Sequence record: PQ900156.1 | Length of the DNA stretch: 64,000 nt | Strand: one strand, 5' to 3' | DNA from: Escherichia phage vB_EcoP_ShWW44 | Made by a program: the position numbers and the translations under genes | The notes under the pieces: generated by a model | What the model was told of the DNA's origin: nothing | Databases searched by the model: none | What the model saw: the letters and a program-made list of their open reading frames with translations, nothing else | In this document: in pieces, positions 1 through 64,000 of the stretch | How the letters are laid out: each line of letters begins with the position of its first letter | Position numbering within the stretch: position 1 is the first letter of the stretch

Positions 1-5
1 GCTGG

Positions 6-56
6 GGCTACACCCTTACACTCAACTCCCCCCCCCGGTATGTTGACGGTGTAGCC
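6..56. repeat. 9-bp inverted repeat (GGCTACACC / GGTGTAGCC) enclosing a C9 homopolymer tract (28-36) at the window/genome left edge
   Basis: Perfect reverse-complement 9-mers at 6-14 and 48-56 read directly; nine consecutive C at 28-36. Confidence 0.5.
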
Positions 57-83
57 ACTACCCTACCCCACCTTACACGTTAC

Positions 84-98
84 ACATGCTCCGCATGT
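84..98 (+). promoter_or_regulatory. N4 vRNAP-type hairpin promoter (stem ACATGC / loop TCC / stem GCATGT)
   Basis: Inverted repeat with 3-nt loop; core GCTCCGC is the reverse complement of the N4 early promoter core GCGGAGC as recalled; followed by TATGGA; sits upstream of first ORF. Confidence 0.6.
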
Positions 99-140
99 TA
101 TGGACATGTCGTCCTATCATCAACTATTGGAGCTATCATC

Positions 141-464
141 ATGACTACTCAAGCTACTGTACGTATGACCGCAGGAACTTTACTTGGTACTGTTAACTCA
201 GCTGCTACTACTGTTGCAGATACCTTTGGTACAGCAACTAAAGCAGTAGGTATGCTTAATTCATATGTTAGTACTATGGCAGAGAAACAAGCCATTCGTA
301 CTAAATTAGAAATGCATACATTCGTAAACAAATTAGCTGAAGAAACAGCTATGAATGAGACTCTGCGTAAGAAAAGTATTGAGGAATTCTGCAAGGATTC
401 AGAGAACGCTCGTATCTATAACGCAGAATATTCCAAAGTAATTGACATCCTGACTAAAGACTAA
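141..464 (+). CDS. hypothetical early protein (107 aa)
   Basis: ORF with GGAG Shine-Dalgarno upstream of ATG; downstream of hairpin promoter; followed by terminator. Confidence 0.55.
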   Translation: MTTQATVRMTAGTLLGTVNSAATTVADTFGTATKAVGMLNSYVSTMAEKQAIRTKLEMHTFVNKLAEETAMNETLRKKSIEEFCKDSENARIYNAEYSKVIDILTKD

Positions 465-472
465 GTCACCTA

Positions 473-499
473 GGAGACTCTTCGGAGTCTCCTGTTTTG
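473..499 (+). terminator. rho-independent terminator (GGAGACTC-TTCG-GAGTCTCC + TGTTTTG)
   Basis: Perfect 8-bp stem, tetraloop, T-rich tail immediately after stop of 141..464. Confidence 0.7.
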
Positions 500-554
500 A
501 ACATTAGATAGATAATCAAAAGTAGATAACTATCTACTTTAGGAATAGAAAATC

Positions 555-884
555 ATGACTAAATTCCGTTGTATCAAAGGCAATTGTGACATTCCTGTTG
601 GAACAATTATTGAAGGAGAACTTAAGGGTGAATATATAATTCTCACTAAGGATTCTACTATTCTAATGGGAGAAAAGCCTATCTTTGAGAAAGGAGAACC
701 AGTTAAGTTAACTGGTTACGTATGGCAATGGGAAGCCTGTGAAGATAAGGAAGAACTACTGGAACGTTATGAGAAAGCTGTTCGTGCCCATGAAATGCTT
801 GGTGCTCAAGACCCGGAAGATTGGTCTGGAATTGAGGAAGAGTATGAATCTGCTAAGGCAGAATTGCTTAAACGTTTGTCTTAA
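555..884 (+). CDS. hypothetical early protein (109 aa, acidic C-terminus)
   Basis: ORF with AGGAA RBS; early-region context. Confidence 0.55.
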   Translation: MTKFRCIKGNCDIPVGTIIEGELKGEYIILTKDSTILMGEKPIFEKGEPVKLTGYVWQWEACEDKEELLERYEKAVRAHEMLGAQDPEDWSGIEEEYESAKAELLKRLS

Positions 885-890
885 AAACCG

Positions 891-903
891 GAAGCTCCGC
901 TTC
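891..903 (+). promoter_or_regulatory. N4 vRNAP-type hairpin promoter (GAAGC-TCC-GCTTC)
   Basis: 5-bp stem / 3-nt loop; reverse complement GAAGCGGAGCTTC matches the N4 early promoter hairpin as recalled; followed by TATTGGATAC. Confidence 0.7.
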
Positions 904-937
904 TATTGGATACATTTCAACCAATTAAGGAGCATCC

Positions 938-1153
938 ATGAACGTAAAATCTATCCGTATAATTGAGAATTGCTTTAGTGATAAACCAGTAGACCTCAGC
1001 AACTCAAGAAGGTCTACAGATAAAGAATATAAAGAGTTTCTATCCTTACTCGATGAATATCGTATGCAAGGGCATGTTGAATTACATGCCTTTCTGCATA
1101 ACTCAGGCTACTTCATGGACAAACTGGAAGCTAAAACAGGTTGTCCATTCTGA
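938..1153 (+). CDS. hypothetical early protein (71 aa)
   Basis: ORF with AAGGAG RBS just downstream of hairpin promoter. Confidence 0.5.
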   Translation: MNVKSIRIIENCFSDKPVDLSNSRRSTDKEYKEFLSLLDEYRMQGHVELHAFLHNSGYFMDKLEAKTGCPF

Positions 1154-1160
1154 AAACAAA

Positions 1161-1173
1161 GACGCTCCGCGTC
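1161..1173 (+). promoter_or_regulatory. N4 vRNAP-type hairpin promoter (GACGC-TCC-GCGTC)
   Basis: 5-bp stem / TCC loop, followed by TTATGGATGA similar to the other copies. Confidence 0.65.
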
Positions 1174-1281
1174 TTATGGATGATGTAAATGCATCCACTA
1201 ATCATTGAACTTTTATCTTTTTGTTTGGGTGTTCTCACCGACGAGTTCACCCGTAAATCACATAAATCTGGAGAGTACAAA

Positions 1282-1662
1282 ATGTCTATTCAAAAATTCA
1301 CTTTCGGTCAATCTAACAATGCTGCTACCACTGCTAAAGCTGACAAACCAAAAGCTCAGTTCTGGTTGAACATTGGTTATGTAGCTAATGAAGGCTCTGA
1401 TGATGAGAAATTCATCTCATTGCCTACTGGTATTCCACTGGATACTCAGGAACCGCTGCCTACTAATAGCAGCAATGCTGACTTCCGTGCTATGCGTTGT
1501 GCACAGAATGACTTGCTGGAACAGTTAATCGAATATGCTCAGAACCTGGAACCAGGTGAAGAAGGTATCATTAACCTGCAAGTTCAACTTCGTCGTGTGA
1601 AAGCAGAGGCTGCTGACATCCCAGCAGACGAGAATAAATATGCTCGTAAACTGACTTTCTAA
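1282..1662 (+). CDS. hypothetical early protein (126 aa); start moved to internal ATG with GGAGAG RBS
   Basis: Track ORF 1189..1662 starts inside promoter-proximal sequence without RBS; ATG at 1282 has strong SD. Confidence 0.5.
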
Positions 1663-1672
1663 TCAACTACTA

Positions 1673-1700
1673 GACTCCCTTCGGGGAGTCTTTTATTTTT
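1673..1700 (+). terminator. rho-independent terminator (GACTCCC-TTCG-GGGAGTC + T-run)
   Basis: Stem-loop plus TTTTATTTTT directly after stop. Confidence 0.7.
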
Positions 1701-1805
1701 AACTAGACGATAAGCTATTTCTACTTTTTGAGTCTCTTTAGACGAAGGGTACTGAAACAGTAACCAGATAGATATAGATTTATATTAGATGAAGGAGTAA
1801 CCATT

Positions 1806-2102
1806 ATGCGTACAATATGTAACCGTTATAACTCACAGAAGTTGATTGTTACGTTACAACCGTGGGGCAGCAAGATGTCACTAAATGCTCGTTGGCAAGT
1901 ATCTGTAAAAGATGAAAATGGTCAGTGTTATGACCACTTCTTTGCAGCTAAACCTACTCGTAAACAAATTAGTAAACTTCACAAAGTACGTAAGCATTAC
2001 TTACTTAGTAAATGCTACGAATGTGGCAAAAGGATAGAACTGGGTAAAGAATTTACCTTAGATGACTTAAACTATGCACACGCTGACTGCCTAAAAGGAT
2101 AA
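1806..2102 (+). CDS. small Cys/His-containing (zinc-binding-like) protein (98 aa)
   Basis: ORF with GAAGGAG RBS; CYECGK ... HADC motif. Confidence 0.5.
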   Translation: MRTICNRYNSQKLIVTLQPWGSKMSLNARWQVSVKDENGQCYDHFFAAKPTRKQISKLHKVRKHYLLSKCYECGKRIELGKEFTLDDLNYAHADCLKG

Positions 2103-2106
2103 GACT

Positions 2107-2325
2107 ATGTTGGACTTCATTGCGTTTGTAATACTCTGCTATGTGCTATATCGCCTACGTGGTTACATCCTCAATGGAGCCAAGTGGATAATTACTAAGC
2201 TGGTACTTATCTGTAAGTTACCAGTTGTATTAGTTAAGTGTTTGTTTGCTTCCATCATAGCTAAAGAGGTGCGTAAACAACTATGGGCTAAGGAAGCAGA
2301 AGACTATGTTAAGAGGAACCAGTGA
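2107..2325 (+). CDS. small hydrophobic membrane protein (72 aa)
   Basis: ORF; hydrophobic N-terminal half. Confidence 0.45.
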   Translation: MLDFIAFVILCYVLYRLRGYILNGAKWIITKLVLICKLPVVLVKCLFASIIAKEVRKQLWAKEAEDYVKRNQ

Positions 2326-2471
2326 TGAATTATTCAGAATTGTGGCTTAAGTTTTATGAAGATTGGCTTAGTGCTGTATCTGGTAGACGCACCGAAGGTG
2401 ATATGAACCGGGCAAAGGAATTTGCAGATAATTGTATAAAGTCACTGAAGGAACCAGATGATATTCACTAA
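2325..2471 (+). CDS. small ORF (48 aa), ATGA stop/start overlap with upstream gene
   Basis: Below the track length cutoff; read manually; coupling-type overlap. Confidence 0.3.
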   Translation: MNYSELWLKFYEDWLSAVSGRRTEGDMNRAKEFADNCIKSLKEPDDIH

Positions 2472-2634
2472 CATAGAAGATGCCATTGAAGAGTGTATCT
2501 TTCGTAGGACCACTGGTGTACAGAAAAGACACTACGGTGTTGTACAACAAGGCCATCAAATGGTTGTAAGAATTGTACGTAACAGTAAACCTTCACGTAT
2601 TATGTGGAGTACTAAATCATGCGTAAGTCATTAA
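2458..2634 (+). CDS. small ORF (58 aa)
   Basis: Manual read; AAGGA RBS upstream of ATG; fills otherwise ORF-free gap. Confidence 0.3.
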   Translation: MIFTNIEDAIEECIFRRTTGVQKRHYGVVQQGHQMVVRIVRNSKPSRIMWSTKSCVSH

Positions 2635-2750
2635 TCATGGGAACCAGAGAAGACGTACAAAAGATGAAAGAACGTCTGGCTGCAAAGAAACAGTCATCTG
2701 AACCAGTACGTAAGATTGTTACCTTCAATCATCCAATATTAGGAAACTAA
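2619..2750 (+). CDS. small ORF (43 aa)
   Basis: Manual read; fills gap before 2753 gene. Confidence 0.25.
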   Translation: MRKSLIMGTREDVQKMKERLAAKKQSSEPVRKIVTFNHPILGN

Positions 2751-2752
2751 TC

Positions 2753-2965
2753 ATGTATTTCGTAATCTTTGTAGCACTAATGTATCTGAACGTTTGGCTC
2801 ACTAATGTAGCAGGTAATATTACTAAAACTTTGTCTACTAATAATGATGCCAGAGGTTTTGCAATATTTGGTTATGTTACTGCATTAACCAAGGGATTGA
2901 GCATAGGCTATGGCTTATGGTTCATATACTATTGTGTAGTCAATTTCCCATATTCATTTATATGA
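2753..2965 (+). CDS. small membrane protein (70 aa)
   Basis: ORF with AGGAA RBS; two hydrophobic segments. Confidence 0.5.
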   Translation: MYFVIFVALMYLNVWLTNVAGNITKTLSTNNDARGFAIFGYVTALTKGLSIGYGLWFIYYCVVNFPYSFI

Positions 2966-3025
2966 ACTGGCCTATTTCAATAGCCATGTTTGTACTGTTA
3001 ACCTACAGTGCATTAGTAGAACTGG

Positions 3026-3057
3026 GAGTCCTCCATTAGGAGGGCTTCTATTTTTTA
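3026..3057 (+). terminator. rho-independent terminator
   Basis: CCTCC-ATTA-GGAGG stem-loop followed by TATTTTTTATT. Confidence 0.55.
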
Positions 3058-3099
3058 TTCTTGAATAGTTAGATATGTATTTAAACAGGAGAAATTATC

Positions 3100-3414
3100 T
3101 TGAATGAAATTGTTTGTATACTTCCTCATTCAGCTAAGATAGCTGACCGGAATATACGTATCCACTTACCATTTCCACTAAGCAATCCATTCACTCGTAA
3201 TGAAAGAACCACAGTAGAGGATGTAGAGGTAGCTTATGAAGCTTACCTTCGTAATCGTCTTATTAGTGGTGACAAACTAATTACAGCAGAGATGGAAAGG
3301 ATTGCATCCTTTGTAACAGATAGTACAGGTAAGCCTGTTGGCCTAATTGGTACTGAATCTGATGTTAACGTTATTCGTAAAATACTAATGGAGGCACTCG
3401 GTGAACAATCTTAG
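3100..3414 (+). CDS. hypothetical protein (104 aa), TTG start
   Basis: ORF; AGGAG 8 nt upstream of TTG. Confidence 0.45.
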   Translation: MNEIVCILPHSAKIADRNIRIHLPFPLSNPFTRNERTTVEDVEVAYEAYLRNRLISGDKLITAEMERIASFVTDSTGKPVGLIGTESDVNVIRKILMEALGEQS

Positions 3415-3646
3415 TGATGTCATCATAGATAAAACAATATTAGTGAATCCCAAAGGGTATGCCTGGTTCATGCTAAAGCATACCCGTAAGGTATATGTTA
3501 GAAAAGTATATATACGTAACTTTGGTAAGTTATCTTACAGAGAAGTACGTATTAATAATGAGATGTACTTTCTAGATGAGTCAGTGATTATCAAATCAAC
3601 CGAAGACAGAAAAGCCCCTTACTTTAACTATTACGGATTCAAGTAA
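3401..3646 (+). CDS. hypothetical protein (81 aa)
   Basis: ORF overlapping upstream gene by 14 nt. Confidence 0.4.
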   Translation: MNNLSDVIIDKTILVNPKGYAWFMLKHTRKVYVRKVYIRNFGKLSYREVRINNEMYFLDESVIIKSTEDRKAPYFNYYGFK

Positions 3647-3647
3647 A

Positions 3648-3869
3648 ATGCTGTTCAGCACTAATTATGGTATTTGCCCGATTTGCAATAAAGGAAGAGG
3701 AGTTGCTAATCATAAGAAGTGTAGTCGTATTCTACAGAAACAACGGAACCAGAAAGAATGGGCTAAGGTATTGGAAAACCAACACAAAGATGAGTTCAAG
3801 AAGACAGCTGTTAAGGCATCTACTCAGCTCATTCGTCGTACTAACTTCATAGAAGGCTACCAGAAATGA
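3648..3869 (+). CDS. small Cys-containing basic protein (73 aa)
   Basis: ORF; CPICNKG ... KKCSR motif. Confidence 0.45.
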   Translation: MLFSTNYGICPICNKGRGVANHKKCSRILQKQRNQKEWAKVLENQHKDEFKKTAVKASTQLIRRTNFIEGYQK

Positions 3870-4222
3870 AACTAATCATAGCCGGTGGAAGAGACTTCGT
3901 AGATACCAATCGTATGATTGAGGAACTACAGAAGTTAGTAAATTCAGGGAATATACCTGAATGCCCAGAATTAGTATGTGGTATGGCTCGCGGAGCAGAT
4001 ATATTAGCATTCCGTCTATGGAAATCTGCAAATATGCAGATACATGTATTCCCTGCTGAATGGGATACCTATGGCAAGTCTGCTGGATTCCGTAGGAATA
4101 AAGAAATGGGTGAATTTGCAGATGCTGCTGTATGTTTCTGGGATGGTAATTCCAAAGGAACCAAGCACATGATTGATATCATGAATAAGCTAAATAAACC
4201 TGTATACGTCGTGAGGTATTAG
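3866..4222 (+). CDS. SLOG/DUF2493-like Rossmann-fold nucleotide-binding protein (118 aa)
   Basis: Motifs IIAGGRDF, GMARGADILA, EWDTYGKSAGFRRN, WDGNSKGT resemble the SLOG (YspA/DprA/LOG-like) family as recalled; ATGA overlap with upstream ORF. Confidence 0.55.
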   Translation: MKLIIAGGRDFVDTNRMIEELQKLVNSGNIPECPELVCGMARGADILAFRLWKSANMQIHVFPAEWDTYGKSAGFRRNKEMGEFADAAVCFWDGNSKGTKHMIDIMNKLNKPVYVVRY

Positions 4223-4480
4223 ATGATTATTACATACCCTACAGGCAGACTGTGGAATTATATGAAGCATACTATTGCAATGCCTCATTGGGTTAAGTAT
4301 ATAGCGTTATTACTACGGACATATAAGAGTGCCAACACCTCACTGATAGGATTCTCAAGAAAGCCTAAGCTAACAGAAAACAATATTTGGGTATCCTCTG
4401 GGAGACAAGAAGAGATTGGTTTCTGTGATTATGAGTATGTCGATGACATAACTTATGGGACATTGGAGAAGGTGAAGTGA
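4223..4480 (+). CDS. hypothetical protein (85 aa)
   Basis: ORF in operon-like array. Confidence 0.45.
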   Translation: MIITYPTGRLWNYMKHTIAMPHWVKYIALLLRTYKSANTSLIGFSRKPKLTENNIWVSSGRQEEIGFCDYEYVDDITYGTLEKVK

Positions 4481-4791
4481 AAACTATTTTAGTAGTTCAT
4501 GATTCTACATTTACTGATGTAGATAAAATGATGCGTAATATTGATTATGTATCTCAAACAAGCCAAGCATTCAATGAAGAGTTTACTCTGTACTGCAATG
4601 CTGAATCTCCTCTGGTTCCTATTCTTAAGGAGTCAGGTCTACCATTCTCTACAGAGAACTTCCCGGAAGAACCAGACTATGTAATCTCATTTATCTATGA
4701 CTTACATGATGGTTCTGAAACCAGTGAATTAGCTATGAACCAGTGGCGTAGTAAACGTCCTGTGTTCGCATTTCAGGTACTTAAACCATGA
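4477..4791 (+). CDS. hypothetical protein (104 aa), GTG start overlapping upstream stop
   Basis: ORF. Confidence 0.45.
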   Translation: MKTILVVHDSTFTDVDKMMRNIDYVSQTSQAFNEEFTLYCNAESPLVPILKESGLPFSTENFPEEPDYVISFIYDLHDGSETSELAMNQWRSKRPVFAFQVLKP

Positions 4792-5168
4792 AGATTATGT
4801 CATTAGGTGACGACACCAATGCTTTACTTGGTGTATCTGCACGTCCAATCATCATTGTTAATAAACATCACGGTAAATCTGGTGAATATATTGGGCGTGG
4901 CTCACCATTAGGCAATCCATTCGTTATTGGTAAAGACGGTTCAAGAGAACAGGTTATAGCCAAGTATCGAGTATGGCTTAATGAACAAATCATGAGAAAG
5001 AATCCAGTTGTACTGGATGAACTTAATCGTCTTGGTAATAAAGCTATTGACGAAAAAGGATTAGCCTTACAGTGCTTCTGTTACCCAAAACCATGTCATG
5101 GTGAGGTTATTAAAGAGAAGCTAGTAAAAGCTATGTATAACTACTTTGTGGAGAATCCTAATGGATAA
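4788..5168 (+). CDS. DUF4326-like protein (126 aa)
   Basis: Motifs IVNKHH, YIGRGSPLGNPF, YRVWL, CFCYPKPCHG match the DUF4326 pattern as recalled; ATGA overlap. Confidence 0.55.
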   Translation: MKIMSLGDDTNALLGVSARPIIIVNKHHGKSGEYIGRGSPLGNPFVIGKDGSREQVIAKYRVWLNEQIMRKNPVVLDELNRLGNKAIDEKGLALQCFCYPKPCHGEVIKEKLVKAMYNYFVENPNG

Positions 5169-5346
5169 ACAATGCAAATGTGGTAAAGGCCATGTATCCC
5201 AATGGGATGGTAAATGTGGTCATTGCCGAACCAAGAAGGAACAGAAAGACCACGAACAAGCTCTTGATTATATAGAAGTAATCCGTGAATACTACAGTAT
5301 GACCAGACGCGATGCTTATATTTATAACAGAGAAGGGGGTAAGTGA
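5161..5346 (+). CDS. small zinc-ribbon-like protein (61 aa)
   Basis: CKCGKG ... CGHC motif; start moved to ATG with GGAG SD. Confidence 0.45.
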   Translation: MDKQCKCGKGHVSQWDGKCGHCRTKKEQKDHEQALDYIEVIREYYSMTRRDAYIYNREGGK

Positions 5347-5693
5347 AAGAAATCTTAGTATTCACTACCAATACACTTGGGCAGCATACTAATGCTGCTG
5401 CCAAATTAGCTTATAAGAAGCACGGTGCTCGTTGGGGTATGGCCTATGGTCATTATGGTAATAGCTTTGCTATTCCAGTAAAGGATGGCAATGGTAACCG
5501 AATTAAAGAAGGTGCTATCTATGGCTTCATTGAAGGCTTTATTGCATATGCATCTTCTAATCCACAGTGGGATTTCAAAGTCATGAGTAATGATTATCTG
5601 GATCCATACCAATTCATTAATGTCACAGGCAACGTGCTGTTACCGGAAGCATGGCGTAAACACTTAGGTGATGCTTACAACTACTGGAGTTAA
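5343..5693 (+). CDS. hypothetical protein (116 aa)
   Basis: ORF, GTG start overlapping upstream stop; Gly-rich motifs of unknown family. Confidence 0.45.
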   Translation: MKEILVFTTNTLGQHTNAAAKLAYKKHGARWGMAYGHYGNSFAIPVKDGNGNRIKEGAIYGFIEGFIAYASSNPQWDFKVMSNDYLDPYQFINVTGNVLLPEAWRKHLGDAYNYWS

Positions 5694-5695
5694 TA

Positions 5696-5956
5696 ATGAC
5701 TTATGAAGAATTATGGTCTGCTCAAGTCAGAGCCAGAGCACTTACACGACATGACATCTATTGTGCATTACAGAACGAATCAAAGAGTCGTACTAAGCTG
5801 GGTCACGTATCTGGTTTCATCAAAATACCTATGACTAGTCTAGTATGGCCTTATAAGAAGAAATGTAATGAGTTTAATGGTAATGGTTTGCATGTACGTA
5901 TTTATTACCTTGGCGATGAAAATAGTATTCGTATTAACTTTTGGACTAAGCGTTAG
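5696..5956 (+). CDS. hypothetical protein (86 aa)
   Basis: ORF. Confidence 0.45.
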   Translation: MTYEELWSAQVRARALTRHDIYCALQNESKSRTKLGHVSGFIKIPMTSLVWPYKKKCNEFNGNGLHVRIYYLGDENSIRINFWTKR

Positions 5957-5961
5957 GTAAT

Positions 5962-5976
5962 AGCTGCTCCGCAGCT
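5962..5976 (+). promoter_or_regulatory. N4 vRNAP-type hairpin promoter (AGCTGC-TCC-GCAGCT) upstream of the RNAP II genes
   Basis: 6-bp stem / TCC loop with the same GCTCCGC core; immediately upstream of the RNAP1 leader. Confidence 0.6.
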
Positions 5977-5978
5977 TT

Positions 5979-6004
5979 TGGTTATTAATCACATTTAGGA
6001 GAAT
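5979..6004 (+). promoter_or_regulatory. conserved leader motif TGGTTATTAATCAC..TTAGGAGAAT (copy 1, upstream of RNAP1)
   Basis: Near-identical to 31718-31744 upstream of the SSB-like gene. Confidence 0.4.
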
Positions 6005-6009
6005 ATGCG

Positions 6010-6828
6010 ATGTACTCATCTATTGAACATCAGAAGCGACTTGAAATCCTTTTCAACAAAAATCAATTACTACCTCGCATGAGGAAGGAATTCGAGGACT
6101 CCGAAGAAATTGACTTTAAGGCATTCGCTGCCTATTCGGAAATTGATTATAAGCTGCTCATTGATGCAATGGTGCAGATTGCCCTACATAAACGTGCTGA
6201 CATTCAGACTATGATTGGCTCTCTCATGAGTCACTCAGATGATGCTCAGTACATCGCTGACTGTCTGTATAAGATGGCAGAGAATGACTGCTTCAACTAT
6301 GACCCTACCATCGACAAGTTCGGTGTTATTTATGAGATTAGTGAAGATGTACAGATGGAACTGGAAGCATTCCAGTATCCATTGCCTATCGTAAGTGCTC
6401 CTAAGCCTGTTCTGTGTAACCGTGATACTGGTTACTACGAAAGCAGAGGTAGCATCATCCTCAAGAAGAACCATCATGAGATGGATGTCTGTCTTGATCA
6501 CATCAACCGTATGAACAATCAACGTCTCTGTATTAACTGGGACGTTGCTAACTATGTAAAAGACTCTCGTCCTAACATGGATAAACCCAAAGAAGGTGAA
6601 ACCCGTCAGGACTATGAGAAACGTGTTAAAGCCTTTGAGAAGTACAGTCGTACAGCTAAGGAAGTAATGGAGCTAGTGACCAAAGAAGGTAATAACTTCT
6701 CACTGGCTCACAAGTATGACAAACGTGGGCGTACCTATGCCTGTGGCTACCACATCAACTATCAGGGAACCAGTTACAACAAAGCTGTGCTGGAGTTCGC
6801 TGATAAGGAGCTAGTAAATGAAGACTAA
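6010..6828 (+). CDS. RNA polymerase II small subunit-like (N4 RNAP1-like), 272 aa
   Basis: Position directly upstream of the T7-like RNAP catalytic subunit, as in N4; no independent motif confirmed. Confidence 0.55.
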   Translation: MYSSIEHQKRLEILFNKNQLLPRMRKEFEDSEEIDFKAFAAYSEIDYKLLIDAMVQIALHKRADIQTMIGSLMSHSDDAQYIADCLYKMAENDCFNYDPTIDKFGVIYEISEDVQMELEAFQYPLPIVSAPKPVLCNRDTGYYESRGSIILKKNHHEMDVCLDHINRMNNQRLCINWDVANYVKDSRPNMDKPKEGETRQDYEKRVKAFEKYSRTAKEVMELVTKEGNNFSLAHKYDKRGRTYACGYHINYQGTSYNKAVLEFADKELVNED

Positions 6829-7036
6829 CATTGGCTCCTATGAACTATGGGTTAATGAAGAGTGTGTCTACTCAGGTACATATGTGAAGTGCTTATACTT
6901 TGAGAAGCTTTACAAGCTTCAAAACCCTAAGAGTAAAACCATTATTTATAAACTATCTGCCGACGTAGTAACTGGCTAATCCATCCAATAAGCAGGCTCT
7001 CCATAGTGGAGAGCCAAGAAGCAAAAGGAACATAAA

Positions 7037-8254
7037 ATGCAACTGTTAACCGCTCGTGAATACCTGAAAGTAGATATCGCTAATAACTATGGCTTAGATA
7101 AGAAGACATGGGATGAACGTATTGCCTGGTTCGATGAGAACGAAGCTAACCTGCTTAATCTGGTAGATGAAGCAGAGGATTCTGCTCTATTCTTTGCAGG
7201 CATAAATGCATGGAAAGATATGAAAGCTGGTAAGCCTATTGGTTATGCCGTAGCTCTGGATGCTACATCGTCAGGCTTGCAATTGCTGGCTTGTCTGACT
7301 GGTGACCGTTCTGCTGCTGAACTGTGTAACGTAGTTAACTACATGGGCGAGAATGGTAAGCCATTACGTCGTGATGCTTATACAGTCATCTACCATAAGA
7401 TGCTGGATATCCTTGGTGAAGCATCACGTATTAAACGTAGTGACACTAAGCAGGCAGTTATGACTGCATTCTACGGCTCAGAAGCCAAGCCTAAAGAAGT
7501 ATTCGGTGAAGGTATTCGTCTCAAGACTTTTGAGAATGTAATGGAAACTGTTGCTAGTGGTCCTTGGGCACTTAACAAGTTCTTACTGCAATGTGGTAAC
7601 CCGGACGCCAACCGTTACATATGGATACTGCCTGACAACTTCCACGCTGTCATTAAGGTCATGGTTCCAGAGGTACAGACTGTTAACTTCTTAGGTAAAC
7701 CGTTCGACATCACTCGTATGGTTCAGGGTACTGAAGAGAAGACTCGTATGCTCTCTGCTAATATCACTCACTCTATTGATGGGATGGTGGTACGTGAGAT
7801 GCTACGTCGTTGTAACTTCGACCGTGACTTAGTAGAAGCTGTGCGAGAACTCTGTGATGAAGGTCCATCAGAATATGGGGAGATTGCAGGTAATCTGGAG
7901 AAGGTACAAGAGCTATGGAGCCATTATGAGAAATCTGGCTTCTTATCCGTATCAATCCTGGATTATCTTGACCCATGCACTATTGCTTATGTAGACCGTC
8001 AGGTAGTAGCAGATATGATTGACACTATGCCTAAGAAGCCATTCCCTGTAATGACTGTACATGACTGCTTCCGTTGCCATCCTAACTACGGTAATGACTT
8101 GCGTCGTCAGTATAATCAGATTCTGTCTGATATTGCTAAGAGTGACTTGCTTGGATTCATTCTGTCTCAGGTACTGGGACAAGAGTTCTCTGCTGGTAAG
8201 CTGGATGACAGCCTCTGGCAGGACATTCTGGAGACTGATTATGCATTAAGTTAG
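7037..8254 (+). CDS. T7-like single-subunit RNA polymerase catalytic subunit (N4 RNAP2-like), 405 aa
   Basis: Motif A-like LDATSSGLQ, motif B-like RSDTKQAVMTAFYGS, motif C-like VHDCF. Confidence 0.85.
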   Translation: MQLLTAREYLKVDIANNYGLDKKTWDERIAWFDENEANLLNLVDEAEDSALFFAGINAWKDMKAGKPIGYAVALDATSSGLQLLACLTGDRSAAELCNVVNYMGENGKPLRRDAYTVIYHKMLDILGEASRIKRSDTKQAVMTAFYGSEAKPKEVFGEGIRLKTFENVMETVASGPWALNKFLLQCGNPDANRYIWILPDNFHAVIKVMVPEVQTVNFLGKPFDITRMVQGTEEKTRMLSANITHSIDGMVVREMLRRCNFDRDLVEAVRELCDEGPSEYGEIAGNLEKVQELWSHYEKSGFLSVSILDYLDPCTIAYVDRQVVADMIDTMPKKPFPVMTVHDCFRCHPNYGNDLRRQYNQILSDIAKSDLLGFILSQVLGQEFSAGKLDDSLWQDILETDYALS

Positions 8255-8261
8255 TAAACTA

Positions 8262-8294
8262 GCCTCATTCCTTCGGGAGTGGGGCTTATTTTTT
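8262..8294 (+). terminator. rho-independent terminator
   Basis: CCTCATTCC-TTCG-GGAGTGGGG hairpin (G-U pairs) + CTTATTTTTTC. Confidence 0.6.
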
Positions 8295-8494
8295 CTTTGG
8301 AGGTAGCAACTATGCTAATCACTTTTGAAGTAATCTTTCAGTTAATACTGATAGTTTTATCTGTACTGGTTCTGGCTACGATAGTCCGTGCCCACAAGTC
8401 TAAGTTTGCTTACTGCTACTATGGGGCATACTCACTAGGCTGCTTTGTAATGGCAGGATGGATAGCTTTTGCTATCTACTGTGTAAACAACTAA
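8279..8494 (+). CDS. small membrane protein (71 aa)
   Basis: Two hydrophobic helices; overlaps terminator tail, so uncertain. Confidence 0.35.
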   Translation: MGLIFSLEVATMLITFEVIFQLILIVLSVLVLATIVRAHKSKFAYCYYGAYSLGCFVMAGWIAFAIYCVNN

Positions 8495-8520
8495 CCCTCT
8501 TAACGGAGGGTTTATTTTTT
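8493..8520 (+). terminator. rho-independent terminator (AACCCTC-loop-GAGGGTT + T-run)
   Basis: Read directly. Confidence 0.6.
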
Positions 8521-8567
8521 ACATGTCATGTATACTAATCCTGCTATTTACTTATGAGGAAATTGAT

Positions 8568-9401
8568 ATGCCAACTTTGAAAGTAGGTTTTAACAAAACC
8601 ACTAATGTTGCAACTGTACTGGATGCAGGTGGTTCTATTCCAGGTGGTTCCGTAGAAGTAGGTACTTTTGTACACCCGGATGCCACTTACCCTGATAGCT
8701 TAGTTATCTATCATGGAGTTCGTGATCTGTTGTATAAACGCTCTGCTAAAAACCCTGCTGAAGAAGGCTTCTGGCCTAATAACATCGTGGATATGCAGTC
8801 TATCTCTATTGATATGAAAGCTACTCCACGACTGACTGTCGCTACCAAACTGTCTCGTGTAGTCTCCGCTATCGAAGGTGAAGACATTAACTGGCATGTT
8901 GATGTAGCAGGTGGTAAAGCACCATTTACTTATAAATGGCAATTCAAAGTTGATACCGTTGGTGCAGCATTCGCTGATATTAGTTCCAGTACTAACCCAT
9001 CTGCTGCTACTGCAACGCTGACTCTTAAAGACATAACAGCTGCTTCTGCTGGTACTTATAAAGTGATTGTTACTGATGCTAATGGAACCACTGTAGAAGA
9101 TGAGTCACTGCTGGCTGTAGGCTATTACGAAGCAAGCTCCCTGGTAGCTACTCCTGCTTCACTGGCTCTGTCTGTTGCTGACGATCTTGCTGCTGGTAAA
9201 ACCGTAACCATTGCTGCTATGCCTGTTGGTTCTTCTGCTGGTACTTTGTCTATCAAGACTGCTCCAGATTCTGCTCGTGCTACGGCTACCATTGCTGGTA
9301 ACGTACTGACAGTTAAACCAGTGGCTGCTGGTGAAGCTACTTCTGTAGTAGTTACCAATGGTACGGTCGATGTAACTATCCCTGTTACTGTTGCAGAATA
9401 A
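8568..9401 (+). CDS. Ig-like domain protein (possible N4 gp17-like capsid decoration protein), 277 aa
   Basis: Ig-like segments (FTYKWQFK ... AGTYKVIVTDANGTT; BIG2-like C-terminal part); position after RNAP2 as recalled for N4 gp17; start at ATG with GAGGA SD. Confidence 0.5.
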   Translation: MPTLKVGFNKTTNVATVLDAGGSIPGGSVEVGTFVHPDATYPDSLVIYHGVRDLLYKRSAKNPAEEGFWPNNIVDMQSISIDMKATPRLTVATKLSRVVSAIEGEDINWHVDVAGGKAPFTYKWQFKVDTVGAAFADISSSTNPSAATATLTLKDITAASAGTYKVIVTDANGTTVEDESLLAVGYYEASSLVATPASLALSVADDLAAGKTVTIAAMPVGSSAGTLSIKTAPDSARATATIAGNVLTVKPVAAGEATSVVVTNGTVDVTIPVTVAE

Positions 9402-9412
9402 GGGTATCCTTT

Positions 9413-9430
9413 TTTGGGGTTATAGCCCTC
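9413..9430 (+). repeat. TTTGGGGTTATA..CCCT motif, copy 1
   Basis: Same 12-mer TTTGGGGTTATA recurs at 9792-9809. Confidence 0.4.
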
Positions 9431-9450
9431 CTTAGCGAGGGCTTTCTTGT
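9424..9450 (+). terminator. rho-independent terminator (AGCCCTC-CTTAGC-GAGGGCT + TTCTTG)
   Basis: Read directly. Confidence 0.55.
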
Positions 9451-9468
9451 ATCTATAGGAGAGTAAAA

Positions 9469-9783
9469 ATGGCGCAAAAATTGCGTGTATGGCACATTCC
9501 CCAAGTGCCAATGAAGGCATTTCAAGTAGAGACTAATAGTCTTCAGGAAGCTGTTAAGATTAAGAATGCGTTAGCAGATTATGATCTATTCCAATATGAG
9601 AACAATGTCAAAGGCGATTATGCTAATGCTAACGGTATTGAGATGTGGGATGAGACTATCTCCGATCAAGAACTAGTGGAGATGGGTTTAGAAGACCGTT
9701 GGGTAGATTGGTATATTGAAACTGAAGATGGTTTCTTTGATGACCCAGAAGAGTATCTGAATTATCTAATCAAGCAAGTATGA
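9469..9783 (+). CDS. hypothetical acidic protein (104 aa)
   Basis: ORF with AGGAGAG RBS. Confidence 0.5.
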   Translation: MAQKLRVWHIPQVPMKAFQVETNSLQEAVKIKNALADYDLFQYENNVKGDYANANGIEMWDETISDQELVEMGLEDRWVDWYIETEDGFFDDPEEYLNYLIKQV

Positions 9784-9791
9784 TTGCTTTA

Positions 9792-9809
9792 TTTGGGGTT
9801 ATAAACCCT
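9792..9809 (+). repeat. TTTGGGGTTATA..CCCT motif, copy 2
   Basis: See copy 1. Confidence 0.4.
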
Positions 9810-9829
9810 GAAATGAAACCCTCAAGTTT

Positions 9830-9860
9830 GACCTCCCTATTAAAGGGAGGTCTTTTTTTG
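9830..9860 (+). terminator. rho-independent terminator (GACCTCCCT-ATTAA-AGGGAGGTC + T7)
   Basis: 9-bp perfect stem and TTTTTTT. Confidence 0.75.
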
Positions 9861-9884
9861 ACTTAAACATTCTGGAGCCGGGAA

Positions 9885-10097
9885 ATGTATAAAGAGATTG
9901 CATTCTTCTCATTCTTACTTGGTGGTTTAATAGGTGCAGGATTTGTAGCTATTTCTAATACCTACTTTGGTTCTACTCCAAACTCTGTAACTCAAACCCT
10001 CAAGCATGAATGTGAATTGAATATCCCTCGTAATCAAAAATGTGTAATGCAGTTCGTACCGGAGAAAAATGAATATCCACAATCTACGTTTGGTTGA
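9885..10097 (+). CDS. small membrane protein (70 aa)
   Basis: ORF; hydrophobic N-terminus. Confidence 0.4.
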   Translation: MYKEIAFFSFLLGGLIGAGFVAISNTYFGSTPNSVTQTLKHECELNIPRNQKCVMQFVPEKNEYPQSTFG

Positions 10098-10329
10098 GAA
10101 ACTGTATGAAGAATACAATGACAACCGACAGCAATTAGCTAGTTTGAAGAAGTCACCACATATGGTGAAAGTATCATTCAATGGTACGGATTTAGGACCG
10201 CAAGCCCGTACAAGAATACTTCCTGAACTACTGTCCTTTTATCAAAGGAGGGTTGCTGTTTTAGAGAAACGCTTTGAACATTTAGGTGTAGATTTATCAC
10301 ATCTTCCAGATGAAGGAGAAGATGAATGA
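10069..10329 (+). CDS. hypothetical protein (86 aa)
   Basis: ORF with GGAG SD. Confidence 0.45.
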   Translation: MNIHNLRLVEKLYEEYNDNRQQLASLKKSPHMVKVSFNGTDLGPQARTRILPELLSFYQRRVAVLEKRFEHLGVDLSHLPDEGEDE

Positions 10330-10511
10330 AAGTAACCCAGTCCCAAGCAATCTTCCTTCGTATGGTTCAAGGTGGCTCTGCCACCAGCAACCGTAATAAC
10401 AAAACCGCACAGTCCCTTAAGAAGCTGGGCTTAGTTCAGTTCAATGCTGGTCTTGGGTGGTCATTAACCCTTATCGGTGTACTTAAACTCAATGAAATGA
10501 AAGGTAAATAA
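10326..10511 (+). CDS. hypothetical protein (61 aa)
   Basis: ORF; ATGA overlap. Confidence 0.4.
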   Translation: MKVTQSQAIFLRMVQGGSATSNRNNKTAQSLKKLGLVQFNAGLGWSLTLIGVLKLNEMKGK

Positions 10512-10841
10512 ATGAAAACTTTACTTAAAGGTATTGCAGTAGCTGCGCTGATAGCTTTGGTTCCAAATGCACAAGCAGTTAAACCAGAACCAATTCTGGA
10601 AGGTGCTCAGGCTTACCTGGATGACACCCGTGATGCATTCGGACAAGGGTTCTTCATGGGCAGTATGATCTCTTACATCGAGAACACAGATAACTGTGTA
10701 CCGGATGGTATGAAGTATTCAGACATTCTGCCTAAGATTGCCAAAGTAGTTATTTATGACTCTGCAATCCTCAAATTGAAGAATACATCCCAAATTGTTG
10801 TGTACTCAGTACACAAGGCATATCCCTGCACCAAATCTTAA
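10512..10841 (+). CDS. secreted/periplasmic protein with N-terminal signal peptide (109 aa)
   Basis: MKTLLKGIAVAALIALVPNAQA signal-like N-terminus. Confidence 0.5.
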   Translation: MKTLLKGIAVAALIALVPNAQAVKPEPILEGAQAYLDDTRDAFGQGFFMGSMISYIENTDNCVPDGMKYSDILPKIAKVVIYDSAILKLKNTSQIVVYSVHKAYPCTKS

Positions 10842-10875
10842 TCAGTAATTCCATTAGCTTTAGGAGAGTAAGTAA

Positions 10876-11928
10876 ATGGCAAGCATCGACTCCTTGACCG
10901 TATGTAATACACGTCAAGCTCGTAACTTTATTATCCGTGCCCTTAGAGCAGGTAACGTACCGTTCCTGACTTCATCACCAGGAATGGGCAAATCTGCAAT
11001 TATTCGTTCTGTTGCAGAAGAATTTGGTATGAAGCTGATAGACCATCGTCTGTCTACTTCTGCCCCAGAAGATTTGTCTGGATTACCATTCCGTAATGGT
11101 GACCGTGCAGAGTTTATCCCATTCGCTGACCTATTCCCCATTGAAGGGGATGAAGTACCAGAAGGTTATAATGGTTGGCTCCTGTTCCTTGATGAGTTCC
11201 CGTCCGCTCGCAAAGAAGTAATAGCTGCTGCATACAAACTGATTCTAGACCGTATGACTGGTCAGAAAAAACTTCATCCTAACGTGATGATTGTCTGTGC
11301 TGGTAACAAAGCTACTGACCGTGCCATTGTTAACCCATTAGGTACTGCAATGCAGTCTCGTGTGGTTCACTTTGAGATGGAACTTAACTTCGACATTTTT
11401 GTTGAAGACGTAATGATTCCTCAGCAATGGGATGAACGTCTGGTTGCATTCTTACATGCTAACCCTGGTTATCTGCATGACTTCGACCCAGCTCATAAGA
11501 ACAAAACGTTCTGTTGTCCTCGTACTTGGGACTTTGTTAATAAAGACCTCAAGAACTTGCCAGAAGGTGCTCTGCCTGATGAGGATTCTATCTACTATGC
11601 AGGACACGTCACTGCTGGTAAGGCTACAGAGTTTGTTCAATTCACTCAAGTATACAATCGTATGATTACGATTGAGAAGGTAGTTAAAGACCCACTGGGC
11701 TGTGCACTACCGGAGGATAACAACCTGTGCTGGGCTACTGTTAACCATCTGGCTAACAAAACTACTGAAGAGAACTTTGCTGATGTTCTTCAGTACATTG
11801 AACGCTTTAAAACGTTCACCCATAAGATTCTGTACTTCCGTACAGTAGGCAATGCATTACCAGATCTTCTGGCTACCCCTGAATGGCGTAAGGCTGCTGC
11901 TAATATCTCTCGTTACATTCACGGATAA
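10876..11928 (+). CDS. MoxR-type AAA+ ATPase (N4 gp24-like), 350 aa
   Basis: Walker A SPGMGKSAI, Walker B LLFLDEF; AGGAGAG RBS. Confidence 0.8.
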   Translation: MASIDSLTVCNTRQARNFIIRALRAGNVPFLTSSPGMGKSAIIRSVAEEFGMKLIDHRLSTSAPEDLSGLPFRNGDRAEFIPFADLFPIEGDEVPEGYNGWLLFLDEFPSARKEVIAAAYKLILDRMTGQKKLHPNVMIVCAGNKATDRAIVNPLGTAMQSRVVHFEMELNFDIFVEDVMIPQQWDERLVAFLHANPGYLHDFDPAHKNKTFCCPRTWDFVNKDLKNLPEGALPDEDSIYYAGHVTAGKATEFVQFTQVYNRMITIEKVVKDPLGCALPEDNNLCWATVNHLANKTTEENFADVLQYIERFKTFTHKILYFRTVGNALPDLLATPEWRKAAANISRYIHG

Positions 11929-11935
11929 TCACAAC

Positions 11936-13111
11936 ATGAACCAATTTCCTCAGCACACACTTAGTGATGAACAACTCATGCGTGAGTATGACCGTATTCA
12001 GGCTCAGGCGTTTCTCGGAGGCAGTGCTGCGTTCTTTGGTTCATTACTGTGTAGTCTTAAATTCTCATGGAAACGCGAGGGTTGCCCCACTGCACGTACT
12101 GATGGGATAGAACTCCATTTCAATCCAGACTTCTTTATCTGGATGTGTCCAGATGCAAGAGAAACAGTGCTTATGCATGAATTATGGCATGTGGCATATC
12201 TACATGACATTCGTCGTGGAAGACGTGACCCAGAAGTCTGGAACCAGGCATGTGACCACTTCATTAACCTTCAGTTAGAAGAAGATGGCTACAAGTTCAC
12301 TGGCATTGATAAAGGTATTTGCAAAGACCCTCAATATAAAGGATGGGTCGAAGAAGACATCTACGATGACCTGATGAAGAACCCTCAGAAAAGGCAAAAG
12401 CCGTCGGGGGGTGCTGGAGCAGGTCTTGCTGGCGACATGAAATCCCCCACTTCGGGGCAGTCCCAGGGTGCTGTCGTCAACAACGTAGTACGTGCAATGC
12501 AGAGCCAGAAGATGGCTGGTGGACAGATGCCCGGTAAGGGTGCTGGTCGTATGGAAGAGGTTATTACCCAATTCCTTAAACCAGTAGTTCCCTGGCAGGA
12601 AGTTCTGATGAACTTCTTTACCGACATTGATGACACCCATTATACGTGGGCCAGACCTAATCGTCGTTACACTGACATCTATCTACCTTCCCTGGAAGAT
12701 GATGAAGGACGTTTACGTCACTTAGCATACTTTGAGGATGTATCTGGTTCTATTAGTGGTGCTGACTCTCTGCGTTTTAACTCAGAGGTTGCCTACGTTA
12801 AGAGCCAGTTCAATCCTAAGAAGATGTCCTTAATTACCTTCGACGATATTATCCAAGAAGAGATGGACATCACTGAAGAAGATACTTTCGAAGAAATTAA
12901 GATTACAGGTCGTGGTGGTACAAACCTTGAACCAGTACGTGAATGGATTATTAAGAATAAGCCAACCGCTGCAATCATATTCTCCGATATGTATGTTCGC
13001 CCAATGGAAGAATTGCCATTTGATATCCCTATCATCTGGTGTGTTCTAAATAATCCTAATGCTACCGTACCTTTTGGGGAGGTAGTTCATATCCCTAAAG
13101 GAATGAAATAA
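11936..13111 (+). CDS. VWA-domain protein with HExxH metallopeptidase-like motif (MoxR partner), 391 aa
   Basis: HELWH motif; pairing with the AAA+ ATPase; start moved from 11852 to ATG just after the upstream stop. Confidence 0.6.
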   Translation: MNQFPQHTLSDEQLMREYDRIQAQAFLGGSAAFFGSLLCSLKFSWKREGCPTARTDGIELHFNPDFFIWMCPDARETVLMHELWHVAYLHDIRRGRRDPEVWNQACDHFINLQLEEDGYKFTGIDKGICKDPQYKGWVEEDIYDDLMKNPQKRQKPSGGAGAGLAGDMKSPTSGQSQGAVVNNVVRAMQSQKMAGGQMPGKGAGRMEEVITQFLKPVVPWQEVLMNFFTDIDDTHYTWARPNRRYTDIYLPSLEDDEGRLRHLAYFEDVSGSISGADSLRFNSEVAYVKSQFNPKKMSLITFDDIIQEEMDITEEDTFEEIKITGRGGTNLEPVREWIIKNKPTAAIIFSDMYVRPMEELPFDIPIIWCVLNNPNATVPFGEVVHIPKGMK

Positions 13112-13617
13112 TGGTTGTTAATGGTAATTCCCTGTATCGTTCATCTCAACTGCTGGATGTCCCAGACCGTAAGGTATCTAAACACGGTGTAAGCTATGGA
13201 TTGGGGGAAGCTGGTTATGATATTCGCATCAAACAAGATATTACCTTCTATCGCTTATTTGGGTTGATTCCAATGGTGAAAGTCGTTGATGGAAATCAAG
13301 TATCACGCCATCTCGGTAAGTTCACATTGGCTTCAGCAATTGAGAAGTTCAACATGTCCCCATCCTGTGTAGCCATCGTTCACGATAAGTCTACTTGGGC
13401 AAGACGTGCATTATCTGTATTCAATACCGTAATAGAACCAGGATGGAAAGGGTATTTGACTCTTGAACTGGTCTATCATGGTCGTAAGAAATTGCATATC
13501 CCGGCTGGTTCTGGGATAGCTCAAGTATTATTTCATCTGGTTCAGGAACCTGCTAATTACAATGGCAAGTACATGAACCAGGAAAACCAACCAGTAGCTG
13601 CAAGAAGCAGTAAATAA
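13111..13617 (+). CDS. dCTP deaminase-like (dUTPase superfamily) protein, 168 aa
   Basis: IEPGWKGYLTLELVYHG and STWARRAL resemble E. coli Dcd motifs as recalled. Confidence 0.6.
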   Translation: MVVNGNSLYRSSQLLDVPDRKVSKHGVSYGLGEAGYDIRIKQDITFYRLFGLIPMVKVVDGNQVSRHLGKFTLASAIEKFNMSPSCVAIVHDKSTWARRALSVFNTVIEPGWKGYLTLELVYHGRKKLHIPAGSGIAQVLFHLVQEPANYNGKYMNQENQPVAARSSK

Positions 13618-13626
13618 GGAAAACTC

Positions 13627-13836
13627 ATGTCAGTATTTCAAGTAACTAATGCAACCTCAAATGTACGTGTAACCATTAATGCTGCAAACGTGATTGCAGT
13701 GGAACTGATTCCACTGTCTGATTGTGCACGTATCACATTCGTAAATGATGGTGCTATGGAAACCAAAGAAACCTATCGTTCTGTGCGTAATTATCTGAAG
13801 AAAGCTCTTGCTCCAGCAAGTAAAGATGCTGAGTAA
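13627..13836 (+). CDS. hypothetical protein (69 aa)
   Basis: ORF with AGGAAAA RBS. Confidence 0.45.
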   Translation: MSVFQVTNATSNVRVTINAANVIAVELIPLSDCARITFVNDGAMETKETYRSVRNYLKKALAPASKDAE

Positions 13837-13849
13837 GTAGCTGCCTAGA

Positions 13850-13876
13850 TAGCCCAACTATGTTGGGCTATTTGCG
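13850..13876 (+). terminator. rho-independent terminator (TAGCCCAAC-TATG-TTGGGCTA + TTTGCG)
   Basis: Read directly. Confidence 0.55.
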
Positions 13877-13909
13877 AAGAAACTAACTCAACCCCACATA
13901 GGAACCATC

Positions 13910-14161
13910 ATGGAATCTTTAGCAGCAATCCTTGTACTGTTGTTTGTATTAGCCGTATACCTTATCCCTACTATCATTGCTTTTGCACGAGGTCATGCCT
14001 CTAAGTGGGGTATTGGTGTGCTTAATATCGTATTAGGCTGGTCACTGGTATTTTGGGTAGTAGCACTTATTTGGGCACTGTCTAATAAAGGAACTACAAT
14101 CGTTAACGTTGGCAGTGGTAACCAGTACAACGTGTCTCAAACGAGCAGCAAAGCAGAGTAA
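13910..14161 (+). CDS. superinfection-immunity-like (Imm family) inner-membrane protein, 83 aa
   Basis: Two TM helices and motif IIAFARGH ... LNIVLGWSLVFWVVALIWA resembling the T4 Imm family pattern as recalled. Confidence 0.55.
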   Translation: MESLAAILVLLFVLAVYLIPTIIAFARGHASKWGIGVLNIVLGWSLVFWVVALIWALSNKGTTIVNVGSGNQYNVSQTSSKAE

Positions 14162-14233
14162 CTAATCTAAGCATCATTAATAGGGTGCTTGTGGAAGTTA
14201 CTTCCAGCTCATTGCTTATCCATCTCCTAACCC

Positions 14234-14260
14234 AAGCCCACCTAACCCGTGGGCTTTTTT
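14234..14260 (+). terminator. rho-independent terminator (AAGCCCAC-loop-GTGGGCTT + T6)
   Basis: Read directly. Confidence 0.65.
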
Positions 14261-14655
14261 AATTACAGGTACTTCTTATGACAAACAGACGAATGGTAAG
14301 TCTATCTTGTATGGGCTGGACTTAAGTAAGCTAGAACAAACAGCAATGCTTACTTTAGGTAAAACTATCCATGACCAAGTGGAGAATGAAAATGTATTAG
14401 ATCTTTACACAACAATGCAGGTTCTTGTTCAAAAAGATGGACTACTAGCAGACCTTTTCCTTCATACATTCCCCCAGAACCGCATCTGAAATCTAAGGTA
14501 GACCGTATCATAGATAAGTTCTGGCTTAGCCCGTGTTATGACGAAATGCATCTTTACTTGGCTCAAATACAAAAGAATCCTTATACCAAAGATGTATTTA
14601 AGGGTAAGAGTACTACTCACCACTACCCCTGGTATAGAAGAGGTAGCAAATACTA

Positions 14656-15099
14656 ATGCGTATCCCATTCCTGAGAAAAAGGGAACGAAATCCTGTTCTT
14701 TACAATAAAGGCATAGAGGATGAGTATGAACTCAATCGTAAAGCTCGTTCCTACACAACAGAATTATTCATAGGGACTAGAAATCCTGATAGATTATTGG
14801 ACTTTGTTTTTGAACAAGTCTTTATCATATACAGATTAGCTATGACTGCTGGTTCACAAGAAGTGGGTGATAAGGCAAGACATGCTCTCTGTATGCTCCG
14901 TAAAGAGTATGAAGCCCTCATGTATGAAGACTTGTACTCCTTTAAAGAAGAAACCGCTGTAGCGTGTTCTGTGGCTCTTACTGAAGGTGTAGCAGTATTA
15001 CAAGAACTACCTCGTAGTGAGTTTAAGCTGGTATACGCTCAGGTTAAGAGAATCACAGAGACGAGAAGTGGTATCACTAACTATCTAAGGTCATTCTAA
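14656..15099 (+). CDS. hypothetical protein (147 aa)
   Basis: ORF. Confidence 0.5.
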   Translation: MRIPFLRKRERNPVLYNKGIEDEYELNRKARSYTTELFIGTRNPDRLLDFVFEQVFIIYRLAMTAGSQEVGDKARHALCMLRKEYEALMYEDLYSFKEETAVACSVALTEGVAVLQELPRSEFKLVYAQVKRITETRSGITNYLRSF

Positions 15100-16043
15100 T
15101 GATTAAGGCATCAGTTATTGCAGATTCCGTTCATCCAGAAACAGGAACTCGTATCACAACCTTTGAATTGGTTTATCCCCGATTCATTCACAGTGAATTT
15201 ATGACTCACCGTGTATTCAACCGTAATGCTTCAAGTAGCCGTGCTATTCCTACTTCTAAATTAATTGAACAGGTTCGTAATGAACCAGTGATGCCAAGTC
15301 ACTGGGGCAAGAACCAGAAAGGTATGCAAGCAGAAGAAGAACTCACTCCTATGGAGATTGAGGATGCTAAGTTTATCTGGGATAACGCTGCATCTGCTGC
15401 TGCTGTGTACGCTGAACAGCTACGTCGTGGACAAGTACATAAGCAAATTGTTAACCGTATTCTGGAACCCTTCACACATATCCGTGTAGTAGTAACTTCA
15501 ACTAGCTGGGCTAATTTCTATGGACTGCGTGACCACAAAGATGCACAACCAGAGATTCGTGAACTGGCTCAAGCAATGCGTAAGGCACATGAAGAAAGCA
15601 CACCAAGAGCATTACCGTATGGGCATTGGCATTTGCCATATATTGCTCATATTGACCGTGTTGGGGCTTACAATTTCTGCAAACGTAATCGAGTTACACG
15701 CGATGAACCAAGTGATGCAGAAGTATATGGCTTACTTCTCAAAGTAAGTGCTGCACGCTGTGCTCGTGCTTCTTATAACAACTTTGAAGGACGACCTTCT
15801 ACTATCGAAGAAGACCTTGGCTTATTCGCTAAGTTAGTAGAAAACCAACCTATTCATGCTTCACCAACGGAACATCAGGCTACGCCTATGAACCTTGGTG
15901 AAAAATATGTGAATAACATGAACCCAGTTACATGGGAACAAGGTGTTACATCCATGGATAAAGAAGGGAATCTGTACTCAGGTAACCTGCTCCACTTTAT
16001 CCAATTCCGTAAATTAATTCCTGGTGAGACTATTACTGAATGA
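15099..16043 (+). CDS. thyX: flavin-dependent thymidylate synthase-like (ThyX-like), 314 aa
   Basis: HR-x7-SSR motif (THRVFNRNASSSR) resembling the ThyX RHR-x7-S signature. Confidence 0.55.
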   Translation: MIKASVIADSVHPETGTRITTFELVYPRFIHSEFMTHRVFNRNASSSRAIPTSKLIEQVRNEPVMPSHWGKNQKGMQAEEELTPMEIEDAKFIWDNAASAAAVYAEQLRRGQVHKQIVNRILEPFTHIRVVVTSTSWANFYGLRDHKDAQPEIRELAQAMRKAHEESTPRALPYGHWHLPYIAHIDRVGAYNFCKRNRVTRDEPSDAEVYGLLLKVSAARCARASYNNFEGRPSTIEEDLGLFAKLVENQPIHASPTEHQATPMNLGEKYVNNMNPVTWEQGVTSMDKEGNLYSGNLLHFIQFRKLIPGETITE

Positions 16044-16278
16044 AAAACTAGCTCTATACGCAATGCTAATTAGTACCCTACTAACACTGACCTACGCATA
16101 CAAAGTTGCCTTTGTCGTAGAAACAGATATGCAGTTCATTCGAGCTAGTATTCTGTTCTTTGTAAGTGAAATTGGTTTGTGGTGTATCTACTACTTTGCT
16201 CGTGACTACGAAGCAATTCGTGAGCAGGAAGAAGTAAAAAGACAAATGATACGATTTGTAGAACAAAATCGTAAGTAA
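16024..16278 (+). CDS. small membrane protein (84 aa), start uncertain (GTG 16024 or ATG 16063)
   Basis: Two hydrophobic helices. Confidence 0.4.
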   Translation: MRLLLNEKLALYAMLISTLLTLTYAYKVAFVVETDMQFIRASILFFVSEIGLWCIYYFARDYEAIREQEEVKRQMIRFVEQNRK

Positions 16279-16283
16279 ACCTA

Positions 16284-16310
16284 AGACCTCCTCCGGGAGG
16301 TCTTTTTTTG
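16284..16310 (+). terminator. rho-independent terminator (AGACCTCC-TCCG-GGAGGTCT + T7)
   Basis: Read directly. Confidence 0.75.
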
Positions 16311-16338
16311 GTTTCAATTAACTCTTTCAGGAGGGCAT

Positions 16339-16551
16339 ATGCCTGCTAAATACCGTATCAAAGACACACCAGTAATGTGTGAAGGTGAGAAGGGTGACAT
16401 TGTATATGCCTGTATTCAGGATGATTTCAATGCTGCTCTTATGTTAACCCAAATGACAAATACACTGCATGTATCAGTAACACTGGATCCTACTGGTGAC
16501 TATCCATGCTTTCCTATTCCTGCCCATAACCTGGAGCAAATCCATGATTAA
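16339..16551 (+). CDS. hypothetical protein (70 aa)
   Basis: ORF with AGGAGGG RBS. Confidence 0.45.
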   Translation: MPAKYRIKDTPVMCEGEKGDIVYACIQDDFNAALMLTQMTNTLHVSVTLDPTGDYPCFPIPAHNLEQIHD

Positions 16552-16858
16552 CCCTGAAGTAATTCATAGTAAAACCGGTAAGGCTGTCCCACTTAGTGAG
16601 ATTGCAGTTACAGGTGATATTGCTGCTTGTCCTGCAAATATCGCTTCCCTCTGTATGTGCATTGCCGCACTGGCAGAAGAACGTAAGTTATGGTTGGAAC
16701 CAAGCAAGGAAATGATTCAGGCTGGTTTGGCTGAAGTAAAAACACGTCTGAGAGAACTGGATGAAGAGAACGGCCCACTCCTTGGACCAACTGATAAACA
16801 AATATCAGATATGGCTGTGTTTGTATTGCAAGCAATGGCAGGTAAACGCAATGGCTAA
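16544..16858 (+). CDS. hypothetical protein (104 aa)
   Basis: ORF; start moved to ATG with GGAG SD. Confidence 0.45.
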   Translation: MINPEVIHSKTGKAVPLSEIAVTGDIAACPANIASLCMCIAALAEERKLWLEPSKEMIQAGLAEVKTRLRELDEENGPLLGPTDKQISDMAVFVLQAMAGKRNG

Positions 16859-17042
16859 TGTAAATATCGCCTCAGAGAAAACGTATAGCATTCAGATTAA
16901 CGGTTTAACCGAATATCAGGTCTTATTCCTAATGAATGCTTTTCAAAATAGTCCTGTAGGTCACCATCCTAATGATGAACCACGGGAAGAAGCTGAACTT
17001 CGTAAAGCTATTTTTGATAAGTGTAAACAAGTTCTAATGTAA
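16851..17042 (+). CDS. hypothetical protein (63 aa)
   Basis: ORF; start moved to ATG overlapping upstream stop. Confidence 0.35.
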   Translation: MANVNIASEKTYSIQINGLTEYQVLFLMNAFQNSPVGHHPNDEPREEAELRKAIFDKCKQVLM

Positions 17043-17069
17043 GCAACATTTAATCTGGAGAGTAAATAA

Positions 17070-19637
17070 ATGTTAGTTGCAGATACCAATGAAGTAGCTA
17101 CCTCAGCGACACTGGGTGGCAAAGAAACAATTGCCTTTGGCATCTCTGATGACCCGGCATTCTTTCGCGTATTAAGTACTTCCCTGTATAACAATCCTAC
17201 TCTGGCAGTAGTCCGTGAGACTATCTGTAACAGTTGGGATGCTCATATTGAAGCAGGTAAAACTGATACTCCTATTCGTATCACCATTGATACAGACAAC
17301 TTTATTACCTTCCGTGACTACGGTAATGGGATCCCGGATGAACTCATTGGTTCCATTTATGGTGTCTATGGTGCATCTACCAAGAAGTCCAACAGTAGTG
17401 TTACTGGTGGCTTTGGTCTGGGATGTAAATCCCCATTCGCTTATACAGATAGCTTCCAGGTTACTTCATGGAACCAAGGAAAGATGTCGGTATATAACGT
17501 AGCTAAGGCTGCGATTGAGAATGATGGTAAGCCGGGCATTGTTCCTATTGTTACCAATATTCCTACTGAGGAATCTGGTCTGGAAGTTAAATTCCAGTTA
17601 GGTAAACATGATGTAAATACCTTTGTGCATTACATCACATCAATCGTATTTAACGGTGAGATTAAAGCTGAACTTAGCATTCCTAAACTAGTTAAAACAG
17701 AAGCAGGCAATAGTATTCAGCAAGGTAACTACACTTTACTGAATACATTGGGTATGTCATTTGAACCTGGTTCATATGATATGTCTGATAGCTGGTATCA
17801 GGGTTATATGGGTAACAGTAACATATTCGTTCGTTACGGTAACGTAATGTACCCCATAGTATCCAGCCCGGCTAGTGAAGAAGCTGTGGGCCTTATCCTC
17901 AACTTCATGAATATTATCGGTGCTGATAATTTAGTAGTTCAGGCTGCACCAGACACCTTAGCTATTGCTCCTAGTCGAGAAACGCTGTCTAACCAGAAGT
18001 TAACCGACGATGGTATTACTACTCTATGTGTAGATTTAGCAGACCGTATGGAGAAAGAGATTAAGGCTAAGATTCCTGAAGCTATTAAACAGGTTGAAGA
18101 ATACGCCTCCAAATCCTCTACTCGCTTCTGGGAATATCCATCATTCCTGGGTGCTGTTACAGACAGAACTGTTCAACGCTATATGTCCTCTAGTTTGTGG
18201 GCTAAGCAACGTAAGCATTACATCAAGCACTGGCGTAACTTATCCAATAAGGCATTATTAGCTCGTCCTGAATATGCAGGTCTTAAAAAACTGTATGGTA
18301 AGGCTATGCGTGCTCTTAAGGATACTCGTGAAGAAAGTACATACTCCCCATTCTCGGAATTAGTATATCGCCATCTGCACTTACCTCAGCTTGCTGCTTT
18401 AAAACCTACTGGTATTAAGTGGTCTGGTTACATAATGAATCAAGGTAACCGTGTTGACTTGGTAAAAGGTAAACTTACTGACTACTTTAGGATATACAAT
18501 AACTCCCACCAAAGTATTGGCATATTCACTACCAAGAATGTTGTAGTTACCCGACGTTTATCTGATTGTGCAGACTCTTTCTCATACTTCCCTGAATACA
18601 ACCGAGGTGACCTGGAGCGTACAGCTTTTGTTCACGTCGTTGGTCCTAAGAAAGGTGCAGCAGAAGAAGCTGTAGCTAAGTTCACTGCTATGGGTTATCA
18701 GGTAATTGACCTTACTCAATACAATGAGTGGGACAAACCAACTAACTTCCGCAGAGAACAGGCTAAGTTAGTTGCTGAGAAACGTGCTAAGACAATAGCT
18801 GCTAATAAAACCAAAGCAGGAGGTAAAACTAATGCTCTGATTTCATTGAATGCAGTTCTTGGTGCTACCCAGGTGCGGAATAAAAATGGAGATTGGGAAC
18901 CCAAGCCGTATATTCAGAAAGAATTTGCTGACCCAAGCCGTCATGAGAAATATGGTTTCGTTGAGGTAGAGAAGCCTAAGTACTACGTACTAGCCAATCA
19001 GGTTGGTTCTGGTAGTCCTGTAACTGCCAGAATTGGAACTATGTGGAAATGGTATGAGTTATCTGATGAGATGAGAGCAGAGACTGTTGTCTGCCGTAAT
19101 CAAATCGAAGCTAACAAGGCCAAACGGAGAGGTGCTATCCACATTGATGATGTTCGCTTTATGGAGCTGATGCCAGTTATTACCAGTAAAGGCTTCAAGA
19201 AATATGTTACTGAACACCGTATTGGTATTCTGGAATACGTAGGACTGGATGACAGGGAATACTGGGAAATCCTCGACATACTGGGTCTAACATTCAAACC
19301 ATTACAGAATCTGATTTTTAAACCAGAGTATGAATGGGCATATGAATTTCTACGGAATCGTCTACTCAACAACAAAGAAAAACTTGTTGAAATGGGTTGT
19401 ATTAAGTCAGTGGATGACTTAGAGCCATATGCAATAATGACTAATCCGCGTAATCATAAGTACTTTAAAATACTTAATGATTACAAAGAATTATTCAGTT
19501 ATAGCTGGAATAAAAATGACATCCTACAGACGCTGGACTTAGGTAGTTTGGTCAAACACCTTAAGAAGAATCCAGAGGATATTCCTGGGTTTAAGTCCCT
19601 CTACCGTAATCGTCTAAATAAACTGAAAGGTAACTAA
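17070..19637 (+). CDS. rIIA: rIIA-like protein with N-terminal GHKL (HATPase_c) domain, 855 aa
   Basis: Bergerat-fold motifs (NSWDAH, RDYGNGIP, GGFGLG); size and adjacency to rIIB-like gene. Confidence 0.7.
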   Translation: MLVADTNEVATSATLGGKETIAFGISDDPAFFRVLSTSLYNNPTLAVVRETICNSWDAHIEAGKTDTPIRITIDTDNFITFRDYGNGIPDELIGSIYGVYGASTKKSNSSVTGGFGLGCKSPFAYTDSFQVTSWNQGKMSVYNVAKAAIENDGKPGIVPIVTNIPTEESGLEVKFQLGKHDVNTFVHYITSIVFNGEIKAELSIPKLVKTEAGNSIQQGNYTLLNTLGMSFEPGSYDMSDSWYQGYMGNSNIFVRYGNVMYPIVSSPASEEAVGLILNFMNIIGADNLVVQAAPDTLAIAPSRETLSNQKLTDDGITTLCVDLADRMEKEIKAKIPEAIKQVEEYASKSSTRFWEYPSFLGAVTDRTVQRYMSSSLWAKQRKHYIKHWRNLSNKALLARPEYAGLKKLYGKAMRALKDTREESTYSPFSELVYRHLHLPQLAALKPTGIKWSGYIMNQGNRVDLVKGKLTDYFRIYNNSHQSIGIFTTKNVVVTRRLSDCADSFSYFPEYNRGDLERTAFVHVVGPKKGAAEEAVAKFTAMGYQVIDLTQYNEWDKPTNFRREQAKLVAEKRAKTIAANKTKAGGKTNALISLNAVLGATQVRNKNGDWEPKPYIQKEFADPSRHEKYGFVEVEKPKYYVLANQVGSGSPVTARIGTMWKWYELSDEMRAETVVCRNQIEANKAKRRGAIHIDDVRFMELMPVITSKGFKKYVTEHRIGILEYVGLDDREYWEILDILGLTFKPLQNLIFKPEYEWAYEFLRNRLLNNKEKLVEMGCIKSVDDLEPYAIMTNPRNHKYFKILNDYKELFSYSWNKNDILQTLDLGSLVKHLKKNPEDIPGFKSLYRNRLNKLKGN

Positions 19638-19641
19638 TCTG

Positions 19642-21690
19642 ATGAAAATCGAACTGATTTCTATCATCGCACTGGCAGTTGACAGTCGTAACCTTACATT
19701 GTGGAAGCCCGATGGCTCCACGATTGTATATCCTCAGAGCGACCCACGGGTTGCTCGCATTGTATCTGAGGCTCAAACTAAAGGTCTGGGAACTACCAAA
19801 GACCAAATAGAAGTAAACATCGCACCAGAAGGAAACCTGCATACTGAATATCTGGAAGCAGAGAAGAACACTAACGGATTCGTCCGTTTCTTCAAGGTAG
19901 CTAAAGCTAAACTCAAAGAGTTCTTCCAGGATGGTACAGGTGTTCAACCTGCACACGTATTATCTGATATTAAGCTGGGTAATCCTACTAAGACACTGGT
20001 GTCTAAAGCTATGGATACCTTCCTGGCTGTACAGGCTAATGAACCAGAAGTAACTGTAACGAATGGTTGTTATGACAAACGTGACAACCTAATGTGGGTT
20101 ACTGGCTGGGACAAAGACCATAACCATCTTGCACTGGTTCGTTTTATTAACGACGTACTGGGTTGGGGTTATGACCATACTAATCGCATCCTTGCACGGG
20201 AATGGCCTATTGGAATCCGTGCAGTATCCGATGATGAAATGAGTGAGTTTGCTAAGCAAGCCAAGCACATCAAAGGAGTGCATATTGTATTTACCAGTCG
20301 TGATGTAACGCCATTTCCATATGTAGAAGTAGCTAAAACTACGAACCAGGATAAGCTGGCTGCTGCTTCTGAGAAGTTAGCTGCATTGGGGGCTATTAGC
20401 ACCGATGATGCTAACTTCCACACCGAAGTGAAAGAAGACGAAGTGGTTGTTGCTGTTACCAACAATGGGGTTATACCTGGAGTTGAAAACCTGCATCGTC
20501 ACTTGCGTCAGTCTGCCAAGCTGAAAGACTACAAGGGCTTTACTAAGTTCCTTGAGCGTCTGGCTCCGGTTATTAAAGACCGTCTGCACTCAGTAGAAGA
20601 CCTGATGAAGTTCATGGAAACTGCTGAATTACCTATTGCCGATGATGGTTCAATCCTGTTCCTTAAACGCCTTAAGTCTAGTGGTATAGAAAATGGTAAA
20701 CGTGTATTCGTTGACTGTCACTCAGGTAATATTCGTCAGTGGGTAGGCTGTAAAGTGCAGGTACGTGAAGACCTGGTAGACCCTGACCGCCGTCAGGATT
20801 GTTCTAACGGTCTGCACGTAGCATCCATGAGCTATATACGTGGCTTCGGTGGTAACGTAACTATCCTTGGTAAAGTAGCACCGGAAGATGTATTTGCTGT
20901 TCCTGAGTACAGCACTAATAAGATGCGTGTATCTGCGTATCACATTATTGCTGAACTACCGGAAGAGGAACGTAATAACGTTAACAATGGTATCTACCTG
21001 TCTAAGACAGAAGTAGGTAAGAAGCTACTTAATGATGCCATCGTTGGGAACCATAGCTCACCTACCACACTTATTATGGTTGGTGGTCATTATGGTACTA
21101 ACCTCAAATACACTAATCTAACGTCCGGCTCTGTAGAACAATTCCGTACAGTTGCTAGTAAGGAAGCACTAAACATGGAAGAGTCACTGAATGAAGCTGT
21201 AGCTGCTGAACCAGTGAAAGCTACCGACCTTAAACCTGTTATTAAGAAGGCTCCTACTGTGAAAGAACAAATCCAGGAACTGGTCAAAGAGTTCCTTAAT
21301 GCAACAACACCAGAAGATAAGTTAGCTGCTGCTGACCTTCTGGTAGAACTGCGTTCCAAAGCCAGAAAGCCTTGGGGTGCATTCGATGTAGGTAGTGATG
21401 TAGTAGCTAAGATTGCTGATGTACGTACTACCTATACAGCTAAGCCTATTGGTAAACCTAAAGCTGTTAAGCAGGATAAGACAGTTAAACCCACTAAATC
21501 TAAGCCTGCTATTAATGGTACTAATGCCAATATCATCAGAGGTTATCTAGCAGATAGTGGTATGTCCGATTATCAGAAAGCCCACTCCATTCATGACCTG
21601 AAACGTGCAGCTAAGAAGTCATACGCTGCTATGGGTCTTACTGAAGAAGAGTGCAAAGCCATTGATAAACTGAAGCACCATCTTAAGTAA
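19642..21690 (+). CDS. rIIB: rIIB-like protein, 682 aa
   Basis: Adjacent to rIIA-like gene as in N4; no specific motif verified. Confidence 0.45.
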   Translation: MKIELISIIALAVDSRNLTLWKPDGSTIVYPQSDPRVARIVSEAQTKGLGTTKDQIEVNIAPEGNLHTEYLEAEKNTNGFVRFFKVAKAKLKEFFQDGTGVQPAHVLSDIKLGNPTKTLVSKAMDTFLAVQANEPEVTVTNGCYDKRDNLMWVTGWDKDHNHLALVRFINDVLGWGYDHTNRILAREWPIGIRAVSDDEMSEFAKQAKHIKGVHIVFTSRDVTPFPYVEVAKTTNQDKLAAASEKLAALGAISTDDANFHTEVKEDEVVVAVTNNGVIPGVENLHRHLRQSAKLKDYKGFTKFLERLAPVIKDRLHSVEDLMKFMETAELPIADDGSILFLKRLKSSGIENGKRVFVDCHSGNIRQWVGCKVQVREDLVDPDRRQDCSNGLHVASMSYIRGFGGNVTILGKVAPEDVFAVPEYSTNKMRVSAYHIIAELPEEERNNVNNGIYLSKTEVGKKLLNDAIVGNHSSPTTLIMVGGHYGTNLKYTNLTSGSVEQFRTVASKEALNMEESLNEAVAAEPVKATDLKPVIKKAPTVKEQIQELVKEFLNATTPEDKLAAADLLVELRSKARKPWGAFDVGSDVVAKIADVRTTYTAKPIGKPKAVKQDKTVKPTKSKPAINGTNANIIRGYLADSGMSDYQKAHSIHDLKRAAKKSYAAMGLTEEECKAIDKLKHHLK

Positions 21691-21702
21691 TAGCCTGTTC
21701 AA

Positions 21703-21737
21703 ATAGCCTCACTTATAATAAAGTGAGGCTATCTTTG
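21703..21737 (+). terminator. rho-independent terminator (12-bp stem ATAGCCTCACTT / AAGTGAGGCTAT)
   Basis: Read directly. Confidence 0.6.
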
Positions 21738-21752
21738 AAGAGGAAATAAGCT

Positions 21753-22148
21753 ATGTCTAAAGTATTCAGAAGTAATCGCAAAGCAACTGATGAAGACATC
21801 ATTCGTATGAATGCTGTTGGTCTGTCCCTCGCAACTATCGCTAAGACGTTGGGGGTTCACCCCACTACGGTTACTTTGCGATTGCGTTCTCTAAACATTG
21901 AACCAGCCGATACACGTCGGACGTTCATGGAAAACGTATTACGACCTTTACCAACCCATGTGGCTGATTGGCTATCAGAACAAGTTGGTCCTGCTTATGA
22001 GATTCGTTCATATGTAAGAGACTTGATTCTGGAGGCATATAACAATCGTCACCTTAACCAAGAGAGTGAGCATGACAAGTTCATCCGTTTGTACGCTGGC
22101 AAATACGGAAGCCTGGTTCCGGAAAGCAGTACCAAATCCGACGAGTAA
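21753..22148 (+). CDS. helix-turn-helix DNA-binding protein, 131 aa
   Basis: HTH-like segment LSLATIAKTLGVHPTTVTLRL. Confidence 0.5.
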   Translation: MSKVFRSNRKATDEDIIRMNAVGLSLATIAKTLGVHPTTVTLRLRSLNIEPADTRRTFMENVLRPLPTHVADWLSEQVGPAYEIRSYVRDLILEAYNNRHLNQESEHDKFIRLYAGKYGSLVPESSTKSDE

Positions 22149-22164
22149 GAACATTAGTACCCAG

Positions 22165-22527
22165 ATGGGTTGCCATCTGGAAGAAGTAGAAGAAATGCTT
22201 CAGACCATTTATCCAAATGGTAGTTACGATGCAGAATTACTGCAACGTGCACAAGATGCCATTACAAATCTGGCAAACCATATGAAACGTAATGACGATG
22301 CTTATCGCATTGACGCTAGTACCAGTCTGCTGGATTCACTGGCAGATCAGATTGTTACAGCAACTGGCGTCGGTACTTTCCTTGGGATGAATGTCCCTGG
22401 AGCATTGGCTGAAGTCAATCGCTCAAACTATTCTAAGTTTGAAGATGGGGAACCTGTCTTCAATGAGAATAAGAAAGTTATGAAAGGGAAAGACTACACT
22501 CCCCCGGATTTAACCCCTTACATCTAA
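22165..22527 (+). CDS. hypothetical protein (120 aa; weak MazG-like NTP-pyrophosphohydrolase resemblance)
   Basis: Track ORF 22066..22527 overlaps upstream gene by 83 nt; internal ATG chosen. Confidence 0.35.
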   Translation: MGCHLEEVEEMLQTIYPNGSYDAELLQRAQDAITNLANHMKRNDDAYRIDASTSLLDSLADQIVTATGVGTFLGMNVPGALAEVNRSNYSKFEDGEPVFNENKKVMKGKDYTPPDLTPYI

Positions 22528-22547
22528 CCCTCTACGGAGGGTTTTTA
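22526..22547 (+). terminator. rho-independent terminator (AACCCTC-TACG-GAGGGTT + T5)
   Basis: Read directly. Confidence 0.65.
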
Positions 22548-22559
22548 CTGGAGATTTTA

Positions 22560-23870
22560 ATGTTTTCCAAACCTACCAAAGCCCCACTGAACAAGGGGCA
22601 AAAAGCGGTTGCGAAGGAGTTCTTCGACTTCCTGCTCAACCCTAATGCTACCGAATTCAATATTAGTGGCCCTGGGGGAACTGGCAAGACATTCCTGATG
22701 TCGCACCTCATTGATGACACTATGCCTGCATATATGGAAACTTGCTCCCTTATGGGAACCAAGCCCCTGTATAACGAAGTTGTTATGACTGCGACCACGA
22801 ACAAGGCTGCTGAAGTTCTGGCTCAGGCTACTGGACGTCCAACATCTACCTATCATTCCTTTCAGGGACTGATTGTTAAGAATGACTTTAAGACTGGTGA
22901 GGCTAACGTCGTACCATCTAAATCATTCAATATTAAGAAGAACAAAATCATCTTCGTAGATGAAGCATCCATGATTGACCGTCAGTTACTTAAGTATGCT
23001 CGTGAAGGTACTCACCAGTGTAAGCTGGTATTCGTAGGAGATGCTTCTCAGCTTCTGCCTGTTAAAGAGAATAAGTCTCCGGTATATGCAGGTAATATCC
23101 CAACACACTATCTGACTGAACAGATGCGTACCGATGCACCGGAACTCAAAGCATTGCACCAACAATTGCGTGATACGGTGGAAGGTAAGACGGGCTTCCT
23201 GCCTATTAAGTGTATTCCAGGCATTATTGACTGGGTACAAGAGGAAGAGATGGAGAAATTGGTTCTCAGTCACTTCACTCAACCTACTAATAGCCGTATT
23301 GTTGCTTATACGAATGACCAGGTTATTAATTACAATAACTACATTCGTGAGGCCAACGGATACGTAGGTGAGTACTCCATTGGTGAACAGCTAGTCTCTA
23401 ACTCTGCTGTTCGTTTAGGTGTGGATAATCGTCTGTCTATCGAACAGGATGTAAAACTCATCGACCAGGATAGTAGTACTCGCATGATTAAGGTTACAGG
23501 TGACCTGGAACTGGAAGTTCGTGATAGTACTCTGGACCTTGGTTATGGTGGTATTGTAAGTGAAGTTCCTGTTCCTACTGACCCAGACTACTTCAACCGT
23601 TTGGTTAAGTGGCTTGGTAAAGAGAAGAACTGGGAACCTTACTTCCGTCTTAAAGAAACCATTCCAGACCTGCGTGCTACTCATGCATGTACTGTCCATA
23701 AATCACAAGGCTCTACTTACGACACAATCTTTATTGATGCGAATGACCTCTCAAGCTGTCGCCAACCTGATATGGTTGCTCGCCTGCTTTACGTCGGTGT
23801 GTCACGTGCCCGTAAGCGAGTAGTGTTCTATGGCAATCTTGCCAGTAAGTATGGTGGTCTAACTTTCTAA
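22560..23870 (+). CDS. Dda/RecD-like SF1 DNA helicase, 436 aa
   Basis: Walker A GPGGTGKTF, Walker B VDEASMI, VHKSQGSTYDTIFID motif. Confidence 0.8.
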   Translation: MFSKPTKAPLNKGQKAVAKEFFDFLLNPNATEFNISGPGGTGKTFLMSHLIDDTMPAYMETCSLMGTKPLYNEVVMTATTNKAAEVLAQATGRPTSTYHSFQGLIVKNDFKTGEANVVPSKSFNIKKNKIIFVDEASMIDRQLLKYAREGTHQCKLVFVGDASQLLPVKENKSPVYAGNIPTHYLTEQMRTDAPELKALHQQLRDTVEGKTGFLPIKCIPGIIDWVQEEEMEKLVLSHFTQPTNSRIVAYTNDQVINYNNYIREANGYVGEYSIGEQLVSNSAVRLGVDNRLSIEQDVKLIDQDSSTRMIKVTGDLELEVRDSTLDLGYGGIVSEVPVPTDPDYFNRLVKWLGKEKNWEPYFRLKETIPDLRATHACTVHKSQGSTYDTIFIDANDLSSCRQPDMVARLLYVGVSRARKRVVFYGNLASKYGGLTF

Positions 23871-23880
23871 GGGAGGATAT

Positions 23881-24411
23881 ATGCCTCAGATTGGTTCAGC
23901 GACTATTGGTCAGGTTGCCAATAGCAGTGAGATAGTCAAACACCTGTTCTTAGCAGAACTGGTTCGTCTTGATAGTGTGTTAAACGGTATCATTGATAAG
24001 AACGACCGTATCAATGGTATAGATGTATCGGCTGGATTCCTTTATCAAGGGGAGTTCTATCAGCGTTCTAATGCTGCCAGACCTCCAACCTACGGTGAAC
24101 GACTAACCCTTAATCCAGAACTATGGCCTGCAATGGACAAGTATCTGAAAGCCTCCAGTCGTCTGATTATGGAAGTACACCTTGTGAACCAGACTGTATA
24201 TCGCCTGGTTCGAGGTTGTATGTCTTATCAGGATGTACGTGATGCTTTACCTGAATGCCTGGTAGCTCAAGACCAGACTGGTAAGTACAAGGAACTACCA
24301 CGTACTCGTGAAGCAGCCTGGACACTTGCTGGTGATCCCATGGCAATAAAACAATATGAGAAGATTCTTCCCTCTATTGAGTATTATGCAGCTTCCCATC
24401 TGATTTTCTAA
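23881..24411 (+). CDS. hypothetical protein (176 aa)
   Basis: ORF with GGGAGGA RBS. Confidence 0.5.
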   Translation: MPQIGSATIGQVANSSEIVKHLFLAELVRLDSVLNGIIDKNDRINGIDVSAGFLYQGEFYQRSNAARPPTYGERLTLNPELWPAMDKYLKASSRLIMEVHLVNQTVYRLVRGCMSYQDVRDALPECLVAQDQTGKYKELPRTREAAWTLAGDPMAIKQYEKILPSIEYYAASHLIF

Positions 24412-24420
24412 GGTAAAGCT

Positions 24421-27000
24421 ATGCGTTACATCACCTCTCAAGATACGGGTAAGTATCCTATTGCTATCCTCGGTCATCAAATCCGAAGGGAGGAGATAAT
24501 TAAAACCTACCTGCTGCCTAATGACCTAAGCATGGAAGATTTTATCTTCATTGAACTTCATTCTGCCCCAGGTAAAAAGAAGACCCCTGCAAGGGAAATT
24601 AAAGAGTTCATACAGCAGGAACTGCAACAAGTACTGGATGATGCAGAGACTCAATACATAATCTGTACCGATTCTGATTACTTTAAAATACTGACTAAAG
24701 AAGCTAAAGCAGAGGCTAACCTCGGCTATGTTTGTGACTCAGTATGGGGTAAGCAGAAGGTTATCTATGCACCTAGCTACAGGCAGGTCTTTTATAACCC
24801 ACCTGTAGTGAAATCCAAGATTGCTCAGGGTATGGATGCATTACTTAACCACATACGTGGTCAATATGCTGAACCAGGTCAAGGAATCATTGAGTTTGAA
24901 GCCTACCCGGATACCCCAGAAAAGATTAAAGCCTGGTTAGACCAGTTGCTTGAGATGAATAAGCCTCTGGCTATAGACATTGAAGCATTCGGTTTAAAGC
25001 ACTATAACGCAGGCATAGGAACAATTACATTCTGTTGGAGTAAGACACAAGGCATAGCCTTTAATGTGGACTACGAGCCGATTCCTGGGGCTACTGAAGC
25101 ACCTTACGGGCGTATCAACAGAAATGATATTGTTCGAAATCTTCTACGTGAGTTCTTCATTAAGTACACCCAACGGCAGATGTATCACAATATTAGCTAT
25201 GACGTGTACGTACTCATCTATCAGTTATTCATGGATAACCTGATTGATACAGAAGGCTTATTACATGGCATGGAAATCATGCTACGTAACTGGGATTGCA
25301 CTAAGTTAATCACCTACCTGGCTACTAATAGTTGTGCTGGTAATCACCTTAGTCTGAAAGACCAGGCCCAGGAGTATGCTGGTAACTATGCTCAGGATGA
25401 TATTAAAGACATTCGTCTTATTCCTAATGAGCAACTGTTACGTTACAACCTCATTGATGGTTTATGTACGTGGTACACATATGAGAAGCACTGGGATACT
25501 CTCGTTGCTGATGACCAATTGGATGTTTACAACAACATCTTTAAGCCAGCTTGTGAAGATATTATCCAGATGCAGTTAACCGGTATGCCCATGAATATGG
25601 ATACCGTTAACCAAGTAGCTAAGGAGATGGAAACTGACAGGAACCAGGCTCTGAAAACTATTCGCGAGTCCAAGCTCATGAAGAACTTCACCCTGATGCT
25701 TCGTCAGGAATGGGTAGATGATAAGAATGCTAAGCTGAAGAAAAAACAAGTAACGCTTGCTGACTGTGACATCGAGTTTAATCCAAACTCTGGTCCACAA
25801 CTACAGAAGCTGTTATTTGATTATATTGGCTTACCAGTTCTTGGTCTTACTAAGAGCAAGCAACCTGCTACTGATGGTGACACCATTAAAACACTGCGTA
25901 CACATACGCAGAGTGAAGATGTTAAGGAACTGCTCAATGCACTTATCGACTATAAGCTCGTGGATAAAATTATCACTTCATTCATCCCGGCTTTCCGTAA
26001 TGCACAACCTGGGCCAGATGGATGGTACTACCTATTCGGCAACCTCAATCTGGGGGGAACGGTTTCTGGTAGATTATCTGCCTCCGAGCCAAATCTGCAA
26101 ACCATTCCGTCTGGCTCCAAATACGCCAAGAAGATTAAAAAATGCTTCGAAGCACCACCAGGTTGGATCTTTTGTGGGCTGGACTTTGCAAGCCTTGAAG
26201 ACCGTATCTCAGCTTTAACTACTAAAGACCCACAGAAGCTTAAGGTATATACCGATGGCTATGATGGTCACAGTCTCCGTGCATATGCTTACTTCGGTGA
26301 GCAGATGCCAGACATAGAAGACACGGTAGAATCCATTAACTCCATTCAACACAAGTACAAATCATTACGTAGTGACTCGAAGGCTCCAACCTTCTTGCTT
26401 ACCTATGGTGGTACGTATATGGGCTTAATGAAAAACTGTGGCTTCTCTGAAGAAAAGGCCAAGACTACAGAGAAACGTTATCACGACCTCTATGTAGTTA
26501 GCGACATGTGGGTTCAGGCTAAGCTAGACGAAGCTGCCAAAACTGGTTATGTTACTGCCGCATTCGGTTTGAGAGTGCGTACTCCTTTACTGGCTCAAGT
26601 ATTACGTGGGACATGTAAGACTCCGTATGAAGCAGAAGCAGAAGGCAGAACTGCTGGTAATGCTTTAGGGCAAAGCTGGTGTCTACTGAATAACCGTGCT
26701 GGTTCAGAATTTATGCGTAAAGTCAGAGCCAGTGAGTTCAGGTTAGATATTCGTCCTAGTATTCATATTCACGATGCTCAGTACTTCATGATTCGTGACA
26801 ACATGGATACCTTGCAATTCACGAACAAGCACTTGGTTGAAGCCGTTAACTGGCAAGACCATCCTGATATTGCTCATCCAGAAGTTGGTTTGGGTGGGGA
26901 ACTATCCTTGTTTTACCCAACGTGGGCTAACGAGATTGAAATTCCAAATCACGCTACCCCAGAAGAAGTTCATCAAATAATTCAAAAGGCATTCGCATGA
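24421..27000 (+). CDS. family A DNA polymerase with 3'-5' exonuclease domain, 859 aa
   Basis: Exo motif DIEAFGL; GRLSASEPNLQTIP; LDFASLEDR motif A; IHIHDAQY motif C. Confidence 0.9.
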   Translation: MRYITSQDTGKYPIAILGHQIRREEIIKTYLLPNDLSMEDFIFIELHSAPGKKKTPAREIKEFIQQELQQVLDDAETQYIICTDSDYFKILTKEAKAEANLGYVCDSVWGKQKVIYAPSYRQVFYNPPVVKSKIAQGMDALLNHIRGQYAEPGQGIIEFEAYPDTPEKIKAWLDQLLEMNKPLAIDIEAFGLKHYNAGIGTITFCWSKTQGIAFNVDYEPIPGATEAPYGRINRNDIVRNLLREFFIKYTQRQMYHNISYDVYVLIYQLFMDNLIDTEGLLHGMEIMLRNWDCTKLITYLATNSCAGNHLSLKDQAQEYAGNYAQDDIKDIRLIPNEQLLRYNLIDGLCTWYTYEKHWDTLVADDQLDVYNNIFKPACEDIIQMQLTGMPMNMDTVNQVAKEMETDRNQALKTIRESKLMKNFTLMLRQEWVDDKNAKLKKKQVTLADCDIEFNPNSGPQLQKLLFDYIGLPVLGLTKSKQPATDGDTIKTLRTHTQSEDVKELLNALIDYKLVDKIITSFIPAFRNAQPGPDGWYYLFGNLNLGGTVSGRLSASEPNLQTIPSGSKYAKKIKKCFEAPPGWIFCGLDFASLEDRISALTTKDPQKLKVYTDGYDGHSLRAYAYFGEQMPDIEDTVESINSIQHKYKSLRSDSKAPTFLLTYGGTYMGLMKNCGFSEEKAKTTEKRYHDLYVVSDMWVQAKLDEAAKTGYVTAAFGLRVRTPLLAQVLRGTCKTPYEAEAEGRTAGNALGQSWCLLNNRAGSEFMRKVRASEFRLDIRPSIHIHDAQYFMIRDNMDTLQFTNKHLVEAVNWQDHPDIAHPEVGLGGELSLFYPTWANEIEIPNHATPEEVHQIIQKAFA

Positions 27001-27302
27001 CCAAAAGTACTAAAGAAACTGTTGTCAGAAAATATCATTGGATGGTAGCAGCACAGGTAGTATTCCAACTTCCTAAAGTGGATGATGGTTCCCTGCTTAC
27101 CATGAACACAATGTTGCTCACTGATGAACCTTATGTGACCTATAAAGATTTGGCCCGTGCCAATCACTCTCTGAAGATTAGTCTGGACCAGCGTTTCGAT
27201 ACCTCGGTTGACCTGAAAGACATCGTTTATCTGTCACTCAGCAATCTGGGTCTGATGTCTGAACCAGAGTTCCAGGCAAACATGATTCCCAAGGGGGAAT
27301 AA
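26997..27302 (+). CDS. hypothetical protein (101 aa)
   Basis: ORF; ATGA overlap with polymerase stop. Confidence 0.45.
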   Translation: MTKSTKETVVRKYHWMVAAQVVFQLPKVDDGSLLTMNTMLLTDEPYVTYKDLARANHSLKISLDQRFDTSVDLKDIVYLSLSNLGLMSEPEFQANMIPKGE

Positions 27303-27769
27303 TGACTAAGCTCTCCGGTGGTCTTAATAACTACTATGTAGTTTCAGTTAAGAATCCCCAACGGAAAGAGCAAGAGCCATATCAAGCAGAGTGTGAGGAT
27401 ATTATCCAAGCACTGGGCATGACCTTCGATGAAGGTTGTGCCTTTAAAGCTCTGTGGCGAAATGCTGCTGCCCGTATGGGTAATGGTAAACCCGGTAATA
27501 GTGCTGTATATGATGCTGAGAAAATGGTTCATTATACGAACCGAATTCTAGCTAAGGAGAAGTTAGTAGATGAATTGCCTGCCACAGATACCACTGCTAT
27601 TGGGAGATGCTGGCATTACCCAGGAAATGGGAAGCCTTATATAACAACAAACTTTCAGTTCATTGAGGTAGCCTACAAAGGTGAGCTAGATAATATAGTC
27701 AGCTATAACTTCGATGAGGTAGAGGGTATTCGCTGGAACCAGGTGCATAAATATAGGATTACCTACTAA
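27302..27769 (+). CDS. hypothetical protein (155 aa)
   Basis: ORF; 1-nt stop/start overlap. Confidence 0.5.
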   Translation: MTKLSGGLNNYYVVSVKNPQRKEQEPYQAECEDIIQALGMTFDEGCAFKALWRNAAARMGNGKPGNSAVYDAEKMVHYTNRILAKEKLVDELPATDTTAIGRCWHYPGNGKPYITTNFQFIEVAYKGELDNIVSYNFDEVEGIRWNQVHKYRITY

Positions 27770-28749
27770 TGAAAATAACCAACAATCATGATGTCTCACT
27801 GGCTCTGGCTGTATGGCTATTACATGACGAGTATGATTACGTAGACAATCCTAAGTATCTGTCTGTTACTACATTGCTTAAGCCCATTAAGCAAATCGTC
27901 ATGAAACATCGTGTAGATTTAAGTGACCAGTCAATTGATGTTATGGATTTTGTCTCCACATCAATGGGTACTGGTTTGCATGACTCTATCGAGAAAGCCT
28001 GGAAGCTGGGTCATAAGACTGCATTGAAGAAGTTGGGGTATCCTCAGCGAGTAATTGATGCAGTAGTCATTAACCCAACCAAAGCAGACTTTGATGCTAA
28101 CCCTGACCTTATCCCAATCTACATTGAACAGCGTGGAACCAGGGTAGTTAAGGGTTGGACTATCGGTGGTAAGTTCGACATCGTAACAGAGGGTCTGTTG
28201 CAAGACTTTAAGTCCACCTCAACCTATTCCTGGGTTGCTGGTTCCCGTGATGATGAACACAAGATGCAAGGCAGCTTGTACCGTTGGATTCATAACGACA
28301 TCATTACCGAGGATGTAATTCGTATTAACTACATCTTCACTGACTTCATGAAGCATATGGCTAATAGCAATCCAAACTATCCTGCTAATCGTATTATGCA
28401 TAAGGATATTCCGTTGCTATCTGTCGATAAGACTGAACGTTGGGTAGAAGAGAAGATTCACCTCATTGAGAAGTACTGGAATGCCCCTGAAGAGGAAATT
28501 CCTGAATGTACTGACGAGGAGTTGTGGCGAACAGAACCACAGTTCAAATACTTCTCTGATGCTTCTAAGGTAGATGTACCTGGAGCCAGAAGTACCAAAA
28601 ACTTTGACGATATGGCATCTGCTCGTATCTTCATGGCTGAAAAAGGTGGCAAGGGTGCTATCAAGGTCGTGGAGGGGCAGGTTAAGCGTTGTCTGTACTG
28701 CCCTGTCGCATCCATTTGCAAACAAAGAGAGAGATATTTTCCATCATGA
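27769..28749 (+). CDS. putative PD-(D/E)XK (RecB/Cas4-like) nuclease with C-terminal Cys cluster, 326 aa
   Basis: GKFDIV ... QDFK (D ... D-x-K), QGSLY (QxxxY) and C-terminal CLYCPVASIC (C-x2-C-x5-C). Confidence 0.45.
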   Translation: MKITNNHDVSLALAVWLLHDEYDYVDNPKYLSVTTLLKPIKQIVMKHRVDLSDQSIDVMDFVSTSMGTGLHDSIEKAWKLGHKTALKKLGYPQRVIDAVVINPTKADFDANPDLIPIYIEQRGTRVVKGWTIGGKFDIVTEGLLQDFKSTSTYSWVAGSRDDEHKMQGSLYRWIHNDIITEDVIRINYIFTDFMKHMANSNPNYPANRIMHKDIPLLSVDKTERWVEEKIHLIEKYWNAPEEEIPECTDEELWRTEPQFKYFSDASKVDVPGARSTKNFDDMASARIFMAEKGGKGAIKVVEGQVKRCLYCPVASICKQRERYFPS

Positions 28750-30899
28750 GTATTGACCTTACCGGAGTAGTGCATCATCCGGCGATTGAAGAAATCGTAG
28801 ATGTGCTCTGCAATAAAACCCAGAATAATGACCGGGGATTTTTCCGTGTCGAAGTAGCCTACTTCTTGGCTAAAATGGCATCCTGCATGGGTGCAACCAT
28901 CGTAACTAAAGATCGTGGTGACCTGCCGGTAAACATCTACGCTATAGCGTTGGCTACATCTGGTTTCGGTAAAGGTCACTCAGTAAATATCATTGAAGAC
29001 GGGTTCATGACTGGCTTCCGTAAACGCTTTATGGAAGACACCATGCCCGTCATTGCAAATGATCGTCTATGGAAGATTGCTAACGAACGCTCTGCACGGC
29101 AGGGTACTGACCAGCAGGAAGAGTTTGATAAAGTTGAGGCAGAGTATAAACGTGCAGGGGCATATCCGTTTACGTTTGACTCAGGTACTCCACCAGCAGT
29201 TAAACAACTACGCCATAAACTATTAATGGCTGGATGTGGTTCAATCAATCTTCAGATTGATGAAATTGGTTCGAACCTGTTGGCTAACATGGATGTACTA
29301 ACCTTGTTCCTGGAGTTATATGACCAGGGAAAAGTAAAACAGAAGCTAACCAAGAATACTGCTGAAAGCGTTCGTGGTGAAGAATTGGATGGCAAAACTC
29401 CAACTAACCTGCTGCTGTTTGGTACACCAAGTAAGCTACTGGATGGTGGTCAGACTGAAGACCAGTTCTATGGCTTTCTTGATATAGGGTATGCACGTCG
29501 CTGTCTGTTTGCCACTGGTCACTTAGACAAAAGAGCACATGCAACACTAACCCCGGAAGAAATCTACCGTAACTTGATTAAACAAGATAACGTACAGACC
29601 CTTGGTAAGTGGGCTAACCATTTCCATAGTCTGGCTGATCCAAACCTGTTTGGTTTTAAGATGGTTGTGGAAGATGCAGTGGGTATTGCTCTGATTGCTT
29701 ACAAAATTGATTGTGAGAAACAAGCAGAAGCTATGGCTGACCACGAAGAAATTCGTAAAGCTGAAATTTCCCACCGTTATTTCAAAGCACTTAAACTGGC
29801 AGGAGCACTGGCGTTTGTTGACCAGAGTTCATTCATTGAGATGACTCACCTTAAACAAGCAATTCTGCTTGTAGAAGAATCTGGAGCAGCATTCCAGACA
29901 ATCCTCAATCGTGAGAAGGCTTATGTGAAGCTGGCTAAATACATTGCTTCTGTAGGTAAAGAAGTAACTCATGCTGACTTGGTGGAGTCATTGCCTTTCT
30001 ATAAGAGCGGCAATGCAGCTCGTAATGAGATGATGACTCTTGCTACAGCATGGGGATATAAACAGCACATCATCATTAAGAAAACCTTCAATGAAGGTAT
30101 TGAATTCTTTCGTGGGGAAACTCTGAAAGAGACTGACATCAATGAGATGATAGTGGCATATAGTGATAGCTTTGCTTATGACTACATTGGTGAACGTGTA
30201 CCGTTCGACCAGTTGCATGTATTAACCCAAGCTCCCGGTATGCATTGGGTAAACCATCACATGAAGAATGGGCATCGTTCTGAAGAGAACGTTATTCCAG
30301 GATTTAACATGATTGTTATTGACTGTGATGGAGGAGTACCACTGCATACGTGCCATGAACTGATGAAGGAATATAAGTTCATGACCTATACCACTAAGCG
30401 TCATTCTGATGAAGAGAACCGATTCCGACTGATTATTCCAATGAACTATGAGTTACATCTCGATACTGAGGAATACAAAGAGTTCATGAATAACGTTATG
30501 TCTTGGCTACCGTTTGAAACGGATGAATCTGCTAACCAACGGGCCAAGAAGTGGATGTCCTGTGAGACTGGTTCCTATCATTACAATCTTGAAGCAAATC
30601 TGCTGGATGTGCGTGACTTTATTCCTCGTACTAGTAAGAACGAGCAGTTCCAGAACCAGATGAAGGAAGTACAGTCGTTGGATAATCTGGAGCGTTGGTT
30701 CGCTAGTCGTATTGCTACCGGTAATCGTAATAATCAAATGATTAAGTACGCACTGGCATTGGTTGACAGTGGTTGGGACTTTGCTCAAGTACAGCAAGCC
30801 GTCCACTCATTCAATAAGAAACTGGCTAATCCATTACCAGATGATGAATTGAATGCAACCGTAATGGTCACCGTGGCTAAACGCTTCGCTGGCAAGTAA
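28746..30899 (+). CDS. replication protein, primase/helicase-like (N4 primase-region homolog), 717 aa
   Basis: Large replication-module ORF; degenerate P-loop-like SGFGKGHS; IVIDCDGG segment; start moved to ATGA-coupled ATG at 28746. Confidence 0.45.
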   Translation: MSIDLTGVVHHPAIEEIVDVLCNKTQNNDRGFFRVEVAYFLAKMASCMGATIVTKDRGDLPVNIYAIALATSGFGKGHSVNIIEDGFMTGFRKRFMEDTMPVIANDRLWKIANERSARQGTDQQEEFDKVEAEYKRAGAYPFTFDSGTPPAVKQLRHKLLMAGCGSINLQIDEIGSNLLANMDVLTLFLELYDQGKVKQKLTKNTAESVRGEELDGKTPTNLLLFGTPSKLLDGGQTEDQFYGFLDIGYARRCLFATGHLDKRAHATLTPEEIYRNLIKQDNVQTLGKWANHFHSLADPNLFGFKMVVEDAVGIALIAYKIDCEKQAEAMADHEEIRKAEISHRYFKALKLAGALAFVDQSSFIEMTHLKQAILLVEESGAAFQTILNREKAYVKLAKYIASVGKEVTHADLVESLPFYKSGNAARNEMMTLATAWGYKQHIIIKKTFNEGIEFFRGETLKETDINEMIVAYSDSFAYDYIGERVPFDQLHVLTQAPGMHWVNHHMKNGHRSEENVIPGFNMIVIDCDGGVPLHTCHELMKEYKFMTYTTKRHSDEENRFRLIIPMNYELHLDTEEYKEFMNNVMSWLPFETDESANQRAKKWMSCETGSYHYNLEANLLDVRDFIPRTSKNEQFQNQMKEVQSLDNLERWFASRIATGNRNNQMIKYALALVDSGWDFAQVQQAVHSFNKKLANPLPDDELNATVMVTVAKRFAGK

Positions 30900-30955
30900 G
30901 CAAACAGGAGTCTTTCTTTGGTTTGAAGGACTCCTAAATTAAATGAGGAAAAATA

Positions 30956-31708
30956 ATGTCCGAAGTAATTCCCAATGATATGAACACTCAGCTAATCCTG
31001 ATTGCAGGATTCTCAGCGAGTGGTAAATCAGCATCACTGCGTAACATCCGGAACCAGGAACGCTGGCTCTATCTGAATACTGAAGCAGGTAAACGTCTGC
31101 CTTTCCGTAATAAGTTCAATACCTACAACATTGAAGACCCATACCAAATCTGGGAAGCATTTGATGTTGCATCTCCTGGTGGAGAAATGGCAGATGATGT
31201 TGATGGTATCATCATTGACTCAGCAACCTTTATGATGGATATGCTGGAATCTCAGTATGTACTGCCTTCTGCAAACACACAAAAGGCATGGGGTGACTTT
31301 GCACAGTTCTTTAAGATACTGCTGCAACAGAAAGTCGTTAAGTTTGGTAAGCCAGTGATTATTACTGCTCATGCTAAAGACGAACTGGATGAAGCTGCTG
31401 GTGTGATGAAAACGTTCATCCCAGTGAAAGGCTCTCTGAAGAATAACGGGCTTGAAGCCTACTTCTCTACTGTGGTTTACGCAGAACGTGTAGACATCAA
31501 AGAACTGGAGAAGTATGGGAACAAGATGTTAGAAATTACGGAAGAGGAACGTGACTTAGGATATAAGCACGTATTCCAGACCCGTCCAACTAAGAAGTCG
31601 GTTGGTAAACGACTTCGTTCCCCAATGGGTATGTTCGATAAGTCCGAGACTTACATTGATAACGATGCCCAGAAACTCTTAGACCATCTGGCTGAATACT
31701 ACGCTTAA
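30956..31708 (+). CDS. P-loop ATPase (AAA_24/Sak4-like), 250 aa
   Basis: Walker A GFSASGKS, Walker B IIIDS. Confidence 0.55.
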   Translation: MSEVIPNDMNTQLILIAGFSASGKSASLRNIRNQERWLYLNTEAGKRLPFRNKFNTYNIEDPYQIWEAFDVASPGGEMADDVDGIIIDSATFMMDMLESQYVLPSANTQKAWGDFAQFFKILLQQKVVKFGKPVIITAHAKDELDEAAGVMKTFIPVKGSLKNNGLEAYFSTVVYAERVDIKELEKYGNKMLEITEEERDLGYKHVFQTRPTKKSVGKRLRSPMGMFDKSETYIDNDAQKLLDHLAEYYA

Positions 31709-31717
31709 GCGTTTGCC

Positions 31718-31744
31718 TGGTTGTTAATCACTTATTAGGAAAAT
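31718..31744 (+). promoter_or_regulatory. conserved leader motif TGGTTGTTAATCAC..TTAGGAAAAT (copy 2, upstream of SSB-like gene)
   Basis: Matches 5979-6004 with one mismatch and one indel. Confidence 0.4.
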
Positions 31745-31747
31745 CAT

Positions 31748-32551
31748 ATGTCATTGTTCAGTAATCTGAAAGAAAAAACCAAAAACGTTGAAGCTGTTAA
31801 AGACTCCCTGGGTGGTGGTGGCTTCGGTGCAAAAGAGTCCGATATCTACACTGGTACTGTAAAAGTAGCTTACGTAGGCAAAGCTGACTCTGGTGCAGAC
31901 TGGATGCAGTTAATCATCGAAGACCTGAAGAACTCAGATAGCGTACCTGCCGGTGAGTTCCGTGCTCAGGTGTACTTCACTTCTGGTAATGCTAAAGGTA
32001 ACAAGCCGACTTACGAGAAGAACGGTAAAGAATACTTCCTGCCTGGCTACACTGTCATTAATGACATGATGCTGATGGCTACTGGTACTGAACTGCCTGA
32101 AGCAGACTTCGAAGAGAAGATTGTTAAAGTCTACGATTTCGATGCTAAAGCAGAAGTTAATAAGTCTGTCATGGTTCCAGTTGAACTGGTTGGGCAGACT
32201 GTTACCTTCGCTCTGGAAAAGGTTCTGGAATCCAAGCAGGTTAAGGGTGACAACGGTTACGTTGATTCCGGTGAAACTCGTGAAGTAAACGAGATTCAGA
32301 AAGTGTTTCACCCGGAACTGCTGGTCACAGTCGTCGAGGCTCAGGAAGCAGAGAAGGCTGAGAAAGAACTGACCCCAGAACTGGCTGTATTCTATGCAGC
32401 ATGGTTAGAGAAGAACAAAGGCAAGACTCGTGATAAGACCAAGGGTTCTGCTGGTGGTAATGGTAAAGGTGGCTTACCTCCTAAACCAGGTGCAGGTGCT
32501 GGCACGGGTACTGCTCCTGCTGGTGGTAAATCACTGTTCGGTAAACGTTAA
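31748..32551 (+). CDS. single-stranded DNA-binding protein-like (N4 SSB-like), 267 aa
   Basis: Size and position as recalled for N4 gp45; Gly-rich flexible C-terminal tail; no OB-fold motif verified. Confidence 0.45.
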   Translation: MSLFSNLKEKTKNVEAVKDSLGGGGFGAKESDIYTGTVKVAYVGKADSGADWMQLIIEDLKNSDSVPAGEFRAQVYFTSGNAKGNKPTYEKNGKEYFLPGYTVINDMMLMATGTELPEADFEEKIVKVYDFDAKAEVNKSVMVPVELVGQTVTFALEKVLESKQVKGDNGYVDSGETREVNEIQKVFHPELLVTVVEAQEAEKAEKELTPELAVFYAAWLEKNKGKTRDKTKGSAGGNGKGGLPPKPGAGAGTGTAPAGGKSLFGKR

Positions 32552-33105
32552 TGAAAATCCCAATTGTCGGTGCAGACATTAGTCTCCGCAATTGGGGTTT
32601 AGCTCGTGGGATGCTGGACATTGAGTCCGGCGTCTTTGAGCAGGTCGAACTTAAGCTGGTTCAAACTGGAGTTGACCACAACAAACAAGTTCGAACCAAC
32701 TCCAAAGATATACAAGCCGCTCACGATTTGTTTCTTGGTTGTGAGGAATGGATACGATCTGCTAAAGCAGTATTCGTAGAAGTACCGGTAGGCTCTCAGT
32801 CTGCTAACGGTATGAAATCCTACGGTGTATGCGTAGGATTAATAGGTGCATTTCGTGCATTGGGTTGTCCAATCTTTGAAGTATCCCCAATTGAAAACAA
32901 ACTTGCACTGGTAGGTGATAAAACTGCAGCCAAGGACACGATGATTCGTGCTGCTCATGCCATCTATCCTGAAGCCAACTGGCTCACTGATAAGAAAGGC
33001 AAACTTCTGAATAAGAATGAGCACTTAGCTGATGCAATCGGTGCAATCCATGCTGGTGTAAATCTCCCAGCTTTCCAGAACCTTATTAAGTTATTAAAGG
33101 CGTAA
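32551..33105 (+). CDS. RuvC-like Holliday junction resolvase, 184 aa
   Basis: N-terminal IVGADISLRNWG, central FVEVP, C-terminal HLADAIGAIHAG pattern. Confidence 0.65.
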   Translation: MKIPIVGADISLRNWGLARGMLDIESGVFEQVELKLVQTGVDHNKQVRTNSKDIQAAHDLFLGCEEWIRSAKAVFVEVPVGSQSANGMKSYGVCVGLIGAFRALGCPIFEVSPIENKLALVGDKTAAKDTMIRAAHAIYPEANWLTDKKGKLLNKNEHLADAIGAIHAGVNLPAFQNLIKLLKA

Positions 33106-33106
33106 T

Positions 33107-33550
33107 ATGCAAATCATTTTGAACCAGTCCGAAGTAGAAGCTGCTGTACAGGCTTATGTAGATGATCAAATCAATCTTGCTGGTGACATTAATATTGTCA
33201 TCAATGCAGATGGTACTGCCTCTGTTGGTATCAACGAAGAGGTAAGTCACGAAGATGACTCCCCACCCGTGGTAGAGAAGAAAACTCGTCGTTCTCGTAA
33301 GAACCCACAAGAAGCTAAACACCGTCCGGTAGAACCAGAGCCGGAAGAAGTAGTTGGAGAGCTAAAGGTGGAAGAAACCCAGACCTCTACTGGTGGTCCG
33401 AACGAGAGTTCTACGCCGGAACCTGAAGAAGAAGCAGTAGCTGAACCAGAAGCACAAGAAGAAGTTGTGCAGGAAGAGGTTAAGGCTGAAGAACCGGCAG
33501 AGAAACCTGCTACTAAGCCTTCACTGTTCGCTGGCCTAAAACGTAGTTAA
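33107..33550 (+). CDS. acidic, Glu/Pro-rich low-complexity protein, 147 aa
   Basis: ORF; compositional bias. Confidence 0.45.
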   Translation: MQIILNQSEVEAAVQAYVDDQINLAGDINIVINADGTASVGINEEVSHEDDSPPVVEKKTRRSRKNPQEAKHRPVEPEPEEVVGELKVEETQTSTGGPNESSTPEPEEEAVAEPEAQEEVVQEEVKAEEPAEKPATKPSLFAGLKRS

Positions 33551-33558
33551 TCTGGTAG

Positions 33559-33720
33559 GTGGCTCAGAAGCTGCTGCTAGGTGTGGTAGTGTTTATAGTC
33601 CTGATGCTACTACTGGTCAGGATTATAGACGTGTCGGCTCCATACATAGCTTTTATCATCACTGTCATTATCCTGTGGAAATGCAGTGGTAAACACGGTG
33701 GTGACAAGCCGCCAGAGTAA
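33559..33720 (+). CDS. small hydrophobic peptide (38-53 aa depending on GTG 33559 or ATG 33604 start)
   Basis: Manual read; single predicted TM helix. Confidence 0.25.
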   Translation: MAQKLLLGVVVFIVLMLLLVRIIDVSAPYIAFIITVIILWKCSGKHGGDKPPE

Positions 33721-34352
33721 CAACAACCGAACCAGTGTGCAGGAATACTCTCCCCTGTGCATTGGTTCAACTGAAGCTAATATGAACAAATTTACTATTC
33801 ACTGGCTCAATGGAAAGGTTAGTTCTTTCATGGGTGAAGAACCCGTTGAAGGAAAGAAAGTATTTCACATTGAATCGGAAGGATGCAAAATCTTAGTACC
33901 GTATGCTTGGTATAAAGAAGGTGAAGTAGAAGCATTAAAAAAGAGTAGTTAATATCGTGAAGGGTTCTGTTAGAATCCTTTGAGATAGGAACTCCTATCA
34001 TAACCTTTCTTAACTTAATCCTTGCCGTATGGCACTGACGCTAGGGTTTATGCCCATCCGTCAGGTAGACTATTTTAAGAATGGGTTATCACAGAAAATG
34101 TAAAGCAACATTCGGGTTAATCAATGGCCTCTCTCTATAGGGGCCATTTCTGAATCTTAGGCTATATCCCAAAGGTTAGTATCTTTGGGATAAGGCTTCA
34201 GATCCCTTATAAACTAACGCTCATGTTGAGCATAACACTAACCCCTACTGGCGGGTAATTCGATACGCTAGTCCTACAGCATCGAATTGTTAGGTCTTAC
34301 ATGCAACATAGGGTATAAAGGGAGGATTCGTCCCCTCCCTCCTATTATAATG

Positions 34353-34422
34353 GTCGGGGTAGCACGTAGGCATGTGCAGAAGGTCGCTACTTCTCTCGCT
34401 GGTTCGAATCCAGCCCCTGACC
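34353..34422 (+). tRNA. tRNA-like element 1 (non-canonical; isotype not assignable by hand)
   Basis: T-arm GCTGG-TTCGAAT-CCAGC; 7-bp acceptor pairing GTCGGGG/CCCTGAC with one G-U; D-stem GCAC/GTGC; short variable region; anticodon loop ambiguous. Confidence 0.35.
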
Positions 34423-34878
34423 TACTGACATCCTATCAATGAGTACATTAGGCTAACGTGCGGAGGTTTACACTGTAGCCGGTGTAGGTGGAGAAGACGG
34501 CAGGGTAGCTACCTGTGCTTAGTGTACTCTTTGATAGTTTTCGTAAGCGATTATGCGGTTTTTTAGAAATGAACCAATAACATAAATGCAAACGATGATG
34601 TTGTTCTGATGGCGGCGTAATAGCCTGTAAGTCAGCAAGGTCTTCCTATTCCTTGTAAATAAATTCGGCGCAGTGGCCCGCTGTAATTAATAATGGGCAC
34701 ACAACAGGTAAGAGCATTGGGTAATGTCAGCCTTGGTTCGAAGTCGAAAGACATGCGGTAATACCCAGCCAAAGTTCCAGTGCTCTTTCCGTTGTGGAAA
34801 TGCAAGCACAACAAGTCCAGACGATATCTGAGTGACTTTAAAAACAGATGGAGCCAGGTGGAATCCCTGGCAATCTAT

Positions 34879-34944
34879 TCCGGTGTAGGTACTAGTGTCG
34901 TGCACGGCATGAGTGTTCTGGTTCGAGTCCAGACGCCGGAACCA
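34879..34944 (+). tRNA. tRNA-like element 2 (T-arm + acceptor stem + encoded CCA; body too short)
   Basis: T-arm TCTGG-TTCGAGT-CCAGA; acceptor TCCGGTG/CGCCGGA; discriminator A then CCA; only about 63 nt before CCA. Confidence 0.3.
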
Positions 34945-34946
34945 AT

Positions 34947-35070
34947 TACCAGTTGCACGAGATGGCTTGGCATGTTCAAGTTTGGACTAAGTGTGACACC
35001 GCTAGATTGGAGGGCTGCTGCGGTAAGCTATAGACTCCAACCGGGGGTTCGAATCCCTCACTGGTAACCA
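34947..35070 (+). tRNA. tRNA-like element 3 (T-arm + acceptor + CCA, about 124 nt, possibly with insertion)
   Basis: T-arm GGGGG-TTCGAAT-CCCTC; acceptor TACCAGT/ACTGGTA perfect 7 bp; CCA encoded; starts 2 nt after element 2. Confidence 0.25.
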
Positions 35071-35172
35071 ATTCAAAGTAGCATTGCACTAATCCATCCC
35101 GGAGTTCAAAGACCAAACATGGAGCAGTGCTACTTTGAATTAGAAGAATTAAGGTGGGTCTGGTGAAGTAGA

Positions 35173-35265
35173 TAGGGTTCGATTCCCTCCGGTAGAGTAA
35201 TCTACTAGCGTGCTTGGTGCATGAATAAGACTTAATACTGGTGGTTCGATTCCATCCCCCACTAC
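35173..35265 (+). ncRNA. two further tRNA T-arm-like motifs (GGGTTCGATTCCC and GGTTCGATTCC, the latter followed by CCCCACT-A-CCA) without an identifiable 5' acceptor partner
   Basis: Read directly; spacing 67 nt, too close for two full tRNAs. Confidence 0.2.
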
Positions 35266-35794
35266 CAATTTGAGGTGTAACAGTTAAATCCAGTTGCCGG
35301 AAGTGCTATTCTAGATACGCTGCCAATGTGTGAACGGTAAGGCTGTACAGGACTCGGACTCCCACCTCAAACCAAAGTCGCCAGGTACTTATGGCAAACG
35401 GGTAGTAACGAACTAGTCATTCGTCAAACGCCCAACCTATTACGAGTCAGCAAGAACGCCTTCACTTAAACTTAAACAATATGAAAGCTTAACGCAGATA
35501 ATATGTAGGGGTATGTAAGGATTGCGAAGAAGGAGCCAGTTAAAGCCTGGCATGACTCACCTATTAATAGAGAACATAGTCCTGATTGCATTGCACTCTA
35601 AAGACAATGCCGGTGAGACAGTCCGGCACTCTAATTATTGTAAACATACCCACTGACGAGTGGGTATGAGTATGAGCAGACTATAATGCTCAAGTACAGT
35701 TATCTATTATCGGACTATCAATCCTGTTTGCTGGTACAAGCACCGGTGGTAATAGTTAACTGGCCTAGTCTCGTTAGCTGCGTTAAAGCTACTG

Positions 35795-35820
35795 AGTCCC
35801 TCTTCGGAGGAACTTTTTTA
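35795..35820 (+). terminator. rho-independent terminator (AGTCCCTC-TTCG-GAGGAACT + T-run)
   Basis: Read directly; ends the ORF-free region before the next gene. Confidence 0.55.
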
Positions 35821-35841
35821 TTTGAAAGTAGGAGAAATACT

Positions 35842-36117
35842 ATGGCTAAATATCGTAAAAAACCTGTTGAGATTGAAGCTTTTCAATGGGACGGTAGTCT
35901 TAATCTGAACAAAGAACCAACTTGGATAGTAGATGCTCTTCATAATGGGGTAGTCTGGTTCTCTGGGAAGGATAATAAATTATGTATCAGAACTCTGGAG
36001 GGTATCTTAACTGCTTCCCCCAATGACTATATTATCCAAGGTATACATGGGGAGCTATATCCGTGTAAACCAGATATATTCCTGGAAACCTATATCAAAT
36101 CAACAACCGTAAGCTGA
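35842..36117 (+). CDS. hypothetical protein (91 aa)
   Basis: ATG with strong AGGAG SD directly after terminator; track ORF start 35686 rejected. Confidence 0.5.
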   Translation: MAKYRKKPVEIEAFQWDGSLNLNKEPTWIVDALHNGVVWFSGKDNKLCIRTLEGILTASPNDYIIQGIHGELYPCKPDIFLETYIKSTTVS

Positions 36118-36263
36118 AACTATGATTGACCTAATTTCTACTCCGTATGCCTATGAGGTAACGGATAACCGAGGACATAAGTACTTGGTATTTGCAGGTA
36201 GCGTAGCCTATAACAACGCAGTCATGTTTAAGCACACACTAAAACCACTCTATGAGGTTAATA

Positions 36264-36644
36264 ATGGCAACAGTAAGTAAAGAAACAATCGAAGCTAAGA
36301 TTAAGAGCGTTTACTATTTTAACGGTGCTGATGCAGTGAAGTCTGCATTCGTTGACCCTTCTGCACTACCGGCAGATGATTTGGCTAACCTGGGTCTAAC
36401 AACCCATTGCATTATAATCCTGGAAAACGGATTCAAAATTGAAGGCGTATCTGCCTGTGTAGACCCAACTATCTATGATGAACAGAAGGGTCGTCAGTAT
36501 GCATATGAAAATGCATTCAATAAGATTTGGGAATTAGAAGGTTACCTACTACGTCAGGCACTGCATGAGAAAGAGGAGACTGCTAAAGATCTAGCTTCCT
36601 TTGCAGAAAACAACACCTGTGATGGTGGTGGTTGTACAATCTGA
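36264..36644 (+). CDS. hypothetical protein (126 aa)
   Basis: ORF; ATG at 36264 has GAGG SD; track start 36252 is an alternative. Confidence 0.5.
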   Translation: MATVSKETIEAKIKSVYYFNGADAVKSAFVDPSALPADDLANLGLTTHCIIILENGFKIEGVSACVDPTIYDEQKGRQYAYENAFNKIWELEGYLLRQALHEKEETAKDLASFAENNTCDGGGCTI

Positions 36645-36725
36645 TCCAAAGGTGTAAGGTAGTTTTTACCGAAAGGTACTGAACTACCCGACAAAGTAGC
36701 AAGGCTCAAAAAGCCAAAACAAAAC

Positions 36726-36753
36726 AAGCCCTCCTAGTGAGGGCTTTCTCATT
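36726..36753 (+). terminator. rho-independent terminator (AAGCCCTC-CTAGT-GAGGGCTT + TCTCATTT)
   Basis: Read directly. Confidence 0.55.
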
Positions 36754-36777
36754 TAATGGAAAGACTCTAGGAGCACT

Positions 36778-37071
36778 ATGGAACTCTTTAAGAAGGGTCA
36801 GCTTATACCAAAGCGTATTGGTGGATTACATGTCCATCGTAAAGCCCGACACCGTTTAACCTTTGGTTGTGATGTACAAATTGATGGTAATAGCTGGATT
36901 GCTGTACCGGATACAGGAATTGCAATGGTTCTCTGTAAGAAGTTAGGTATTCGCAGAAACAACGGTACTTACCAAAACGTAGATGCAGATTTTGTAGATA
37001 TTTACTTTGAAGCTAACAAGATTGATTATGTAATCAAGACTGGCAAAAAGATTCTTGTAGTTAAGAAATAA
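36778..37071 (+). CDS. hypothetical protein (97 aa)
   Basis: ORF with AGGAG SD; last rightward gene. Confidence 0.5.
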   Translation: MELFKKGQLIPKRIGGLHVHRKARHRLTFGCDVQIDGNSWIAVPDTGIAMVLCKKLGIRRNNGTYQNVDADFVDIYFEANKIDYVIKTGKKILVVKK

Positions 37072-37075
37072 AACA

Positions 37076-37102
37076 GAAGCCCCTCATTAGAGGGGCTTTT
37101 TC
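37076..37102. terminator. bidirectional terminator at the convergent junction of rightward and leftward gene blocks
   Basis: AGCCCCTC-ATTA-GAGGGGCT with T/A runs on both sides, between stops at 37071 (+) and 37105 (-). Confidence 0.65.
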
Positions 37103-37104
37103 AT

Positions 37105-40100
37105 TTAGTTAGTAAGATTGAGCCAAGGGTTCAGGTTATGGGCACGCAAGCCTTGACCAAAACCGAAGGAGTAACCGAGGTTGCCCTGTGCAGCAATACT
37201 AAAGATGTTGTCCTGAATAGGCAAACCAACATTACCAAACATGGTAGGGGTTGGTGCTAACATAGCCATAGCAGCATGTACTGGGTTATTACGAATCATG
37301 GACACTGCAACTTTTGCAGAACGAATCTTAAAGTTGTAGAACCACATCAGACCAACACTTTCCATATATCCACGGAAGCGACCAGGTAAACGGTCATAGT
37401 TAATGAACTCTTCTGTTACACGTCCCAGTGCCTCTTCACGAGTCTTACCTTTACGCTGAGTCAGTTCATCATAGATGATTGCTTTAGCAATAAAGTCAGA
37501 GTACTCAACTGTCTTCTGGATACCCTGGAAGAGAGCAGTATCCTTAGGGATAAGTGCATAACGACCTGCGTTACGTACAGACTTAGGCAGCTTATCAGCC
37601 AGCTTATCCATGTACTCGTGAAGTTTACCTTCAGTAATCAGGATGTCATCACGTCCAATACCTGCGTCTGCAATTGAGGAGAACTCGCCAGCTTCCAGCA
37701 GAGGCCAGATACTTAAACGCTTATGGCTATCCGTGATGGACTGAATCTCGGCCTTCAGCTTACGAATCTGGTTCGGGTTAGTAGCTGCACGTAATTCTGC
37801 TTCTGCATCTACCTGACGCAGACGAGATTTCAGGTACTGGTTAATCTCAGCAGTCTTCTGTGGAATGCTCTTAGCAATGTTCTTAACAGGCACACCACGA
37901 GCAACCATCTGGTAAAGGTTAGCCAGGAAGTTAACAGCAGGTACAACTACTGACTTAACCACAATCAGAGTCTTAGCTTCTTTAACTAAGTTCTGAACCA
38001 GGTTCTCACCACCCATTACATACTTATAGGCACGGTTACCAAATACACCCATCATAGCTTTCTTGAAGGTATCCAGTGTTTCTGGGGACCAGCGAGAATT
38101 ACCAGACCAGGCATCACCAACAGAAGCTGCACGATAACCCAGAGCATCATTGAGCATGTCACGACGTACCCACAACTCACCTGGGCCAAACAGACTTTCT
38201 GCTTTCTGACGAGTTTCACTGTTCATCAGTTTAAGAGCATCAGCAGTCACTGGGTCCAGTTTAGAACCAAGAAGGTTAACGTACTGGGACTTATTAGATG
38301 CAGACATCTTAATGTCGTTCTCATACATGCTATGCAGGTTCTCAATCAGCATATCGTTGAAACGCTGAGCCTTAGCTTCTTCCACCTGGCGACCACGCCA
38401 TACACCGATTGCACGAGCAAGATGGTTCTCACCCTCAATATGCTTCAGCATGTTAGGGTCAATAGATTGCTCATAAGCAACTACATTACCATTGGCATCA
38501 TATACAGGCAGCAGTGGTTCATTGCCACGTTCACCACGAGCCTGTGCTTTAGTGATACGGTCTACGGAAGGCTTGTCAGTAATACGACCAGCTACCATGG
38601 TTCCCATCGTAAAGCCTGTACCAAGGTCTACACCACCAGCAGTATTTCGAACGTTCTGCAGGATACCTTGTGAGAACGGAGCCTGTGCCTGTACTGGTGC
38701 AAAGTAGTAGCTACGTGCTGGTCCACGGTTAGCAGAGCTACCTTGATATGTACCCAGACGTACATAGGATTTCTCAATCAAATCAGCAAACTGACTATCT
38801 TCAGCAACAATCAGGTTAACACCTTGCTTGCTATCACTAGGTATATATCCTTTGTACTGGTTCAAGGTTGCACGACTATCAGACTTAGCTTTAGCCATTT
38901 CATCTTTACGCTGACCAACCAGGTAAGAAGTAGCAAAGTCCATGCCTTCAATTTCTGTCTGAGCCAGTGAAGATAACACCTCACGGTCAGTCTTATTCAT
39001 TGCTTCCAGTGCATACAGCGTAATGAGTTTATCCAGTTGAGCTACATCTACAACGGAACGTGTAGTCTTACGTTCACCCAGTAAACGAGAAATTGCAGTA
39101 GCATTACGCAGCAGGTTATTACCAACCGTACCATTAATCATGTACTGAGCCAGTTGCTTAGATTTACGATTAATCAGAGGCCAGTTACGTCCAGCTTGTT
39201 TCTGCAAATCTGCTTCCAGTTTATTAACCTCACGGTCAACAATCTTTTGGTCAGTCAGCAGGTCACGGATTTCATCCAGAGACATAGTATCTCGCAGAAC
39301 AGCTAAGTCAGTTTTACCCATACCAGTATGCATTGCTTTCCACTCATCATTGGTCAGCTTACGGCTGAACTTAGATGCGATAGTGGTAGGCAAATGTTCA
39401 CGGAACTGTTGACGGTCAGCCTGTACCTGTGCACGTACTGCTTTAATCAAATCATATACAGAAGCATTGCTCTTAGTACGTCCGATTATGTCATTAACCA
39501 GGTCATGGAAAGGCTGCCATACTTTACCCTGGTTCATTGCAGCCATAACACCTTCAGCTACGATTGAACCATTCTTCTCTGTAGCAATAGCAGCTACCAA
39601 TTGTGCAGCATGAGCAGCACCTTTAACCAATGGGTTCTTGGTATTAGCTGCAACTTCACGAGCACCTTCCAAAGCACGGGTAGACAGTACATCAATAGAG
39701 TCCACCAGATACTGGTTAGCACGGTCGATAGCATTACCAGTAGGTGTAGCAACGGAATCATAGAAGGACTCTGCATTAAGACTGGTCTGCATGATTGTCT
39801 GAGCCAGTGCATCCATACCTTCCTGTACGTTAGTAGCTTTAGTATCACCTGCTACACGAGCATTCAGACTAGCCATTGCAGCAGTACCGATGTTAGTCAG
39901 CATTGCGTCAACAGTATTGCCAGATTTCTTATCTGCTTTCATAACAGGAATGTCAGCCAGTACCTTACGTACTTCTTCACTTACCATTGCCAGACCAACA
40001 AAGGTAGGCAATAAAGAAGAGCGACCCTGTGCATCAAACTCAATGTTGTTAGCACCCATGATGGTATCGAACTTCTGCTGTGCATAGTAACGGTCAGCAG

Positions 40101-43100
40101 GGTTAGTACTATCTGGGTCAGCCATGAACGATTCAACAGTTAGGTTCTTAGTAACATGTGTGTAGTATTCCTGTGCACGAGCCATAGCAGCAGGGTTAAT
40201 AGCAGCCTCAGTAGCCAGTGCAGCAACGATGTTAGTGAAGAGACGCTGTTCCTGCATATTCATGGTGAAGCCATGGGCCTGAACATCACGGGTTACTTTG
40301 GTTGCATTTACTACTGCATCAGAGAACTTACCTTTACGAATTACTTGCTGTACTGGTTCTGAACCAATGTAGTCAGTAATCAGCTTATCAAAGGTCTTAC
40401 CTAACTCTTCCAGACGAGTATTGTCACCATATGCTTTGTTATGGAACAGGGTAGTGTCTTTGGCTACAGCAGCAGTAGGAGCTTGTCCACGCATTACTAC
40501 AGCAGAGTTAAACAGTAGGCCAGAGAACATATCATCTGCATTAGCCGGAGCTTTCTTACGTCCAAATACCAGACGCTTGATTGCTTCATATACAGCCTGA
40601 ACCATAGCTTTAAGTGCAGTGGTTTTCTTCTGCTTACCAATCAGTTCACGGTTGGTTAAACCCCAGGCCATGTACTCATTTAGTGCAGCAGCTTTAGCCA
40701 TTGCTGGTTCAATAAAGCCATTGGACAGGTGACCGTTAATGGTATTGAGTGCATCAGCATATGCTTCACGTACTGCCGGAGATTCATCCTTAACATCCAG
40801 AGCACGAAACTGGTTCATCAGGTCTTCAATATTCTGAACTGCTTCATTAGGAGTACCTTCATAATGAGCCAGTACAGATTCAAAAGTAGAGGCATGTACC
40901 AACTCATGAACCAGAGTCTCTAAGGAAGGGGTAACTAAATAGATGGTCTTATCTTCAAAGTTAGTCCAGCCGTATGCATTACCAGCTTCAGCAGCTTCAA
41001 TATCTTCCGGTGCTGGGCGAGTAATATTCTTCTCAATAGCATAGGCATCCAATTGAGCAGGTGTACCATAAACAACCTTATAGTCTTTAGCAGCGAGAGA
41101 TTTCTGTATTTCTTTCAGTACTGCTTGCTGTTCAGGAGACATCTCTTTAGCCAGCTTAGAGATAGCAGTATTAGACAGCAGACGTACACCAGACTTCAGT
41201 ACACGACCAACCTGTTCCATTGCTGGTACTTCTTTCACTGGTTCTGCTTTAGTAGCACGTACTGCATCACGACGCTTGTTTAATTCAGCATCAAACAGTT
41301 CGTTTAGCTTAGCTACTTGCTGGTCTACAGTAAGACCTTCCAGAGAGATTTTACCGTTGTTCACATAAGGAGCACCAACAGCAGCCATCTGGTCAACGGT
41401 GACTTGTACCTGGTCCATTACCTTGTGACGAATATCTACACCCAAAGCAATGTTACGCAGATTGCGTTCAATTAATGCAATACCAGAATCTTTAATCATA
41501 GAAATTTTATAATCTCTATCACCATCTACTCTGGTAATCTGAGCACGCTGGTCATACTCCAGAGCAGATTTAGCGATAGCCTGTTTGGTTTCATCAGACA
41601 GTTTGCTGAAATCTACGTTCTTATGAAACTTAGCAAAGGAGTCATAAACATTCTTGATAGGATTACCCTGCCAGGAAGTATATACAGCCTCATTAGCTTT
41701 ACGACTTGCGTCAGTGATGTCATTGATACCAATGTTCATACCATCAAAGATTTTCAGGGTATTCTTCGGAGCACCTTTCATAGTAGAAAGGGTCTGCATC
41801 ATCATGCCATCACCAGTACCGATGGTCATAAACGGAATACCTGCAACACCTGCCTGTGAAGGAGCATAGATGCTCATTGGCACACGCATACGGTCATCTA
41901 AGTTGGTAGCCAATACTTGGTTAGCAACATCAGTATTCTCGCTACCAGCAATGTAGAAAGTCTGGGAACCAGTCTCAATCATTGGAGCCAGTGGAGATAA
42001 GTGATTCTGAATTTCATTCAGTTCTTTCTGAGTTAAGAAATCACCTTTCTTCCATGTTGGGTCTTTTTCTTTTTCTGCCAGTTTAGCCTGTACTGCCTGT
42101 TGGAACATATCCTGCAATACCAGTGATTGAATCTGAGTAGCCTTCTGCAAATTTTCAGTAGAGTACATCAGACCTTCACCAACAGTATTTCGGATACCAT
42201 GTCGCATTGGCTCAACGAACAAGTGAAGCATGTTCTCTTGTAAGTTCTTCAGAGCATTACCGGATACAGTAAACTTCTGAGGGTCTAATTTACCGGTCAG
42301 AGCACCTTCTACCTGCTGAATAGACAACTCACCTTTACGCATAACTGGAACATTGCCAGTTAGTGCTTCCATAGAAGTAAGGAAAGTATCCAGCATAGCC
42401 TGAGCATCGGCCTCAGACGCAGCCTCCTTACCAAACATAGCCATAGCCGGGGAAATGCTAGGGTCAGCAGCACGGGCTTGCAGAACGTCACTGAAGCGTT
42501 CATAGATGGTATCAGTAATTGCACTAACCATTTTGCCAGCAATACCACGAGCACCTGAACCATAAATGGTAATGGTCAGTGGGTTTTTAGCGATACCGCG
42601 TTTCAGGTCCAGAGTACCATCTTCCTTAAGATTGAAGTCTTTAATGAATAGGTCCATTAACTTCTGGAGATGCTTCATCTGGTTCGTAACAGGAACGTTG
42701 TTACGATAAGTATTACGCAATTCATTCAGATGCCTTTGTAGACTATTAGTGGATGCTTCATACAGGTCAACGCTGTCCTCATGCGAATGATGCTCGTTCA
42801 TAGTCTTGCCAGCTTTACCGAAGAACAAGCCACCTTTAGCAGTATTCTTAATCCAGTCTGGAGTGAACTTACCACCCGTCATTAATACCATTGCGTTGAT
42901 TGGTCCGTTGGTTACACCATCAGCTTCAACGTACAGTGGGGTATTAAAGTTGGCACGGTCATCACTGTTAAGATAACAGGCATACTCCATCAGAGCCATG
43001 AGAGCTACAAATGATTTATCATTACCCAAAGGGGTCTTCAGAATATCCACAGCATCAGTAGGTAAGTGCCCAGACTTATCAAACTCAACCATCATATCAA

Positions 43101-46100
43101 CGGCAGGTTTCAATTTACCTTCCAGAGCTTTAGTCAGCTCATCCGACATAACTTCACGGGACATTTTATGAACTTTGATACCCAATGCCTGAGCCAGTCC
43201 AAGCTGGAAGTCAGAGAAGTCTTGACTGTTTTCATTACTTAAGTCGATGGTAGAGAAAGTTGGTAGGATTGCTTCACGTACCAGCTTAGCTGATTGTGGG
43301 TTGTTCTTACCAAGCATCTGCATACGACCTACACGGGTCATGTTGTAGCCGTAGTGAATAGGTGTAGTGCCAATGTCTTCTCTCTGTTCCTTAATCTGAT
43401 TGATAACACCAAACAATGGAATCTTTGCATGGACTACGGACAGGTTCTTACCTTCCAGAGATTTAGCAGTATTCACATTCAGCAATTCTGGGGTAAGAGC
43501 ACCAGCACCCATCAGTTCCAGAATGTTGTCACGACCCATTGCTTCATAGAAGTTAACCATAGGCATATGTACACGGAACTCTGTAGCCTGTTCTGCCTTA
43601 AGGGCAGCTTTCTGTTCCGGGGTATTCTTAACAGCCGGGTTACGTAACTGAGTTTGAGCCACAGAAGGGATATCATCACCCAGGTACAGTTTCTCTTCTG
43701 GTTCTAAAAGGACAGCTTCCTCAATAGCAGTAGGGAATTTGTTAATGGCATCGTTATCATCTAACTTCTCAATGGTATACAGACCAACAGTCTTATTAGA
43801 TTCTGGGTCAATCTCAGACACATCCAGCATAGACTCTTTAACTTCACCCATCTCAATGAGAGAAGACAGAATCTCTGTAGCCATTGCCATTGGGATACCC
43901 TTGGTATAACCCAGAGGTGCATTAGGATTACGATTAAGTCCCCAGTAAGATTCAATCTTTTGAGCCAATGAGTTAGTAGCTTCAACCAGAGTCTGAGCAT
44001 TCTCGAAGTCAGCCAGAATACCTTCAGGTAACAGGGATGCTTCTACACCAGTAATAGCAGCTACGTCTTTCATGTCTTTAATGGCAGCATTCTGTGTAGC
44101 AGTTAATCGCCATTGCAGACCAGCAAGTACAGCAGTCTCTAACAACTGGTCATTGAACTTAAAGGTGTCACCATCTTTCTCTACGATGTTAAGTAACTTA
44201 CCACCTACCCAACGGTTGGCCTCAGTACCTTCTGCAAAACGTTTACCAACGTTCTTGTTAGAAAGGAACTTAGCAAGACGGTCAGACAGAGTAGTCTTCA
44301 GAGTTTCACCAAAATCAAACAAGTCCTGATAACGCTTAATCACATCACTTGTGAGAGCGTTATTTTCTTTTTGAGTAAATGCTTCAAAGCGAGCAGCAGA
44401 AGACAGTGCTTTCTTAACATCAGTCAAAGGAGACACAGAACCAATGGTACGAGACTTAGGTTCTTCTGGCAGAGAAAATGCTTTAAGGAACTGGTTCGGT
44501 GTCTTGTCATTGTTATAGACAGGGAACACTGTTTCCATTTCCGATAGAGGTTTACCACCAACAGTATAGTCTGCTTTCAGTTGAGCCAGTGATACTTCTT
44601 CTTTCTCAACGTTATTGGTATTAAGCCCAGATGTATCTACACCAATCTGAATCAGTGCATTGTTTGCTTCTACGAATGATTGAACAGTATTGAATTGTTC
44701 AGCAGTTAGCTTCTGATTATCAAACAATTGCAGAGATACGAACGGTTGCTCACTACCTTTATAGAAAGTAGAACGTACAGCACCAGTATCCAGAGACATG
44801 TCACGATAACCATCATGACCAAATACGTCAGACAGACTGATATGGTCGCCATTGGAACCAACAACAGTACCATCAGCGAATAGCCATGGACTATCTCTAC
44901 GGTCACCATACTTATTAAGAGTATCTTGTGAAATAGTATTCTCTTTCACATAAGAATCTCTTTCAGATTCAGTAGGCTGTTCAACGATATCCTGTTTTTC
45001 AGACTGGTTCTCAGGTTCTTTTACAGTCTGTGGTTTAGACTCTTTAATAGTAGGTTCTGTTTTAACAGCTTCACTAACAGAGGGTTTAGTCTGTACAGTA
45101 GGGGTAACTGGTTCCTGTTTCGTAACAGGAGTTTCATCAACCTGATTCACTGGTTCATTAGTCTGTTGGGATTGAGCAGCATCAAGATTGCCCTGACGGA
45201 ACTCTTTAACTACCTGGGCAGCAGGTTTGTCCAGACGTGAATCCAATGGGGTAACTTTCACATGAGAAACATTAAGCTCCGGGTAAGCCGTAGCAAGTGC
45301 GTTAGCAATATCAGCTACGGTTTTGGCCTCCAGTCCTACTTGCTGGGCAAACTTAACAGACTTGGTATCATACGGATTGACACCGAGGCCAGTACGACTA
45401 CGTACCCATTCACGCGAGGGAGTAAGAGCCTGATAATGGACAGACTTATTCTTATCCGCATTCCCAGAAATCAGATGCTCATTCAACGCTCCGACCTTAT
45501 TCTGCATGTGCTGGGCGAACTTCATAAAGTCGTCGAGATAAGCGGAGGCCAAATCGAAGTTACCAGAGTTGTACGCAGAACGAATGCGTTTAGCATGTTG
45601 CAACGCAGAGTACTGGCCTTCATTAGAACGAGATTCGTCGGTTTTAATCTGTTTACTAACAATGTCTTGAGGACGTAAGCCTAGTTCTTCTGCTTTAGCG
45701 TCAAATTCTCGTGCTCCTTGCAATAGAGCAGCAGCAGATTGCAGGGCAGCACGCTGACGATTCCCCAGTGTAATCTTACCTTCACTTGCATGTTTCAGAA
45801 CCATGTTCACTGAATCTGCATCCAGTACTTCTGGAGACATATCAGCAGCCATAGCAATGTTGTTTGCCTGGGCTTGGTTAGCTTCTTCGGTAGCTTTCAG
45901 TTTACCTGCTTCAGCCTGTTCCTGAATCATGGAATGGATGGCACGGAATGCACGGAGTACCTTCGGTGTATTCTGTACATTAGCCATCAGACCAGAGAAC
46001 TGGTCAACGATATTAGCAGCAGGAGAACCCTGTTCCAGATTAGCCAGAGCACCCGGGTCACGGTTAATGAAGCTATCCATAGACATAATGTTGTCATACA

Positions 46101-47892
46101 TCTGGATTGCAGCTTCCATTTGAACGTTAGGGTCTTCGGCAGTATTAACCAGGTCAGCCATCTTCTGAATAGCTTCAACACGGTTAGTGGAACCAGAAAC
46201 AGCTTCACGGATTGCTGGACTAGCTTGCTCCAGTTCTACTGGGTCAAACTTCATTACCTGAGTTAAGTCAGCAGCATACTGTGTAGCAGCAGCTTTCTCT
46301 TCAGGAGAAATATCCATTGCATCCACTGCTTCCTGAACAGTTGCTTGTGCTTGTTCTGCCTGAGCAGTAGCTTCTTGTGCAGCAGCGTTAACCGTAGCGT
46401 CTGATACAGGGGATGCTTGTTCGTTACGCTTAGCAACTTCTTCACCACGCTGAACCAGGATGTTAGTAATAGGAGAAGCTACTTTTGCTAGTGCCTTACC
46501 AGCCAAAGAAGCACCAGCCAGGGTAGTACGTACAGCAGGACCAACGGCAGCACCAGCAGCCTTAACAGTTGCACCAGGAGCTTGAGCAACTCCAGCAGAA
46601 CCAAAGCCATACAATGCACCAAGACCAGTTTGTTCACCCACACCTTTAAGCAAATCACGCTTAGCATCTACATTACCCTGAATTGCCTTGTTCTGTGCGA
46701 ACTGACTTGTACCAGACTGGATACCTTCTTCTACAGTCTCACGCAACATGTTAGAACCAGCACCAACCAGTGAACCTACCTTAAGTGGGTTAAGTTCAAA
46801 CTTGGATACCAGTGGACCAGTAAGAGCAGCAACCGGAGCAGTTAAGCCAGCAGCAGTGATACCTGTTTCAGACGCAGTTTGACGACGTGCTTCTTCAGGA
46901 GATAAACCATCTTTAATATGCTGTTGGTATACAGGGGATTTAGCAGCCAGTTCACTGAACGGCATTTCCATAATTTCATTAGCAGTCTGTTGGTATGCTC
47001 CACCAGCTTCCATTCCACCAATTGCTATAGCAGGCGCAGCAACACGACCAGTAGCCATTGCAACCTGTGCAGGACGTGAACCTAACTCAGCAGCTAGGGT
47101 AATACCCTTAACAGCTTTATCACCACCTACCATTACTTTACCGAGAGCAGATACACCACGGATAAGTGGACCACCGGTAAACAGAGAACCAACACCCTCA
47201 GCCAGACCATCTGTAGCAGCCATGCCATTGGACAAAGTGTTAGCAACTGAATCGTAAGCATCACGACCAATGCGAGACAGAGAAGCAACGAGTTCACTTT
47301 CTCCTTTATCAATATCCTGCTTATAGAGTTTCTCGTTTTCCTGAGCAGATATTACGTTCTGGTTCTGTACTACATTACGACGAGCATTCAGTGCATCAGA
47401 CTGTAGGTTGTGTACACCTTTATTCAACCAGTCAAGACCGGAAGCAATGGATGCCCCGGCATTATCATTGACCAAACCTGTACCAAGAGCAGCAATGCCC
47501 CCAAGGGTATTAGCAACACCAAGACCAACACCAGAAAGGGTATCACCAAGTGCTTCACCATATGTACGACTCTTAGTTAAATCACGACGAACAGCATTAG
47601 CTGCATTGACACGAGCATTGAGAATATCCATTCCTTGCTCATTGCCATACTTGTTTATGATTTCAAGAGGGGAGGCATTAGTAAAATCTGCCTGAATAGA
47701 ACCTGGTTCAAATGCACCAGCACCTAAATCACCGGCACGGCCTGCCTGTAACTGGTAGGCGTTCTGTGGGGTTAATTGGAAAGGGCTTTGCCCTTGTTCA
47801 GCTTGTTTCCGAGAGGTTGCAGTAGAGACATCGACTTGCTTAGCAGTAGTGATGCTGTCTGCGAAACCTGCCAGACGGTCAAATGTTGACAT
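37105..47892 (-). CDS. virion-encapsidated RNA polymerase (N4 vRNAP-like), about 3,595 aa
   Basis: Single ORF of about 10.8 kb, diagnostic for N4-like phages; motif-A-like DGVTNG; track start is TTG at 47910, ATG at 47892 has AGGAA SD. Confidence 0.9.
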   Translation of the reverse strand: MSTFDRLAGFADSITTAKQVDVSTATSRKQAEQGQSPFQLTPQNAYQLQAGRAGDLGAGAFEPGSIQADFTNASPLEIINKYGNEQGMDILNARVNAANAVRRDLTKSRTYGEALGDTLSGVGLGVANTLGGIAALGTGLVNDNAGASIASGLDWLNKGVHNLQSDALNARRNVVQNQNVISAQENEKLYKQDIDKGESELVASLSRIGRDAYDSVANTLSNGMAATDGLAEGVGSLFTGGPLIRGVSALGKVMVGGDKAVKGITLAAELGSRPAQVAMATGRVAAPAIAIGGMEAGGAYQQTANEIMEMPFSELAAKSPVYQQHIKDGLSPEEARRQTASETGITAAGLTAPVAALTGPLVSKFELNPLKVGSLVGAGSNMLRETVEEGIQSGTSQFAQNKAIQGNVDAKRDLLKGVGEQTGLGALYGFGSAGVAQAPGATVKAAGAAVGPAVRTTLAGASLAGKALAKVASPITNILVQRGEEVAKRNEQASPVSDATVNAAAQEATAQAEQAQATVQEAVDAMDISPEEKAAATQYAADLTQVMKFDPVELEQASPAIREAVSGSTNRVEAIQKMADLVNTAEDPNVQMEAAIQMYDNIMSMDSFINRDPGALANLEQGSPAANIVDQFSGLMANVQNTPKVLRAFRAIHSMIQEQAEAGKLKATEEANQAQANNIAMAADMSPEVLDADSVNMVLKHASEGKITLGNRQRAALQSAAALLQGAREFDAKAEELGLRPQDIVSKQIKTDESRSNEGQYSALQHAKRIRSAYNSGNFDLASAYLDDFMKFAQHMQNKVGALNEHLISGNADKNKSVHYQALTPSREWVRSRTGLGVNPYDTKSVKFAQQVGLEAKTVADIANALATAYPELNVSHVKVTPLDSRLDKPAAQVVKEFRQGNLDAAQSQQTNEPVNQVDETPVTKQEPVTPTVQTKPSVSEAVKTEPTIKESKPQTVKEPENQSEKQDIVEQPTESERDSYVKENTISQDTLNKYGDRRDSPWLFADGTVVGSNGDHISLSDVFGHDGYRDMSLDTGAVRSTFYKGSEQPFVSLQLFDNQKLTAEQFNTVQSFVEANNALIQIGVDTSGLNTNNVEKEEVSLAQLKADYTVGGKPLSEMETVFPVYNNDKTPNQFLKAFSLPEEPKSRTIGSVSPLTDVKKALSSAARFEAFTQKENNALTSDVIKRYQDLFDFGETLKTTLSDRLAKFLSNKNVGKRFAEGTEANRWVGGKLLNIVEKDGDTFKFNDQLLETAVLAGLQWRLTATQNAAIKDMKDVAAITGVEASLLPEGILADFENAQTLVEATNSLAQKIESYWGLNRNPNAPLGYTKGIPMAMATEILSSLIEMGEVKESMLDVSEIDPESNKTVGLYTIEKLDDNDAINKFPTAIEEAVLLEPEEKLYLGDDIPSVAQTQLRNPAVKNTPEQKAALKAEQATEFRVHMPMVNFYEAMGRDNILELMGAGALTPELLNVNTAKSLEGKNLSVVHAKIPLFGVINQIKEQREDIGTTPIHYGYNMTRVGRMQMLGKNNPQSAKLVREAILPTFSTIDLSNENSQDFSDFQLGLAQALGIKVHKMSREVMSDELTKALEGKLKPAVDMMVEFDKSGHLPTDAVDILKTPLGNDKSFVALMALMEYACYLNSDDRANFNTPLYVEADGVTNGPINAMVLMTGGKFTPDWIKNTAKGGLFFGKAGKTMNEHHSHEDSVDLYEASTNSLQRHLNELRNTYRNNVPVTNQMKHLQKLMDLFIKDFNLKEDGTLDLKRGIAKNPLTITIYGSGARGIAGKMVSAITDTIYERFSDVLQARAADPSISPAMAMFGKEAASEADAQAMLDTFLTSMEALTGNVPVMRKGELSIQQVEGALTGKLDPQKFTVSGNALKNLQENMLHLFVEPMRHGIRNTVGEGLMYSTENLQKATQIQSLVLQDMFQQAVQAKLAEKEKDPTWKKGDFLTQKELNEIQNHLSPLAPMIETGSQTFYIAGSENTDVANQVLATNLDDRMRVPMSIYAPSQAGVAGIPFMTIGTGDGMMMQTLSTMKGAPKNTLKIFDGMNIGINDITDASRKANEAVYTSWQGNPIKNVYDSFAKFHKNVDFSKLSDETKQAIAKSALEYDQRAQITRVDGDRDYKISMIKDSGIALIERNLRNIALGVDIRHKVMDQVQVTVDQMAAVGAPYVNNGKISLEGLTVDQQVAKLNELFDAELNKRRDAVRATKAEPVKEVPAMEQVGRVLKSGVRLLSNTAISKLAKEMSPEQQAVLKEIQKSLAAKDYKVVYGTPAQLDAYAIEKNITRPAPEDIEAAEAGNAYGWTNFEDKTIYLVTPSLETLVHELVHASTFESVLAHYEGTPNEAVQNIEDLMNQFRALDVKDESPAVREAYADALNTINGHLSNGFIEPAMAKAAALNEYMAWGLTNRELIGKQKKTTALKAMVQAVYEAIKRLVFGRKKAPANADDMFSGLLFNSAVVMRGQAPTAAVAKDTTLFHNKAYGDNTRLEELGKTFDKLITDYIGSEPVQQVIRKGKFSDAVVNATKVTRDVQAHGFTMNMQEQRLFTNIVAALATEAAINPAAMARAQEYYTHVTKNLTVESFMADPDSTNPADRYYAQQKFDTIMGANNIEFDAQGRSSLLPTFVGLAMVSEEVRKVLADIPVMKADKKSGNTVDAMLTNIGTAAMASLNARVAGDTKATNVQEGMDALAQTIMQTSLNAESFYDSVATPTGNAIDRANQYLVDSIDVLSTRALEGAREVAANTKNPLVKGAAHAAQLVAAIATEKNGSIVAEGVMAAMNQGKVWQPFHDLVNDIIGRTKSNASVYDLIKAVRAQVQADRQQFREHLPTTIASKFSRKLTNDEWKAMHTGMGKTDLAVLRDTMSLDEIRDLLTDQKIVDREVNKLEADLQKQAGRNWPLINRKSKQLAQYMINGTVGNNLLRNATAISRLLGERKTTRSVVDVAQLDKLITLYALEAMNKTDREVLSSLAQTEIEGMDFATSYLVGQRKDEMAKAKSDSRATLNQYKGYIPSDSKQGVNLIVAEDSQFADLIEKSYVRLGTYQGSSANRGPARSYYFAPVQAQAPFSQGILQNVRNTAGGVDLGTGFTMGTMVAGRITDKPSVDRITKAQARGERGNEPLLPVYDANGNVVAYEQSIDPNMLKHIEGENHLARAIGVWRGRQVEEAKAQRFNDMLIENLHSMYENDIKMSASNKSQYVNLLGSKLDPVTADALKLMNSETRQKAESLFGPGELWVRRDMLNDALGYRAASVGDAWSGNSRWSPETLDTFKKAMMGVFGNRAYKYVMGGENLVQNLVKEAKTLIVVKSVVVPAVNFLANLYQMVARGVPVKNIAKSIPQKTAEINQYLKSRLRQVDAEAELRAATNPNQIRKLKAEIQSITDSHKRLSIWPLLEAGEFSSIADAGIGRDDILITEGKLHEYMDKLADKLPKSVRNAGRYALIPKDTALFQGIQKTVEYSDFIAKAIIYDELTQRKGKTREEALGRVTEEFINYDRLPGRFRGYMESVGLMWFYNFKIRSAKVAVSMIRNNPVHAAMAMLAPTPTMFGNVGLPIQDNIFSIAAQGNLGYSFGFGQGLRAHNLNPWLNLTN

Positions 47893-47958
47893 AGCAAGAT
47901 TCCTGTTCAAACTTATATCGTATAAGAAGATTCACTGTACAGTAAGTGAATGTAAGAG

Positions 47959-47980
47959 AAAAGCCCCGGATGGGGCTTTA
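47959..47980 (-). terminator. hairpin (AAGCCCC-GGAT-GGGGCTT) between virion-protein gene and vRNAP start; possible terminator/attenuator
   Basis: Read directly; U-run on minus strand is weak. Confidence 0.4.
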
Positions 47981-47995
47981 TTAGTATGTAAGATT

Positions 47996-49942
47996 TTATC
48001 GAGGTTGCATATAGGGAGGTAAACCCTCTGCTAATTTTCGATAACGTTTAGCTCGTTCTTCATCTTCACGACTACGCTCACGTTCTACTGAAACATTAGA
48101 ACGGAAGTTCTGTGGAACCAGGTTTCCTTGGTTAGCTACCACAGTATTAACAGCAGCATCGAGTGCAGCTCGTGCCCTTGCTAACTCAGCCTCACGAGCA
48201 GGGATAGTAGCAGCAAGCCCACTTTGACCAGCAGCTACACGACGACGGGTATCAGCGAGTAAGGCTTCTGCTTGTGTTACCTGGTTCTGAGCGTTTTCAA
48301 TATTACCCTGTACCTGAGTAAGAACATTATCACGAGCAGTAGCTTCAATACCTTCCCCACGTCGTACTGAACGTGCTAGTTCTCTGGCAACGGTATCGTC
48401 AATACGAATACCTCCTCCACCTTCATTGGAGATGAATGGGTTAAGTGCATCAAGTGCTCGACTAATCATACCTTCCGGTACGTTGGTAGTAGATTGTTTA
48501 AGAATCTCGGCAGCTACAGCAGGAGACTGCCCGGATTCCTGCATAACATCATTCAGTCGAGCTATCATCCATCCTTTCTCAGAACCTTTGAAAGCATCCT
48601 TAAGAAGACGGTCTGCTACTTCACCAATGGTAGAGTTGTCACGCAATGCACGGGCATAGTTAGCAGTAATGGTTCCAGTATTATCTTCAGACTGACGTGC
48701 GGCAACTGTATTGCCTGCCATGTTTGAGACTACTTGTTGGGTCTGTAACTGATCAATAGGAGCACCTACTTCTGCCTGTGCAATTAACTGACGTGCTTCA
48801 CTCCATGGCATATCCTTATAACCACCTACACCCAAGTCAGGCAATGCAGCCCAAGTCTTGGAAAGGTTACCATTCTTACGGTCATTGAAGATTGCTTCAG
48901 CTATTTTGTCCTGTACTTCAGGAGTCATTTGCTGATTACGCCAATCCGAACCAAGTACCTTGGGAGCATAGTCTTCCAGAGTAGCTTTATTAATCTGGAA
49001 TGCTCCTACAGGAGAATGACCTTGCGACGGGTTATTAATCATAGTTTGCTGATGATTGGTAACCTCACCAAGGGTCATCTCGGTAATAGGCTTATCAGTA
49101 GCAGCAAAGGTATAGGTTGCATCGTAAGGTGATCCAGAACGAGTACCAGCAGTGCCTGGAGCAGAACCAGAAGCAGACGTTGCATAAGTACCTGGGAATC
49201 TCTGGTTCACACCTCGCATGATTGCAGCACGTACACCAGGGGAAGCATTCTGCATAGCAGACTCTGCCAATGTAAGAGCATCCATAGGAGTGGAAGCACT
49301 ACGGAAAATATCCGTCAGTATACCGGATGCAGCTTGTGAATCAGCATCATTACGTTGAGTCACACCCAAATCAAAGCGGTTCTGTGCTTGGTTAATAGCC
49401 TGACCACCTTGACCTTGCAGACGACTTAACATATCCAGTTGTTGGTCAGCAGGAAGTGCAGACAGTGCATCACGAGTCTGACTCAATGCAGCATTAATAC
49501 GATTCTGGTCACCAGACTGATAAGCCTCAGACAATAAACGAATAGCTGGAGATGCATTATCTAATGCAGAGTCAGTATTCTGTAAACGACCAAACGTATA
49601 AGCATTGAAGTCATTAATTCCCTGTTGCCCTTGCTGAGTCAGAAGTGTACTTGCTCGCTCATCCAGATTCTGAAGGGTATGTTGGTTTACCAATGAAGGG
49701 TCAACCCCCTGAAATAGTGCACCGGATGCCAAAGCATTACGGTATTCAGTAGGGTCTTGATACTGCATAGCATTCATCATGACGGCATTGCCAGCCTCCT
49801 GCTTGGCAGCGTTCTGGAAATTACCCAGTGCATCACTTAAGCCGGAGGTGGCGTTACCAATCATGTTGCCAAATGTGCGAATGCTGTCACCAACTCCAGA
49901 GAAGTTAGGTGCATCAACATTACGCCATGTAATTTGAGCCAT
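47996..49942 (-). CDS. virion protein (N4 gp51-position), 648 aa
   Basis: Position upstream of vRNAP in the late operon; AGGAAA SD. Confidence 0.55.
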   Translation of the reverse strand: MAQITWRNVDAPNFSGVGDSIRTFGNMIGNATSGLSDALGNFQNAAKQEAGNAVMMNAMQYQDPTEYRNALASGALFQGVDPSLVNQHTLQNLDERASTLLTQQGQQGINDFNAYTFGRLQNTDSALDNASPAIRLLSEAYQSGDQNRINAALSQTRDALSALPADQQLDMLSRLQGQGGQAINQAQNRFDLGVTQRNDADSQAASGILTDIFRSASTPMDALTLAESAMQNASPGVRAAIMRGVNQRFPGTYATSASGSAPGTAGTRSGSPYDATYTFAATDKPITEMTLGEVTNHQQTMINNPSQGHSPVGAFQINKATLEDYAPKVLGSDWRNQQMTPEVQDKIAEAIFNDRKNGNLSKTWAALPDLGVGGYKDMPWSEARQLIAQAEVGAPIDQLQTQQVVSNMAGNTVAARQSEDNTGTITANYARALRDNSTIGEVADRLLKDAFKGSEKGWMIARLNDVMQESGQSPAVAAEILKQSTTNVPEGMISRALDALNPFISNEGGGGIRIDDTVARELARSVRRGEGIEATARDNVLTQVQGNIENAQNQVTQAEALLADTRRRVAAGQSGLAATIPAREAELARARAALDAAVNTVVANQGNLVPQNFRSNVSVERERSREDEERAKRYRKLAEGLPPYMQPR

Positions 49943-49954
49943 GATGGTTTCCTA

Positions 49955-50398
49955 TTAACGAGTTAGCTTGTTAGCTGCAATGTAAGCATCAGCAGTAGAT
50001 TGGTCACGGTTCTCTGCTGTAGCACGGCTACGAGCACGGTCTTCCAGCGCAGTGTTATAAGACTTAATCTGGTTGTTCAGGTTAGTGTTAGTAACACTCT
50101 TAGTAAAGTTCAACTGGTCTTTGGCTAACTTATTGGCCTGAAAACCACCATAGATATTAGCTAATGAACCAATAGCACCTAGTCCTAACTGGAAGGTTGG
50201 TACGTTCAGACCCAACTGATTAGCTGAACCAGACAGGAAAGAAGTAGGGGTAGATGCACCCAAATTAGTACCCATACCAATAGCTGCACCTGGGTTATAG
50301 TTCATAGCTGGGGTATTAAAGTTCTGATTGTTATTAGACATCCAAGACATAGCAGCTGGCTGTGGGGTTTGGTTGCCTGTTAAGAATGACAAATCCAT
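49955..50398 (-). CDS. virion protein (N4 gp52-position), about 147 aa
   Basis: ORF; start moved from TTG 50419 to ATG 50398 with AGGAG SD. Confidence 0.5.
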   Translation of the reverse strand: MDLSFLTGNQTPQPAAMSWMSNNNQNFNTPAMNYNPGAAIGMGTNLGASTPTSFLSGSANQLGLNVPTFQLGLGAIGSLANIYGGFQANKLAKDQLNFTKSVTNTNLNNQIKSYNTALEDRARSRATAENRDQSTADAYIAANKLTR

Positions 50399-50411
50399 GG
50401 GGATTCTCCTG

Positions 50412-53066
50412 TTAAACAAGGTCAGTATTAAGGGTCATGTCAGAGAAGCTGCCAACCATGTTTAAAGACATGTCAGCTATATCTGAACCAGTCATGAGAG
50501 TACGTGACAGGAATGAATCCATTGACTCCATTGACACGAATTGCATTGGGTCAATTACACCCTGTCCAGCAGTACCAAACATTTCTTCATACTGCTTATT
50601 GATTGCCATCATATCAGTATTGTACTGCTGCATTACACTCTCTGCTTTCTGAATAGTAGCAGCCGTAGATGCATTAATATACTGACTAATACCATTACCT
50701 ACTGAACTGGTAAGCTGCATGATGTTTTGGGCATTCATCATTTCACCGGCTAAGGTAGATAATGATGTACCAGTAGACATAGCAGTACCAACATTCATAG
50801 CTACCATTGAAGCAATTGCAGCAATAATAAAGCCTAGTTTGTCGCCAAACAGTGAAGTGGATACTTTAGTAATAATGGATATCAGAATCATTGCAGCAAT
50901 GGCATTTGCTACAGCACCAACTATCACGGCAGCTAATCCAGCAAACCCAAGAGATGCACCAACTGCACCATATGCTCCAAGTATACCTGCACCACCAGTA
51001 CCCATAGTGAATACGGATACAACGACTGCAACTACAACCACCACAATCTTAAAGGCAGATGTTTGATACCACTTCTGCTTAACCTTCTTATATGAGTTCA
51101 TCACTAAGTAGGAACAGGCAGTAGATAATTGAGTACTTCGAACCAGTGACATTGAACGGTAGATGTTAGTGTGCAGTGGAATAATAAATCCACTCTCTTC
51201 TGCATCACCCATTGCCTCAGCAACATCAATGTGCACTGACTTATTCTTATATACCCAGTTATTGTGGTTTAAACCTAGTACTCTGAGTTTACGGTAAGTG
51301 TTATTACCATCCTGCCAGAGTAACTCATACTCCTGCATAGAGTAGAATGTATATGTAACCTCCAGCTTCTTAACTGAACCTGAGTTACTAGCAGTATGTA
51401 TGTTCTTGCGAGTAAGGGTTATATCTCCTGCATATCTGGCTCGAAGTTGTCCCTGCTTAGCACCAGACCATGCTTGCCCTGAGTGAGTAGTTTCAGATAC
51501 ATAGTTCCAGCCAATAGTCATGTCATACTTGTACTGCTTATTACTATGTACCCTAAACTCTCGCTTAGGTATGACTGGGTATTCTGGTAGTGGAGGAGGT
51601 GTTCCAACAATCTGACCTTCCTGCCTGTTCCACCATTCTACATAAGCATCGACTGCATCATTAGCTGCCTGATAGCCTGCAATTACTGCTTCCAGTGTCG
51701 GGTAGGTTGGGTCAGGTGGAAATGCTTCAGTAGCCATCTGAAAGAAACGGTAGATGTATTCTTTAGCAGTATCCTCTGGGGTATTAAGAGATACACCGAA
51801 TGTGCCATAAATGTACTGAATATCACCTATGTGATCATTCTTCTTAAGCTCTGTCACTACCTTATCGATTTTTCCACCAGTAGCTTTATAAAGAGCCTTT
51901 TTACAGTGAGGGTAGATTGAGTCATTCTCTACCCACTGTTTATCGTTCCTGATTGGAATGAATGGGTAGAATCGGTTATCAGTAGCCTCAGTATTAAACA
52001 GTGAGTCTAGAGCAACGTTACCAGAGTTCTGCTTATAGATAAGCATCTTAGGTGTACCTACAGCAGTCATCTCAGTATCAGTACGAGTAGTCTGGGATGA
52101 GTACTTACGAACCAGTGTCTCTGTAGTTGTAGTAATTGTATCGGTACGGGTAACACCACCACCTATATCAACTACATTAGTTGTTACAGTAGTACTGGAC
52201 TGAACCTCACCAAACTTTTTATGGGTCATTACCCTGTCAGATACAACTACAGTTACATCATCAGGTTTCTCAGTGAATCCCTTACGGTAAACCTTAACGT
52301 AAGAGTTCCAGTTATCCACACTTGGTTCGGTGACAGTACTATCTTCATCCGGTCTACCATCAGAGTAAACAGAATGAGTATGTATAGTCTTAGTAAGATT
52401 GGTTGTATTAGCTGTTGTATCACTTGATACGGTAGTCCATAGCAAAGTGGAGGGTAAGTCATCCTCACTATCATAGACAGTAGTCGGTCCTACTACAGGT
52501 GGATTAGTAGATGGGGACTTATAGAATGAGTAATCAGCATAGAGATACAAAGCACCTGGTTCAAAGTTAGTAGGTGTGAATTTAATAGTGGAACCTCCAT
52601 CCAGAGAGGTCATAGTAATTTCATTGGTATCTTCATCAATGTCTATGTCGAATCGTTCCATGATTCGACTTGGAGCATTCTCATAAAGATACTGGTCACA
52701 CCATTGCTCAAAGTCAGCAAAGCCTATCTCTGCTGCCTGAACATAAACGGATTCCCCAGCAGGTGGTGTAATTTGACCCTCTATTACAGTAGGGTCAATC
52801 TTAGCCAGTACACCTAATGAAGAACCAGCCATACCAACTTCTGAATCATAGTGGTTCTTACTCCAGCTGGAGAACAGTCGCATACGAATACCCGGCCCAT
52901 TCAGATAACTATCAGAGATAGTGTCTGCCATAGTGAATCCTGTATTGGAAACAATGTTACCAATGACTACAGTCTTCATATAGTTTGGGCGTTTGTGTAT
53001 ATCCCCTGCCATGTTATAGACAGAGGATGCTACGTATACTTTAGTCTTCCCACTGAATAAGCCCAT
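50412..53066 (-). CDS. large virion protein with multi-TM hydrophobic C-terminal region (ejection/membrane-interacting candidate), 884 aa
   Basis: ORF; several Gly/Ala-rich hydrophobic helices near the C-terminus. Confidence 0.55.
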   Translation of the reverse strand: MGLFSGKTKVYVASSVYNMAGDIHKRPNYMKTVVIGNIVSNTGFTMADTISDSYLNGPGIRMRLFSSWSKNHYDSEVGMAGSSLGVLAKIDPTVIEGQITPPAGESVYVQAAEIGFADFEQWCDQYLYENAPSRIMERFDIDIDEDTNEITMTSLDGGSTIKFTPTNFEPGALYLYADYSFYKSPSTNPPVVGPTTVYDSEDDLPSTLLWTTVSSDTTANTTNLTKTIHTHSVYSDGRPDEDSTVTEPSVDNWNSYVKVYRKGFTEKPDDVTVVVSDRVMTHKKFGEVQSSTTVTTNVVDIGGGVTRTDTITTTTETLVRKYSSQTTRTDTEMTAVGTPKMLIYKQNSGNVALDSLFNTEATDNRFYPFIPIRNDKQWVENDSIYPHCKKALYKATGGKIDKVVTELKKNDHIGDIQYIYGTFGVSLNTPEDTAKEYIYRFFQMATEAFPPDPTYPTLEAVIAGYQAANDAVDAYVEWWNRQEGQIVGTPPPLPEYPVIPKREFRVHSNKQYKYDMTIGWNYVSETTHSGQAWSGAKQGQLRARYAGDITLTRKNIHTASNSGSVKKLEVTYTFYSMQEYELLWQDGNNTYRKLRVLGLNHNNWVYKNKSVHIDVAEAMGDAEESGFIIPLHTNIYRSMSLVRSTQLSTACSYLVMNSYKKVKQKWYQTSAFKIVVVVVAVVVSVFTMGTGGAGILGAYGAVGASLGFAGLAAVIVGAVANAIAAMILISIITKVSTSLFGDKLGFIIAAIASMVAMNVGTAMSTGTSLSTLAGEMMNAQNIMQLTSSVGNGISQYINASTAATIQKAESVMQQYNTDMMAINKQYEEMFGTAGQGVIDPMQFVSMESMDSFLSRTLMTGSDIADMSLNMVGSFSDMTLNTDLV

Positions 53067-53067
53067 A

Positions 53068-53910
53068 TTAGTTCAGCCCGTTGTTAGACTTCAGCTTGGT
53101 CAAAATGGTATCAATACTTGCGTTAGTGAAACCATTAGGTGGATTCAAGCCTTCATCAATAGTTTTCTGAGTAATCCATGCATCAGTAAACAGCTTAGAT
53201 GCTTTAACTTCTGCATCCCGTTGATAAGAAGTAATCTGTTGAGAGTACAACTCTTTCTGTTTACCTACAGAACCAGTAACTAGTGTTCCATCACTACGGG
53301 TATCCAGTGTCTGTGCACGTTGTGCTTCGGTCTGCTCAGTAACCAGCTTAAGCTGTTGAGGTAACATCTGACTGGCGTTAAACAATGCAGCACAGTATGT
53401 CTCAGACTCAGTAGCAATTTTCATCTTAGTAAGAGCATATTCACTCTTAGCAGACAGTGCCTGAATCTTAGCCAATACAAACTGTGCTTTAGAAGTTGCC
53501 AGTGTGACACGAGCAGTAACTGCTTGAATCTGTGCCATAGCAGCAGCCCAGTATGCTTGGTCACGACCAAGTAAGAACTGAACAGCATTACTCATGCAGG
53601 ATTCCATCATAGCAATATATGCTTTGGTATATTCACCACCTGTAATACGGTTAGCCTTAAACTCAGCTTTAAGGTGATTATGTGCAGATTCCATTAATGC
53701 ATCAAACGTACCACTACCACCTACTTCACGGGTAGTAAGTGATTCATTGGATATTTTATCAATAGCACCAAAGATTGGAGAATCATCCCCACCAGGGATA
53801 TCCCATTCAGGGCCAGACATATCAATATCAGGAAGGGTAAAGTCATCACCCTTAGTTAACTCTTCTAGGAGTCGGTTAGCTTCTACCTCAGCAGAACAAG
53901 ACATAATCAT
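53068..53910 (-). CDS. structural protein (N4 gp54-position), 280 aa
   Basis: ORF in structural module. Confidence 0.5.
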
Positions 53911-53980
53911 TCCTCTTGGTTCAAAAAGAAACGGCCCACGGAGTTACCCCAGTGAGCCGTGTTGAACTGTAGCTTATACG

Positions 53981-54622
53981 TTAATCGTTAAGGCTACCAG
54001 CAGCAATCTGTGCTTGAGCCAGTTGAGCTAATTCTGCTTCAGTCAACGGAGGCAGTACTTCAATGGAGAACTCACGTGCTTCTGTTGCACGGATATCTGG
54101 TAAGCCATTCTTACCTTTACGAGTGGTAATGTTAATGAACTTACGCTCTTTAAGGAACTCGTAGATACAGTACGGAATATGATAACCATTGTCGGTTACT
54201 TCACCGAATGGAACAAACTTACGCACAGTACCCATATATTCGTTAGCTACGGTGATAATCTCACCCGGCAGGTCTTTCTTCTTGGGGTCAAGGTTCTGGA
54301 TACGTACACGAATCAGTCGAGTCTGTTCTGCACGAATCTTCTGACCCAGGGTCATCTTCTTAACGCCAGCTTCTTGATTAGCACCTAGTGGGTTAACAGC
54401 AGCTTCTTCTACTACTGGTTCATCTTTTACTTGTGCAGCTTCAATCTTCTCACGAAGCTTCTCAACGGAAATGTTGTTAGAGAACTTGATATTCATCAAC
54501 GTTGCACGTTGCTTAAGAACTTCAAGTTCACTAGGCATTGCAATATCGTTAACGGTATCTTCGTTGCCCTGTACGTTCACTTCTACGTCAGTGGTCGGTT
54601 TATCGTTAATGCTCATGTTCAT
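53981..54622 (-). CDS. structural protein, 213 aa
   Basis: ORF in structural module downstream of the MCP. Confidence 0.5.
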   Translation of the reverse strand: MNMSINDKPTTDVEVNVQGNEDTVNDIAMPSELEVLKQRATLMNIKFSNNISVEKLREKIEAAQVKDEPVVEEAAVNPLGANQEAGVKKMTLGQKIRAEQTRLIRVRIQNLDPKKKDLPGEIITVANEYMGTVRKFVPFGEVTDNGYHIPYCIYEFLKERKFINITTRKGKNGLPDIRATEAREFSIEVLPPLTEAELAQLAQAQIAAGSLND

Positions 54623-54652
54623 ATTTCCTGTGGTTCATTTAGTTTTATTAAG

Positions 54653-54683
54653 AGGGGGACATAAGTCCCCCTTGTTTTATTTC
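54653..54683 (-). terminator. strong hairpin (AGGGGGAC-ATAA-GTCCCCCT) immediately downstream of the capsid gene
   Basis: 8-bp GC-rich stem read directly; T-run is on the plus side. Confidence 0.45.
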
Positions 54684-54689
54684 GGACTA

Positions 54690-55892
54690 TTACAGAGGAG
54701 CAACAGTCTTAATCAGAGCCAGACGTTCTGGGCGTTTAACCAGGATACCATAGTACCACTTGATAGAACTGAAGCCAGTTTCACCATACGGGTCATTACG
54801 GTCAGCAGTTTCTTTACCAGGCATCTTAGTCATGATGGTGAACTTAACAGACTTACCATCAGTCTGGAAGCCAATGGTAGAGAAGGAATCATCACCAACT
54901 ACCAGCATCGGGAACACATCGTAGTGCTCCTGACCAGATACCATAGAAGTACGGTAACCTGGGTTAGTAGTAACCTGTGCACCAGCACCTGCCCAGTGCA
55001 GCATTTCAGGAACCTGGATAATACGGAACTTATCAATACAACCGATTTCACCATTCATCAGAGTACCAGCATCAGCATAGTGCTGAACTTCGATGAATGC
55101 TTTGTTACCGAACAGGTCTTTCATCGCTTTCAGTTCTGGAACCAGCTCAGAACCAACGTACATTACACGAGTACCACCAAGTACTTTGGTATCTGTCAGT
55201 TTAGAACCAGTGATGATAGTAGTCTGGGTCGGAGTACGGTTCTCAGTAAGAATCTGGTCAAGACGCATCAGGTTCTTATAAGAAACTACAGACGGGGTAG
55301 AACCTTCACCGGTGATGGTTGCATCAGAGACAGCAGCACCTGCATACAGTACAGTACCAGCAGCAGCCAGCAGGTCTTTTTGGAGAACAGCTTCAGTCAA
55401 CTGTACAGCACCGTTCATCAGTTCACGAGACAGGTGTTCTTTCAGTTGATCATCGGAATCAAAGTCCAGAGACTCTTGAGTAAATTCGTAGAAGAAGCCG
55501 AACTTATGAATAGAACCTTCACGAGCCAGACGAGTAAAGCCTACACGGTTAACACGACCACCATTCTCTGACAGCAGAGGCAGTTTAGAAGTAATGTTAC
55601 CTACGTCTTTGGAAGAACCGTACAGGTTACCGTTAACGATGGTAGCACCATTAGCATCAATACCCTGGTCGTTAATGTTCTTATCGTCGAGCAGAGGAAC
55701 GTACTCATATACCTTAACAGTCTTACCGTAGTTCTTCGGCATGTTAACGGTGTTAGCCAGAGGCATAAAATACTGATCTTTACGGGACTGAATAATAGCT
55801 TTCTTCAGCCAGTAATAGGTATTCATCTGGTCGGAACCAGCACCATCAATGCTAGATTTCTGACCGTCAATTGGAGCGTTATAGTTTAACAT
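54690..55892 (-). CDS. major capsid protein (N4 gp56-like), 400 aa
   Basis: Size and position as recalled for N4 (portal, scaffold-like, capsid order); followed by strong hairpin. Confidence 0.7.
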
Positions 55893-55908
55893 ATCATCTC
55901 ATTCCTGT

Positions 55909-57129
55909 TTAAAGACTACCCGGTACTGGGAGTTTAGCGAAATCTTCATCACTCATAGCGAGTGGGTTTACAATAGGTGTTGCTTTACGTGTAGCAGCCC
56001 GATTAAGGGAAGCTGCTTTAGCTTGCTCGTTGTTAGCCAGAGTCTGCTTAGGTTGTGCCACACGCACTACCGGCTGAACTGCTGGTTTAACTGCTTGTAC
56101 TGGTTCAGGCTTAGCCACTTGGTTAAATGCTCCCTGTTGTGCAAGGAGGTTACCAACGTAGTTATAAGCCTGAATGAACGGAGTACCTACCGGAATCTGA
56201 CCTAACACCTGAAGACGATTCACTTCATTAGCAATGGTGTCATAAATACCATTCTCACGTTGTTCGTGAATGGTGTGGAGTAAGCCACGATTCTGATAAA
56301 GAGCATCTTTACTGGCAGCATCCCATGTCGAGCTAATAACACCTAATGTAGCTTGTCCTTCTTGAGTAGACTTTAAGTCGTCAATTTCGGTTGCAAAATC
56401 TGCTTCGGTGTCTGTAACACGGTGTTTGCCACCCTGGTAGTTAATCTCCTCTTCTGGATTAAAGTCCAGAGGATCTGTACCAGAGTCTTTCAACAACTTT
56501 TTAATGGCTTCAGGATTCTTCTTATCCAGGTCAATCAGGAAAGAAAGTTTATCCTCATCCATTAAACCGTTGTTCTGTAGCATCAGCATTACCTTACGGT
56601 ACGGCTGAAGTTCTTGCATCTTACGAGTATAGTTAGCACCCATCTGCATCAGGCTAATGGCCTCCTCCGGTGAACGGGGAGTAATCATTTTGCCGTTAGC
56701 TTTAAAAGGAGCCATCAACTTCTCATAACCTTCCTTATAGTTGAAGTCAGCAGGCAGACCTTCAGACTGTTTGCCTTCTTCTTTCTGTTCCTGGCCTGGT
56801 TCAGCAGTAGAAGGTTCAGCTTCAGTAATCGGCTTACCGTTACTATCAACTTCTGTGTCAACAACTTTATCATCAACTTTATCAGAAGTTAAAGAATTTG
56901 CTGAATCATCTTCATCTGGGTCAGGTTCAGTGGGGGTTTCTTCAGTTGGTAGGTCTTCAACAGCAGAGGGGTCAACTTCTTCATCAGGAGTCTGTACGCC
57001 GTTGGTTTCTGGGTTGTTCTGAGTGGAAGTATCTTCCTCAGCAATAATAGCTGGGGCTTCCATATTCAGAATCTCATCATCCGACATTGCGAGAATGTCG
57101 GAAGCTGTGGTTGCAGCTTCCGTAGTCAT
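55909..57129 (-). CDS. putative scaffolding protein (acidic, Glu/Asp/Pro-rich N-terminus), 406 aa
   Basis: Composition and position between portal and capsid genes. Confidence 0.45.
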   Translation of the reverse strand: MTTEAATTASDILAMSDDEILNMEAPAIIAEEDTSTQNNPETNGVQTPDEEVDPSAVEDLPTEETPTEPDPDEDDSANSLTSDKVDDKVVDTEVDSNGKPITEAEPSTAEPGQEQKEEGKQSEGLPADFNYKEGYEKLMAPFKANGKMITPRSPEEAISLMQMGANYTRKMQELQPYRKVMLMLQNNGLMDEDKLSFLIDLDKKNPEAIKKLLKDSGTDPLDFNPEEEINYQGGKHRVTDTEADFATEIDDLKSTQEGQATLGVISSTWDAASKDALYQNRGLLHTIHEQRENGIYDTIANEVNRLQVLGQIPVGTPFIQAYNYVGNLLAQQGAFNQVAKPEPVQAVKPAVQPVVRVAQPKQTLANNEQAKAASLNRAATRKATPIVNPLAMSDEDFAKLPVPGSL

Positions 57130-57148
57130 AGGAAATATCTCCGGTTAA

Positions 57149-57493
57149 TTATTCGTCTTCAGGTTCAGCACGAACTGCATCGAGTTCTTCTTCTACCTGA
57201 AGAATAACGTCAGCTTCATTCTCACCCATACGAATGGCGAGGTCGAGCCAACGACGTAAGTGACCAGCAGCTTGGGCCATATTCAGTGCATCTGCACGGT
57301 TATTAGGTTCAAGCAGTGGGTCACCAGACTCCTGCACGTAACGTGCACAATCTTCCACACAGAACTGGCGAAGGATTACTTTACGGAACAGTGGGTTCTC
57401 CAGAAGTTTACGTACATCTTCTGCATGTGCAACTGCACCTTTAGCAGCTTCCAGTCGATGTTCCAGTCCTGCGATTGTTGATTCTTTACTCAT
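57149..57493 (-). CDS. hypothetical structural-module protein, 114 aa
   Basis: ORF. Confidence 0.45.
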   Translation of the reverse strand: MSKESTIAGLEHRLEAAKGAVAHAEDVRKLLENPLFRKVILRQFCVEDCARYVQESGDPLLEPNNRADALNMAQAAGHLRRWLDLAIRMGENEADVILQVEEELDAVRAEPEDE

Positions 57494-57506
57494 GTGAAGG
57501 TCTGCC

Positions 57507-59777
57507 TTATAAGTTCATACCAAGAGCCGATGCTGGGTCTTGGCTAGGGTCATAAAACTGGGAACTAAGTGAATAAGTCGGGTCTTGCTGTGCAGCTAAG
57601 TCACGTTCCTGTAAAGAGTTCCCGTTAGTCAAAGCATTATATCCGACAGCAGCAGATATGTTGGGGGTAGTTTCACCTTCTTTAGTAGGTGTTGTCAACG
57701 CCTTAGTTATTTGAAGGTTCTGGTTTCCTTGAGATTGTGCTTTTTGTTTCTCCATATCACGAGCATGTTTAGTACCAGATTCCTGTTCCAGATAATCCAG
57801 GTCTTTGAGGTCACCGCTAGAAATAGCTTCTTTAGCCTTAGCATTATTGAGTGCAATCTTACTTTTCAACTCTTCATTCTCAAGCTGTGCTTTCTGAATT
57901 GCTAATTGCTTAAGCTGTTCTTCCATAGGGTCTGGTTGTGGTTTCCAGGTACGTAATTCATGAGCAAGGTCTGGCATACGTTTAAGTTCTGCAATCTTAG
58001 CTACAAGAGATAACGTAATAGTCTGGTCAACTGTATTACCTAACGTTTGAACCATGAAGCTCAAATCCTGAGATTTCTGGTTATCAATTTCAGCAGTATT
58101 AATATCAACCTCAATATCGAAGTTACCTTTAAGGTCTTCACGGTTAATTTCTACATACTGCTCATTAGTAATACGTACTACTTCCTTCTCAGATAAGAAC
58201 ACAGCATTCATTGCACAAATCTTAGTACCAATGTCTGCCATACCCTTAGCTAATCGGCGAAGGATTGCCATCTCACGTTTGGATGCTGCATCAAGTGCAC
58301 CGCGGATACCAGCAGCTACATCTCCATAAGCTGCACCAGTTACACCACCAGAAAATGCTTTAACACCAGTTAGTGCCTCTGCTTCCTGGTTCTGCATCTG
58401 AGTCATTACTATTGCCGACTGAGGTAACTCAGGGAACTTGTGTTCCATAATGGCCTGACTAGGATTCCCCTGCATTGGGTTGTATTCATAGTCTTGCCCA
58501 TCATCATATCGACGACGGTTTAGAGTATCTAACATCCCTTTAGGATAACCACGTTGCCCGTTTGCACTTCGACCCAACAGGTCAATCATCCCACGCATTG
58601 TTGCACCAAGAATTGCTTGGTTATCCCCTAGTAGTTCAGCGTCAGCTTCACCAAAGAGTTCACGTTTACGTGGCATGTAAGGGACAACTACCAGAGGTAA
58701 CTTACCATCTGGGAATGGGTTCTTCTCCATACGAATAAGAGTAGAACCAATCCAGGTAGCAACAATTGGTTCCAGTGAACCGTCATCATTAATGTCGTAA
58801 AATCCCCAGTACTCATAAGCAACTACTTTCTTACGTAATGCATCTTTAAACTGGAAATCACCAGGAGTTTTACTTTCATGGTCTGGGTCAGTCATAGGGC
58901 TAGAACTTTCCCAGTCAATTTTATCCAGATTGTGATAGCGGTCTTTGTTCTTCATGAGGTCTGCTTTGCAAGTCTCAAATGAGATAACTGCATAAAGAGC
59001 CTTATCCAAATCACCATTACAGCTTGGGTCAATAACTACGTTGTTGGGGTTAAGCATTTCAACAGTAGGTCTGTTAACCAGTGCTTTTTCTACTTCTACT
59101 TCAGTAACACCCGTCTGGATTGCATAGGTAGCTTCCCCAGTTTCATTGAAGTAGTTAACAGCTTCCTTAATATCTTCTGGCATCGTTTCGTCATATTCAC
59201 GAGGATTCTCTGCCTGAAGCTGTAAAGCCTGCTGAAGAATATCTGCTTGTTCCTGGTTCTCAATTGGATACAACTGGAAGACTGGGGTTTCTGTTTTAAT
59301 CTTAACAGTCTTACGTTCCCAACCAATACGAGCAATGCCAGTACCATCGTCTACGACACTGTGTACGTAATCATCCACCAGTTTTACTTTATTAAGCTGG
59401 GTACGGAATTGGTAGTTAAGCACTAGTTCATTCTGACGTGCAGCTAACTCATCCTCAAAAGTAACAGGGGTTACTTTAAAAAGTTTGTTAGACGAGAGGA
59501 ATGGTTCTGACAATGGTGCATAACGCCATTCTGCCTGACGGCGAACCAGTCTAGGCTGGACTTGGGAACGGCCCTTAACCTTTGGGGGTTTAGCCTTACC
59601 CTTAACTTCCATCAAGTCATTCCACTCACGAATCTGAGCCATGATTGCATCGTGAGCAGGTTTAGCTGATTCCAAATCACCTTTCAGTAATTGGATACTT
59701 GGTTCCTTCTTCCAGTCCGTTAACTTCTCTGATTGAGCCGGGTCTGGTAAAGGCTTAAAAGTGTCTTGGTGTTCCAT
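57507..59777 (-). CDS. portal protein (N4 gp59-like), 756 aa
   Basis: Size and position. Confidence 0.7.
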
Positions 59778-59779
59778 AG

Positions 59780-60286
59780 TTATTCCTGTTCAAAAAGTTT
59801 ACGGTCAGCCTGAATCTGTTTACCCAACTCAATTAGTTGGCTGTCACGGAGTCTAACAGTTGCCCGGAGTTCTTCAACCAAACGTCTGCCTTCTTCAAGA
59901 CTGTTGTCGAGTCTGGCTGCATGGCTTGCAAGACTTCTGCACTCAAGGGTTCCGGCTTCGGCTTGACGTTTATATACCGATGCTCGCCTTTCAGACTGTT
60001 GCATCCGGCTGTCGTAATCACTGCTAACGCGAGCAAGCTCGCTTGCGTAATTACTCTCAGCCGTCTGCAACCGGGAAGTGAGTAACCCGACTTCATAACT
60101 ATGGTTTCTTTGGAGAGCATTGTATTTGTCCTGTAATTTTTGTATTGCCTTTTGGTCTTCAACCTTTTGGTCATCCCATTTCTTTTGAACAGTAGACTGT
60201 CCATTGGAATTACCCCAAAAGTAAATGGTGGCCCCTAGGACCACCACCAGAAGATAAGGCCAACCTTTAGAGATTAGCATCTTCAT
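59780..60286 (-). CDS. i-spanin (Rz-like): N-terminal TM plus coiled-coil periplasmic domain, about 168 aa
   Basis: [20 protein letters not shown] then charged helical region; adjacent to endolysin; start at ATG with GGAGG SD. Confidence 0.5.
59833..60120 (-). CDS. o-spanin (Rz1-like lipoprotein) fully embedded in the i-spanin gene in another frame
   Basis: Signal-like [22 protein letters not shown] with Cys at a lipobox-like position; Pro-rich mature part KPKPEP; start ambiguous (60120 or 60096). Confidence 0.4.
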   Translation of the reverse strand: MLSKETIVMKSGYSLPGCRRLRVITQASLLALAVITTAGCNSLKGEHRYINVKPKPEPLSAEVLQAMQPDSTTVLKKADVWLKNSGQLLDSVTAN

Positions 60287-60902
60287 TACATGCCTCCAGT
60301 GGCACATTGCCTATTCGGTTAGCTACCCAACCATATGTAAAGTCTGGCATGTTTAATGAGGTGTAGTGGTTCAGTTGTTTGGCATCAAGTAACTTAATCA
60401 TTACCTTACATGCTGCAACTTTGCCTCGTTTTTTCTGTAATGCTTTATATGCATTAACAGTACTTGCACCGACTTTACCATCAACCTGTATTTTAGGGTA
60501 GTCTTTGCCATCACGGGACATTTCATTAAGAGATTGCTGTAACCACTTAGCCGGACGAGTTACACCAGTGTTAACACCAGCATCTACCAGCTTGTGTGTT
60601 ACAGCAGGAGATATATCAGCGAAGGCTACGAAGTTAGGCTTAAGTACATAGTCATCAATGTATATCTCAGCAGCCATCTCTTTAGATAAACCTTTCATAG
60701 AACCATCCCAACCATACTCAGTAGCCAGAACTTCTTTGTGAGATTTAGCTACAGATTGAGTAATGCCATGATTAGTTTCCCCACCTGGGTCACGAGGATT
60801 GTTTACATATCCCCCTTCCATATAGAACACTGCCCCCAGGATAGCAGCGACAACTCCTCCCACTGTACCACCTTTCGCAGCAAGTTTCTGTTTAGCTTTC
60901 AT
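60267..60902 (-). CDS. endolysin, GH108 N-acetylmuramidase with N-terminal SAR-like segment, 211 aa
   Basis: GH108 signature EGGYVNNPRDPGGETNHGIT; Gly/Ala-rich weakly hydrophobic N-terminus; AGGAAG SD. Confidence 0.75.
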   Translation of the reverse strand: MKAKQKLAAKGGTVGGVVAAILGAVFYMEGGYVNNPRDPGGETNHGITQSVAKSHKEVLATEYGWDGSMKGLSKEMAAEIYIDDYVLKPNFVAFADISPAVTHKLVDAGVNTGVTRPAKWLQQSLNEMSRDGKDYPKIQVDGKVGASTVNAYKALQKKRGKVAACKVMIKLLDAKQLNHYTSLNMPDFTYGWVANRIGNVPLEACNEDANL

Positions 60903-61152
60903 GTGAATCTTCCTTTGGTCGGAATCGTATCAATCTGCCTATGATGTTTAAGGCAAACAGTGCGATTGCAATATTGGAACCATGGGGAATATCTTCCAGG
61001 ATGTGACGAGGTAGTCCTGTCAGCATTGGTTGAATAATATCTATGGCAGAAAACATAATTAACCCAAATGTACTAATCTGAATGGATGCCCACTTCCAGC
61101 ATCTTTTCCAGTTAGGTACTAACTCAATCTTTCTTTTTAACCTGCGAACCAT
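60892..61152 (-). CDS. holin/pinholin candidate (two TM helices), about 86 aa
   Basis: Two hydrophobic helices; immediately upstream of endolysin; start moved to ATG with GGGAG SD. Confidence 0.4.
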   Translation of the reverse strand: MVRRLKRKIELVPNWKRCWKWASIQISTFGLIMFSAIDIIQPMLTGLPRHILEDIPHGSNIAIALFALNIIGRLIRFRPKEDSHES

Positions 61153-61466
61153 GCGAATATCTCCCGTCTTGCAGCAGCCAATACACCAATAATTGCACCT
61201 GCTCCAGCCCACACCCACTTACCAAAAATTCCAGCACCAACAACTTTATGCTTAATGGTGATGAACTCTTCAATAGTAGGTTCATTTTTAGCTAAGCTAT
61301 CCTCCACATTTTTCAGCCTATTGCCTATGTCATTGATTGAATCCCGTAGTTCCACCAGAGTTTCCTCCAGTTTCTCACGGTCCTGCCTGTCCCTTGTCTG
61401 GTTCTCAAACAGAGTCTTCAATCGTTCCTCCAGTCTGACTAGAAGCAGTTCACCCGATTCATTCAT
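61137..61466 (-). CDS. coiled-coil protein with C-terminal TM helix (holin/antiholin candidate), 109 aa
   Basis: Charged helical N-terminal part and C-terminal VVGAGIFGKWVWAGAGAIIGVLAA. Confidence 0.4.
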   Translation of the reverse strand: MNESGELLLVRLEERLKTLFENQTRDRQDREKLEETLVELRDSINDIGNRLKNVEDSLAKNEPTIEEFITIKHKVVGAGIFGKWVWAGAGAIIGVLAAARREIFAWFAG

Positions 61467-61643
61467 AATATTACCGTAGTTGTGTAGTTAGATTCCCCAA
61501 TAGGGCCATATCATAAGATGACTCTTAGATAATACTTAGTATGATGGGGTACATCCAGACATAGTGTCTGCCTTAGACATTATTGTAAGAAGTGCAGGTA
61601 CAGTGAGAGAATGGGGAATGCAAACAGTAAACTCTATATAGGA

Positions 61644-61669
61644 AAAGCCCCCTTAATTGGGGGCTTTTA
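61644..61669 (-). terminator. terminator hairpin (AAAGCCCCC-TTAATT-GGGGGCTTT) downstream of tailspike gene
   Basis: 9-bp stem with T-runs on both strands. Confidence 0.55.
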
Positions 61670-61682
61670 GTAATGTCACATG

Positions 61683-63590
61683 TTATACAAAGTAAACCAA
61701 TGTACCTATGATACGTGAATTATTCCCCAGTGCTGCAACAGAACCAGAAATACCCACTGCTGAGGCTGTAGATGCAGAGATCATGATATTGGAGTTCAGT
61801 GCTTCTGCTCGGATATACAAGCCATAAACAGGTAAGGCAAGTTCAGCATAGTAGCCTACACTACCTGTACCTGTGGTATCACCACACGCAAAAGGCAGAC
61901 CTAAAATTGCTGACTGATTCCCTGTACCAATAGTATTGATATGAATATCAAACTCTACTGTTACCTTACGACCTTCTTTACGGTACTTACCCTTCTGAAT
62001 GTTATAAGTAGCATTACCACCTACAGAAGGGGTCCATGTACCTTCTATAACATCAGAGGATGTCCATGCATTTGGTGATAATGGTGGGTTATTGACAACA
62101 GTGAATTTAGCACCAGCACCTGAGTTGTAGGGGATGAATACAGGATTAATACGAGCAAAGGTGTTATTAACCTGTTCATCAAGGTTGTTCATATCAATCA
62201 GAACCTGTCCATTAGCAAATGTACTAACAGCAATATCCTCTACTACCCAATCACGTAGCTTAACGTTACCATCCATCATTCCGATGATGCGACCATTATT
62301 CCCTATCTTCTCACTATGCATGTTGATGTAACAGTTACGGATTCGTACACTCTGTGGGAAAAGGTAGTTTGCAGGATTAGTCTTGTCACTAAGTACTGAA
62401 ACCATCCAAGGTCGTACAGCTGTACTCACCTCTGTGTAGTATCCATCAATAATAGCACCGTGAGCATTTGGCCCAAGAAGAATACCTCCAGTACAGTGGT
62501 GTGCGTTACCTCCAATTACACGGCACATTGTAGAGTTGATATATGCAAAGTAACCTAAGTCTTGGTTATCGTATGCACCCATTGAGCAATCACGTATGGT
62601 AAATCGTGAGTTACCGCCATCATAGGCACTACCATCAGTCTTCTTGCCAAGGAGAGCTATGAAACTACCAGTTGCTACTGTACTGAAGTAGGTATGTTTC
62701 TCACAACACTCAATGATCCCATCCCAGTTCTCATACTGAGAATAGATGTCATAGGTTGCAGAGTTACCATAGTCCATAAAGATGCAGTATCTGATTCTAG
62801 GTGTGAATACGAAGGACTTAATGAAAATACCGAAACCTGCTTGCACACCACCAGTGAATCGCAGACCCTCTATAGTGTATTCAGACTGATAGAAGTTATC
62901 AGCAGTAGGTGCATCTTCTGGAGTTGGGTCACCTAAGTACATTGCTGCACCAGTACCTGAGTAGTCCAGAGTAGCTGACTGAAAACCATATACTGCTACA
63001 GGGCGTGTAAAGTTTATACCAGTAGTATACTTATAATGACCAGCAGGAAAGATAACAGAAATGGGTGCAGAGTATTTGGCTCGGGAGTTTACCCAAGCAA
63101 CCATAGCCTGAATAGCAGCAGTGTCATCGGTAATCCCATCACCTACTGCACCAAAGTCCTTCAGACTTACCCAATCACCTAATGCAGCCTGTACAGTGCG
63201 AGCAACTTCACCAACACGTCCGGTAATGTGACCAACCTTACTAGAGCCAGTGTTAGAAGCCAGTTCGTCATATACTGCTGTAATGGCTTCATTGACTCGT
63301 ACAGCAATGTCATTTGGTGCAGGAAGTAGACTAACGGTAATACCCCCTGGGTTATAGGTTAATTGGTCACCATTTACATTAGCAATGGTTGCCCCGGAGG
63401 GGAGAGTAGGTAAAGTCCATATCTTCTTAGCATTACGATCGAAGAGTATAGTCTTATCATCTAGCAATGTATTAGTATTCGTACTGAGAATAACTTTACC
63501 TTCTGCTACGTTACATGCACGAGCAATGGCTTGTATATTGGTAAGAATACCCGTAGAGCCTTTACCACCTTGAGAGAACATCTCGTTCAT
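61683..63590 (-). CDS. tailspike/tail fibre with pectate-lyase-like right-handed beta-helix (putative polysaccharide depolymerase), 635 aa
   Basis: LKDFGAVGDGITDDTAAIQAMV signature typical of the pectate lyase superfamily; AGAGG SD. Confidence 0.7.
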   Translation of the reverse strand: MNEMFSQGGKGSTGILTNIQAIARACNVAEGKVILSTNTNTLLDDKTILFDRNAKKIWTLPTLPSGATIANVNGDQLTYNPGGITVSLLPAPNDIAVRVNEAITAVYDELASNTGSSKVGHITGRVGEVARTVQAALGDWVSLKDFGAVGDGITDDTAAIQAMVAWVNSRAKYSAPISVIFPAGHYKYTTGINFTRPVAVYGFQSATLDYSGTGAAMYLGDPTPEDAPTADNFYQSEYTIEGLRFTGGVQAGFGIFIKSFVFTPRIRYCIFMDYGNSATYDIYSQYENWDGIIECCEKHTYFSTVATGSFIALLGKKTDGSAYDGGNSRFTIRDCSMGAYDNQDLGYFAYINSTMCRVIGGNAHHCTGGILLGPNAHGAIIDGYYTEVSTAVRPWMVSVLSDKTNPANYLFPQSVRIRNCYINMHSEKIGNNGRIIGMMDGNVKLRDWVVEDIAVSTFANGQVLIDMNNLDEQVNNTFARINPVFIPYNSGAGAKFTVVNNPPLSPNAWTSSDVIEGTWTPSVGGNATYNIQKGKYRKEGRKVTVEFDIHINTIGTGNQSAILGLPFACGDTTGTGSVGYYAELALPVYGLYIRAEALNSNIMISASTASAVGISGSVAALGNNSRIIGTLVYFV

Positions 63591-63885
63591 AGCAACCTCT
63601 TTGTTTTTCTAGAAGACCTCGCTTCAGCGGGGTCTTATAACTAGGTAAGTACACGGTAGCGTAGGCCAGTATGCATTATCTTATCTAGACTTTTCCTCTT
63701 ACTAGATACAATAACCATCCATTCCCTCCTACAATGTTACACCAACCTTTCATATTAATACTTGGAATACACTAAGAGCAAACCTAGATAGTCAGGGAAC
63801 AAGTCATAGACTCCAGAGCGGCACTCATAGGTGTGCTGTGAGCTATCATAGGTCTGCCCTTGTGTACACTAAGATATTAACCTGC

Positions 63886-64000
63886 TTACGCAGAAGATAC
63901 AGAAGGTTTCTTCATTGCACGACGTTGTACATCCTTAGCAATGGCGTAAGCCTGCTTAGGGTCACACTCTTCCTTGATGAGTTCTTCTGTGTTCCGGCGT
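63886..64000 (-). CDS. 3' end of an upstream late gene (partial; continues beyond the window)
   Basis: Open frame from the window edge to a TAA stop at 63886-63888 on the minus strand. Confidence 0.3.
   Translation of the reverse strand, partial: RRNTEELIKEECDPKQAYAIAKDVQRRAMKKPSVSSA

Follow-up and report, generated by a model that had tools for sequence, protein, structure and literature searches.

The gp42 gene of Escherichia phage vB_EcoP_ShWW44 encodes an N4 gp42-type PD-(D/E)XK exonuclease family member with an unusually placed, putative metal-binding cysteine

Results

We analyzed a window of 64,000 nucleotides from Escherichia phage vB_EcoP_ShWW44 (PQ900156.1), in which the gene studied here, gp42, lies between the genes for a polymerase and a primase (Table 1). 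An earlier reading of the letters of the window (the sequence-only reading) had reported a 326-aa open reading frame at 27769-28749 (+), and we recovered the encoded protein just as it had been quoted. The protein is a 100% match to gp42 of Escherichia phage St11Ph5 (N4-like, Gamaleyavirus). The St11Ph5 record labels it a hypothetical protein; the N4 RefSeq record and PHROG 2139 label the family exonuclease. The match to PHROG 2139 has an E value of 8.1e-152 and places residues 1 to 325 on profile positions 2 to 324 of 330. The closest known system is gp42 of N4 with its Schitoviridae orthologues: the query is 71% identical to N4 gp42, occupies the same place between polymerase and primase, and differs from it in nothing of substance. 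Thus, gp42 is a member of the N4 gp42-type exonuclease family and is already known in kind. The family is large, with about 3,000 clusters at 50% identity (E ≤ 1e-10), and 471 phage records carry a homologue that covers at least 80% of the query. Its range takes in tailed phages of proteobacteria, cyanobacteria, SAR11, and spirochaetes, as well as a methanogen-associated virus. In the literature we found gp42 in genome-annotation tables only and no biochemical work on it.

Table 1. Features of the gp42 locus, with positions counted from the first letter of the window
Feature	Position	Strand	Remarks
TAATG overlap, gp41 stop with gp42 start	27767..27771	+	Seen in the sequence
gp42 CDS	27769..28749	+	326 aa, 37.5 kDa; N4 gp42-type PD-(D/E)XK exonuclease
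P39, site equivalent to the canonical N-terminal Cys ligand of Cas4/AddB-type nucleases	27883..27885	+	By hhalign
RecB-family motif I, G67-x3-H71-x3-E75 (GTGLHDSIE)	27967..27993	+	G67 and H71 invariant; E75 in 143/148
Insertion of ~39 residues, K79-I117	28003..28119	+	Only in N4-like (Schitoviridae) members
Motif II GKFDIV (G134-V139), catalytic D137	28168..28185	+	G134 and D137 in 148/148 and 79/79
Motif III D146-F-K148, (D/E)xK	28204..28212	+	Invariant, 148/148 and 79/79
QxxxY motif, Q167-Y171 (QGSLY)	28267..28281	+	Q167 invariant; Y171 in 148/148 and 77/79
Family signature C247-T-D-E-E-L-W253, putative fourth metal ligand	28507..28527	+	C247 in 148/148 and 79/79
Inserted beta-beta-alpha-beta subdomain, C247 to C308	28510..28689	+	Conserved; predicted model
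C308-x2-C311-x5-C317 triad (CLYCPVASIC)	28690..28719	+	Each Cys in 147/148 and 79/79
ATGA overlap, gp43 start with gp42 stop	28746..28749	+	Seen in the sequence
gp43, primase ("DNS protein"), downstream neighbor	28746..30899	+	PriCT_1, E = 9e-7; PHROG 2135 "DNA primase", E = 0
gp44, Sak4-like ssDNA-annealing protein, proposed partner	30956..31708	+	PF13479 AAA_24, E = 5e-11; PHROG 124, E = 1e-49
gp45, N4-type SSB, proposed partner	31748..32551	+	PHROG 743, E = 2e-89
gp46, RuvC-like Holliday-junction resolvase	32551..33105	+	PHROG 159, E = 2e-41

The sequence-only reading had suggested that gp42 is translationally coupled to a primase-like gene. The two genes share an ATGA overlap at 28746-28749, and the neighbor is a primase by its PriCT_1 and PHROG 2135 matches. 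The same 4-nt overlap is found in N4 and phi G17, but in LUZ7, YH30, and Vibrio 1.261.O a short gap separates the two genes instead. A scan for sigma-70 promoters and terminators from the polymerase to the primase gave no convincing internal signal, N4-type middle promoters being outside the scope of the scan. The gene order pol-gp40-gp41-gp42-primase-Sak4-SSB-RuvC is the same here and in N4, and its gp42-primase-Sak4 part is retained in LUZ7 and DS-1410Ws-06. More broadly, gp42 lies upstream of primase, Sak4, and SSB in St11Ph5, N4, phi G17, LUZ7, DS-1410Ws-06, and Vibrio 1.261.O; the exception is Vibrio 2.130.O, in which an AP2-domain gene follows the gp42 homologue. Because the primase gene sits between gp42 and Sak4 in the N4-like phages, the adjacency of these two is not immediate.

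The motifs GKFDIV, QDFK, QGSLY, and CLYCPVASIC, on which the sequence-only reading had relied, are all present in gp42 where it had placed them. We followed these residues through 148 full-length cluster representatives (31 to 52% identical to the query), a second set of 79 more distant IMG/VR relatives, and a third set of four named non-N4 viruses, LE4, Pag-Yong1, Baldr, and vir555, at 24 to 26% identity. Residues G67, H71, E120, G134, D137, D146, K148, Q167, Y171, and C247 are invariant in 148/148 representatives. The key residues are likewise invariant in 79/79 of the IMG/VR relatives, apart from Y171 (77/79), and they are also kept in the four non-N4 viruses. That the residues hold across the representatives and the distant relatives demonstrates that the motifs in gp42 are not chance matches, and the conservation among orthologs for which the sequence-only reading had called is found for the catalytic and the Cys residues alike. 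Motif I is in line with ILGDILHLGLE of the Sulfolobus solfataricus Cas4 protein SSO0001 and with the family of SIRV2 gp19, GKFDIV aligns to GRIDIV of SIRV2 gp19, and motif III aligns to EIK of both SIRV2 gp19 and SSO0001. The K79-I117 insertion is missing from the aligned homologues of LE4, Pag-Yong1, Baldr, and vir555.

Structure prediction gave gp42 a restriction-endonuclease-like core fold, as the earlier reading had anticipated, and the best structural match was a Cas4 protein. The link from gp42 to solved structures is by fold comparison only: a PDB search with the single protein and one with a 13-sequence profile returned nothing usable. Thus, the homology of gp42 rests on fold, motifs, PHROG and hhalign comparisons, and transitivity. 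In hhalign, the gp42 family matched the Cas4-like family of SIRV2 gp19 with a probability of 89% and an E value of 2e-6, with motifs I to III and QxxxY in register; the alignment covered only gp42 residues 29 to 189, leaving the C-terminal Cys module unaligned, presumably because of the gp42 insert. The match of gp42 to PHROG 1706, the family of SIRV2 gp19, had an E value of 2.6e-10. With the Pfam profile PF12705 (PDDEXK_1), gp42 scored 17.5 bits (E = 0.004), below the gathering cutoff of 22 bits, and 5/13 diverse family members matched at E ≤ 0.1. The Pag-Yong1 member passes the gathering score, with 34.5 bits against 22. NCBIfam gave zero matches for four family members, and the Cas4 profile PF01930 (Cas_Cas4/DUF83) matched none of 13 diverse members at E ≤ 0.1. 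Fold and motifs support placing gp42 in the RecB/Cas4-like branch of the PD-(D/E)XK superfamily. The earlier description of a Cas4/RecB-like PD-(D/E)XK nuclease thus agrees with fold, motifs, and PHROG and hhalign comparisons, but does not extend to Cas4 proper, which we reject for gp42 given the absence of a PF01930 match, the lack of cas context, and the replacement of the N-terminal Cys ligand by Pro or Ser (P39).

gp42 contains exactly four Cys residues, C247, C308, C311, and C317; apart from theirs, no alignment column has Cys in 10% or more of the 148 sequences. C308, C311, and C317 are spaced identically to the C-terminal triad of Cas4 and AddB (PMC3466216), and each is missing from one representative, through a gap in one sequence. 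C247 opens a signature that is kept down to 24% identity and ends in W253 (147/148 representatives and 79/79 IMG/VR relatives). The sequence-only reading had missed both this fourth invariant Cys and the absence of the canonical N-terminal Cys of Cas4/AddB-type nucleases. C247 and C308 are spaced 53 to 65 residues apart in the 148 representatives, with a mode of 56. The predicted model has strands at 258-262, 277-279, and 297-301 and a helix at 282-291 in this subdomain, and A285 and G296 are near-invariant among the representatives. At the N-terminal site, P39 aligns with the first Cys of the SIRV2 gp19 family in the hhalign alignment described above, and its column holds P, S, or T in the 148 representatives and P, S, A, or T in the 79 IMG/VR relatives. 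No conserved Cys precedes the nuclease core; a Cys ahead of H71 occurs in just 17/148 representatives. The four Cys of gp42 all follow QxxxY, so the protein does not show the "staple" topology, with a cluster that links the N-terminal end of the domain to the C-terminal one.

Outside the N4-like phages, the relatives of gp42 lie beside other annealing proteins: a RecT (PF03837) in Leptospira phage LE4, an ERF protein (PF04404) in Planktothrix phage Pag-Yong1, and a Rad52-like protein (Rad52_Rad22, PF04098) in the archaeal virus vir555. Among the 79 IMG/VR loci, BLAST single-linkage clustering placed a Sak/Erf-type SSAP within four genes downstream on the same strand in 64, and an iterated profile found one anywhere in the locus in 69. 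Both counts merge matches to Pfam SSAP_Sak and ERF, for which reason we use the term Sak/Erf-type and do not speak of one family; a single phmmer seed recovered Sak neighbors in only 33 of the 79 loci. Of these loci, 54 contain an SSB-like open reading frame and 53 a divergent RusA resolvase. That the relatives of gp42 adjoin annealing proteins that are not homologous to one another (Sak4 in one group; RecT, Erf, Sak, and Rad52-like proteins in others) suggests that gp42 is an exonuclease that resects ends 5'-3' for recombination.

Discussion

We consider it likely that gp42 is catalytically active as a Mg-dependent nuclease of PD-(D/E)XK type, that it belongs by structure to the RecB/Cas4/Exo5/AddB "iron-staple" class, and that it most likely resects ends in the 5'-to-3' direction for phage recombination. 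gp42 would resect double-stranded DNA ends at genome termini, breaks, or replication intermediates, producing 3' single-stranded tails for the N4-type SSB gp45 to coat and the Sak4-like gp44 to pair. The outcome would be recombination-dependent replication or the formation of concatemers, with the RuvC-like gp46 resolving branched products. We infer the polarity and the substrate of the nuclease and its functional partnership with gp44 and gp45. Exonuclease activity of 5'-3' polarity is known for Cas4 SSO0001 and AddB, both of which carry a four-Cys Fe-S staple (PMC3466216). Bidirectional cutting or endonuclease action is reported for some Cas4 proteins, so the polarity of gp42 is not guaranteed. 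Sak4 anneals ssDNA with the help of an SSB like N4 gp45, and N4 gp45 is itself distantly related to the SSB of HK620, which stimulates annealing by Sak4 (PMC5928155). The N4 SSB is reportedly needed for recombination (Choi et al. 1995). Purification of an N4-coded 5'-3' exonuclease was reported in 1986 (Guinta et al., J Biol Chem 261:10736), and this enzyme may possibly be gp42.

Exonuclease-plus-SSAP modules are the known systems that gp42 resembles in its setting, since it shows their SSAP linkage, with Sak4 one gene away. Lambda Red-alpha (exonuclease) and RecE are the exonuclease halves of two-component phage recombinases; unlike gp42, they are without a Cys cluster. The partners also differ: in the N4-like phages the proposed partner is Sak4, with a RecA-like core, together with a dedicated SSB, whereas lambda exonuclease and RecE work with Red-beta or RecT. 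gp42 stands alone without a helicase fusion, unlike the iron-staple domains of AddB, Exo5, and Dna2.

The alternative that survives best is that gp42 serves replication, removing RNA primers or 5' flaps at Okazaki fragments together with the adjacent polymerase and primase, in the manner of Dna2/Exo5 or of T7 gp6. We regard this as unlikely. The conserved partner in four non-N4 viruses and in most of the 79 IMG/VR loci is an annealing protein and not a polymerase. N4 replication still requires the 5'-3' exonuclease of host Pol I, as the N4 literature of the 1980s describes. If that host activity is required, the phage enzyme leaves primer removal uncovered. Roles in replication and recombination are not mutually exclusive.

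It is very improbable that gp42 degrades host DNA or counters defense separately from phage recombination; many phage nucleases do degrade host DNA and PD-(D/E)XK domains are also frequent in conflict systems, but all of the Schitoviridae genomes sampled have gp42 inside the replication/recombination block, and the family occurs repeatedly in linkage with genes for an SSAP, an SSB, and a resolvase. The least credible alternative is a CRISPR-related Cas4 with which the phage would manipulate spacer acquisition by the host, along the lines suggested for Campylobacter phages: the Cas4 structural match, one family member annotated "CRISPR-associated exonuclease, Cas4 family," and the precedent of phage Cas4-like proteins affecting spacer uptake (PMC4283603, PMC5704561) speak for it, but the PF01930 profile matches 0/13 members, no cas genes lie near gp42 in this lytic phage replication/recombination block, gp42 is a core gene with conserved neighbors among the sampled Schitoviridae, SSO0001 itself has no CRISPR link (PMC3466216), and a Cas4 phylogenomics paper sets pfam12705-type proteins apart from CRISPR-associated Cas4. 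We therefore reject a CRISPR-related function on genomic context and the absent PF01930 match.

The architecture of gp42 is best seen against that of Cas4 SSO0001 (PDB 4IC1), a 5'-3' ssDNA exonuclease with a [4Fe-4S] cluster. gp42 has 326 aa and SSO0001 about 200. In gp42, which is without a PF01930 match, the N-terminal Cys ligand has become Pro or Ser, the fourth Cys (C247) comes after the core and is followed by a subdomain of ~56 residues that Cas4 does not have, and the N4-like members carry the extra 39-residue insertion after motif I. In AddB, Exo5, and Dna2, the first Cys precedes the core and the cluster staples both ends of the domain (PMC3466216), whereas in gp42 all four Cys follow the core. 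SIRV2 gp19 and the other viral Cas4-like nucleases (PHROG 1706, PF01930 plus PF12705) resemble gp42 by hhalign over the N-terminal region and the core, but SIRV2 gp19 retains the canonical N-terminal Cys and is without an insert before the triad.

Most likely, the four invariant Cys of gp42 hold one metal center that stabilizes the C-terminal module. The metal would probably be an Fe-S cluster, possibly zinc, with C247 as a putative ligand. We tentatively suggest, at somewhat less than even weight, that the gp42 family is an Fe-S nuclease variant of distinct, undescribed architecture, in which the N-terminal ligand has been lost to Pro or Ser, the Cys of C-T-D-E-E-x-W has been substituted for it, and the center clamps an inserted module. 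The replacement Cys would then lie after the core, with the conserved subdomain of ~56 residues before the CX2CX5C triad. Such a clamped module may be a DNA- or partner-binding element, in place of a staple across both ends of the nuclease domain. It is rather doubtful that the four Cys bind structural zinc, or that C247 is conserved for another reason and leaves a three-Cys site. The triad has the CX2CX5C spacing known from Fe-S nucleases, overexpression can lead to artifactual zinc at sites of this kind (PMC3466216), and exactly four Cys, all invariant, fit a center with four ligands.

The gp42 finding is correct but ordinary, save for the unusual placement of one putative metal-binding Cys; it is incremental for specialists in nuclease structure and describes no new kind of system. 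It corrects one hypothetical protein label, that of gp42 in the St11Ph5 record. It also provides a reasoned function, resecting DNA ends as the nuclease in a Sak4/SSB/RuvC recombination module, for a gene present in all of the N4-like phages sampled, several of which are candidates for phage therapy. If the relocation of the Cys ligand is true, the gp42 family would test what the metal cluster is for in RecB/Cas4-type nucleases, whether it staples the domain structurally or anchors an accessory module.

Results

The sequence-only reading had taken gp42 for a candidate Cas4/RecB-like PD-(D/E)XK nuclease next to a primase-like gene. When we checked the sequence, the ORF and its translation were as that reading gave them, every quoted motif was found in its place, and the neighbor 3' of gp42 proved to be a primase (PriCT_1, E=9e-7; PHROG 2135, E=0). 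The protein (37.5 kDa) has exactly four cysteines, C247, C308, C311, and C317. Searched by tblastn against phage records, the 326-aa product matched Escherichia phage St11Ph5 (MG208881.1; Schitoviridae, Enquatrovirinae, Gamaleyavirus) at 100% and at the same coordinates; the ORF is gp42 of that record and is labeled "hypothetical protein." The N4 orthologue gp42 (NC_008720), 71% identical to the St11Ph5 protein, is labeled "exonuclease," and most sister phages use that label or "PD-(D/E)XK nuclease superfamily protein."

Coordinates of gp42 and neighboring features in the window
Feature	Position	Sequence	Remark
Region depleted in promoter matches	21500-34500
Chain gp39-gp43	24421-30899		Five consecutive genes, overlapping stop/start codons
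gp39, DNA polymerase	24421-27000		Intact
Overlap in gp39-gp43 chain	26997-27000	ATGA
Overlap in gp39-gp43 chain	27300-27304	TAATG
gp41	27302-27769
gp41 stop/gp42 start	27767-27771	TAATG
gp42	27769-28749 (+)		326 aa
Start of mechanical primase ORF	28689	TTG	Within gp42
Primase start	28746	ATG	Annotated and conserved
gp42 stop/gp43 start	28746-28749	ATGA
gp44, Sak4-like	30956-31708

A profile search with gp42 of 1.84 billion cluster representatives yielded 4,074 relatives at E<=1e-3, of which 3,053 reached E<=1e-10. We scored conservation in 148 full-length sequences of the best 150 relatives (31 to 52% identity to the query). G67, H71, E120, G134, D137, D146, K148, Q167, Y171, P205, and C247 were invariant (148/148), and C308, C311, and C317 were each present in 147. 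Cysteine occurred in at least 10% of these sequences only in the columns of C247, C308, C311, and C317. Four named non-N4 viruses at 24 to 26% identity (Leptospira phage LE4, Planktothrix phage Pag-Yong1, pelagiphage Baldr, and methanogen-associated vir555) kept the same residues. So did 79 IMG/VR relatives from a more distant non-N4 branch, with Y171 in 77 of the 79.

The AlphaFold2 model of gp42, built from a 45-sequence alignment, was confident (mean pLDDT, 89.1; pTM, 0.78). Its top PDB fold match by Foldseek was Cas4 SSO0001 (4IC1; E=2.8e-7). Among predicted viral structures, the best match was a Delftia N4-like orthologue (TM, 0.89), followed by many viral PD-(D/E)XK or Cas4-like proteins. 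Two outcomes had been named as counting against the nuclease reading, a fold lacking a PD-(D/E)XK core and motif residues not conserved among orthologs. Both were tested, and neither occurred, because the model is confident with a Cas4 fold match and the motifs are conserved in the 148 representatives and the 79 IMG/VR relatives.

At the sequence level, the links to nuclease families are weaker than the fold but consistent with it. Against Pfam PDDEXK_1, gp42 scored 17.5 bits (cut-off, 22); 5 of 13 diverse family members matched this profile at E<=0.1, and the Pag-Yong1 member, at 34.5 bits, exceeded the cut-off. None of the 13 matched Cas_Cas4 (PF01930) at E<=0.1, and searches of the PDB with gp42 by sequence and by profile gave no match. 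We found that gp42 matched PHROG 1706 (E=2.6e-10), to which the Cas4-like SIRV2 gp19 belongs; in hhalign the gp42 and SIRV2 gp19 families aligned with 89% probability (E 2e-6), with motifs I, II, and III and QxxxY in register. The same line-up was seen by eye against part of the SSO0001 sequence (SSO0001/gp42: ILGDILHLGLE/MGTGLHDSIE, KGRADAI/GGKFDIV, IEIK/QDFK, and HHKMQLQIY/EHKMQGSLY).

In Cas4, Csa1, AddB, and SIRV2 gp19, three C-terminal cysteines and a fourth near the N terminus jointly bind an Fe-S "staple" that bridges the ends of the nuclease domain (PMC3466216). The gp42 family has no conserved cysteine before the nuclease core, and only 17 of the 148 representatives have any cysteine before H71. 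In the alignment with the SIRV2 gp19 family, P39 falls at the canonical first-Cys position, a column that is P/S/T among the 148 representatives and also admits A (P/S/A/T) among the 79 IMG/VR relatives. A conserved C-T-D-E-E-L-W motif after helix 219-236 holds the fourth invariant cysteine, C247, which is the putative fourth metal ligand. Between C247 and C308 lies a conserved beta-beta-alpha-beta insert of 53 to 65 residues (mode, 56). N4-like members have a second insertion, at residues 79-117, that other relatives lack. The crystal of a structural neighbor, 3L0A, holds zinc in the equivalent site (PMC3466216). We found no description of the relocated cysteine and inserted subdomain in the literature searched, and we consider them a modest structural point.

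In the window the gene order is polymerase gp39, gp40, gp41, gp42, primase gp43, Sak4-like gp44, N4-type SSB gp45, and RuvC-like gp46, identical to that of N4. The gp42-primase-Sak4 stretch is kept in LUZ7 and roseophage DS-1410Ws-06. The 4-nt gp42/primase overlap is common to N4 and phi G17, while LUZ7, YH30, and a Vibrio phage have short gaps in its place; in the Schitoviridae sampled, conservation thus extends to the two genes being neighbors but not to their overlap.

Several other features were observed. Over 21500-34500, sigma-70-type promoter matches were depleted (13 versus 25.0 +/- 4.2 in dinucleotide-preserving shuffles). If a phage RNA polymerase, and not the sigma-70 enzyme of the host, transcribes this block, as happens with the middle genes of N4, such a depletion would fit. 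Several PHROGs matched only the first ~87 residues of gp41; one is named "3'-phosphatase, 5'-polynucleotide kinase," and of that profile just the C-terminal end is matched. Pfam and NCBIfam gave no match to gp41, and the "polynucleotide kinase" label that the gene bears in relatives such as phi G17 seems to be an over-transferred annotation. In the close relative phi G17, an HNH endonuclease gene cuts the DNA polymerase gene in two (locus 1-3226); HNH homing endonucleases near gp42 are also listed in PBM-2 and Uz-1. Over its Walker A region, gp44 gave a weak, sub-threshold NCBIfam match to BrxF, a P-loop protein of BREX-3 (E=0.002; 17.9 bits versus a cut-off of 50), which is probably generic P-loop similarity. 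A gp42-like protein (38 kDa) and a gp45-like SSB were identified in virion preparations of roseophage vB_DshP-R7L (PMC11934525); carry-over of abundant DNA-binding proteins is a more likely explanation than a structural role.

Outside the N4 group, gp42 homologues adjoin non-homologous annealing proteins: RecT in LE4, ERF one gene away in Pag-Yong1, and an overlapping downstream Rad52_Rad22 protein in vir555. We surveyed the 79 IMG/VR loci. In 64 loci, one BLAST cluster lay on the same strand and at most four genes downstream; an iterated profile located it in 69 loci, anywhere in the locus. Its sampled members matched Pfam SSAP_Sak or ERF. In 54 loci an SSB-like ORF of ~98 aa, with no Pfam match, then followed. 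Upstream and divergent were a RusA resolvase (53/79) and a primase/helicase (36/79). The recurrent module comprises divergent RusA and primase/helicase genes upstream, then the exonuclease, a Sak/Erf-type annealing protein, and the SSB-like ORF.

Discussion

The protein belongs to the N4 gp42 family, PHROG 2139. An N4-coded 5'-3' exonuclease, which may or may not correspond to gp42, was reportedly purified in 1986. The PD-(D/E)XK/Cas4-RecB-like reading is correct and already known in kind; it is not new because databases already name the family exonuclease or PD-(D/E)XK nuclease. Sequence and conservation bear out the original observation, and fold and invariant motifs support the interpretation, with caveats. 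gp42 is like the Cas4/AddB/Exo5 nucleases in its modeled fold and predicted mode of action. It is not Cas4 proper, from which it differs on three defining features, having no PF01930 match, N-terminal Cys, or cas context.

SSO0001 and AddB, structural relatives of gp42, are 5'-3' exonucleases (PMC3466216). Because of this activity and the company of annealing proteins, SSBs, and resolvases, we read gp42 as a predicted exonuclease that resects DNA ends 5'-3' and supplies gp45 and gp44, an assignment we consider probable. HK620 Sak4 anneals single-stranded DNA and is stimulated by its cognate SSB, a distant relative of N4 gp45 (PMC5928155). The main rival is that gp42 removes primers or flaps at the replication fork: it lies between polymerase and primase, it is similar to Exo5/Dna2, and the N4-type polymerase has no 5'-3' exonuclease domain (PMC2784036). 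The two roles could also go together. The gene context makes a CRISPR-related role or host-DNA degradation unlikely. As an end-resection exonuclease, gp42 would resect DNA ends 5'-3', and the product would pass to the SSB gp45 and the Sak4-like annealing protein gp44. An exonuclease gene accompanied by annealing proteins, SSBs, and resolvases of interchangeable type is also the arrangement of lambda Red-alpha/beta and RecE/RecT.

Follow-up and report, generated by a model that had tools for sequence, protein, structure and literature searches.

A tmRNA-like tag RNA and anticodon-less tRNA-like RNAs in a non-coding RNA island of N4-like phages

Positions 33953-35841 of a 64-kb window of Escherichia phage vB_EcoP_ShWW44 (PQ900156.1; the window is the whole stretch of DNA that was analysed) form an RNA island of N4-like phages, a plus-strand cluster at the end of the early/middle genes that does not code for protein. 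It includes a segment of about 165 nt, here called the tag RNA, which, judged by its frame, fold and model alignments, derives from the middle of a tmRNA, and two conserved tRNA-like RNAs (elements 2 and 3) that have neither an anticodon arm nor a D stem; as a whole the block is pieced together from modules of structured RNA that are non-canonical. The block is most likely a processed small-RNA operon whose tag RNA acts in, or interferes with, host trans-translation.

The original prediction that this block has no credible open reading frame is borne out. The longest plus-strand frames are 95, 51, 44 and 35 aa, the 95-aa frame (34780-35067) begins with GTG, and the next real CDS downstream starts at the ATG at 35842. 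The flanking proteins give no RNA-related clue in Pfam, the single match being an N4 gp49-family domain. At least five T-arm motifs had also been predicted, and the T-loop motif GGTTCGANTCC indeed occurs five times in the window (34401, 34920, 35046, 35176 and 35243), always on the plus strand and always inside the block, compared with 0.05 expected; none of 100 shuffled sequences reached five. We assign these motifs to the following elements.

34352-34423, plus strand: element 1, an atypical tRNA (ARAGORN tRNA-Ala(cgc); MFE 8/5 cloverleaf, z -3.2)
34878-34944, plus strand: element 2, a 67-nt tRNA-like RNA with encoded ACCA (covariation)
34947-35070, plus strand: element 3, a 124-nt tRNA-like RNA with encoded ACCA (covariation)
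35146-35267, plus strand: elements 4 and 5, with T-loop motifs at 35176 and 35243 (z -0.36 and -0.25)

Acceptor stems, GTTCRANYC T loops, 3' CCA ends and a tRNA-operon position are all found in the block. ARAGORN, run over the whole window, reports a single gene, 'tRNA-Ala cgc' at 34352-34423, which accounts for one T-loop motif only. Rfam gives no match at gathering score anywhere in the 64 kb; RF00005 (tRNA) has no match in the block, and the Rfam tRNA models none at the other four motifs, even at E<=10. Ordinary tRNAs therefore do not account for every T arm. The description of the block as structure-dense holds for many segments, with MFE z-scores of -2.4 to -7.0 (33977-34215, element 1, 34433-34537, 34700-34796, element 2, 35071-35140 and 35641-35790), and fails for others, where z is about 0 (35146-35268, 35266-35380 and 35372-35640).

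The tag RNA had not been noticed in the original prediction, nor had the sharing of modules with unrelated phage families or the tRNA genes at the same position in relatives. Its features are as follows.

34534-34698, plus strand: tmRNA-like tag RNA core, about 165 nt, without a tRNA-like domain (sub-threshold Rfam matches, homologues, covariation)
34537-34543, plus strand: invariant 5' motif GUUUUCG, also present in SSEM1, phiEa2809 and the 'P1' record
34582-34587, plus strand: frame-setting upstream sequence AUAAAU
34588-34620, plus strand: tag frame GCA AAC GAT GAT GTT GTT CTG ATG GCG GCG TAA (ANDDVVLMAA*)
34621-34623, plus strand: second stop codon, TAG
34606-34635, plus strand: helix-5-like hairpin around the stop codon, CUGA..GGC / GCC..UCAG (covariation, helices 1-2)
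34636-34668, plus strand: pseudoknot A, stem CAAGG/CCUUG, loop CCNAUU with downstream AAUUCGG (helices 3-4)
34669-34698, plus strand: pseudoknot B, stem CGCAGU/GCUGUA, loop GCCC with downstream GGGC (helices 5-6)

The tag RNA resembles tmRNA (RF00023, and the permuted two-piece forms RF04321, RF01849 and RF01850) in having a start-less frame that runs from a resume codon, GCA, to a stop, with A at position -4 and U at -5. The A is invariant among the tag RNAs and the U is at least 90% conserved (C in Sf11); they correspond to A86 and U85, the main frame determinants of E. coli tmRNA, in which C in place of U85 is tolerated (PMC2481249). The 13 distinct tag variants, from at least eight phage lineages, are all exactly 10 codons long and follow the pattern AN[DE]...[AV]A plus stop, matching the length and the AND...AA form of the E. 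coli tag ANDENYALAA. An in-frame stop lies 3-11 codons upstream of the tag in 13 of 14 variants, with no ATG, GTG or TTG between. The tag frame has a pN/pS ratio of 0.43, compared with 1.81 and 1.01 for the two others, and no internal stop interrupts it in any of 22 distinct sequences. An ordinary small ORF was rejected as an explanation of the tag, there being no start codon and no Shine-Dalgarno sequence, and the overlapping +1-frame MQTMMLF is not conserved.

As in tmRNA, the stop lies inside a helix-5-like hairpin and H-type pseudoknots follow, although there are two of these where most tmRNAs have three after the tag. Across the six helices 90.8% of cells are paired, compared with 34-42% in slid controls, 11 of 26 pairs have changed on both sides, and the covariation score of 0.264 (shuffled mean 0.124) was reached by none of 500 shuffles. 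Pairing of the outer 4 bp of the hairpin is complete (100%), five sequences having exchanged A-U for G-C, and the helices of pseudoknot A are 99% and 89% paired, with six pairs changed on both sides. The second stem of pseudoknot B has been rebuilt in other lineages, as GCGGGAG/CUCCCGC, GCCCAC/GUGGGC, UCCCUGA/UCAGGGA or AUCC/GGAU. None of the Rfam tmRNA models reaches its gathering threshold: tmRNA_permuted (RF04321) scores 31 bits (E 7.6e-4) against 47, beta_tmRNA (RF01850) 16.7 against 84 and RF00023 12.4 against 47. Over the tag RNA set tmRNA_permuted scores 29-33 bits, and the alpha, beta and standard tmRNA models align at model positions 56-295 only.

What is missing is the rest of the molecule. 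Whereas tmRNA is about 360 nt, the tag RNA is less than half that, is encoded by phages and prophages, and lacks the 5' and 3' acceptor strands, the G3:U70 pair, the T arm, the CCA and the P2 helix. Neither the window nor any of 45 homologous contexts yields a tmRNA with ARAGORN, and no acceptor stem, T arm or CCA was found physically linked to the tag RNA. A scan for post-T-arm sequences that pair with the 5' region returned four, about five being expected, which is the chance rate, and the prophage copies contain no canonical T-loop motif (GTTCRANTC) from -300 to +500 nt. About 300 nt downstream in L008/L107, but unlinked to the tag core, there is a T-arm-like hairpin whose 9-nt loop is non-canonical and after which comes N-CCA. 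The alanine identity pair G3:U70 occurs in none of the tRNA-like elements: as read from the sequence, element 1 has U-A at 3:70, elements 2 and 3 have C-G, element 5 has G-C within its imperfect acceptor, and the lambda-type downstream elements have U3-A70.

Several candidates for the missing domain were considered and rejected. The wV8 element downstream of the tag (CGGGGCG.../CGCCUCG-A-CCA, with G3:U70) is not a general partner; the same slot in sister Felixounaviruses is an ordinary tRNA-Arg(UCU), and the wV8 element too has a UCU anticodon loop. A 'complete one-piece tmRNA' in L046, in which GAGUGAU would pair with GUCACUC after a T arm, was discounted because such matches appear at the chance rate. 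A permuted tmRNA with the long hairpin upstream of the tag as P2 around a tRNA-like domain is also rejected: the interiors are hypervariable and lack a T arm-acceptor-CCA order, and Sf11, wV8 and L046 have promoters where this hairpin would be. A TYMV-like pseudoknotted acceptor (pseudoknot B followed by ACCA) is not supported, as ACCA is present in few lineages and Felixounavirus has a further hairpin after it.

The tag RNA core is present in 690 of the 50,697 phage records, or some 1.4% of the phage genomes sequenced, among them N4-like, T1-like and Jersey-like phages, Kuttervirus and other Ackermannviridae, Felixounavirus, Chaseviridae and lambdoid phages, and including such well-studied models as CBA120-type, Felix O1-type and T1-type phages; there are two alleles among close relatives. 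It also occurs in 137 of 5,426 E. coli genomes, lying inside the Q-holin late leader in the three examined; the late leader of lambdoid prophages of pathogenic E. coli is among its locations. Only one of about 185,000 species-representative genomes has it, and it is absent from bacterial chromosomes proper. RNA annotation of it is missing in every record inspected, and the literature on tag peptides, phage 'tmRNA-like' RNAs, N4-like non-coding regions and CBA120 small RNAs yielded nothing relevant. The family has gone unnoticed because search tools are anchored on the tRNA-like domain. A 2025 census of 97,179 tmRNA sequences comprises standard, permuted, intron and 'no-CDS' forms and no template-only form; all described tmRNA forms include a tRNA-like domain. 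The CDS-less tmRNA of mycobacteriophage DS6A and some plastids consists of the tRNA-like domain only (PMC11915505); the DS6A RNA is likewise a phage-encoded partial tmRNA, but the tag RNA represents the other half, being a template to which no tRNA-like domain belongs.

We consider it probable that the island is a set of tRNA-like and tag RNAs processed as an operon, with the tag RNA read via trans-translation. Transcription of the block would give a single precursor, to be processed into stable small RNAs in the manner of a tRNA operon, by RNase P at the acceptor stems, RNase E at CCA/AUU junctions and possibly RNase III in the long stems. Ribosomes would read the tag RNA through trans-translation, and nascent chains of stalled ribosomes would receive a phage-specified degron. 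Ribosome entry would have to be provided in trans because the tag RNA has no tRNA-like domain of its own; putative providers are the host SmpB-tmRNA and a co-encoded tRNA-like RNA. We know of no mechanism by which a stalled ribosome could be loaded with a template that lacks a tRNA-like domain. The full form of this proposal, a working 'headless' tmRNA in which the phage supplies the template half and host SmpB-tmRNA or a co-encoded anticodon-less RNA loads it, is possible and offered tentatively. Stalled proteins in infected or induced cells would then be tagged with, for example, ANDDVVLMAA and not the host ANDENYALAA, and this would be both a new split form of trans-translation and a new viral reprogramming of host protein quality control. 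If the tag RNA is decoded, the halves of tmRNA can work on separate molecules and phages rewrite the host degradation tag.

Alternatively, the tag RNA may be a decoy or inhibitor of host trans-translation and not a template, acting either through its 5' GUUUUCG as an antisense to the host ssrA tag codons or through its body by titrating SmpB, S1 or RNase R. We regard this as rather unlikely, although a decoy would also account for the missing tRNA-like domain, and there is a mirror-image precedent in the DS6A RNA, which is reported to inhibit E. coli tmRNA (PMC11915505). The segment UAGUUUUCGU is exactly complementary to nt 97-106 of E. coli ssrA (codons D-E-N-Y), the queried 151-nt 5' segment of ssrA is identical in the 5,426 genomes, and in Sf11, wV8 and L046, where sigma-70-like promoters immediately precede it, GUUUUCG is located at the RNA's predicted 5' end. 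However, the complementarity, compared as the longest Watson-Crick run (full-length RNAduplex gave meaningless end-to-end duplexes), is only marginally unusual, 10 nt being reached by 7-16 of 300 shuffles; the run is 8 nt in Kuttervirus and L036 and is not the best match in L046. RNAalifold pairs GUUUUCG with codons 2-4 of the tag RNA itself, and the match to host ssrA could be a by-product, since both tags begin with GCAAACGA. Nor would a decoy require that the frame stay at 10 codons, that substitutions be biased towards synonymous ones or that stop codons be preserved. If the tag RNA is nonetheless a decoy, it is a widespread anti-ribosome-rescue RNA.

Turning to the tRNA-like elements, element 2 consists of an 8-bp acceptor stem, a single-stranded UAGGUACUA in place of a D stem, a central hairpin whose GUGCAC and 4-nt loop (UGCA) are invariant, and then the T arm and an encoded ACCA; 97.3% of cells are paired (29-49% in slid controls) and five pairs have changed on both sides. 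Its topology, within about 65 nt, is that of the tRNA-like domain of tmRNA, with an acceptor stem, unpaired D region containing GG, helix replacing the anticodon arm, T arm and ACCA, but it has C3-G70 and not G3:U70, and no sequence homology is detected. Element 3 combines a 7-bp acceptor stem and a T arm with four internal hairpins and an encoded ACCA, with 99.6% of cells paired (27-49% in slid controls) and five both-side changes, three of them in the acceptor stem; all seven variants are 124 nt long. The non-tRNA small RNAs rnaC (species 1, 139 nt) and rnaD (species 2, 119 nt), at the end of the phage T4 tRNA cluster, offer a parallel: like element 3, rnaC is closed by an acceptor-like stem and contains additional internal hairpins besides a canonical T arm, but its acceptor stem is imperfect and CCA is not encoded. 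A blastn comparison at word size 7 matched rnaC/rnaD over an 11-13-nt T-loop segment only. The T4 annotation assigns no function to either RNA.

In element 1 the acceptor stem is 8 bp long, the T stem 5 bp and the D stem 6 bp with a 4-nt loop; the variable region is 3 nt, the anticodon loop reads GUCGCUA (CGC) and CCA is not encoded. The 8/5 geometry and U37 of this element depart from the 7/5 geometry and purine 37 of a canonical tRNA. The best Rfam model is tRNA-Sec at 30.2 bits (gathering score 47). It shares with tRNA-Sec and other 8/5-type tRNAs (RF01852) the 13-bp acceptor/T helix and the 6-bp D stem with its 4-nt loop, but tRNA-Sec has a long variable arm and a UCA anticodon. Element 5 ends in ACCA and pairs at 5 of 7 acceptor positions; the region of elements 4 and 5 has a match of about 79% in the T4-like phages VR25, PEi20/26 and CkP1, and these two elements are possibly degenerate tRNA-like remnants. 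The hand-drawn sizes of the original prediction were near those measured for element 2 (about 63 nt then) and element 3 (about 124 nt), which are separated by 2 nt and do not directly abut. Where it gave three 7-bp acceptor pairings, the stems are 8 bp in elements 1 and 2, 7 bp in element 3 and imperfect in element 5, and CCA is encoded by three elements and not two (2, 3 and 5, the last ending at 35267).

It could be argued that the block consists of relics without function, tRNA genes and a tmRNA fragment that have decayed and are drifting where the sequence is dispensable, and the absence of a significant fold and the imperfect acceptor in elements 4 and 5, the coming and going of modules among close relatives and the sub-threshold value of every Rfam score agree with this. 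However, compensatory changes preserve the helices of the tag RNA and elements 2 and 3, the tag frame is kept in 13 variants from unrelated phage families, element 3 keeps its length, and the N4 segments are 96-99% identical. For the tag RNA and elements 2 and 3 the relic reading is largely refuted, and for the block as a whole it is improbable; the earlier suggestion of decayed pseudo-tRNAs may fit elements 4 and 5 but, given the covariation, does not fit elements 2 and 3.

Very improbable, too, is that the elements are ordinary decoding tRNAs whose introns or insertions are missed by prediction programs. In its favour are the acceptor stems, T arms and CCA, the location of element 2 in tRNA slots, and the labels tRNA-Undet, OTHER and Xle that annotators have given to parts of the block. 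Against this, neither ARAGORN, with introns allowed, nor the Rfam tRNA models call elements 2 and 3, the loop of element 2 is an invariant 4 nt, the candidate 7-nt loop of element 3 has neither U33 nor a purine at 37 and is variable in its first two nucleotides, and nothing resembling a plausible splice or bulge-helix-bulge structure was seen. The 'tRNAs with insertions' once proposed do not describe elements 2 and 3, because both lack an anticodon loop; of the options then listed, a longer structured RNA of unknown function comes closest.

Relatives have ordinary tRNA genes at this position, and none was found in this Gamaleyavirus block. The N4 gap contains genes for four tRNAs (Asn, Ser, Thr and Pro), and element 2 lies between the last two; in cp20 its neighbours, at a distance of 5-6 nt, are tRNA-Tyr and tRNA-Ser; six tRNA genes occupy this position in KP8 (PMC6950046); and L033 has nine directly upstream of the tag RNA. 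The block is similar to the tRNA clusters of N4, KP8, cp20 and Felixounavirus in position, strand, spacing, consensus T loops and encoded CCA, but elements 2 and 3 have no anticodon arm and element 1 is of the 8/5 type. Anticodon-less tRNA-like RNAs kept where ordinary tRNAs are lost point to tRNA mimicry and a non-decoding function. N4 has element 2 and no tag RNA, the segments it shares with the window being 96-99% identical, and lambdoid prophages and T1-like phages have the tag RNA without elements 2 or 3; the phage tRNA-like RNAs are therefore not obligatory partners of the tag RNA. The other modules of the block are listed here.

33949-33976, plus strand: sigma-70-like promoter (TTAATA, 16-nt spacer, TAGAAT, TG upstream), candidate start of the RNA operon
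33977-34215, plus strand: structured 5' region, a multi-branch fold at 33977-34120 and strong hairpins at 34123-34148 and 34154-34203 (z -3.07, -5.69)
34433-34537, plus strand: long closing stem (~19 bp) around a three-way interior (z -2.76)
34700-34812, plus strand: lambda-type late-leader hairpin, CACAACAGGUAAGAGCA ... UGCUCUUUCCGUUGUG at 34700-34796, variable interior (lambda alignment; z -3.3)
34813-34877, plus strand: two-hairpin element of ~60 nt, fold weakly significant (z -1.9)
35071-35140, plus strand: near-perfect 17-bp hairpin directly 3' of the element 3 CCA (CCA/AUU...; z -6.98)
35269-35371, plus strand: long closing stem UUGAGGUGU/CCCACCUCAA around ~85 nt, directly 3' of the element 5 CCA
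35569-35573, plus strand: cassette junction, the exact insertion point of tRNA cassettes in relatives
35641-35790, plus strand: strongly structured 3' segment of three hairpin domains (z -3.97)
35796-35819, plus strand: terminator-like hairpin CCUC-UUCG-GAGG then UUUUUU (read by eye), candidate end of the RNA operon

The promoter call is weak evidence, because it is a consensus match only and the scan finds three such sites compared with 4.4 expected in shuffles. The terminator-like hairpin lies 22 nt upstream of the next CDS; its fold is not significant and the consensus scan does not list it. The stretch 34183-34353, overlapping the structured 5' region, has about 72% identity to Kuravirus-like phages. 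In the N4-like phages compared (the window, UE-M6, L019, L032 and L033) the stem of 34433-34537 is kept around a hypervariable interior, and its 3' strand adjoins GUUUUCG. The closing stems of 34700-34796 are those of the lambda late-leader RNA (tR' to gene S; lambda ~44,745-44,860), although the hairpin interiors are unrelated; E. coli prophages carry the tag RNA inserted in this leader, and we know of no described function for the lambda hairpin. A second CACAAC (34807-34812) could pair with the same GUUGUG strand. The element at 34813-34877 is common to N4, unrelated siphoviruses, temperate phages and Kuravirus-like phages, and that at 35269-35371 is 98.9% identical to N4 and present also in Enterobacter, Pectobacterium and S16-like phages. 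For a hammerhead-like motif noted in the insert of L017, Rfam gave no confirmation at E<=0.05.

Modules are gained and lost between close relatives: element 1 is an optional cassette found in about a dozen related phages, and at 35569-35573 ECBP1 carries a tRNA-Ile(AAU) and UE-M6 a 'tRNA-OTHER' and a tRNA-Ile, neither of which is in the window. That the conserved modules act as DNA, as recombination or boundary sequences or the ends of mobile cassettes, would fit their shuffling among unrelated phages at 72-98% identity, the CACAAC-type repeats flanking their junctions and the clean, cassette-like indels, but is hardly credible given strand-specific RNA-type covariation with G-U pairs, pseudoknots unexpected for DNA sites, T loops all on one strand and a tag frame selected at the peptide level. 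Short non-coding RNA modules are thus exchanged among unrelated phage families like gene cassettes, and their mobility is compatible with a function as RNA.

The block at 33953-35841 matches the corresponding coordinates of Escherichia phage St11Ph5 with 97.5% identity, and the window is therefore from a Gamaleyavirus (G7C-like, N4 group, Schitoviridae). Small + strand genes without assigned function lie on either side; upstream are an SSB gene and a gene named as a RuvC-type resolvase in the record of one relative, and downstream are genes of the N4 gp48/gp49 type. At the equivalent place N4 has a 1.5-kb gap without annotation, and the gp47-gp48 interval of its RefSeq record (NC_008720) carries zero annotated features; ARAGORN identifies four ordinary tRNAs there (locus L085, 1649-2328; Asn-GTT, Ser-TGA, Thr-TGT and Pro-TGG), and element 2 of the window is present too. 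The equivalent gap of cp20 contains tRNA-Pro, Tyr, Ser and Gln, the locus L033 has nine tRNAs, and the window has no ordinary tRNA. A tRNA-Ile(AAU) cassette of ECBP1 and UE-M6, with its insertion point at exactly window 35569/35573, is missing from the window; at this junction (35569-35573) the cassette consists of tRNA-Ile with or without a 'tRNA-OTHER' and is cleanly present or absent between close relatives. The block is a mosaic in which separate pieces of 60-190 nt match separate, unrelated phage groups at 72-98% identity, and database labels for its parts are inconsistent (tRNA-Ala, Thr, Cys, Ile, Xle, OTHER, Pseudo or Undet). It is a tRNA island whose contents are non-canonical modules, and we are confident that these form an operon-like island of selected, non-canonical small RNAs.

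The original prediction of an ORF-free, structured block with tRNA-like modules is confirmed as a whole, and its interpretation (tRNAs with insertions, decayed pseudo-tRNAs or a longer structured RNA) is supported in part. The longest + strand ORF in the block is 95 aa with a GTG start, and all five copies of the T-loop motif GGTTCGANTCC in the 64-kb window lie on the + strand and within the block (chance expectation 0.05 copies). High structural density is found for many segments (MFE z-scores of -2.4 to -7.0) and not for the rest. ARAGORN reports a single gene in the whole window, 34352-34423, as 'tRNA-Ala(cgc)'; Rfam gives zero matches at gathering score, and its tRNA models give no match to the remaining four T arms at a cutoff as loose as E<=10. 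The components are as follows.

33953-35841, + strand, ORF-free block
34352-34423, + strand, element 1, tRNA-like
34534-34698, + strand, tag RNA (core), about 165 nt
34878-34944, + strand, element 2, tRNA-like, 67 nt
34947-35070, + strand, element 3, tRNA-like, 124 nt
35146-35267, + strand, elements 4 and 5, T-arm-bearing

We are confident in describing the tag RNA as a new and widespread relative of tmRNA that has the template part only. In sensitive mode Rfam matches 34517-34620 to the permuted tmRNA model at a sub-threshold 31 bits (E 7.6e-4), centred on GCA AAC GAT GAT GTT GTT CTG ATG GCG GCG TAA, which reads ANDDVVLMAA*. Weak tmRNA matches recur in relatives, and in phage wV8 the standard tmRNA model aligns at positions 56-295 only, the part of the model that separates the tRNA-like domain's two halves. 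Several observations speak for decoding of the tag frame. Thirteen distinct tags were identified (ANDDVVLMAA, ANDNVFLAVA, ANDSEVLMAA, ANDNVVLMAA, ANEEAYLMVA, ANEEMYLAVA, ANDDVVLIAA, ANDDVILMAA, ANDNAFLAVA, ANDNEMRAAA, ANDNEFKVAA, ANDDLMMVAA and ANDDLMLMAA), every one with exactly 10 codons, the length of the host ANDENYALAA, and with [AV]A before the stop. An in-frame stop lies 3-11 codons upstream of the tag with no intervening ATG, GTG or TTG in 13 of 14 variants, so the tag frame is not an ordinary ORF. Pooled pN/pS is 0.43 for the tag frame and 1.81 and 1.01 for the other two, both of which contain stops in nearly every sequence; with non-independent pairs, the statistic is descriptive. 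The A at position -4 is invariant and the U at -5 nearly so.

The predicted fold contains a helix-5-like hairpin around the stop codon and two H-type pseudoknots. Across 23 diverse sequences 90.8% of its positions are paired, against 34-42% in six controls with shifted positions; 11 of 26 pairs have changes on both sides, and the covariation score of 0.264 (shuffled mean 0.124) is attained by none of 500 shuffles. Further alleles rebuild the same stems from different sequences.

The core is present in 690 of 50,697 phage records, including N4-like, T1-like, Jersey-like, Kuttervirus, other Ackermannviridae, Felixounavirus, Chaseviridae and lambdoid phages, and none of 60 records sampled across the ranking has an RNA annotation there. 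A pattern scan of IMG/VR yields 77 loci. It is also found in 137 of 5,426 complete E. coli genomes (no feature is annotated under the match in 25 records sampled) and in only one of about 185,000 species-representative bacterial genomes. Three E. coli prophages were examined, and in each the core is located in the late leader, the ~1-kb interval from the Q antiterminator gene to the holin gene. In Sf11, wV8 and the L046 locus a sigma-70-like promoter lies directly upstream of the tag RNA, placing the predicted RNA start a few nt before an invariant GUUUUCG; N4-like and Kuttervirus phages have, immediately next to this motif, a long hairpin whose interior is hypervariable. Among Gamaleyaviruses (loci L001, L002 and L019 compared with the window), at least three alleles are distinguished 3' of the stop codon (window 34621-34698): one like the window and Sf11, one like ECBP1 with a different 3' half, and that of phi G17 and PhAPEC5 with ANEEAYLMVA, a pattern that indicates recombination inside the gene. 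In the Kuttervirus PhaxI (L004) the tag RNA lies inside a 2.3-kb gap without annotation (1854-4187) that also holds T-arm-bearing tRNA-like elements ending in CCCA and long closing-stem modules, and is an RNA island analogous to that of the window.

No tRNA-like domain accompanies the template. ARAGORN found no tmRNA in 45 tag-RNA contexts, and in a systematic scan the 7 nt following a T arm could pair with sequence 5' of the tag in four cases, with about five expected by chance; a candidate acceptor stem in L046 was discarded because the scan's yield is the chance rate. None of the window's tRNA-like elements has G3:U70. N4 has element 2 and lacks the tag RNA, and lambdoid and T1-like phages have the tag RNA and lack both elements 2 and 3; since element 2 and the tag RNA thus occur apart, the core stands as an independent unit, which has to work by itself or together with host factors. 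Directly 3' of the tag RNA in wV8 (L005, 2666-2744) is a tRNA-like gene with the acceptor CGGGGCG/CGCCUCG and the alanine identity set (G3:U70, A73 and CCA); its anticodon loop is UCU (Arg) and its D region is abnormal. An ordinary tRNA-Arg(UCU) fills this slot in sister Felixounavirus loci, and the wV8 gene could be a mis-charging or recoding tRNA.

The tag RNA has the features of the template half of tmRNA and lacks those of the tRNA-like half, and it is not a tmRNA as defined. A 2025 tmRNA census that includes 79 phage sequences recognizes standard, permuted, intron, 'permuted, no CDS' and 'standard, no CDS' forms; the template-only form is absent, and the pipeline was anchored on tRNA-like segments (PMC11915505). 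Full-text literature yielded nothing relevant on the tag peptides or on 'tmRNA-like' with phage. The tag RNA is descended from a tmRNA template and predicted to work like one. The mechanism we tentatively prefer is that it would be decoded by trans-translation with the entry domain supplied in trans. The main rival is a decoy or antisense role, which we consider unlikely. For the antisense version, UAGUUUUCGU (window 34537-34546) is a 10-nt perfect complement of E. coli ssrA nt 97-106, the tag codons D-E-N-Y; this is only marginally unusual (attained by 7-16 of 300 shuffles, about 0.03), in two lineages the complementarity covers just 8 nt, L046 has a better match elsewhere, and RNAalifold pairs the 5' motif with the tag RNA's own codons 2-4. 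Because host and phage tags both begin GCAAACGA, the ssrA match could be a by-product, and the antisense idea is a rival and not a finding.

The sizes originally predicted for elements 2 (about 63 nt) and 3 (about 124 nt) were essentially right, and three elements, not two, encode CCA. Element 1 folds as an 8/5 cloverleaf with a 6-bp D stem, a 4-nt D loop, a variable region of 3 nt and the anticodon CGC (z -3.2), lacks G3:U70, and has tRNA-Sec as its top Rfam model (30.2 bits; gathering score 47). About a dozen relatives carry it as an optional cassette, and the copies vary too little to test covariation; other phages precisely lack the segment (34349-34426). Element 2 has an acceptor stem of 8 bp, a T arm and, between them, a central hairpin built around GUGCAC, which is invariant, but neither D stem nor anticodon loop; in eight distinct variants 97.3% is paired (29-49% in controls with shifted positions), with changes on both sides of five pairs. 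It lies between tRNA-Thr and tRNA-Pro in N4 and 5-6 nt from tRNA-Tyr and tRNA-Ser in cp20, and is thus laid out like a tRNA gene. Like the CDS-less tmRNA of DS6A it has the topology of the tmRNA tRNA-like domain, but differs from that domain in lacking G3:U70 and in having no detectable homology to it. Every one of the seven variants of element 3 measures exactly 124 nt; the 7-bp acceptor stem occurs in three versions, each fully Watson-Crick, and pairing over the whole structure is 99.6% (27-49% in the shifted controls); with samples of seven to eight sequences, the covariation tests of elements 2 and 3 are supportive and not conclusive. The architecture and genomic context of element 3 are similar to those of T4 rnaC; its sequence is not. 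Elements 4 and 5 have no significant fold, the acceptor stem of element 5 is imperfect, and both may be degenerate. The 3' ends of elements 2, 3 and 5 all read ...ACCA|AUU, followed directly by element 3 in the first case and by a long hairpin in the other two. In E. coli tRNA processing such a CCA|AUU layout is expected for maturation by RNase P and RNase E, and these enzymes would be predicted to mature all three elements. The retention of elements 1-3 in a phage without ordinary tRNAs argues for tRNA mimicry in a role other than decoding.

Several other structured modules were noted. The lambda late-leader hairpin (CACAAC...GUUGUG) is present at window 34700-34812 and in lambda (NC_001416, ~44,745-44,960; L086); the observation also covers loci L008, L017, L034, L036, L037, L044 and L107-L109. 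A second CACAAC lies 3' of the hairpin, so GUUGUG can pair upstream or downstream, forming one of two helices that exclude each other. The downstream pairing in lambdoid and T1-like phages closes an acceptor-like stem ending N-CC(A/C), with compensatory changes among its versions (UGUGGUG/CGCCACA, UGUGGUG/CACCACA and, in lambda, UGUGCUG/CAGCACA), and in some phages this unit has a canonical D arm and T arm. An insert within this hairpin in a lambdoid prophage (L017), 3' of the tag RNA, resembles a type I hammerhead ribozyme core (GCGCGC-CUGACGAG-UCCAUGAGGGA-CGAAAC-GCAUUAGC-GUC-GCGCG), with no Rfam report at E<=0.05. Two sub-threshold group I intron matches (2821-3048 and 3281-3573; 30-33 bits against a gathering score of 50) lie in the N4-like IMG/VR contig L019, a few kb 5' of its tag RNA. 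In a Kuttervirus ORF-free region (L062, 2223-2436, minus strand of the locus), Rfam matches the gammaproteobacterial sRNA STnc100 above gathering score (48.7 bits against 47), on the same strand as the tag RNA and about 1 kb 3' of it. Finally, a ~60-nt element at window 34813-34877 (GUCCAGACGAUAUCUG...CAGAUGGAGCCAGGUGGAAUCCCUGGC) is common to N4, Kuravirus-like podoviruses, Klebsiella siphoviruses and temperate phages, Shigella phage DS8 and Salmonella phage 9NA at 85-98% identity across carriers, and its PhaxI version has a large insertion in the first loop.

Follow-up and report, generated by a model that had tools for sequence, protein, structure and literature searches.

Among described systems, the tRNA cluster of phage T4, with its species 1 (rnaC) and species 2 (rnaD) RNAs, is one of those closest to the locus analyzed here: both are compact arrays containing long tRNA-like RNAs (known as stable RNAs in T4), and in both the members are butt-joined, with 1- to 6-nt spacers. 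E. coli RNase III reportedly cleaves T4 species 1 RNA in vitro, in work attributed to Paddock, Fukada, Abelson and Robertson in 1976. RNase III typically acts on double-stranded RNA that runs, with few interruptions, for about two helical turns (some 20 bp or longer). Well-described processing stalks, such as the 16S/23S stems of rRNA and the T7 early R sites, are ∼20-bp helices formed by the flanks of a functional RNA in a polycistronic precursor; they lack a U-tract and often contain an internal mismatch. tmRNA (SsrA), including its two-piece forms (RF00023, RF01850, and RF04321), combines AUAAAU followed by GCA, a tag frame (ANDENYALAA), and a joined tRNA-like domain with a G3·U70 pair. The bacterial Y RNA-like YrlA (RF02553) presents a tRNA-like T-arm module on the end of a long stem and has no free CCA end. 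In mycobacteriophage DS6A, a tmRNA-like RNA without a CDS inhibits endogenous tmRNA when expressed in E. coli (PMC11915505).

The window, by which we mean the whole 64,000-nt stretch analyzed (Escherichia phage vB_EcoP_ShWW44, PQ900156.1), belongs to a Gamaleyavirus (G7C/N4-like) with 97.5% identity to St11Ph5. Near the middle of the genome, adjoining SSB and the late region, an ORF-free block of ∼1.9 kb (33953-35841) separates two + strand genes, gp47.2 and the next ORF. It contains or borders the following features:

33949-33976, + strand: candidate sigma-70-type promoter, TTAATA-16-TGtTAGAAT (consensus match), overlapping the hairpin 1 paralog
33953-33987, + strand: hairpin 1 paralog, TATCGTGAAGG...CCTTTGAGATA, followed by the small hairpin GATAGG-AACT-CCTATC (sequence comparison)
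34123-34148, + strand: G+C-rich 10-bp leader hairpin, AATGGCCTCT/AGGGGCCATT (inverted repeat, RNAfold)
34154-34203, + strand: hairpin 1 (H1), core TATCCCAAAG/CTTTGGGATA at 34165-34174/34183-34192, 8-nt loop (inverted repeat, RNAfold)
34183-34350, + strand: leader module common to phiEco32-like (Kuravirus) phages (sequence comparison)
34352-34423, + strand: tRNA-like gene, tRNA-Ala(cgc) according to ARAGORN
34433-34453/34517-34537, + strand: stem A, 21-nt arms (86% complementary) around a 63-nt lineage-specific insert (RNAfold z = −4.0)
34535-34702, + strand: tmRNA-like core (covariation, sub-threshold Rfam matches, sequence comparison)
∼34700-34720/34777-34796, + strand: stem B, CACAAC.AGGTAAGAGCATTGG / CCAGTGCTCTTTCC.GTTGTG, 56-nt insert (RNAfold z = −4.0)
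34813-34878, + strand: conserved module AGTCCAGACGATATCTG...CCAGGTGGAATCCCTGG, common to N4, DS8, and Klebsiella and Salmonella siphoviruses
34879-34944, + strand: tRNA-like 1, 66 nt, acceptor UCCGGUG/CGCCGGA, ACCA end (fold, acceptor/T-arm scan)
34947-35070, + strand: tRNA-like 2, 124 nt, 7-bp acceptor UACCAGU/ACUGGUA, T-arm, ACCA (fold, acceptor/T-arm scan)
35070-35141, + strand: hairpin 2 (H2), cassette-closing stem AATTCAAAGTAGCA/TGCTACTTTGAATT at 35070-35083/35128-35141 (inverted repeat, RNAfold)
35153-35267, + strand: 115-nt RNA with two T-arms (35176-86 and 35243-53), ACCA end (fold, acceptor/T-arm scan)
35269-35371, + strand: stem-enclosed module, UUUGAGGUG/CACCUCAAA (sequence comparison)
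35576-35634, + strand: conserved module with hairpin GCCGG/CCGGC at 35609-13/35623-27 (sequence comparison)
35645-35654/35659-35668, + strand: hairpin 3 (H3), CATACCCACT/AGTGGGTATG, 10 bp, loop GACG (inverted repeat, RNAfold)
35796-35823, + strand: intrinsic terminator closing the block, GTCCCTC-TTCG-GAGGAAC with T6ATTT directly downstream (sequence, relatives)

The five largest ORFs of block 33953-35841 had no Pfam match, and no transposase or endonuclease gene was found there. We ruled out hidden small proteins, since the ORFs lack Pfam matches and overlap conserved RNA elements with covarying stems. Rfam gave no match at gathering score for the block and 17 related loci, and none to RF00005 in the scanned block; matches to miRNA, U2, CRISPR-DR, and STnc100 were chance hits or terminator look-alikes. 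Annotators of N4-like phages leave the ORF-free block empty or fill it with spurious small ORFs: the St11Ph5 counterpart is annotated with one tRNA and nothing else, and that of N4 is empty. The N4 sequence itself has an equivalent ORF-free block between gp47 and gp48, with four tRNAs, tRNA-like 1, and three long stems.

From 34327 to 35443, only 4 substitutions in 1.1 kb distinguish the window from St11Ph5, whereas neighboring genes and neutral sites diverge by ∼3%; purifying selection is stronger there than on the neighboring genes. Its modules follow a presence/absence pattern across 12 Gamaleyaviruses and are also common to T1-like, Ackermannviridae, Felixounavirus, T4-like, and Kuravirus phages. 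CCAATT junctions are repeated at 34942, 35068, and 35265 (repeat family D4). In St11Ph5 the terminator stem pairs perfectly, its sequence covaries both in relatives and in N4, and PhAPEC5 annotates a terminator there; promoter-consensus sites in the region are no more numerous than in shuffles. The block looks like one + strand noncoding unit extending from the candidate promoter to the terminator, and we infer that this unit would be carried on a single transcript.

The preliminary description drew attention to three long perfect hairpins in this block. All are present at corrected coordinates: the 10-bp stem of H1 stands, but shifts to 34165-34174/34183-34192, and that of H3, given as 9 bp, is 10 bp long and lies at 35645-35654/35659-35668. 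The 14-bp H2 repeat (35070-35141) does start at the CCA of a tRNA-like element, its first base being the A of the CCA at 35068-35070. Apart from H1, H2, and H3, 33953-35841 has no perfect stem that reaches 9 bp around a loop of ≤80 nt. Dinucleotide shuffles (n = 500) averaged 0.10 stems of ≥10 bp, never reached three, and attained the 14-bp maximum in 0.2% of cases; 62 other windows of equal size from the same genome averaged 0.24 stems, with a maximum of 2. Minimum-free-energy folding with RNAfold, which had been proposed as a check, gave z values of −6.1, −7.4, and −6.0 for the H1, H2, and H3 regions, and for each region none of 200 shuffles folded equally well. The view that such stems are not simple terminators also holds, because no T-run follows them (the 3′ sequences are AGGCTTCAG for H1, AGAAGAATT for H2, and AGTATGAGC for H3), and a terminator scan called none of the three. 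As for the suggestion of a structured noncoding RNA, it is borne out for the region as a whole by the tRNA and tRNA-like elements, conservation above that of flanking genes, and a module with strong covariation. Compensatory changes, also proposed as a check, were found for H2 relative to N4 but not for H1 (none within the genus) or H3 (the 10-bp form occurs in two phages); the three hairpins are not equivalent in this respect. Two comparable long stems, A (34433-34537) and B (∼34700-34796), lie in addition to the three first noticed.

We give somewhat better than even chances to the reading that the hairpins are RNA structure elements of a ∼1.85-kb + strand noncoding unit of exchangeable RNA cassettes, many of them closed by long helices. 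Such a unit would start at the candidate promoter (near 33950) and stop at the terminator (35796-35823); its cassettes would include CCA-ending tRNA-like RNAs, long RNAs of the T4 species 1 type, a tmRNA-like RNA, and unnamed modules, many being closed by a long helix built from their own flanks. Helices of 18 to 23 bp would allow each cassette to fold independently and could act as double-strand-specific processing stalks, at which host RNase III, followed by exonucleolytic trimming to the CCA, would separate the precursor cassettes. Both RNase III cleavage and any cargo function are presumptive. Of all these stems, only H2, at 18 + 5 bp, and A and B, at ∼19 to 21 bp, come near the length of an RNase III substrate; H3 (10 bp) and H1 (10 perfect bp plus an imperfect outer 9) are shorter. 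Cleavage is plausible for the long stems only. Like the rRNA and T7 stalks, the long stems are flank-formed and lack a U-tract, and a recurrent mismatch at stem position 7 in the H2 family recalls the T7 internal loops. Unlike those stalks, they enclose tiny inserts (26 to 86 nt), H1 and H3 are shorter, no sequence relationship was found, and cleavage here is putative. The hairpins alone, as structural stems in a phage tRNA-type gene cluster, are a modest finding; the context matters more, because the ORF-free block is a conserved, modular RNA locus whose cassettes move between unrelated enterobacterial phage families, and the stem-enclosed design leads to predictions, open to testing, on how phage small RNAs mature through RNase III.

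H2 is the closing stem of an RNA cassette that abuts the CCA of a tRNA-like RNA; because it begins at that CCA, it would sequester the 3′ trailer of tRNA-like 2. The stem extends to 18 bp with one G·U (35070-35087/35124-35141), and RNAfold adds a further 5 bp (UCCAU/AUGGA), the insert being 26 to 36 nt. This short insert is exchanged among relatives, which retain the H2 arms around four insert types of 26 to 86 nt; one type, in PD205, Bas96, and K57, is a tRNA-like element with a T-arm. At the H2 position, N4 has a stem that shares the AATTC/GAATT base and is otherwise different yet complementary, with 17 of 18 positions paired, although it could be an independently acquired cassette rather than a case of true covariation with H2. 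Within the genus there is one C-G to U-A swap. The 5′ arm is nearly invariant there, and the lower part of the 3′ arm has uncompensated A·C or A·A mismatches in most relatives; only four phages thus have the perfect 14 bp, and some other constraint may account for the conservation of the 5′ arm.

The same H2 arms around four unrelated inserts could also be expected if the inverted repeats were recombination scars, or MITE-like terminal repeats of DNA cassettes, whose arms supply homology for swapping and have no function at the RNA level. The high mosaicism of the block and the sharing of its modules among unrelated phage families fit this explanation, as do the CCAATT junctions, which look like cassette boundaries, and the tolerance of the lower H2 stem for mismatches. 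We nevertheless think it unlikely: at these positions, N4 and members of other families have stems that differ in sequence but are still complementary, which would be unexpected if DNA homology alone mattered, the stem energies lie far beyond those of shuffles, and the block has no transposase or endonuclease gene.

In another explanation, which we regard as highly unlikely, H2 is what remains of a tRNA gene (a pseudo-tRNA), the remaining stems are relics, and nothing is under selection at present. H2 is tRNA sized (72 nt in total), its 5′ arm begins much as the neighboring tRNA-like gene does (TCAAAGT-AG-CA versus TACCAGT-TG-CA, repeat family D4), its insert contains a degenerate T-loop-like string (GGAGTTCAAAGACC), and in relatives a T-arm element sits within the same stem. 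A 14-bp perfect stem would not be expected to persist in a relic, however, and the 18- to 23-bp helix is perfect or nearly so and identical to that of St11Ph5, where neutral sites diverge by ∼3%; neither ARAGORN nor Rfam finds a tRNA at H2. The cassettes at the H2 position in PD205, Bas96, K57, and N4 match the YrlA design, but the H2 insert of the window lacks a T-arm and the window has no Rsr/Ro gene. Membership in the YrlA family was rejected: Rfam has no match at these cassettes, its lone match being a chance-level one of 19.5 bits over the N4 tRNAs.

Pair counts in the H2 family are no better on the + strand (149 of 162) than on the opposite strand (154 of 162), as might be seen if the stems worked at the DNA level, as N4-type virion RNA polymerase (vRNAP) hairpin promoters, a replication origin or cruciform, or a palindromic operator. 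This N4-like phage has a virion RNA polymerase gene (37105-47910), the N4 enzyme uses DNA hairpin promoters, and the arms of both H1 and its paralog (TATC...GATA) recall a palindromic site. N4 vRNAP promoters, though, lie in the early region, at the left end of the genome, and form 5- to 7-bp stems with 3-nt purine-rich loops on the template strand. H1, H2, and H3 are mid-genome, with stems of 10 to 18 bp and loops of 8, 36 to 44, and 4 nt, a geometry and location on which we rejected vRNAP promoter hairpins. Moreover, copies and phages vary in arm sequence yet retain the complementarity, which points to a folded nucleic acid and not to a sequence-specific operator, and H2 sits between tRNA-like RNAs on the transcribed strand. 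Taken together, action at the DNA level seems to us very improbable indeed.

Returning to RNA cassettes, stems A and B would be the same closing device as H2, placed on either side of the tmRNA-like core. PhAPEC5, KP13-27, and Det7 have other sequences at stem A and keep the complementarity. Stem B (∼19 bp, with a bulge and a U·U mismatch) is conserved in position and covaries in sequence in DS8, Det7, FO1a, KP13-27, and Aioli. In module 35269-35371, the interior is 98.9% identical to that of N4, whose closing stem differs (GUGGGAUG/CAUCCCAC).

Three elements, at 34879-34944, 34947-35070, and 35153-35267, combine an aberrant core with an acceptor, a T-arm, and CCA. tRNA-like 1 lacks a D-arm, has a 5-bp hairpin in place of the anticodon arm followed by a T-arm, and is identical in sequence in N4. 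In the acceptor of tRNA-like 2, C3-G70 is replaced by U3-A70 in ECBP1, UE-M6, and PGN829.1. The T4-like phage VR5 has a homolog of 35168-35258 within its tRNA cluster, between tRNA-Met and tRNA-Arg. The 124- and 115-nt RNAs share the architecture of T4 species 1 and 2 (a non-tRNA RNA of >100 nt with a tRNA-like 3′ part), and T4 rnaC (139 nt) likewise has a canonical T-arm at its end; this is a likeness of architecture only, and we ruled out homology to rnaC/rnaD, for which only T-loop matches were found. Unlike the T4 cluster, the window has almost no canonical tRNAs, and T4 is not known to have counterparts of its tmRNA-like module or stem-enclosed cassettes. ARAGORN makes a single, doubtful tRNA call in the window (34352-34423): this gene encodes no CCA, has U3-A70, is missing from about half of the relatives, and is matched best in Rfam by tRNA-Sec, at 30 bits versus a gathering score of 47.

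The tmRNA-like core opens with the motif TAGTTTTCGT (34535-44). An A-rich ATAAAT and a resume-like GCA follow, with 34582-34620 extending from this signal to the stop; the 10-codon frame ANDDVVLMAA occupies 34588-34617, and its TAA (34618-20) falls in a helix-5-like loop whose pairs covary. Downstream of the frame are two H-type pseudoknots (34636-40/34651-55 with 34645-48/34665-68, and 34670-73/34681-84 with 34676-79/34695-98), in which 13 of 17 pairs show two-sided changes; for PK1, which in tmRNA precedes the frame, no equivalent was established. For the core, 91.6% of cells are paired versus ∼40% in slid controls, and two-sided changes occur in 17 of 24 pairs, values matched by 0 of 500 shuffles. 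The frame is 10 codons long in 87 of 88 sequences collected with an anchor independent of the tag itself, and there are 20 variants of the peptide (ANDDVVLMAA and ANDEQFLAVA are examples from the family). Carriers number at least 680 deposited phage records, along with many metagenomic viral contigs. Thus, a tag frame with resume codon, a stop in the helix 5 loop, and pseudoknots beyond the frame are present as in tmRNA, and the frame, AN(D/E)....(A/V)A, resembles ANDENYALAA.

Unlike tmRNA, the core has no joined G3·U70 tRNA-like domain, and its Rfam scores are sub-threshold (31 bits versus 47 for RF04321 and 16.7 versus 84 for RF01850; 20 to 34 bits against tmRNA models for the cores of relatives). 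ARAGORN, Rfam, and a custom acceptor/T-arm scan, applied to many carriers, found no such domain (G3·U70 acceptor, T-arm, ACCA) for the core; in many of them, no T-arm/acceptor element lies from −700 to +1100 nt of it. tRNA-like 1, next to the core, has C-G at position 3:70, and a D-armless G3·U70/ACCA element downstream of the core occurs in Felix O1-type phages only. ARAGORN called no tmRNA in the window or the relatives examined. DS8 has a promoter directly upstream of the core. The DS6A RNA represents the opposite half of tmRNA, keeping the tRNA-like domain without the tag frame, whereas the core keeps the frame and pseudoknots.

We considered two ways of completing a tmRNA from nearby sequence. 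A one-piece molecule could join a 5′ strand, GCCGGUG (34479), to the 3′ half of tRNA-like 1, given that CCGGTGTAGGT occurs twice (34480 and 34880) and that GGAGAAGACGG resembles GGAUUCGACGG of tmRNA. We rejected this as a general solution: the 5′ copy belongs to the stem A insert, which is lineage specific, the first pair would be G·A, 3:70 is C-G, and relatives with other inserts retain the tag module. We also rejected a permuted (two-piece) tmRNA using the upstream tRNA-Ala call, since about half of the tag-bearing relatives lack that module and no complementary 5′ acceptor strand follows.

The most conserved motif of the core family, (UA)GUUUUCGU(C), is the exact antisense of codons D-E-N-Y of the host ssrA tag. 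Of all stretches complementary to E. coli ssrA, it is the longest in 66 of 70 members of the family; its flanks differ between lineages, yet each lengthens the pairing with ssrA. Conceivably, the family is a tmRNA without the tRNA half that docks on host tmRNA and either substitutes its own tag or blocks host tagging, with the long stems, H2 among them, as stalks that free it and the adjacent cassettes from a common precursor, a proposal that we rate as distinctly unlikely. If the core does act in or against trans-translation, it would represent a new phage route to manipulating ribosome rescue and a natural system for asking how the tag template is loaded on the ribosome. Full-text literature searches on phage tmRNA-like RNAs, tag peptides, and the N4 tRNA region returned nothing relevant and no mention of the core family, which is large, unannotated, and missed by ARAGORN and by Rfam thresholds.

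As for H1, its core is nested in 21-nt imperfect arms (34154-34174/34183-34203), and a second hairpin, ATAAGG/CCTTAT (34190-34210), overlaps its base. H1 is nearly invariant in the genus, with two single stem-breaking changes and no compensation, and its paralog and ortholog preserve the hairpin only loosely. The motif CTTTGRGATARG occurs exactly at 33978 and 34183 only, and the paralog copy (33953-33987) is the one common to the Kuravirus-like phage Bas87. The leader module (34183-34350) contains an invariant TTGTTAGGTCTTACATGCAA and a hairpin, GGGAGG/CCTCCC (34320-34339). H1 probably belongs to a leader element that is duplicated, conserved in sequence, and able to form overlapping hairpins as alternatives; a role in regulation or as a processing signal is more likely for it than one as a stalk.

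These alternative hairpins also fit an explanation in which the stems are 3′-end protective or attenuating structures that block exonucleases or cause polymerase pausing or partial termination, with H1 as a leader switch: the 3′ arm of H1 can pair instead with 34202-34218, and downstream of H1 the counterpart of the GGGAGG/CCTCCC hairpin in the Kuravirus phage 4E8 is annotated as a terminator plus promoter. H3 and the leader hairpin at 34123-34148 are short, G+C-containing, and stable, which also fits such a role. Against this, no U-tract follows H1, H2, or H3, the inserts within H2 and stems A and B look functional, these stems are far longer than protection needs, and H3 is not conserved; we hold the explanation to be improbable for the stems as a set.

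Among the relatives compared, only the window phage and St11Ph5 have the 10-bp form of H3. H3 is a small hairpin of the variable 3′ part of the block that has been lengthened in this lineage, and it most likely acts as a stabilizing or structural hairpin only. In the conserved module just upstream, the hairpin at 35609-13/35623-27 covaries, being ATTGG/CCAAT in N4 and CACTGG/CCAGTG in UE-M6-type phages.

Escherichia phage St11Ph5, a Gamaleyavirus (Schitoviridae) of the G7C/N4-like group, is 97.5% identical to window positions 33900-35900, with the same coordinates. The ORF-free block (33953-35841) follows the SSB gene, gp46, gp47, and gp47.2, all on the + strand, and precedes three small ORFs, also on the + strand, and the virion RNA polymerase of 3601 aa (− strand). 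A tRNA is its sole annotated gene, and Pfam returned nothing for its largest mechanical ORFs. Compared with St11Ph5, the window diverges at about 3% of flanking-gene sites, versus only 4 sites in all of 34327-35443; thus, the noncoding block is the best-conserved part of its neighborhood. In phages nithesis and Bas96, automated annotation gives the homologous block 6 to 9 tiny CDSs, labeled "hypothetical protein" and found on either strand; they lie over conserved RNA elements and are probably spurious. Just 5′ of the gp47.2 start, 33733-33766 forms a hairpin (CAGTGTGCAGG...CCTGTGCATTGG), in place of which relatives have other complementary stems (GTCCCCTTT/GAAGGGGAT and GTGGGCTTT/GAAGTCCAT).

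The best-supported reading of the block is a polycistronic noncoding RNA locus of exchangeable cassettes, with three long helices (H2, stem A, and stem B) closing cassettes. Every T-arm and CCA end, as well as the terminator, lies on the + strand.

Features of the ORF-free block
33949-33976: weakly supported candidate promoter, consensus TTAATA-16-TGtTAGAAT
33953-34350: leader, holding hairpin H1 and its paralog
33953-33987: H1 paralog, 205 nt upstream of H1
34123-34148: G+C-rich leader hairpin
34165-34174/34183-34192: H1, 10-bp stem, 8-nt loop
34183-34350: leader module common to phiEco32-like Kuraviruses
34352-34423: doubtful "tRNA-Ala(cgc)" without CCA, U3-A70
34433-34453/34517-34537: stem A
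34535-34702: tmRNA-like core, after stem A
34700-34796 (approximate): stem B, after the core
34813-34878: conserved module
34879-34944: + strand, tRNA-like 1, 66 nt, no D-arm, ACCA end
34947-35070: + strand, tRNA-like 2, 124 nt, ACCA end
35070-35083/35128-35141: H2, 14-bp stem, 44-nt loop
35153-35267: + strand, RNA with two T-arms, 115 nt, ACCA end
35269-35371: stem-enclosed module, interior 98.9% identical to phage N4
between that module and H3: module with a covarying GCCGG/CCGGC hairpin
35645-35654/35659-35668: H3, 10-bp stem, 4-nt loop, 3′ of the GCCGG/CCGGC module
35796-35823: + strand, intrinsic terminator, conserved and covarying across relatives and N4

The three long perfect hairpins of the preliminary description are all present, and an exhaustive search of the block for perfect inverted repeats (≥9 bp, loop ≤80 nt) recovered exactly these three; H3, described as a 9-bp stem, has 10 bp. 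In dinucleotide shuffles of the block, stems of ≥10 bp averaged 0.10 and never numbered three (0 of 500); other windows of the same size in this genome average 0.24. RNAfold z-scores are −6.1 (H1), −7.4 (H2), and −6.0 (H3). As described, H2 starts at the CCA of a tRNA-like element, its first base being the A of that CCA; it lengthens to 18 bp with one G·U, plus 5 bp more. The earlier list lacked stems A and B, which are also long and of this type. The suggestion that this region encodes structured noncoding RNA is supported; RNase III sites, also proposed, are plausible only for H2-type stems.

Compensatory change, offered earlier as a test of the hairpins, appears in H2 but not in H1, and conservation in relatives likewise separates H1 from H3. 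Among 12 Gamaleyaviruses, the H1 stem is near-invariant, with substitutions mostly in the loop, single stem-breaking changes in two phages, an outer imperfect stem disrupted in three, and no compensatory changes. Its paralog and a Kuravirus-like copy still form hairpins with a TATC...GATA base, an AAGG/CCTT core, and a 3×3 internal loop; H1 and the paralog are each followed by a small hairpin (GATARGG/CCYTATC) overlapping the base of the copy. H1 is a conserved element constrained in sequence as much as in pairing; a conserved leader signal, present in duplicate and with possible alternative pairings, describes it better. Farther along the leader, the module at 34183-34350 has a GGGAGG/CCTCCC hairpin whose Kuravirus counterpart, in phage 4E8, is annotated as a terminator plus promoter. 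The 10-bp form of H3, by comparison, occurs only in the window and St11Ph5: its position holds a 5-bp CATAC/GTATG stem in ECBP1 and Bp4, almost no stem in pSb-1, and, in other genus members, another module whose hairpin has 6 bp (ATTCCC/GGGAAT). H3 is a lineage-specific, probably stabilizing hairpin.

Within the genus, the 5′ arm of H2 is almost invariant; in the upper stem, a single two-sided change (C-G to U-A) accompanies several one-sided ones (U·G to C-G or U-A). The lower stem is paired throughout only in the window, St11Ph5, ECBP1, and Bp4; most relatives have an A·C or A·A mismatch at position 7. Nearly every relative has a mismatch of some kind at this position of its H2-position stem, N4 with its unrelated stem sequence included. 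Four unrelated sequences of 26 to 86 nt replace the H2 insert in relatives, and in PD205, Bas96, and K57 the insert includes a canonical T-arm, yielding a tRNA-like element whose acceptor stem runs unbroken into H2. N4 has a 25-bp stem here, directly after the CCA of tRNA-like 1, which shares only its AATTC/GAATT base with H2, pairs 17 of 18 positions, and encloses a T-arm. The closing stems of the 35269-35371 module, stem A, and stem B likewise vary in sequence between phages while keeping complementarity. N4 and other families keep stems of differing sequence at fixed positions, which is explained less well if the stems are scars left by recombination during cassette exchange, hairpins that protect or attenuate, DNA-level elements, or decayed tRNA genes. 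Relatives also carry a compensatory change, C-G to U-A, in the acceptor stem of tRNA-like 2, and the best Rfam match of the doubtful tRNA-Ala(cgc) is tRNA-Sec, at 30 bits, under that family's gathering score.

As cassette-closing helices, H2 and stems A and B would likely allow cassettes to fold independently and likely serve as double-stranded processing sites, for which, at 18 to 23 bp, RNase III would be the obvious host enzyme. Since H2 would bury the 3′ trailer of tRNA-like 2, a cut in the helix would presumably be needed before CCA-end maturation. The long stems resemble RNase III stalks in form only.

In themselves, the hairpins hold moderate interest. Their locus merits follow-up, above all for a widespread tmRNA-like RNA with no recognizable tRNA-like domain (TLD), which falls inside the coordinates of the preliminary description. 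Its core reads ATAAAT followed by GCA AAC GAT GAT GTT GTT CTG ATG GCG GCG TAA, encoding ANDDVVLMAA. On 34517-34669, Rfam gave sub-threshold matches to tmRNA_permuted and beta_tmRNA, with the score coming from the tag region. The element is found in most Gamaleyaviruses and, by blastn, in at least about 680 deposited phage records from unrelated groups (T1-like DS8, Klebsiella siphoviruses, Ackermannviridae, Felixounavirus, Aeromonas phiA050, and Erwinia Aioli), where it is almost always unannotated. Many IMG/VR contigs carry it too. Its frame follows the pattern AN(D/E)...(A/V)A; when members were fetched from IMG/VR with an anchor excluding the tag, 87 of 88 distinct sequences had exactly 10 codons plus a stop, in 20 peptide variants. 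The structure supported by an alignment of 70 sequences has a helix-5-like hairpin whose loop holds the stop codon, and two covarying H-type pseudoknots: paired cells make up 91.6%, versus 36 to 46% with partners slid, two-sided changes occur in 17 of 24 pairs, and none of 500 shuffles attained any of the pairing measures.

No canonical TLD was found alongside the element: ARAGORN called no tmRNA, and a custom scan from −700 to +1100 nt found no acceptor/T-arm element in many carrier phages. The tag module thus has the reading frame and pseudoknots of a tmRNA but neither its TLD nor a sufficient Rfam score, and we therefore call it tmRNA-like, not tmRNA. Our searches of the literature and supplements turned up no account of a TLD-less element of this kind; for phages, the current tmRNA database paper (PMC11915505) gives 79 tmRNAs and a single RNA that has only a tRNA-like domain. 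In DS8, a promoter (TTGACA-17-TAGATT) lies immediately 5′ of the core. Felix O1-type phages have a D-armless tRNA-like element with G3·U70 and ACCA ∼155 to 185 nt 3′ of the frame start. In Salmonella phage FO1a (L016 895-973), as in Felix O1-like IMG/VR contigs, this element carries G3·U70, A73, and CCA, which are alanine identity marks, and a UCU "anticodon."

The most conserved motif of the family, (TA)GTTTTCGT(C), is exactly antisense to nt 96-107 of E. coli ssrA (the tmRNA gene), which are the tag codons for D-E-N-Y. In 66 of 70 members, no complementarity to ssrA is longer; for one sequence taken alone, significance is only ∼3%. The window motif at 34535-34544, TAGTTTTCGT, is exactly antisense to host tag codons (G)ACGAAAACTA (L213:337-348), and lineage-specific flanks lengthen the pairing in either direction.

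The locus appears to work like the T4 tRNA cluster, which includes the stable RNAs species 1 and 2, and one cassette has a homolog within the tRNA cluster of a T4-like phage; T4 rnaC/rnaD, however, have no sequence homology to it. In the T4-like Dhakavirus VR5, a 79% identical, unannotated counterpart of the double-T-arm RNA (35168-35258) sits between tRNA-Met and tRNA-Arg (L142 901-987); VR25 and TH15 have the counterpart as well. Near 35568-35573, relatives (L002-L005 and L009-L012) have one or two inserted canonical tRNA genes, absent from the window and St11Ph5: tRNA-Ile(aat), a tRNA of 85 nt, or one of undetermined type. The 89-nt module interior at 35276-35364, with no known Rfam family, is 98.9% identical to N4 (EF056009 33231-33319), far exceeding general N4/Gamaleyavirus similarity, and its identity to 149-kb myoviruses of Klebsiella and Enterobacter is ∼84%. 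Salmonella phage seszw matches stem B and its insert (34696-34797) at 98% identity, and the AGTCCAGAC... module (34813-34872) is 85 to 91% identical to Klebsiella SopranoGao-type and Salmonella 9NA/Segz_1 siphoviruses; these matches are evidence of recent cassette exchange between phage families.
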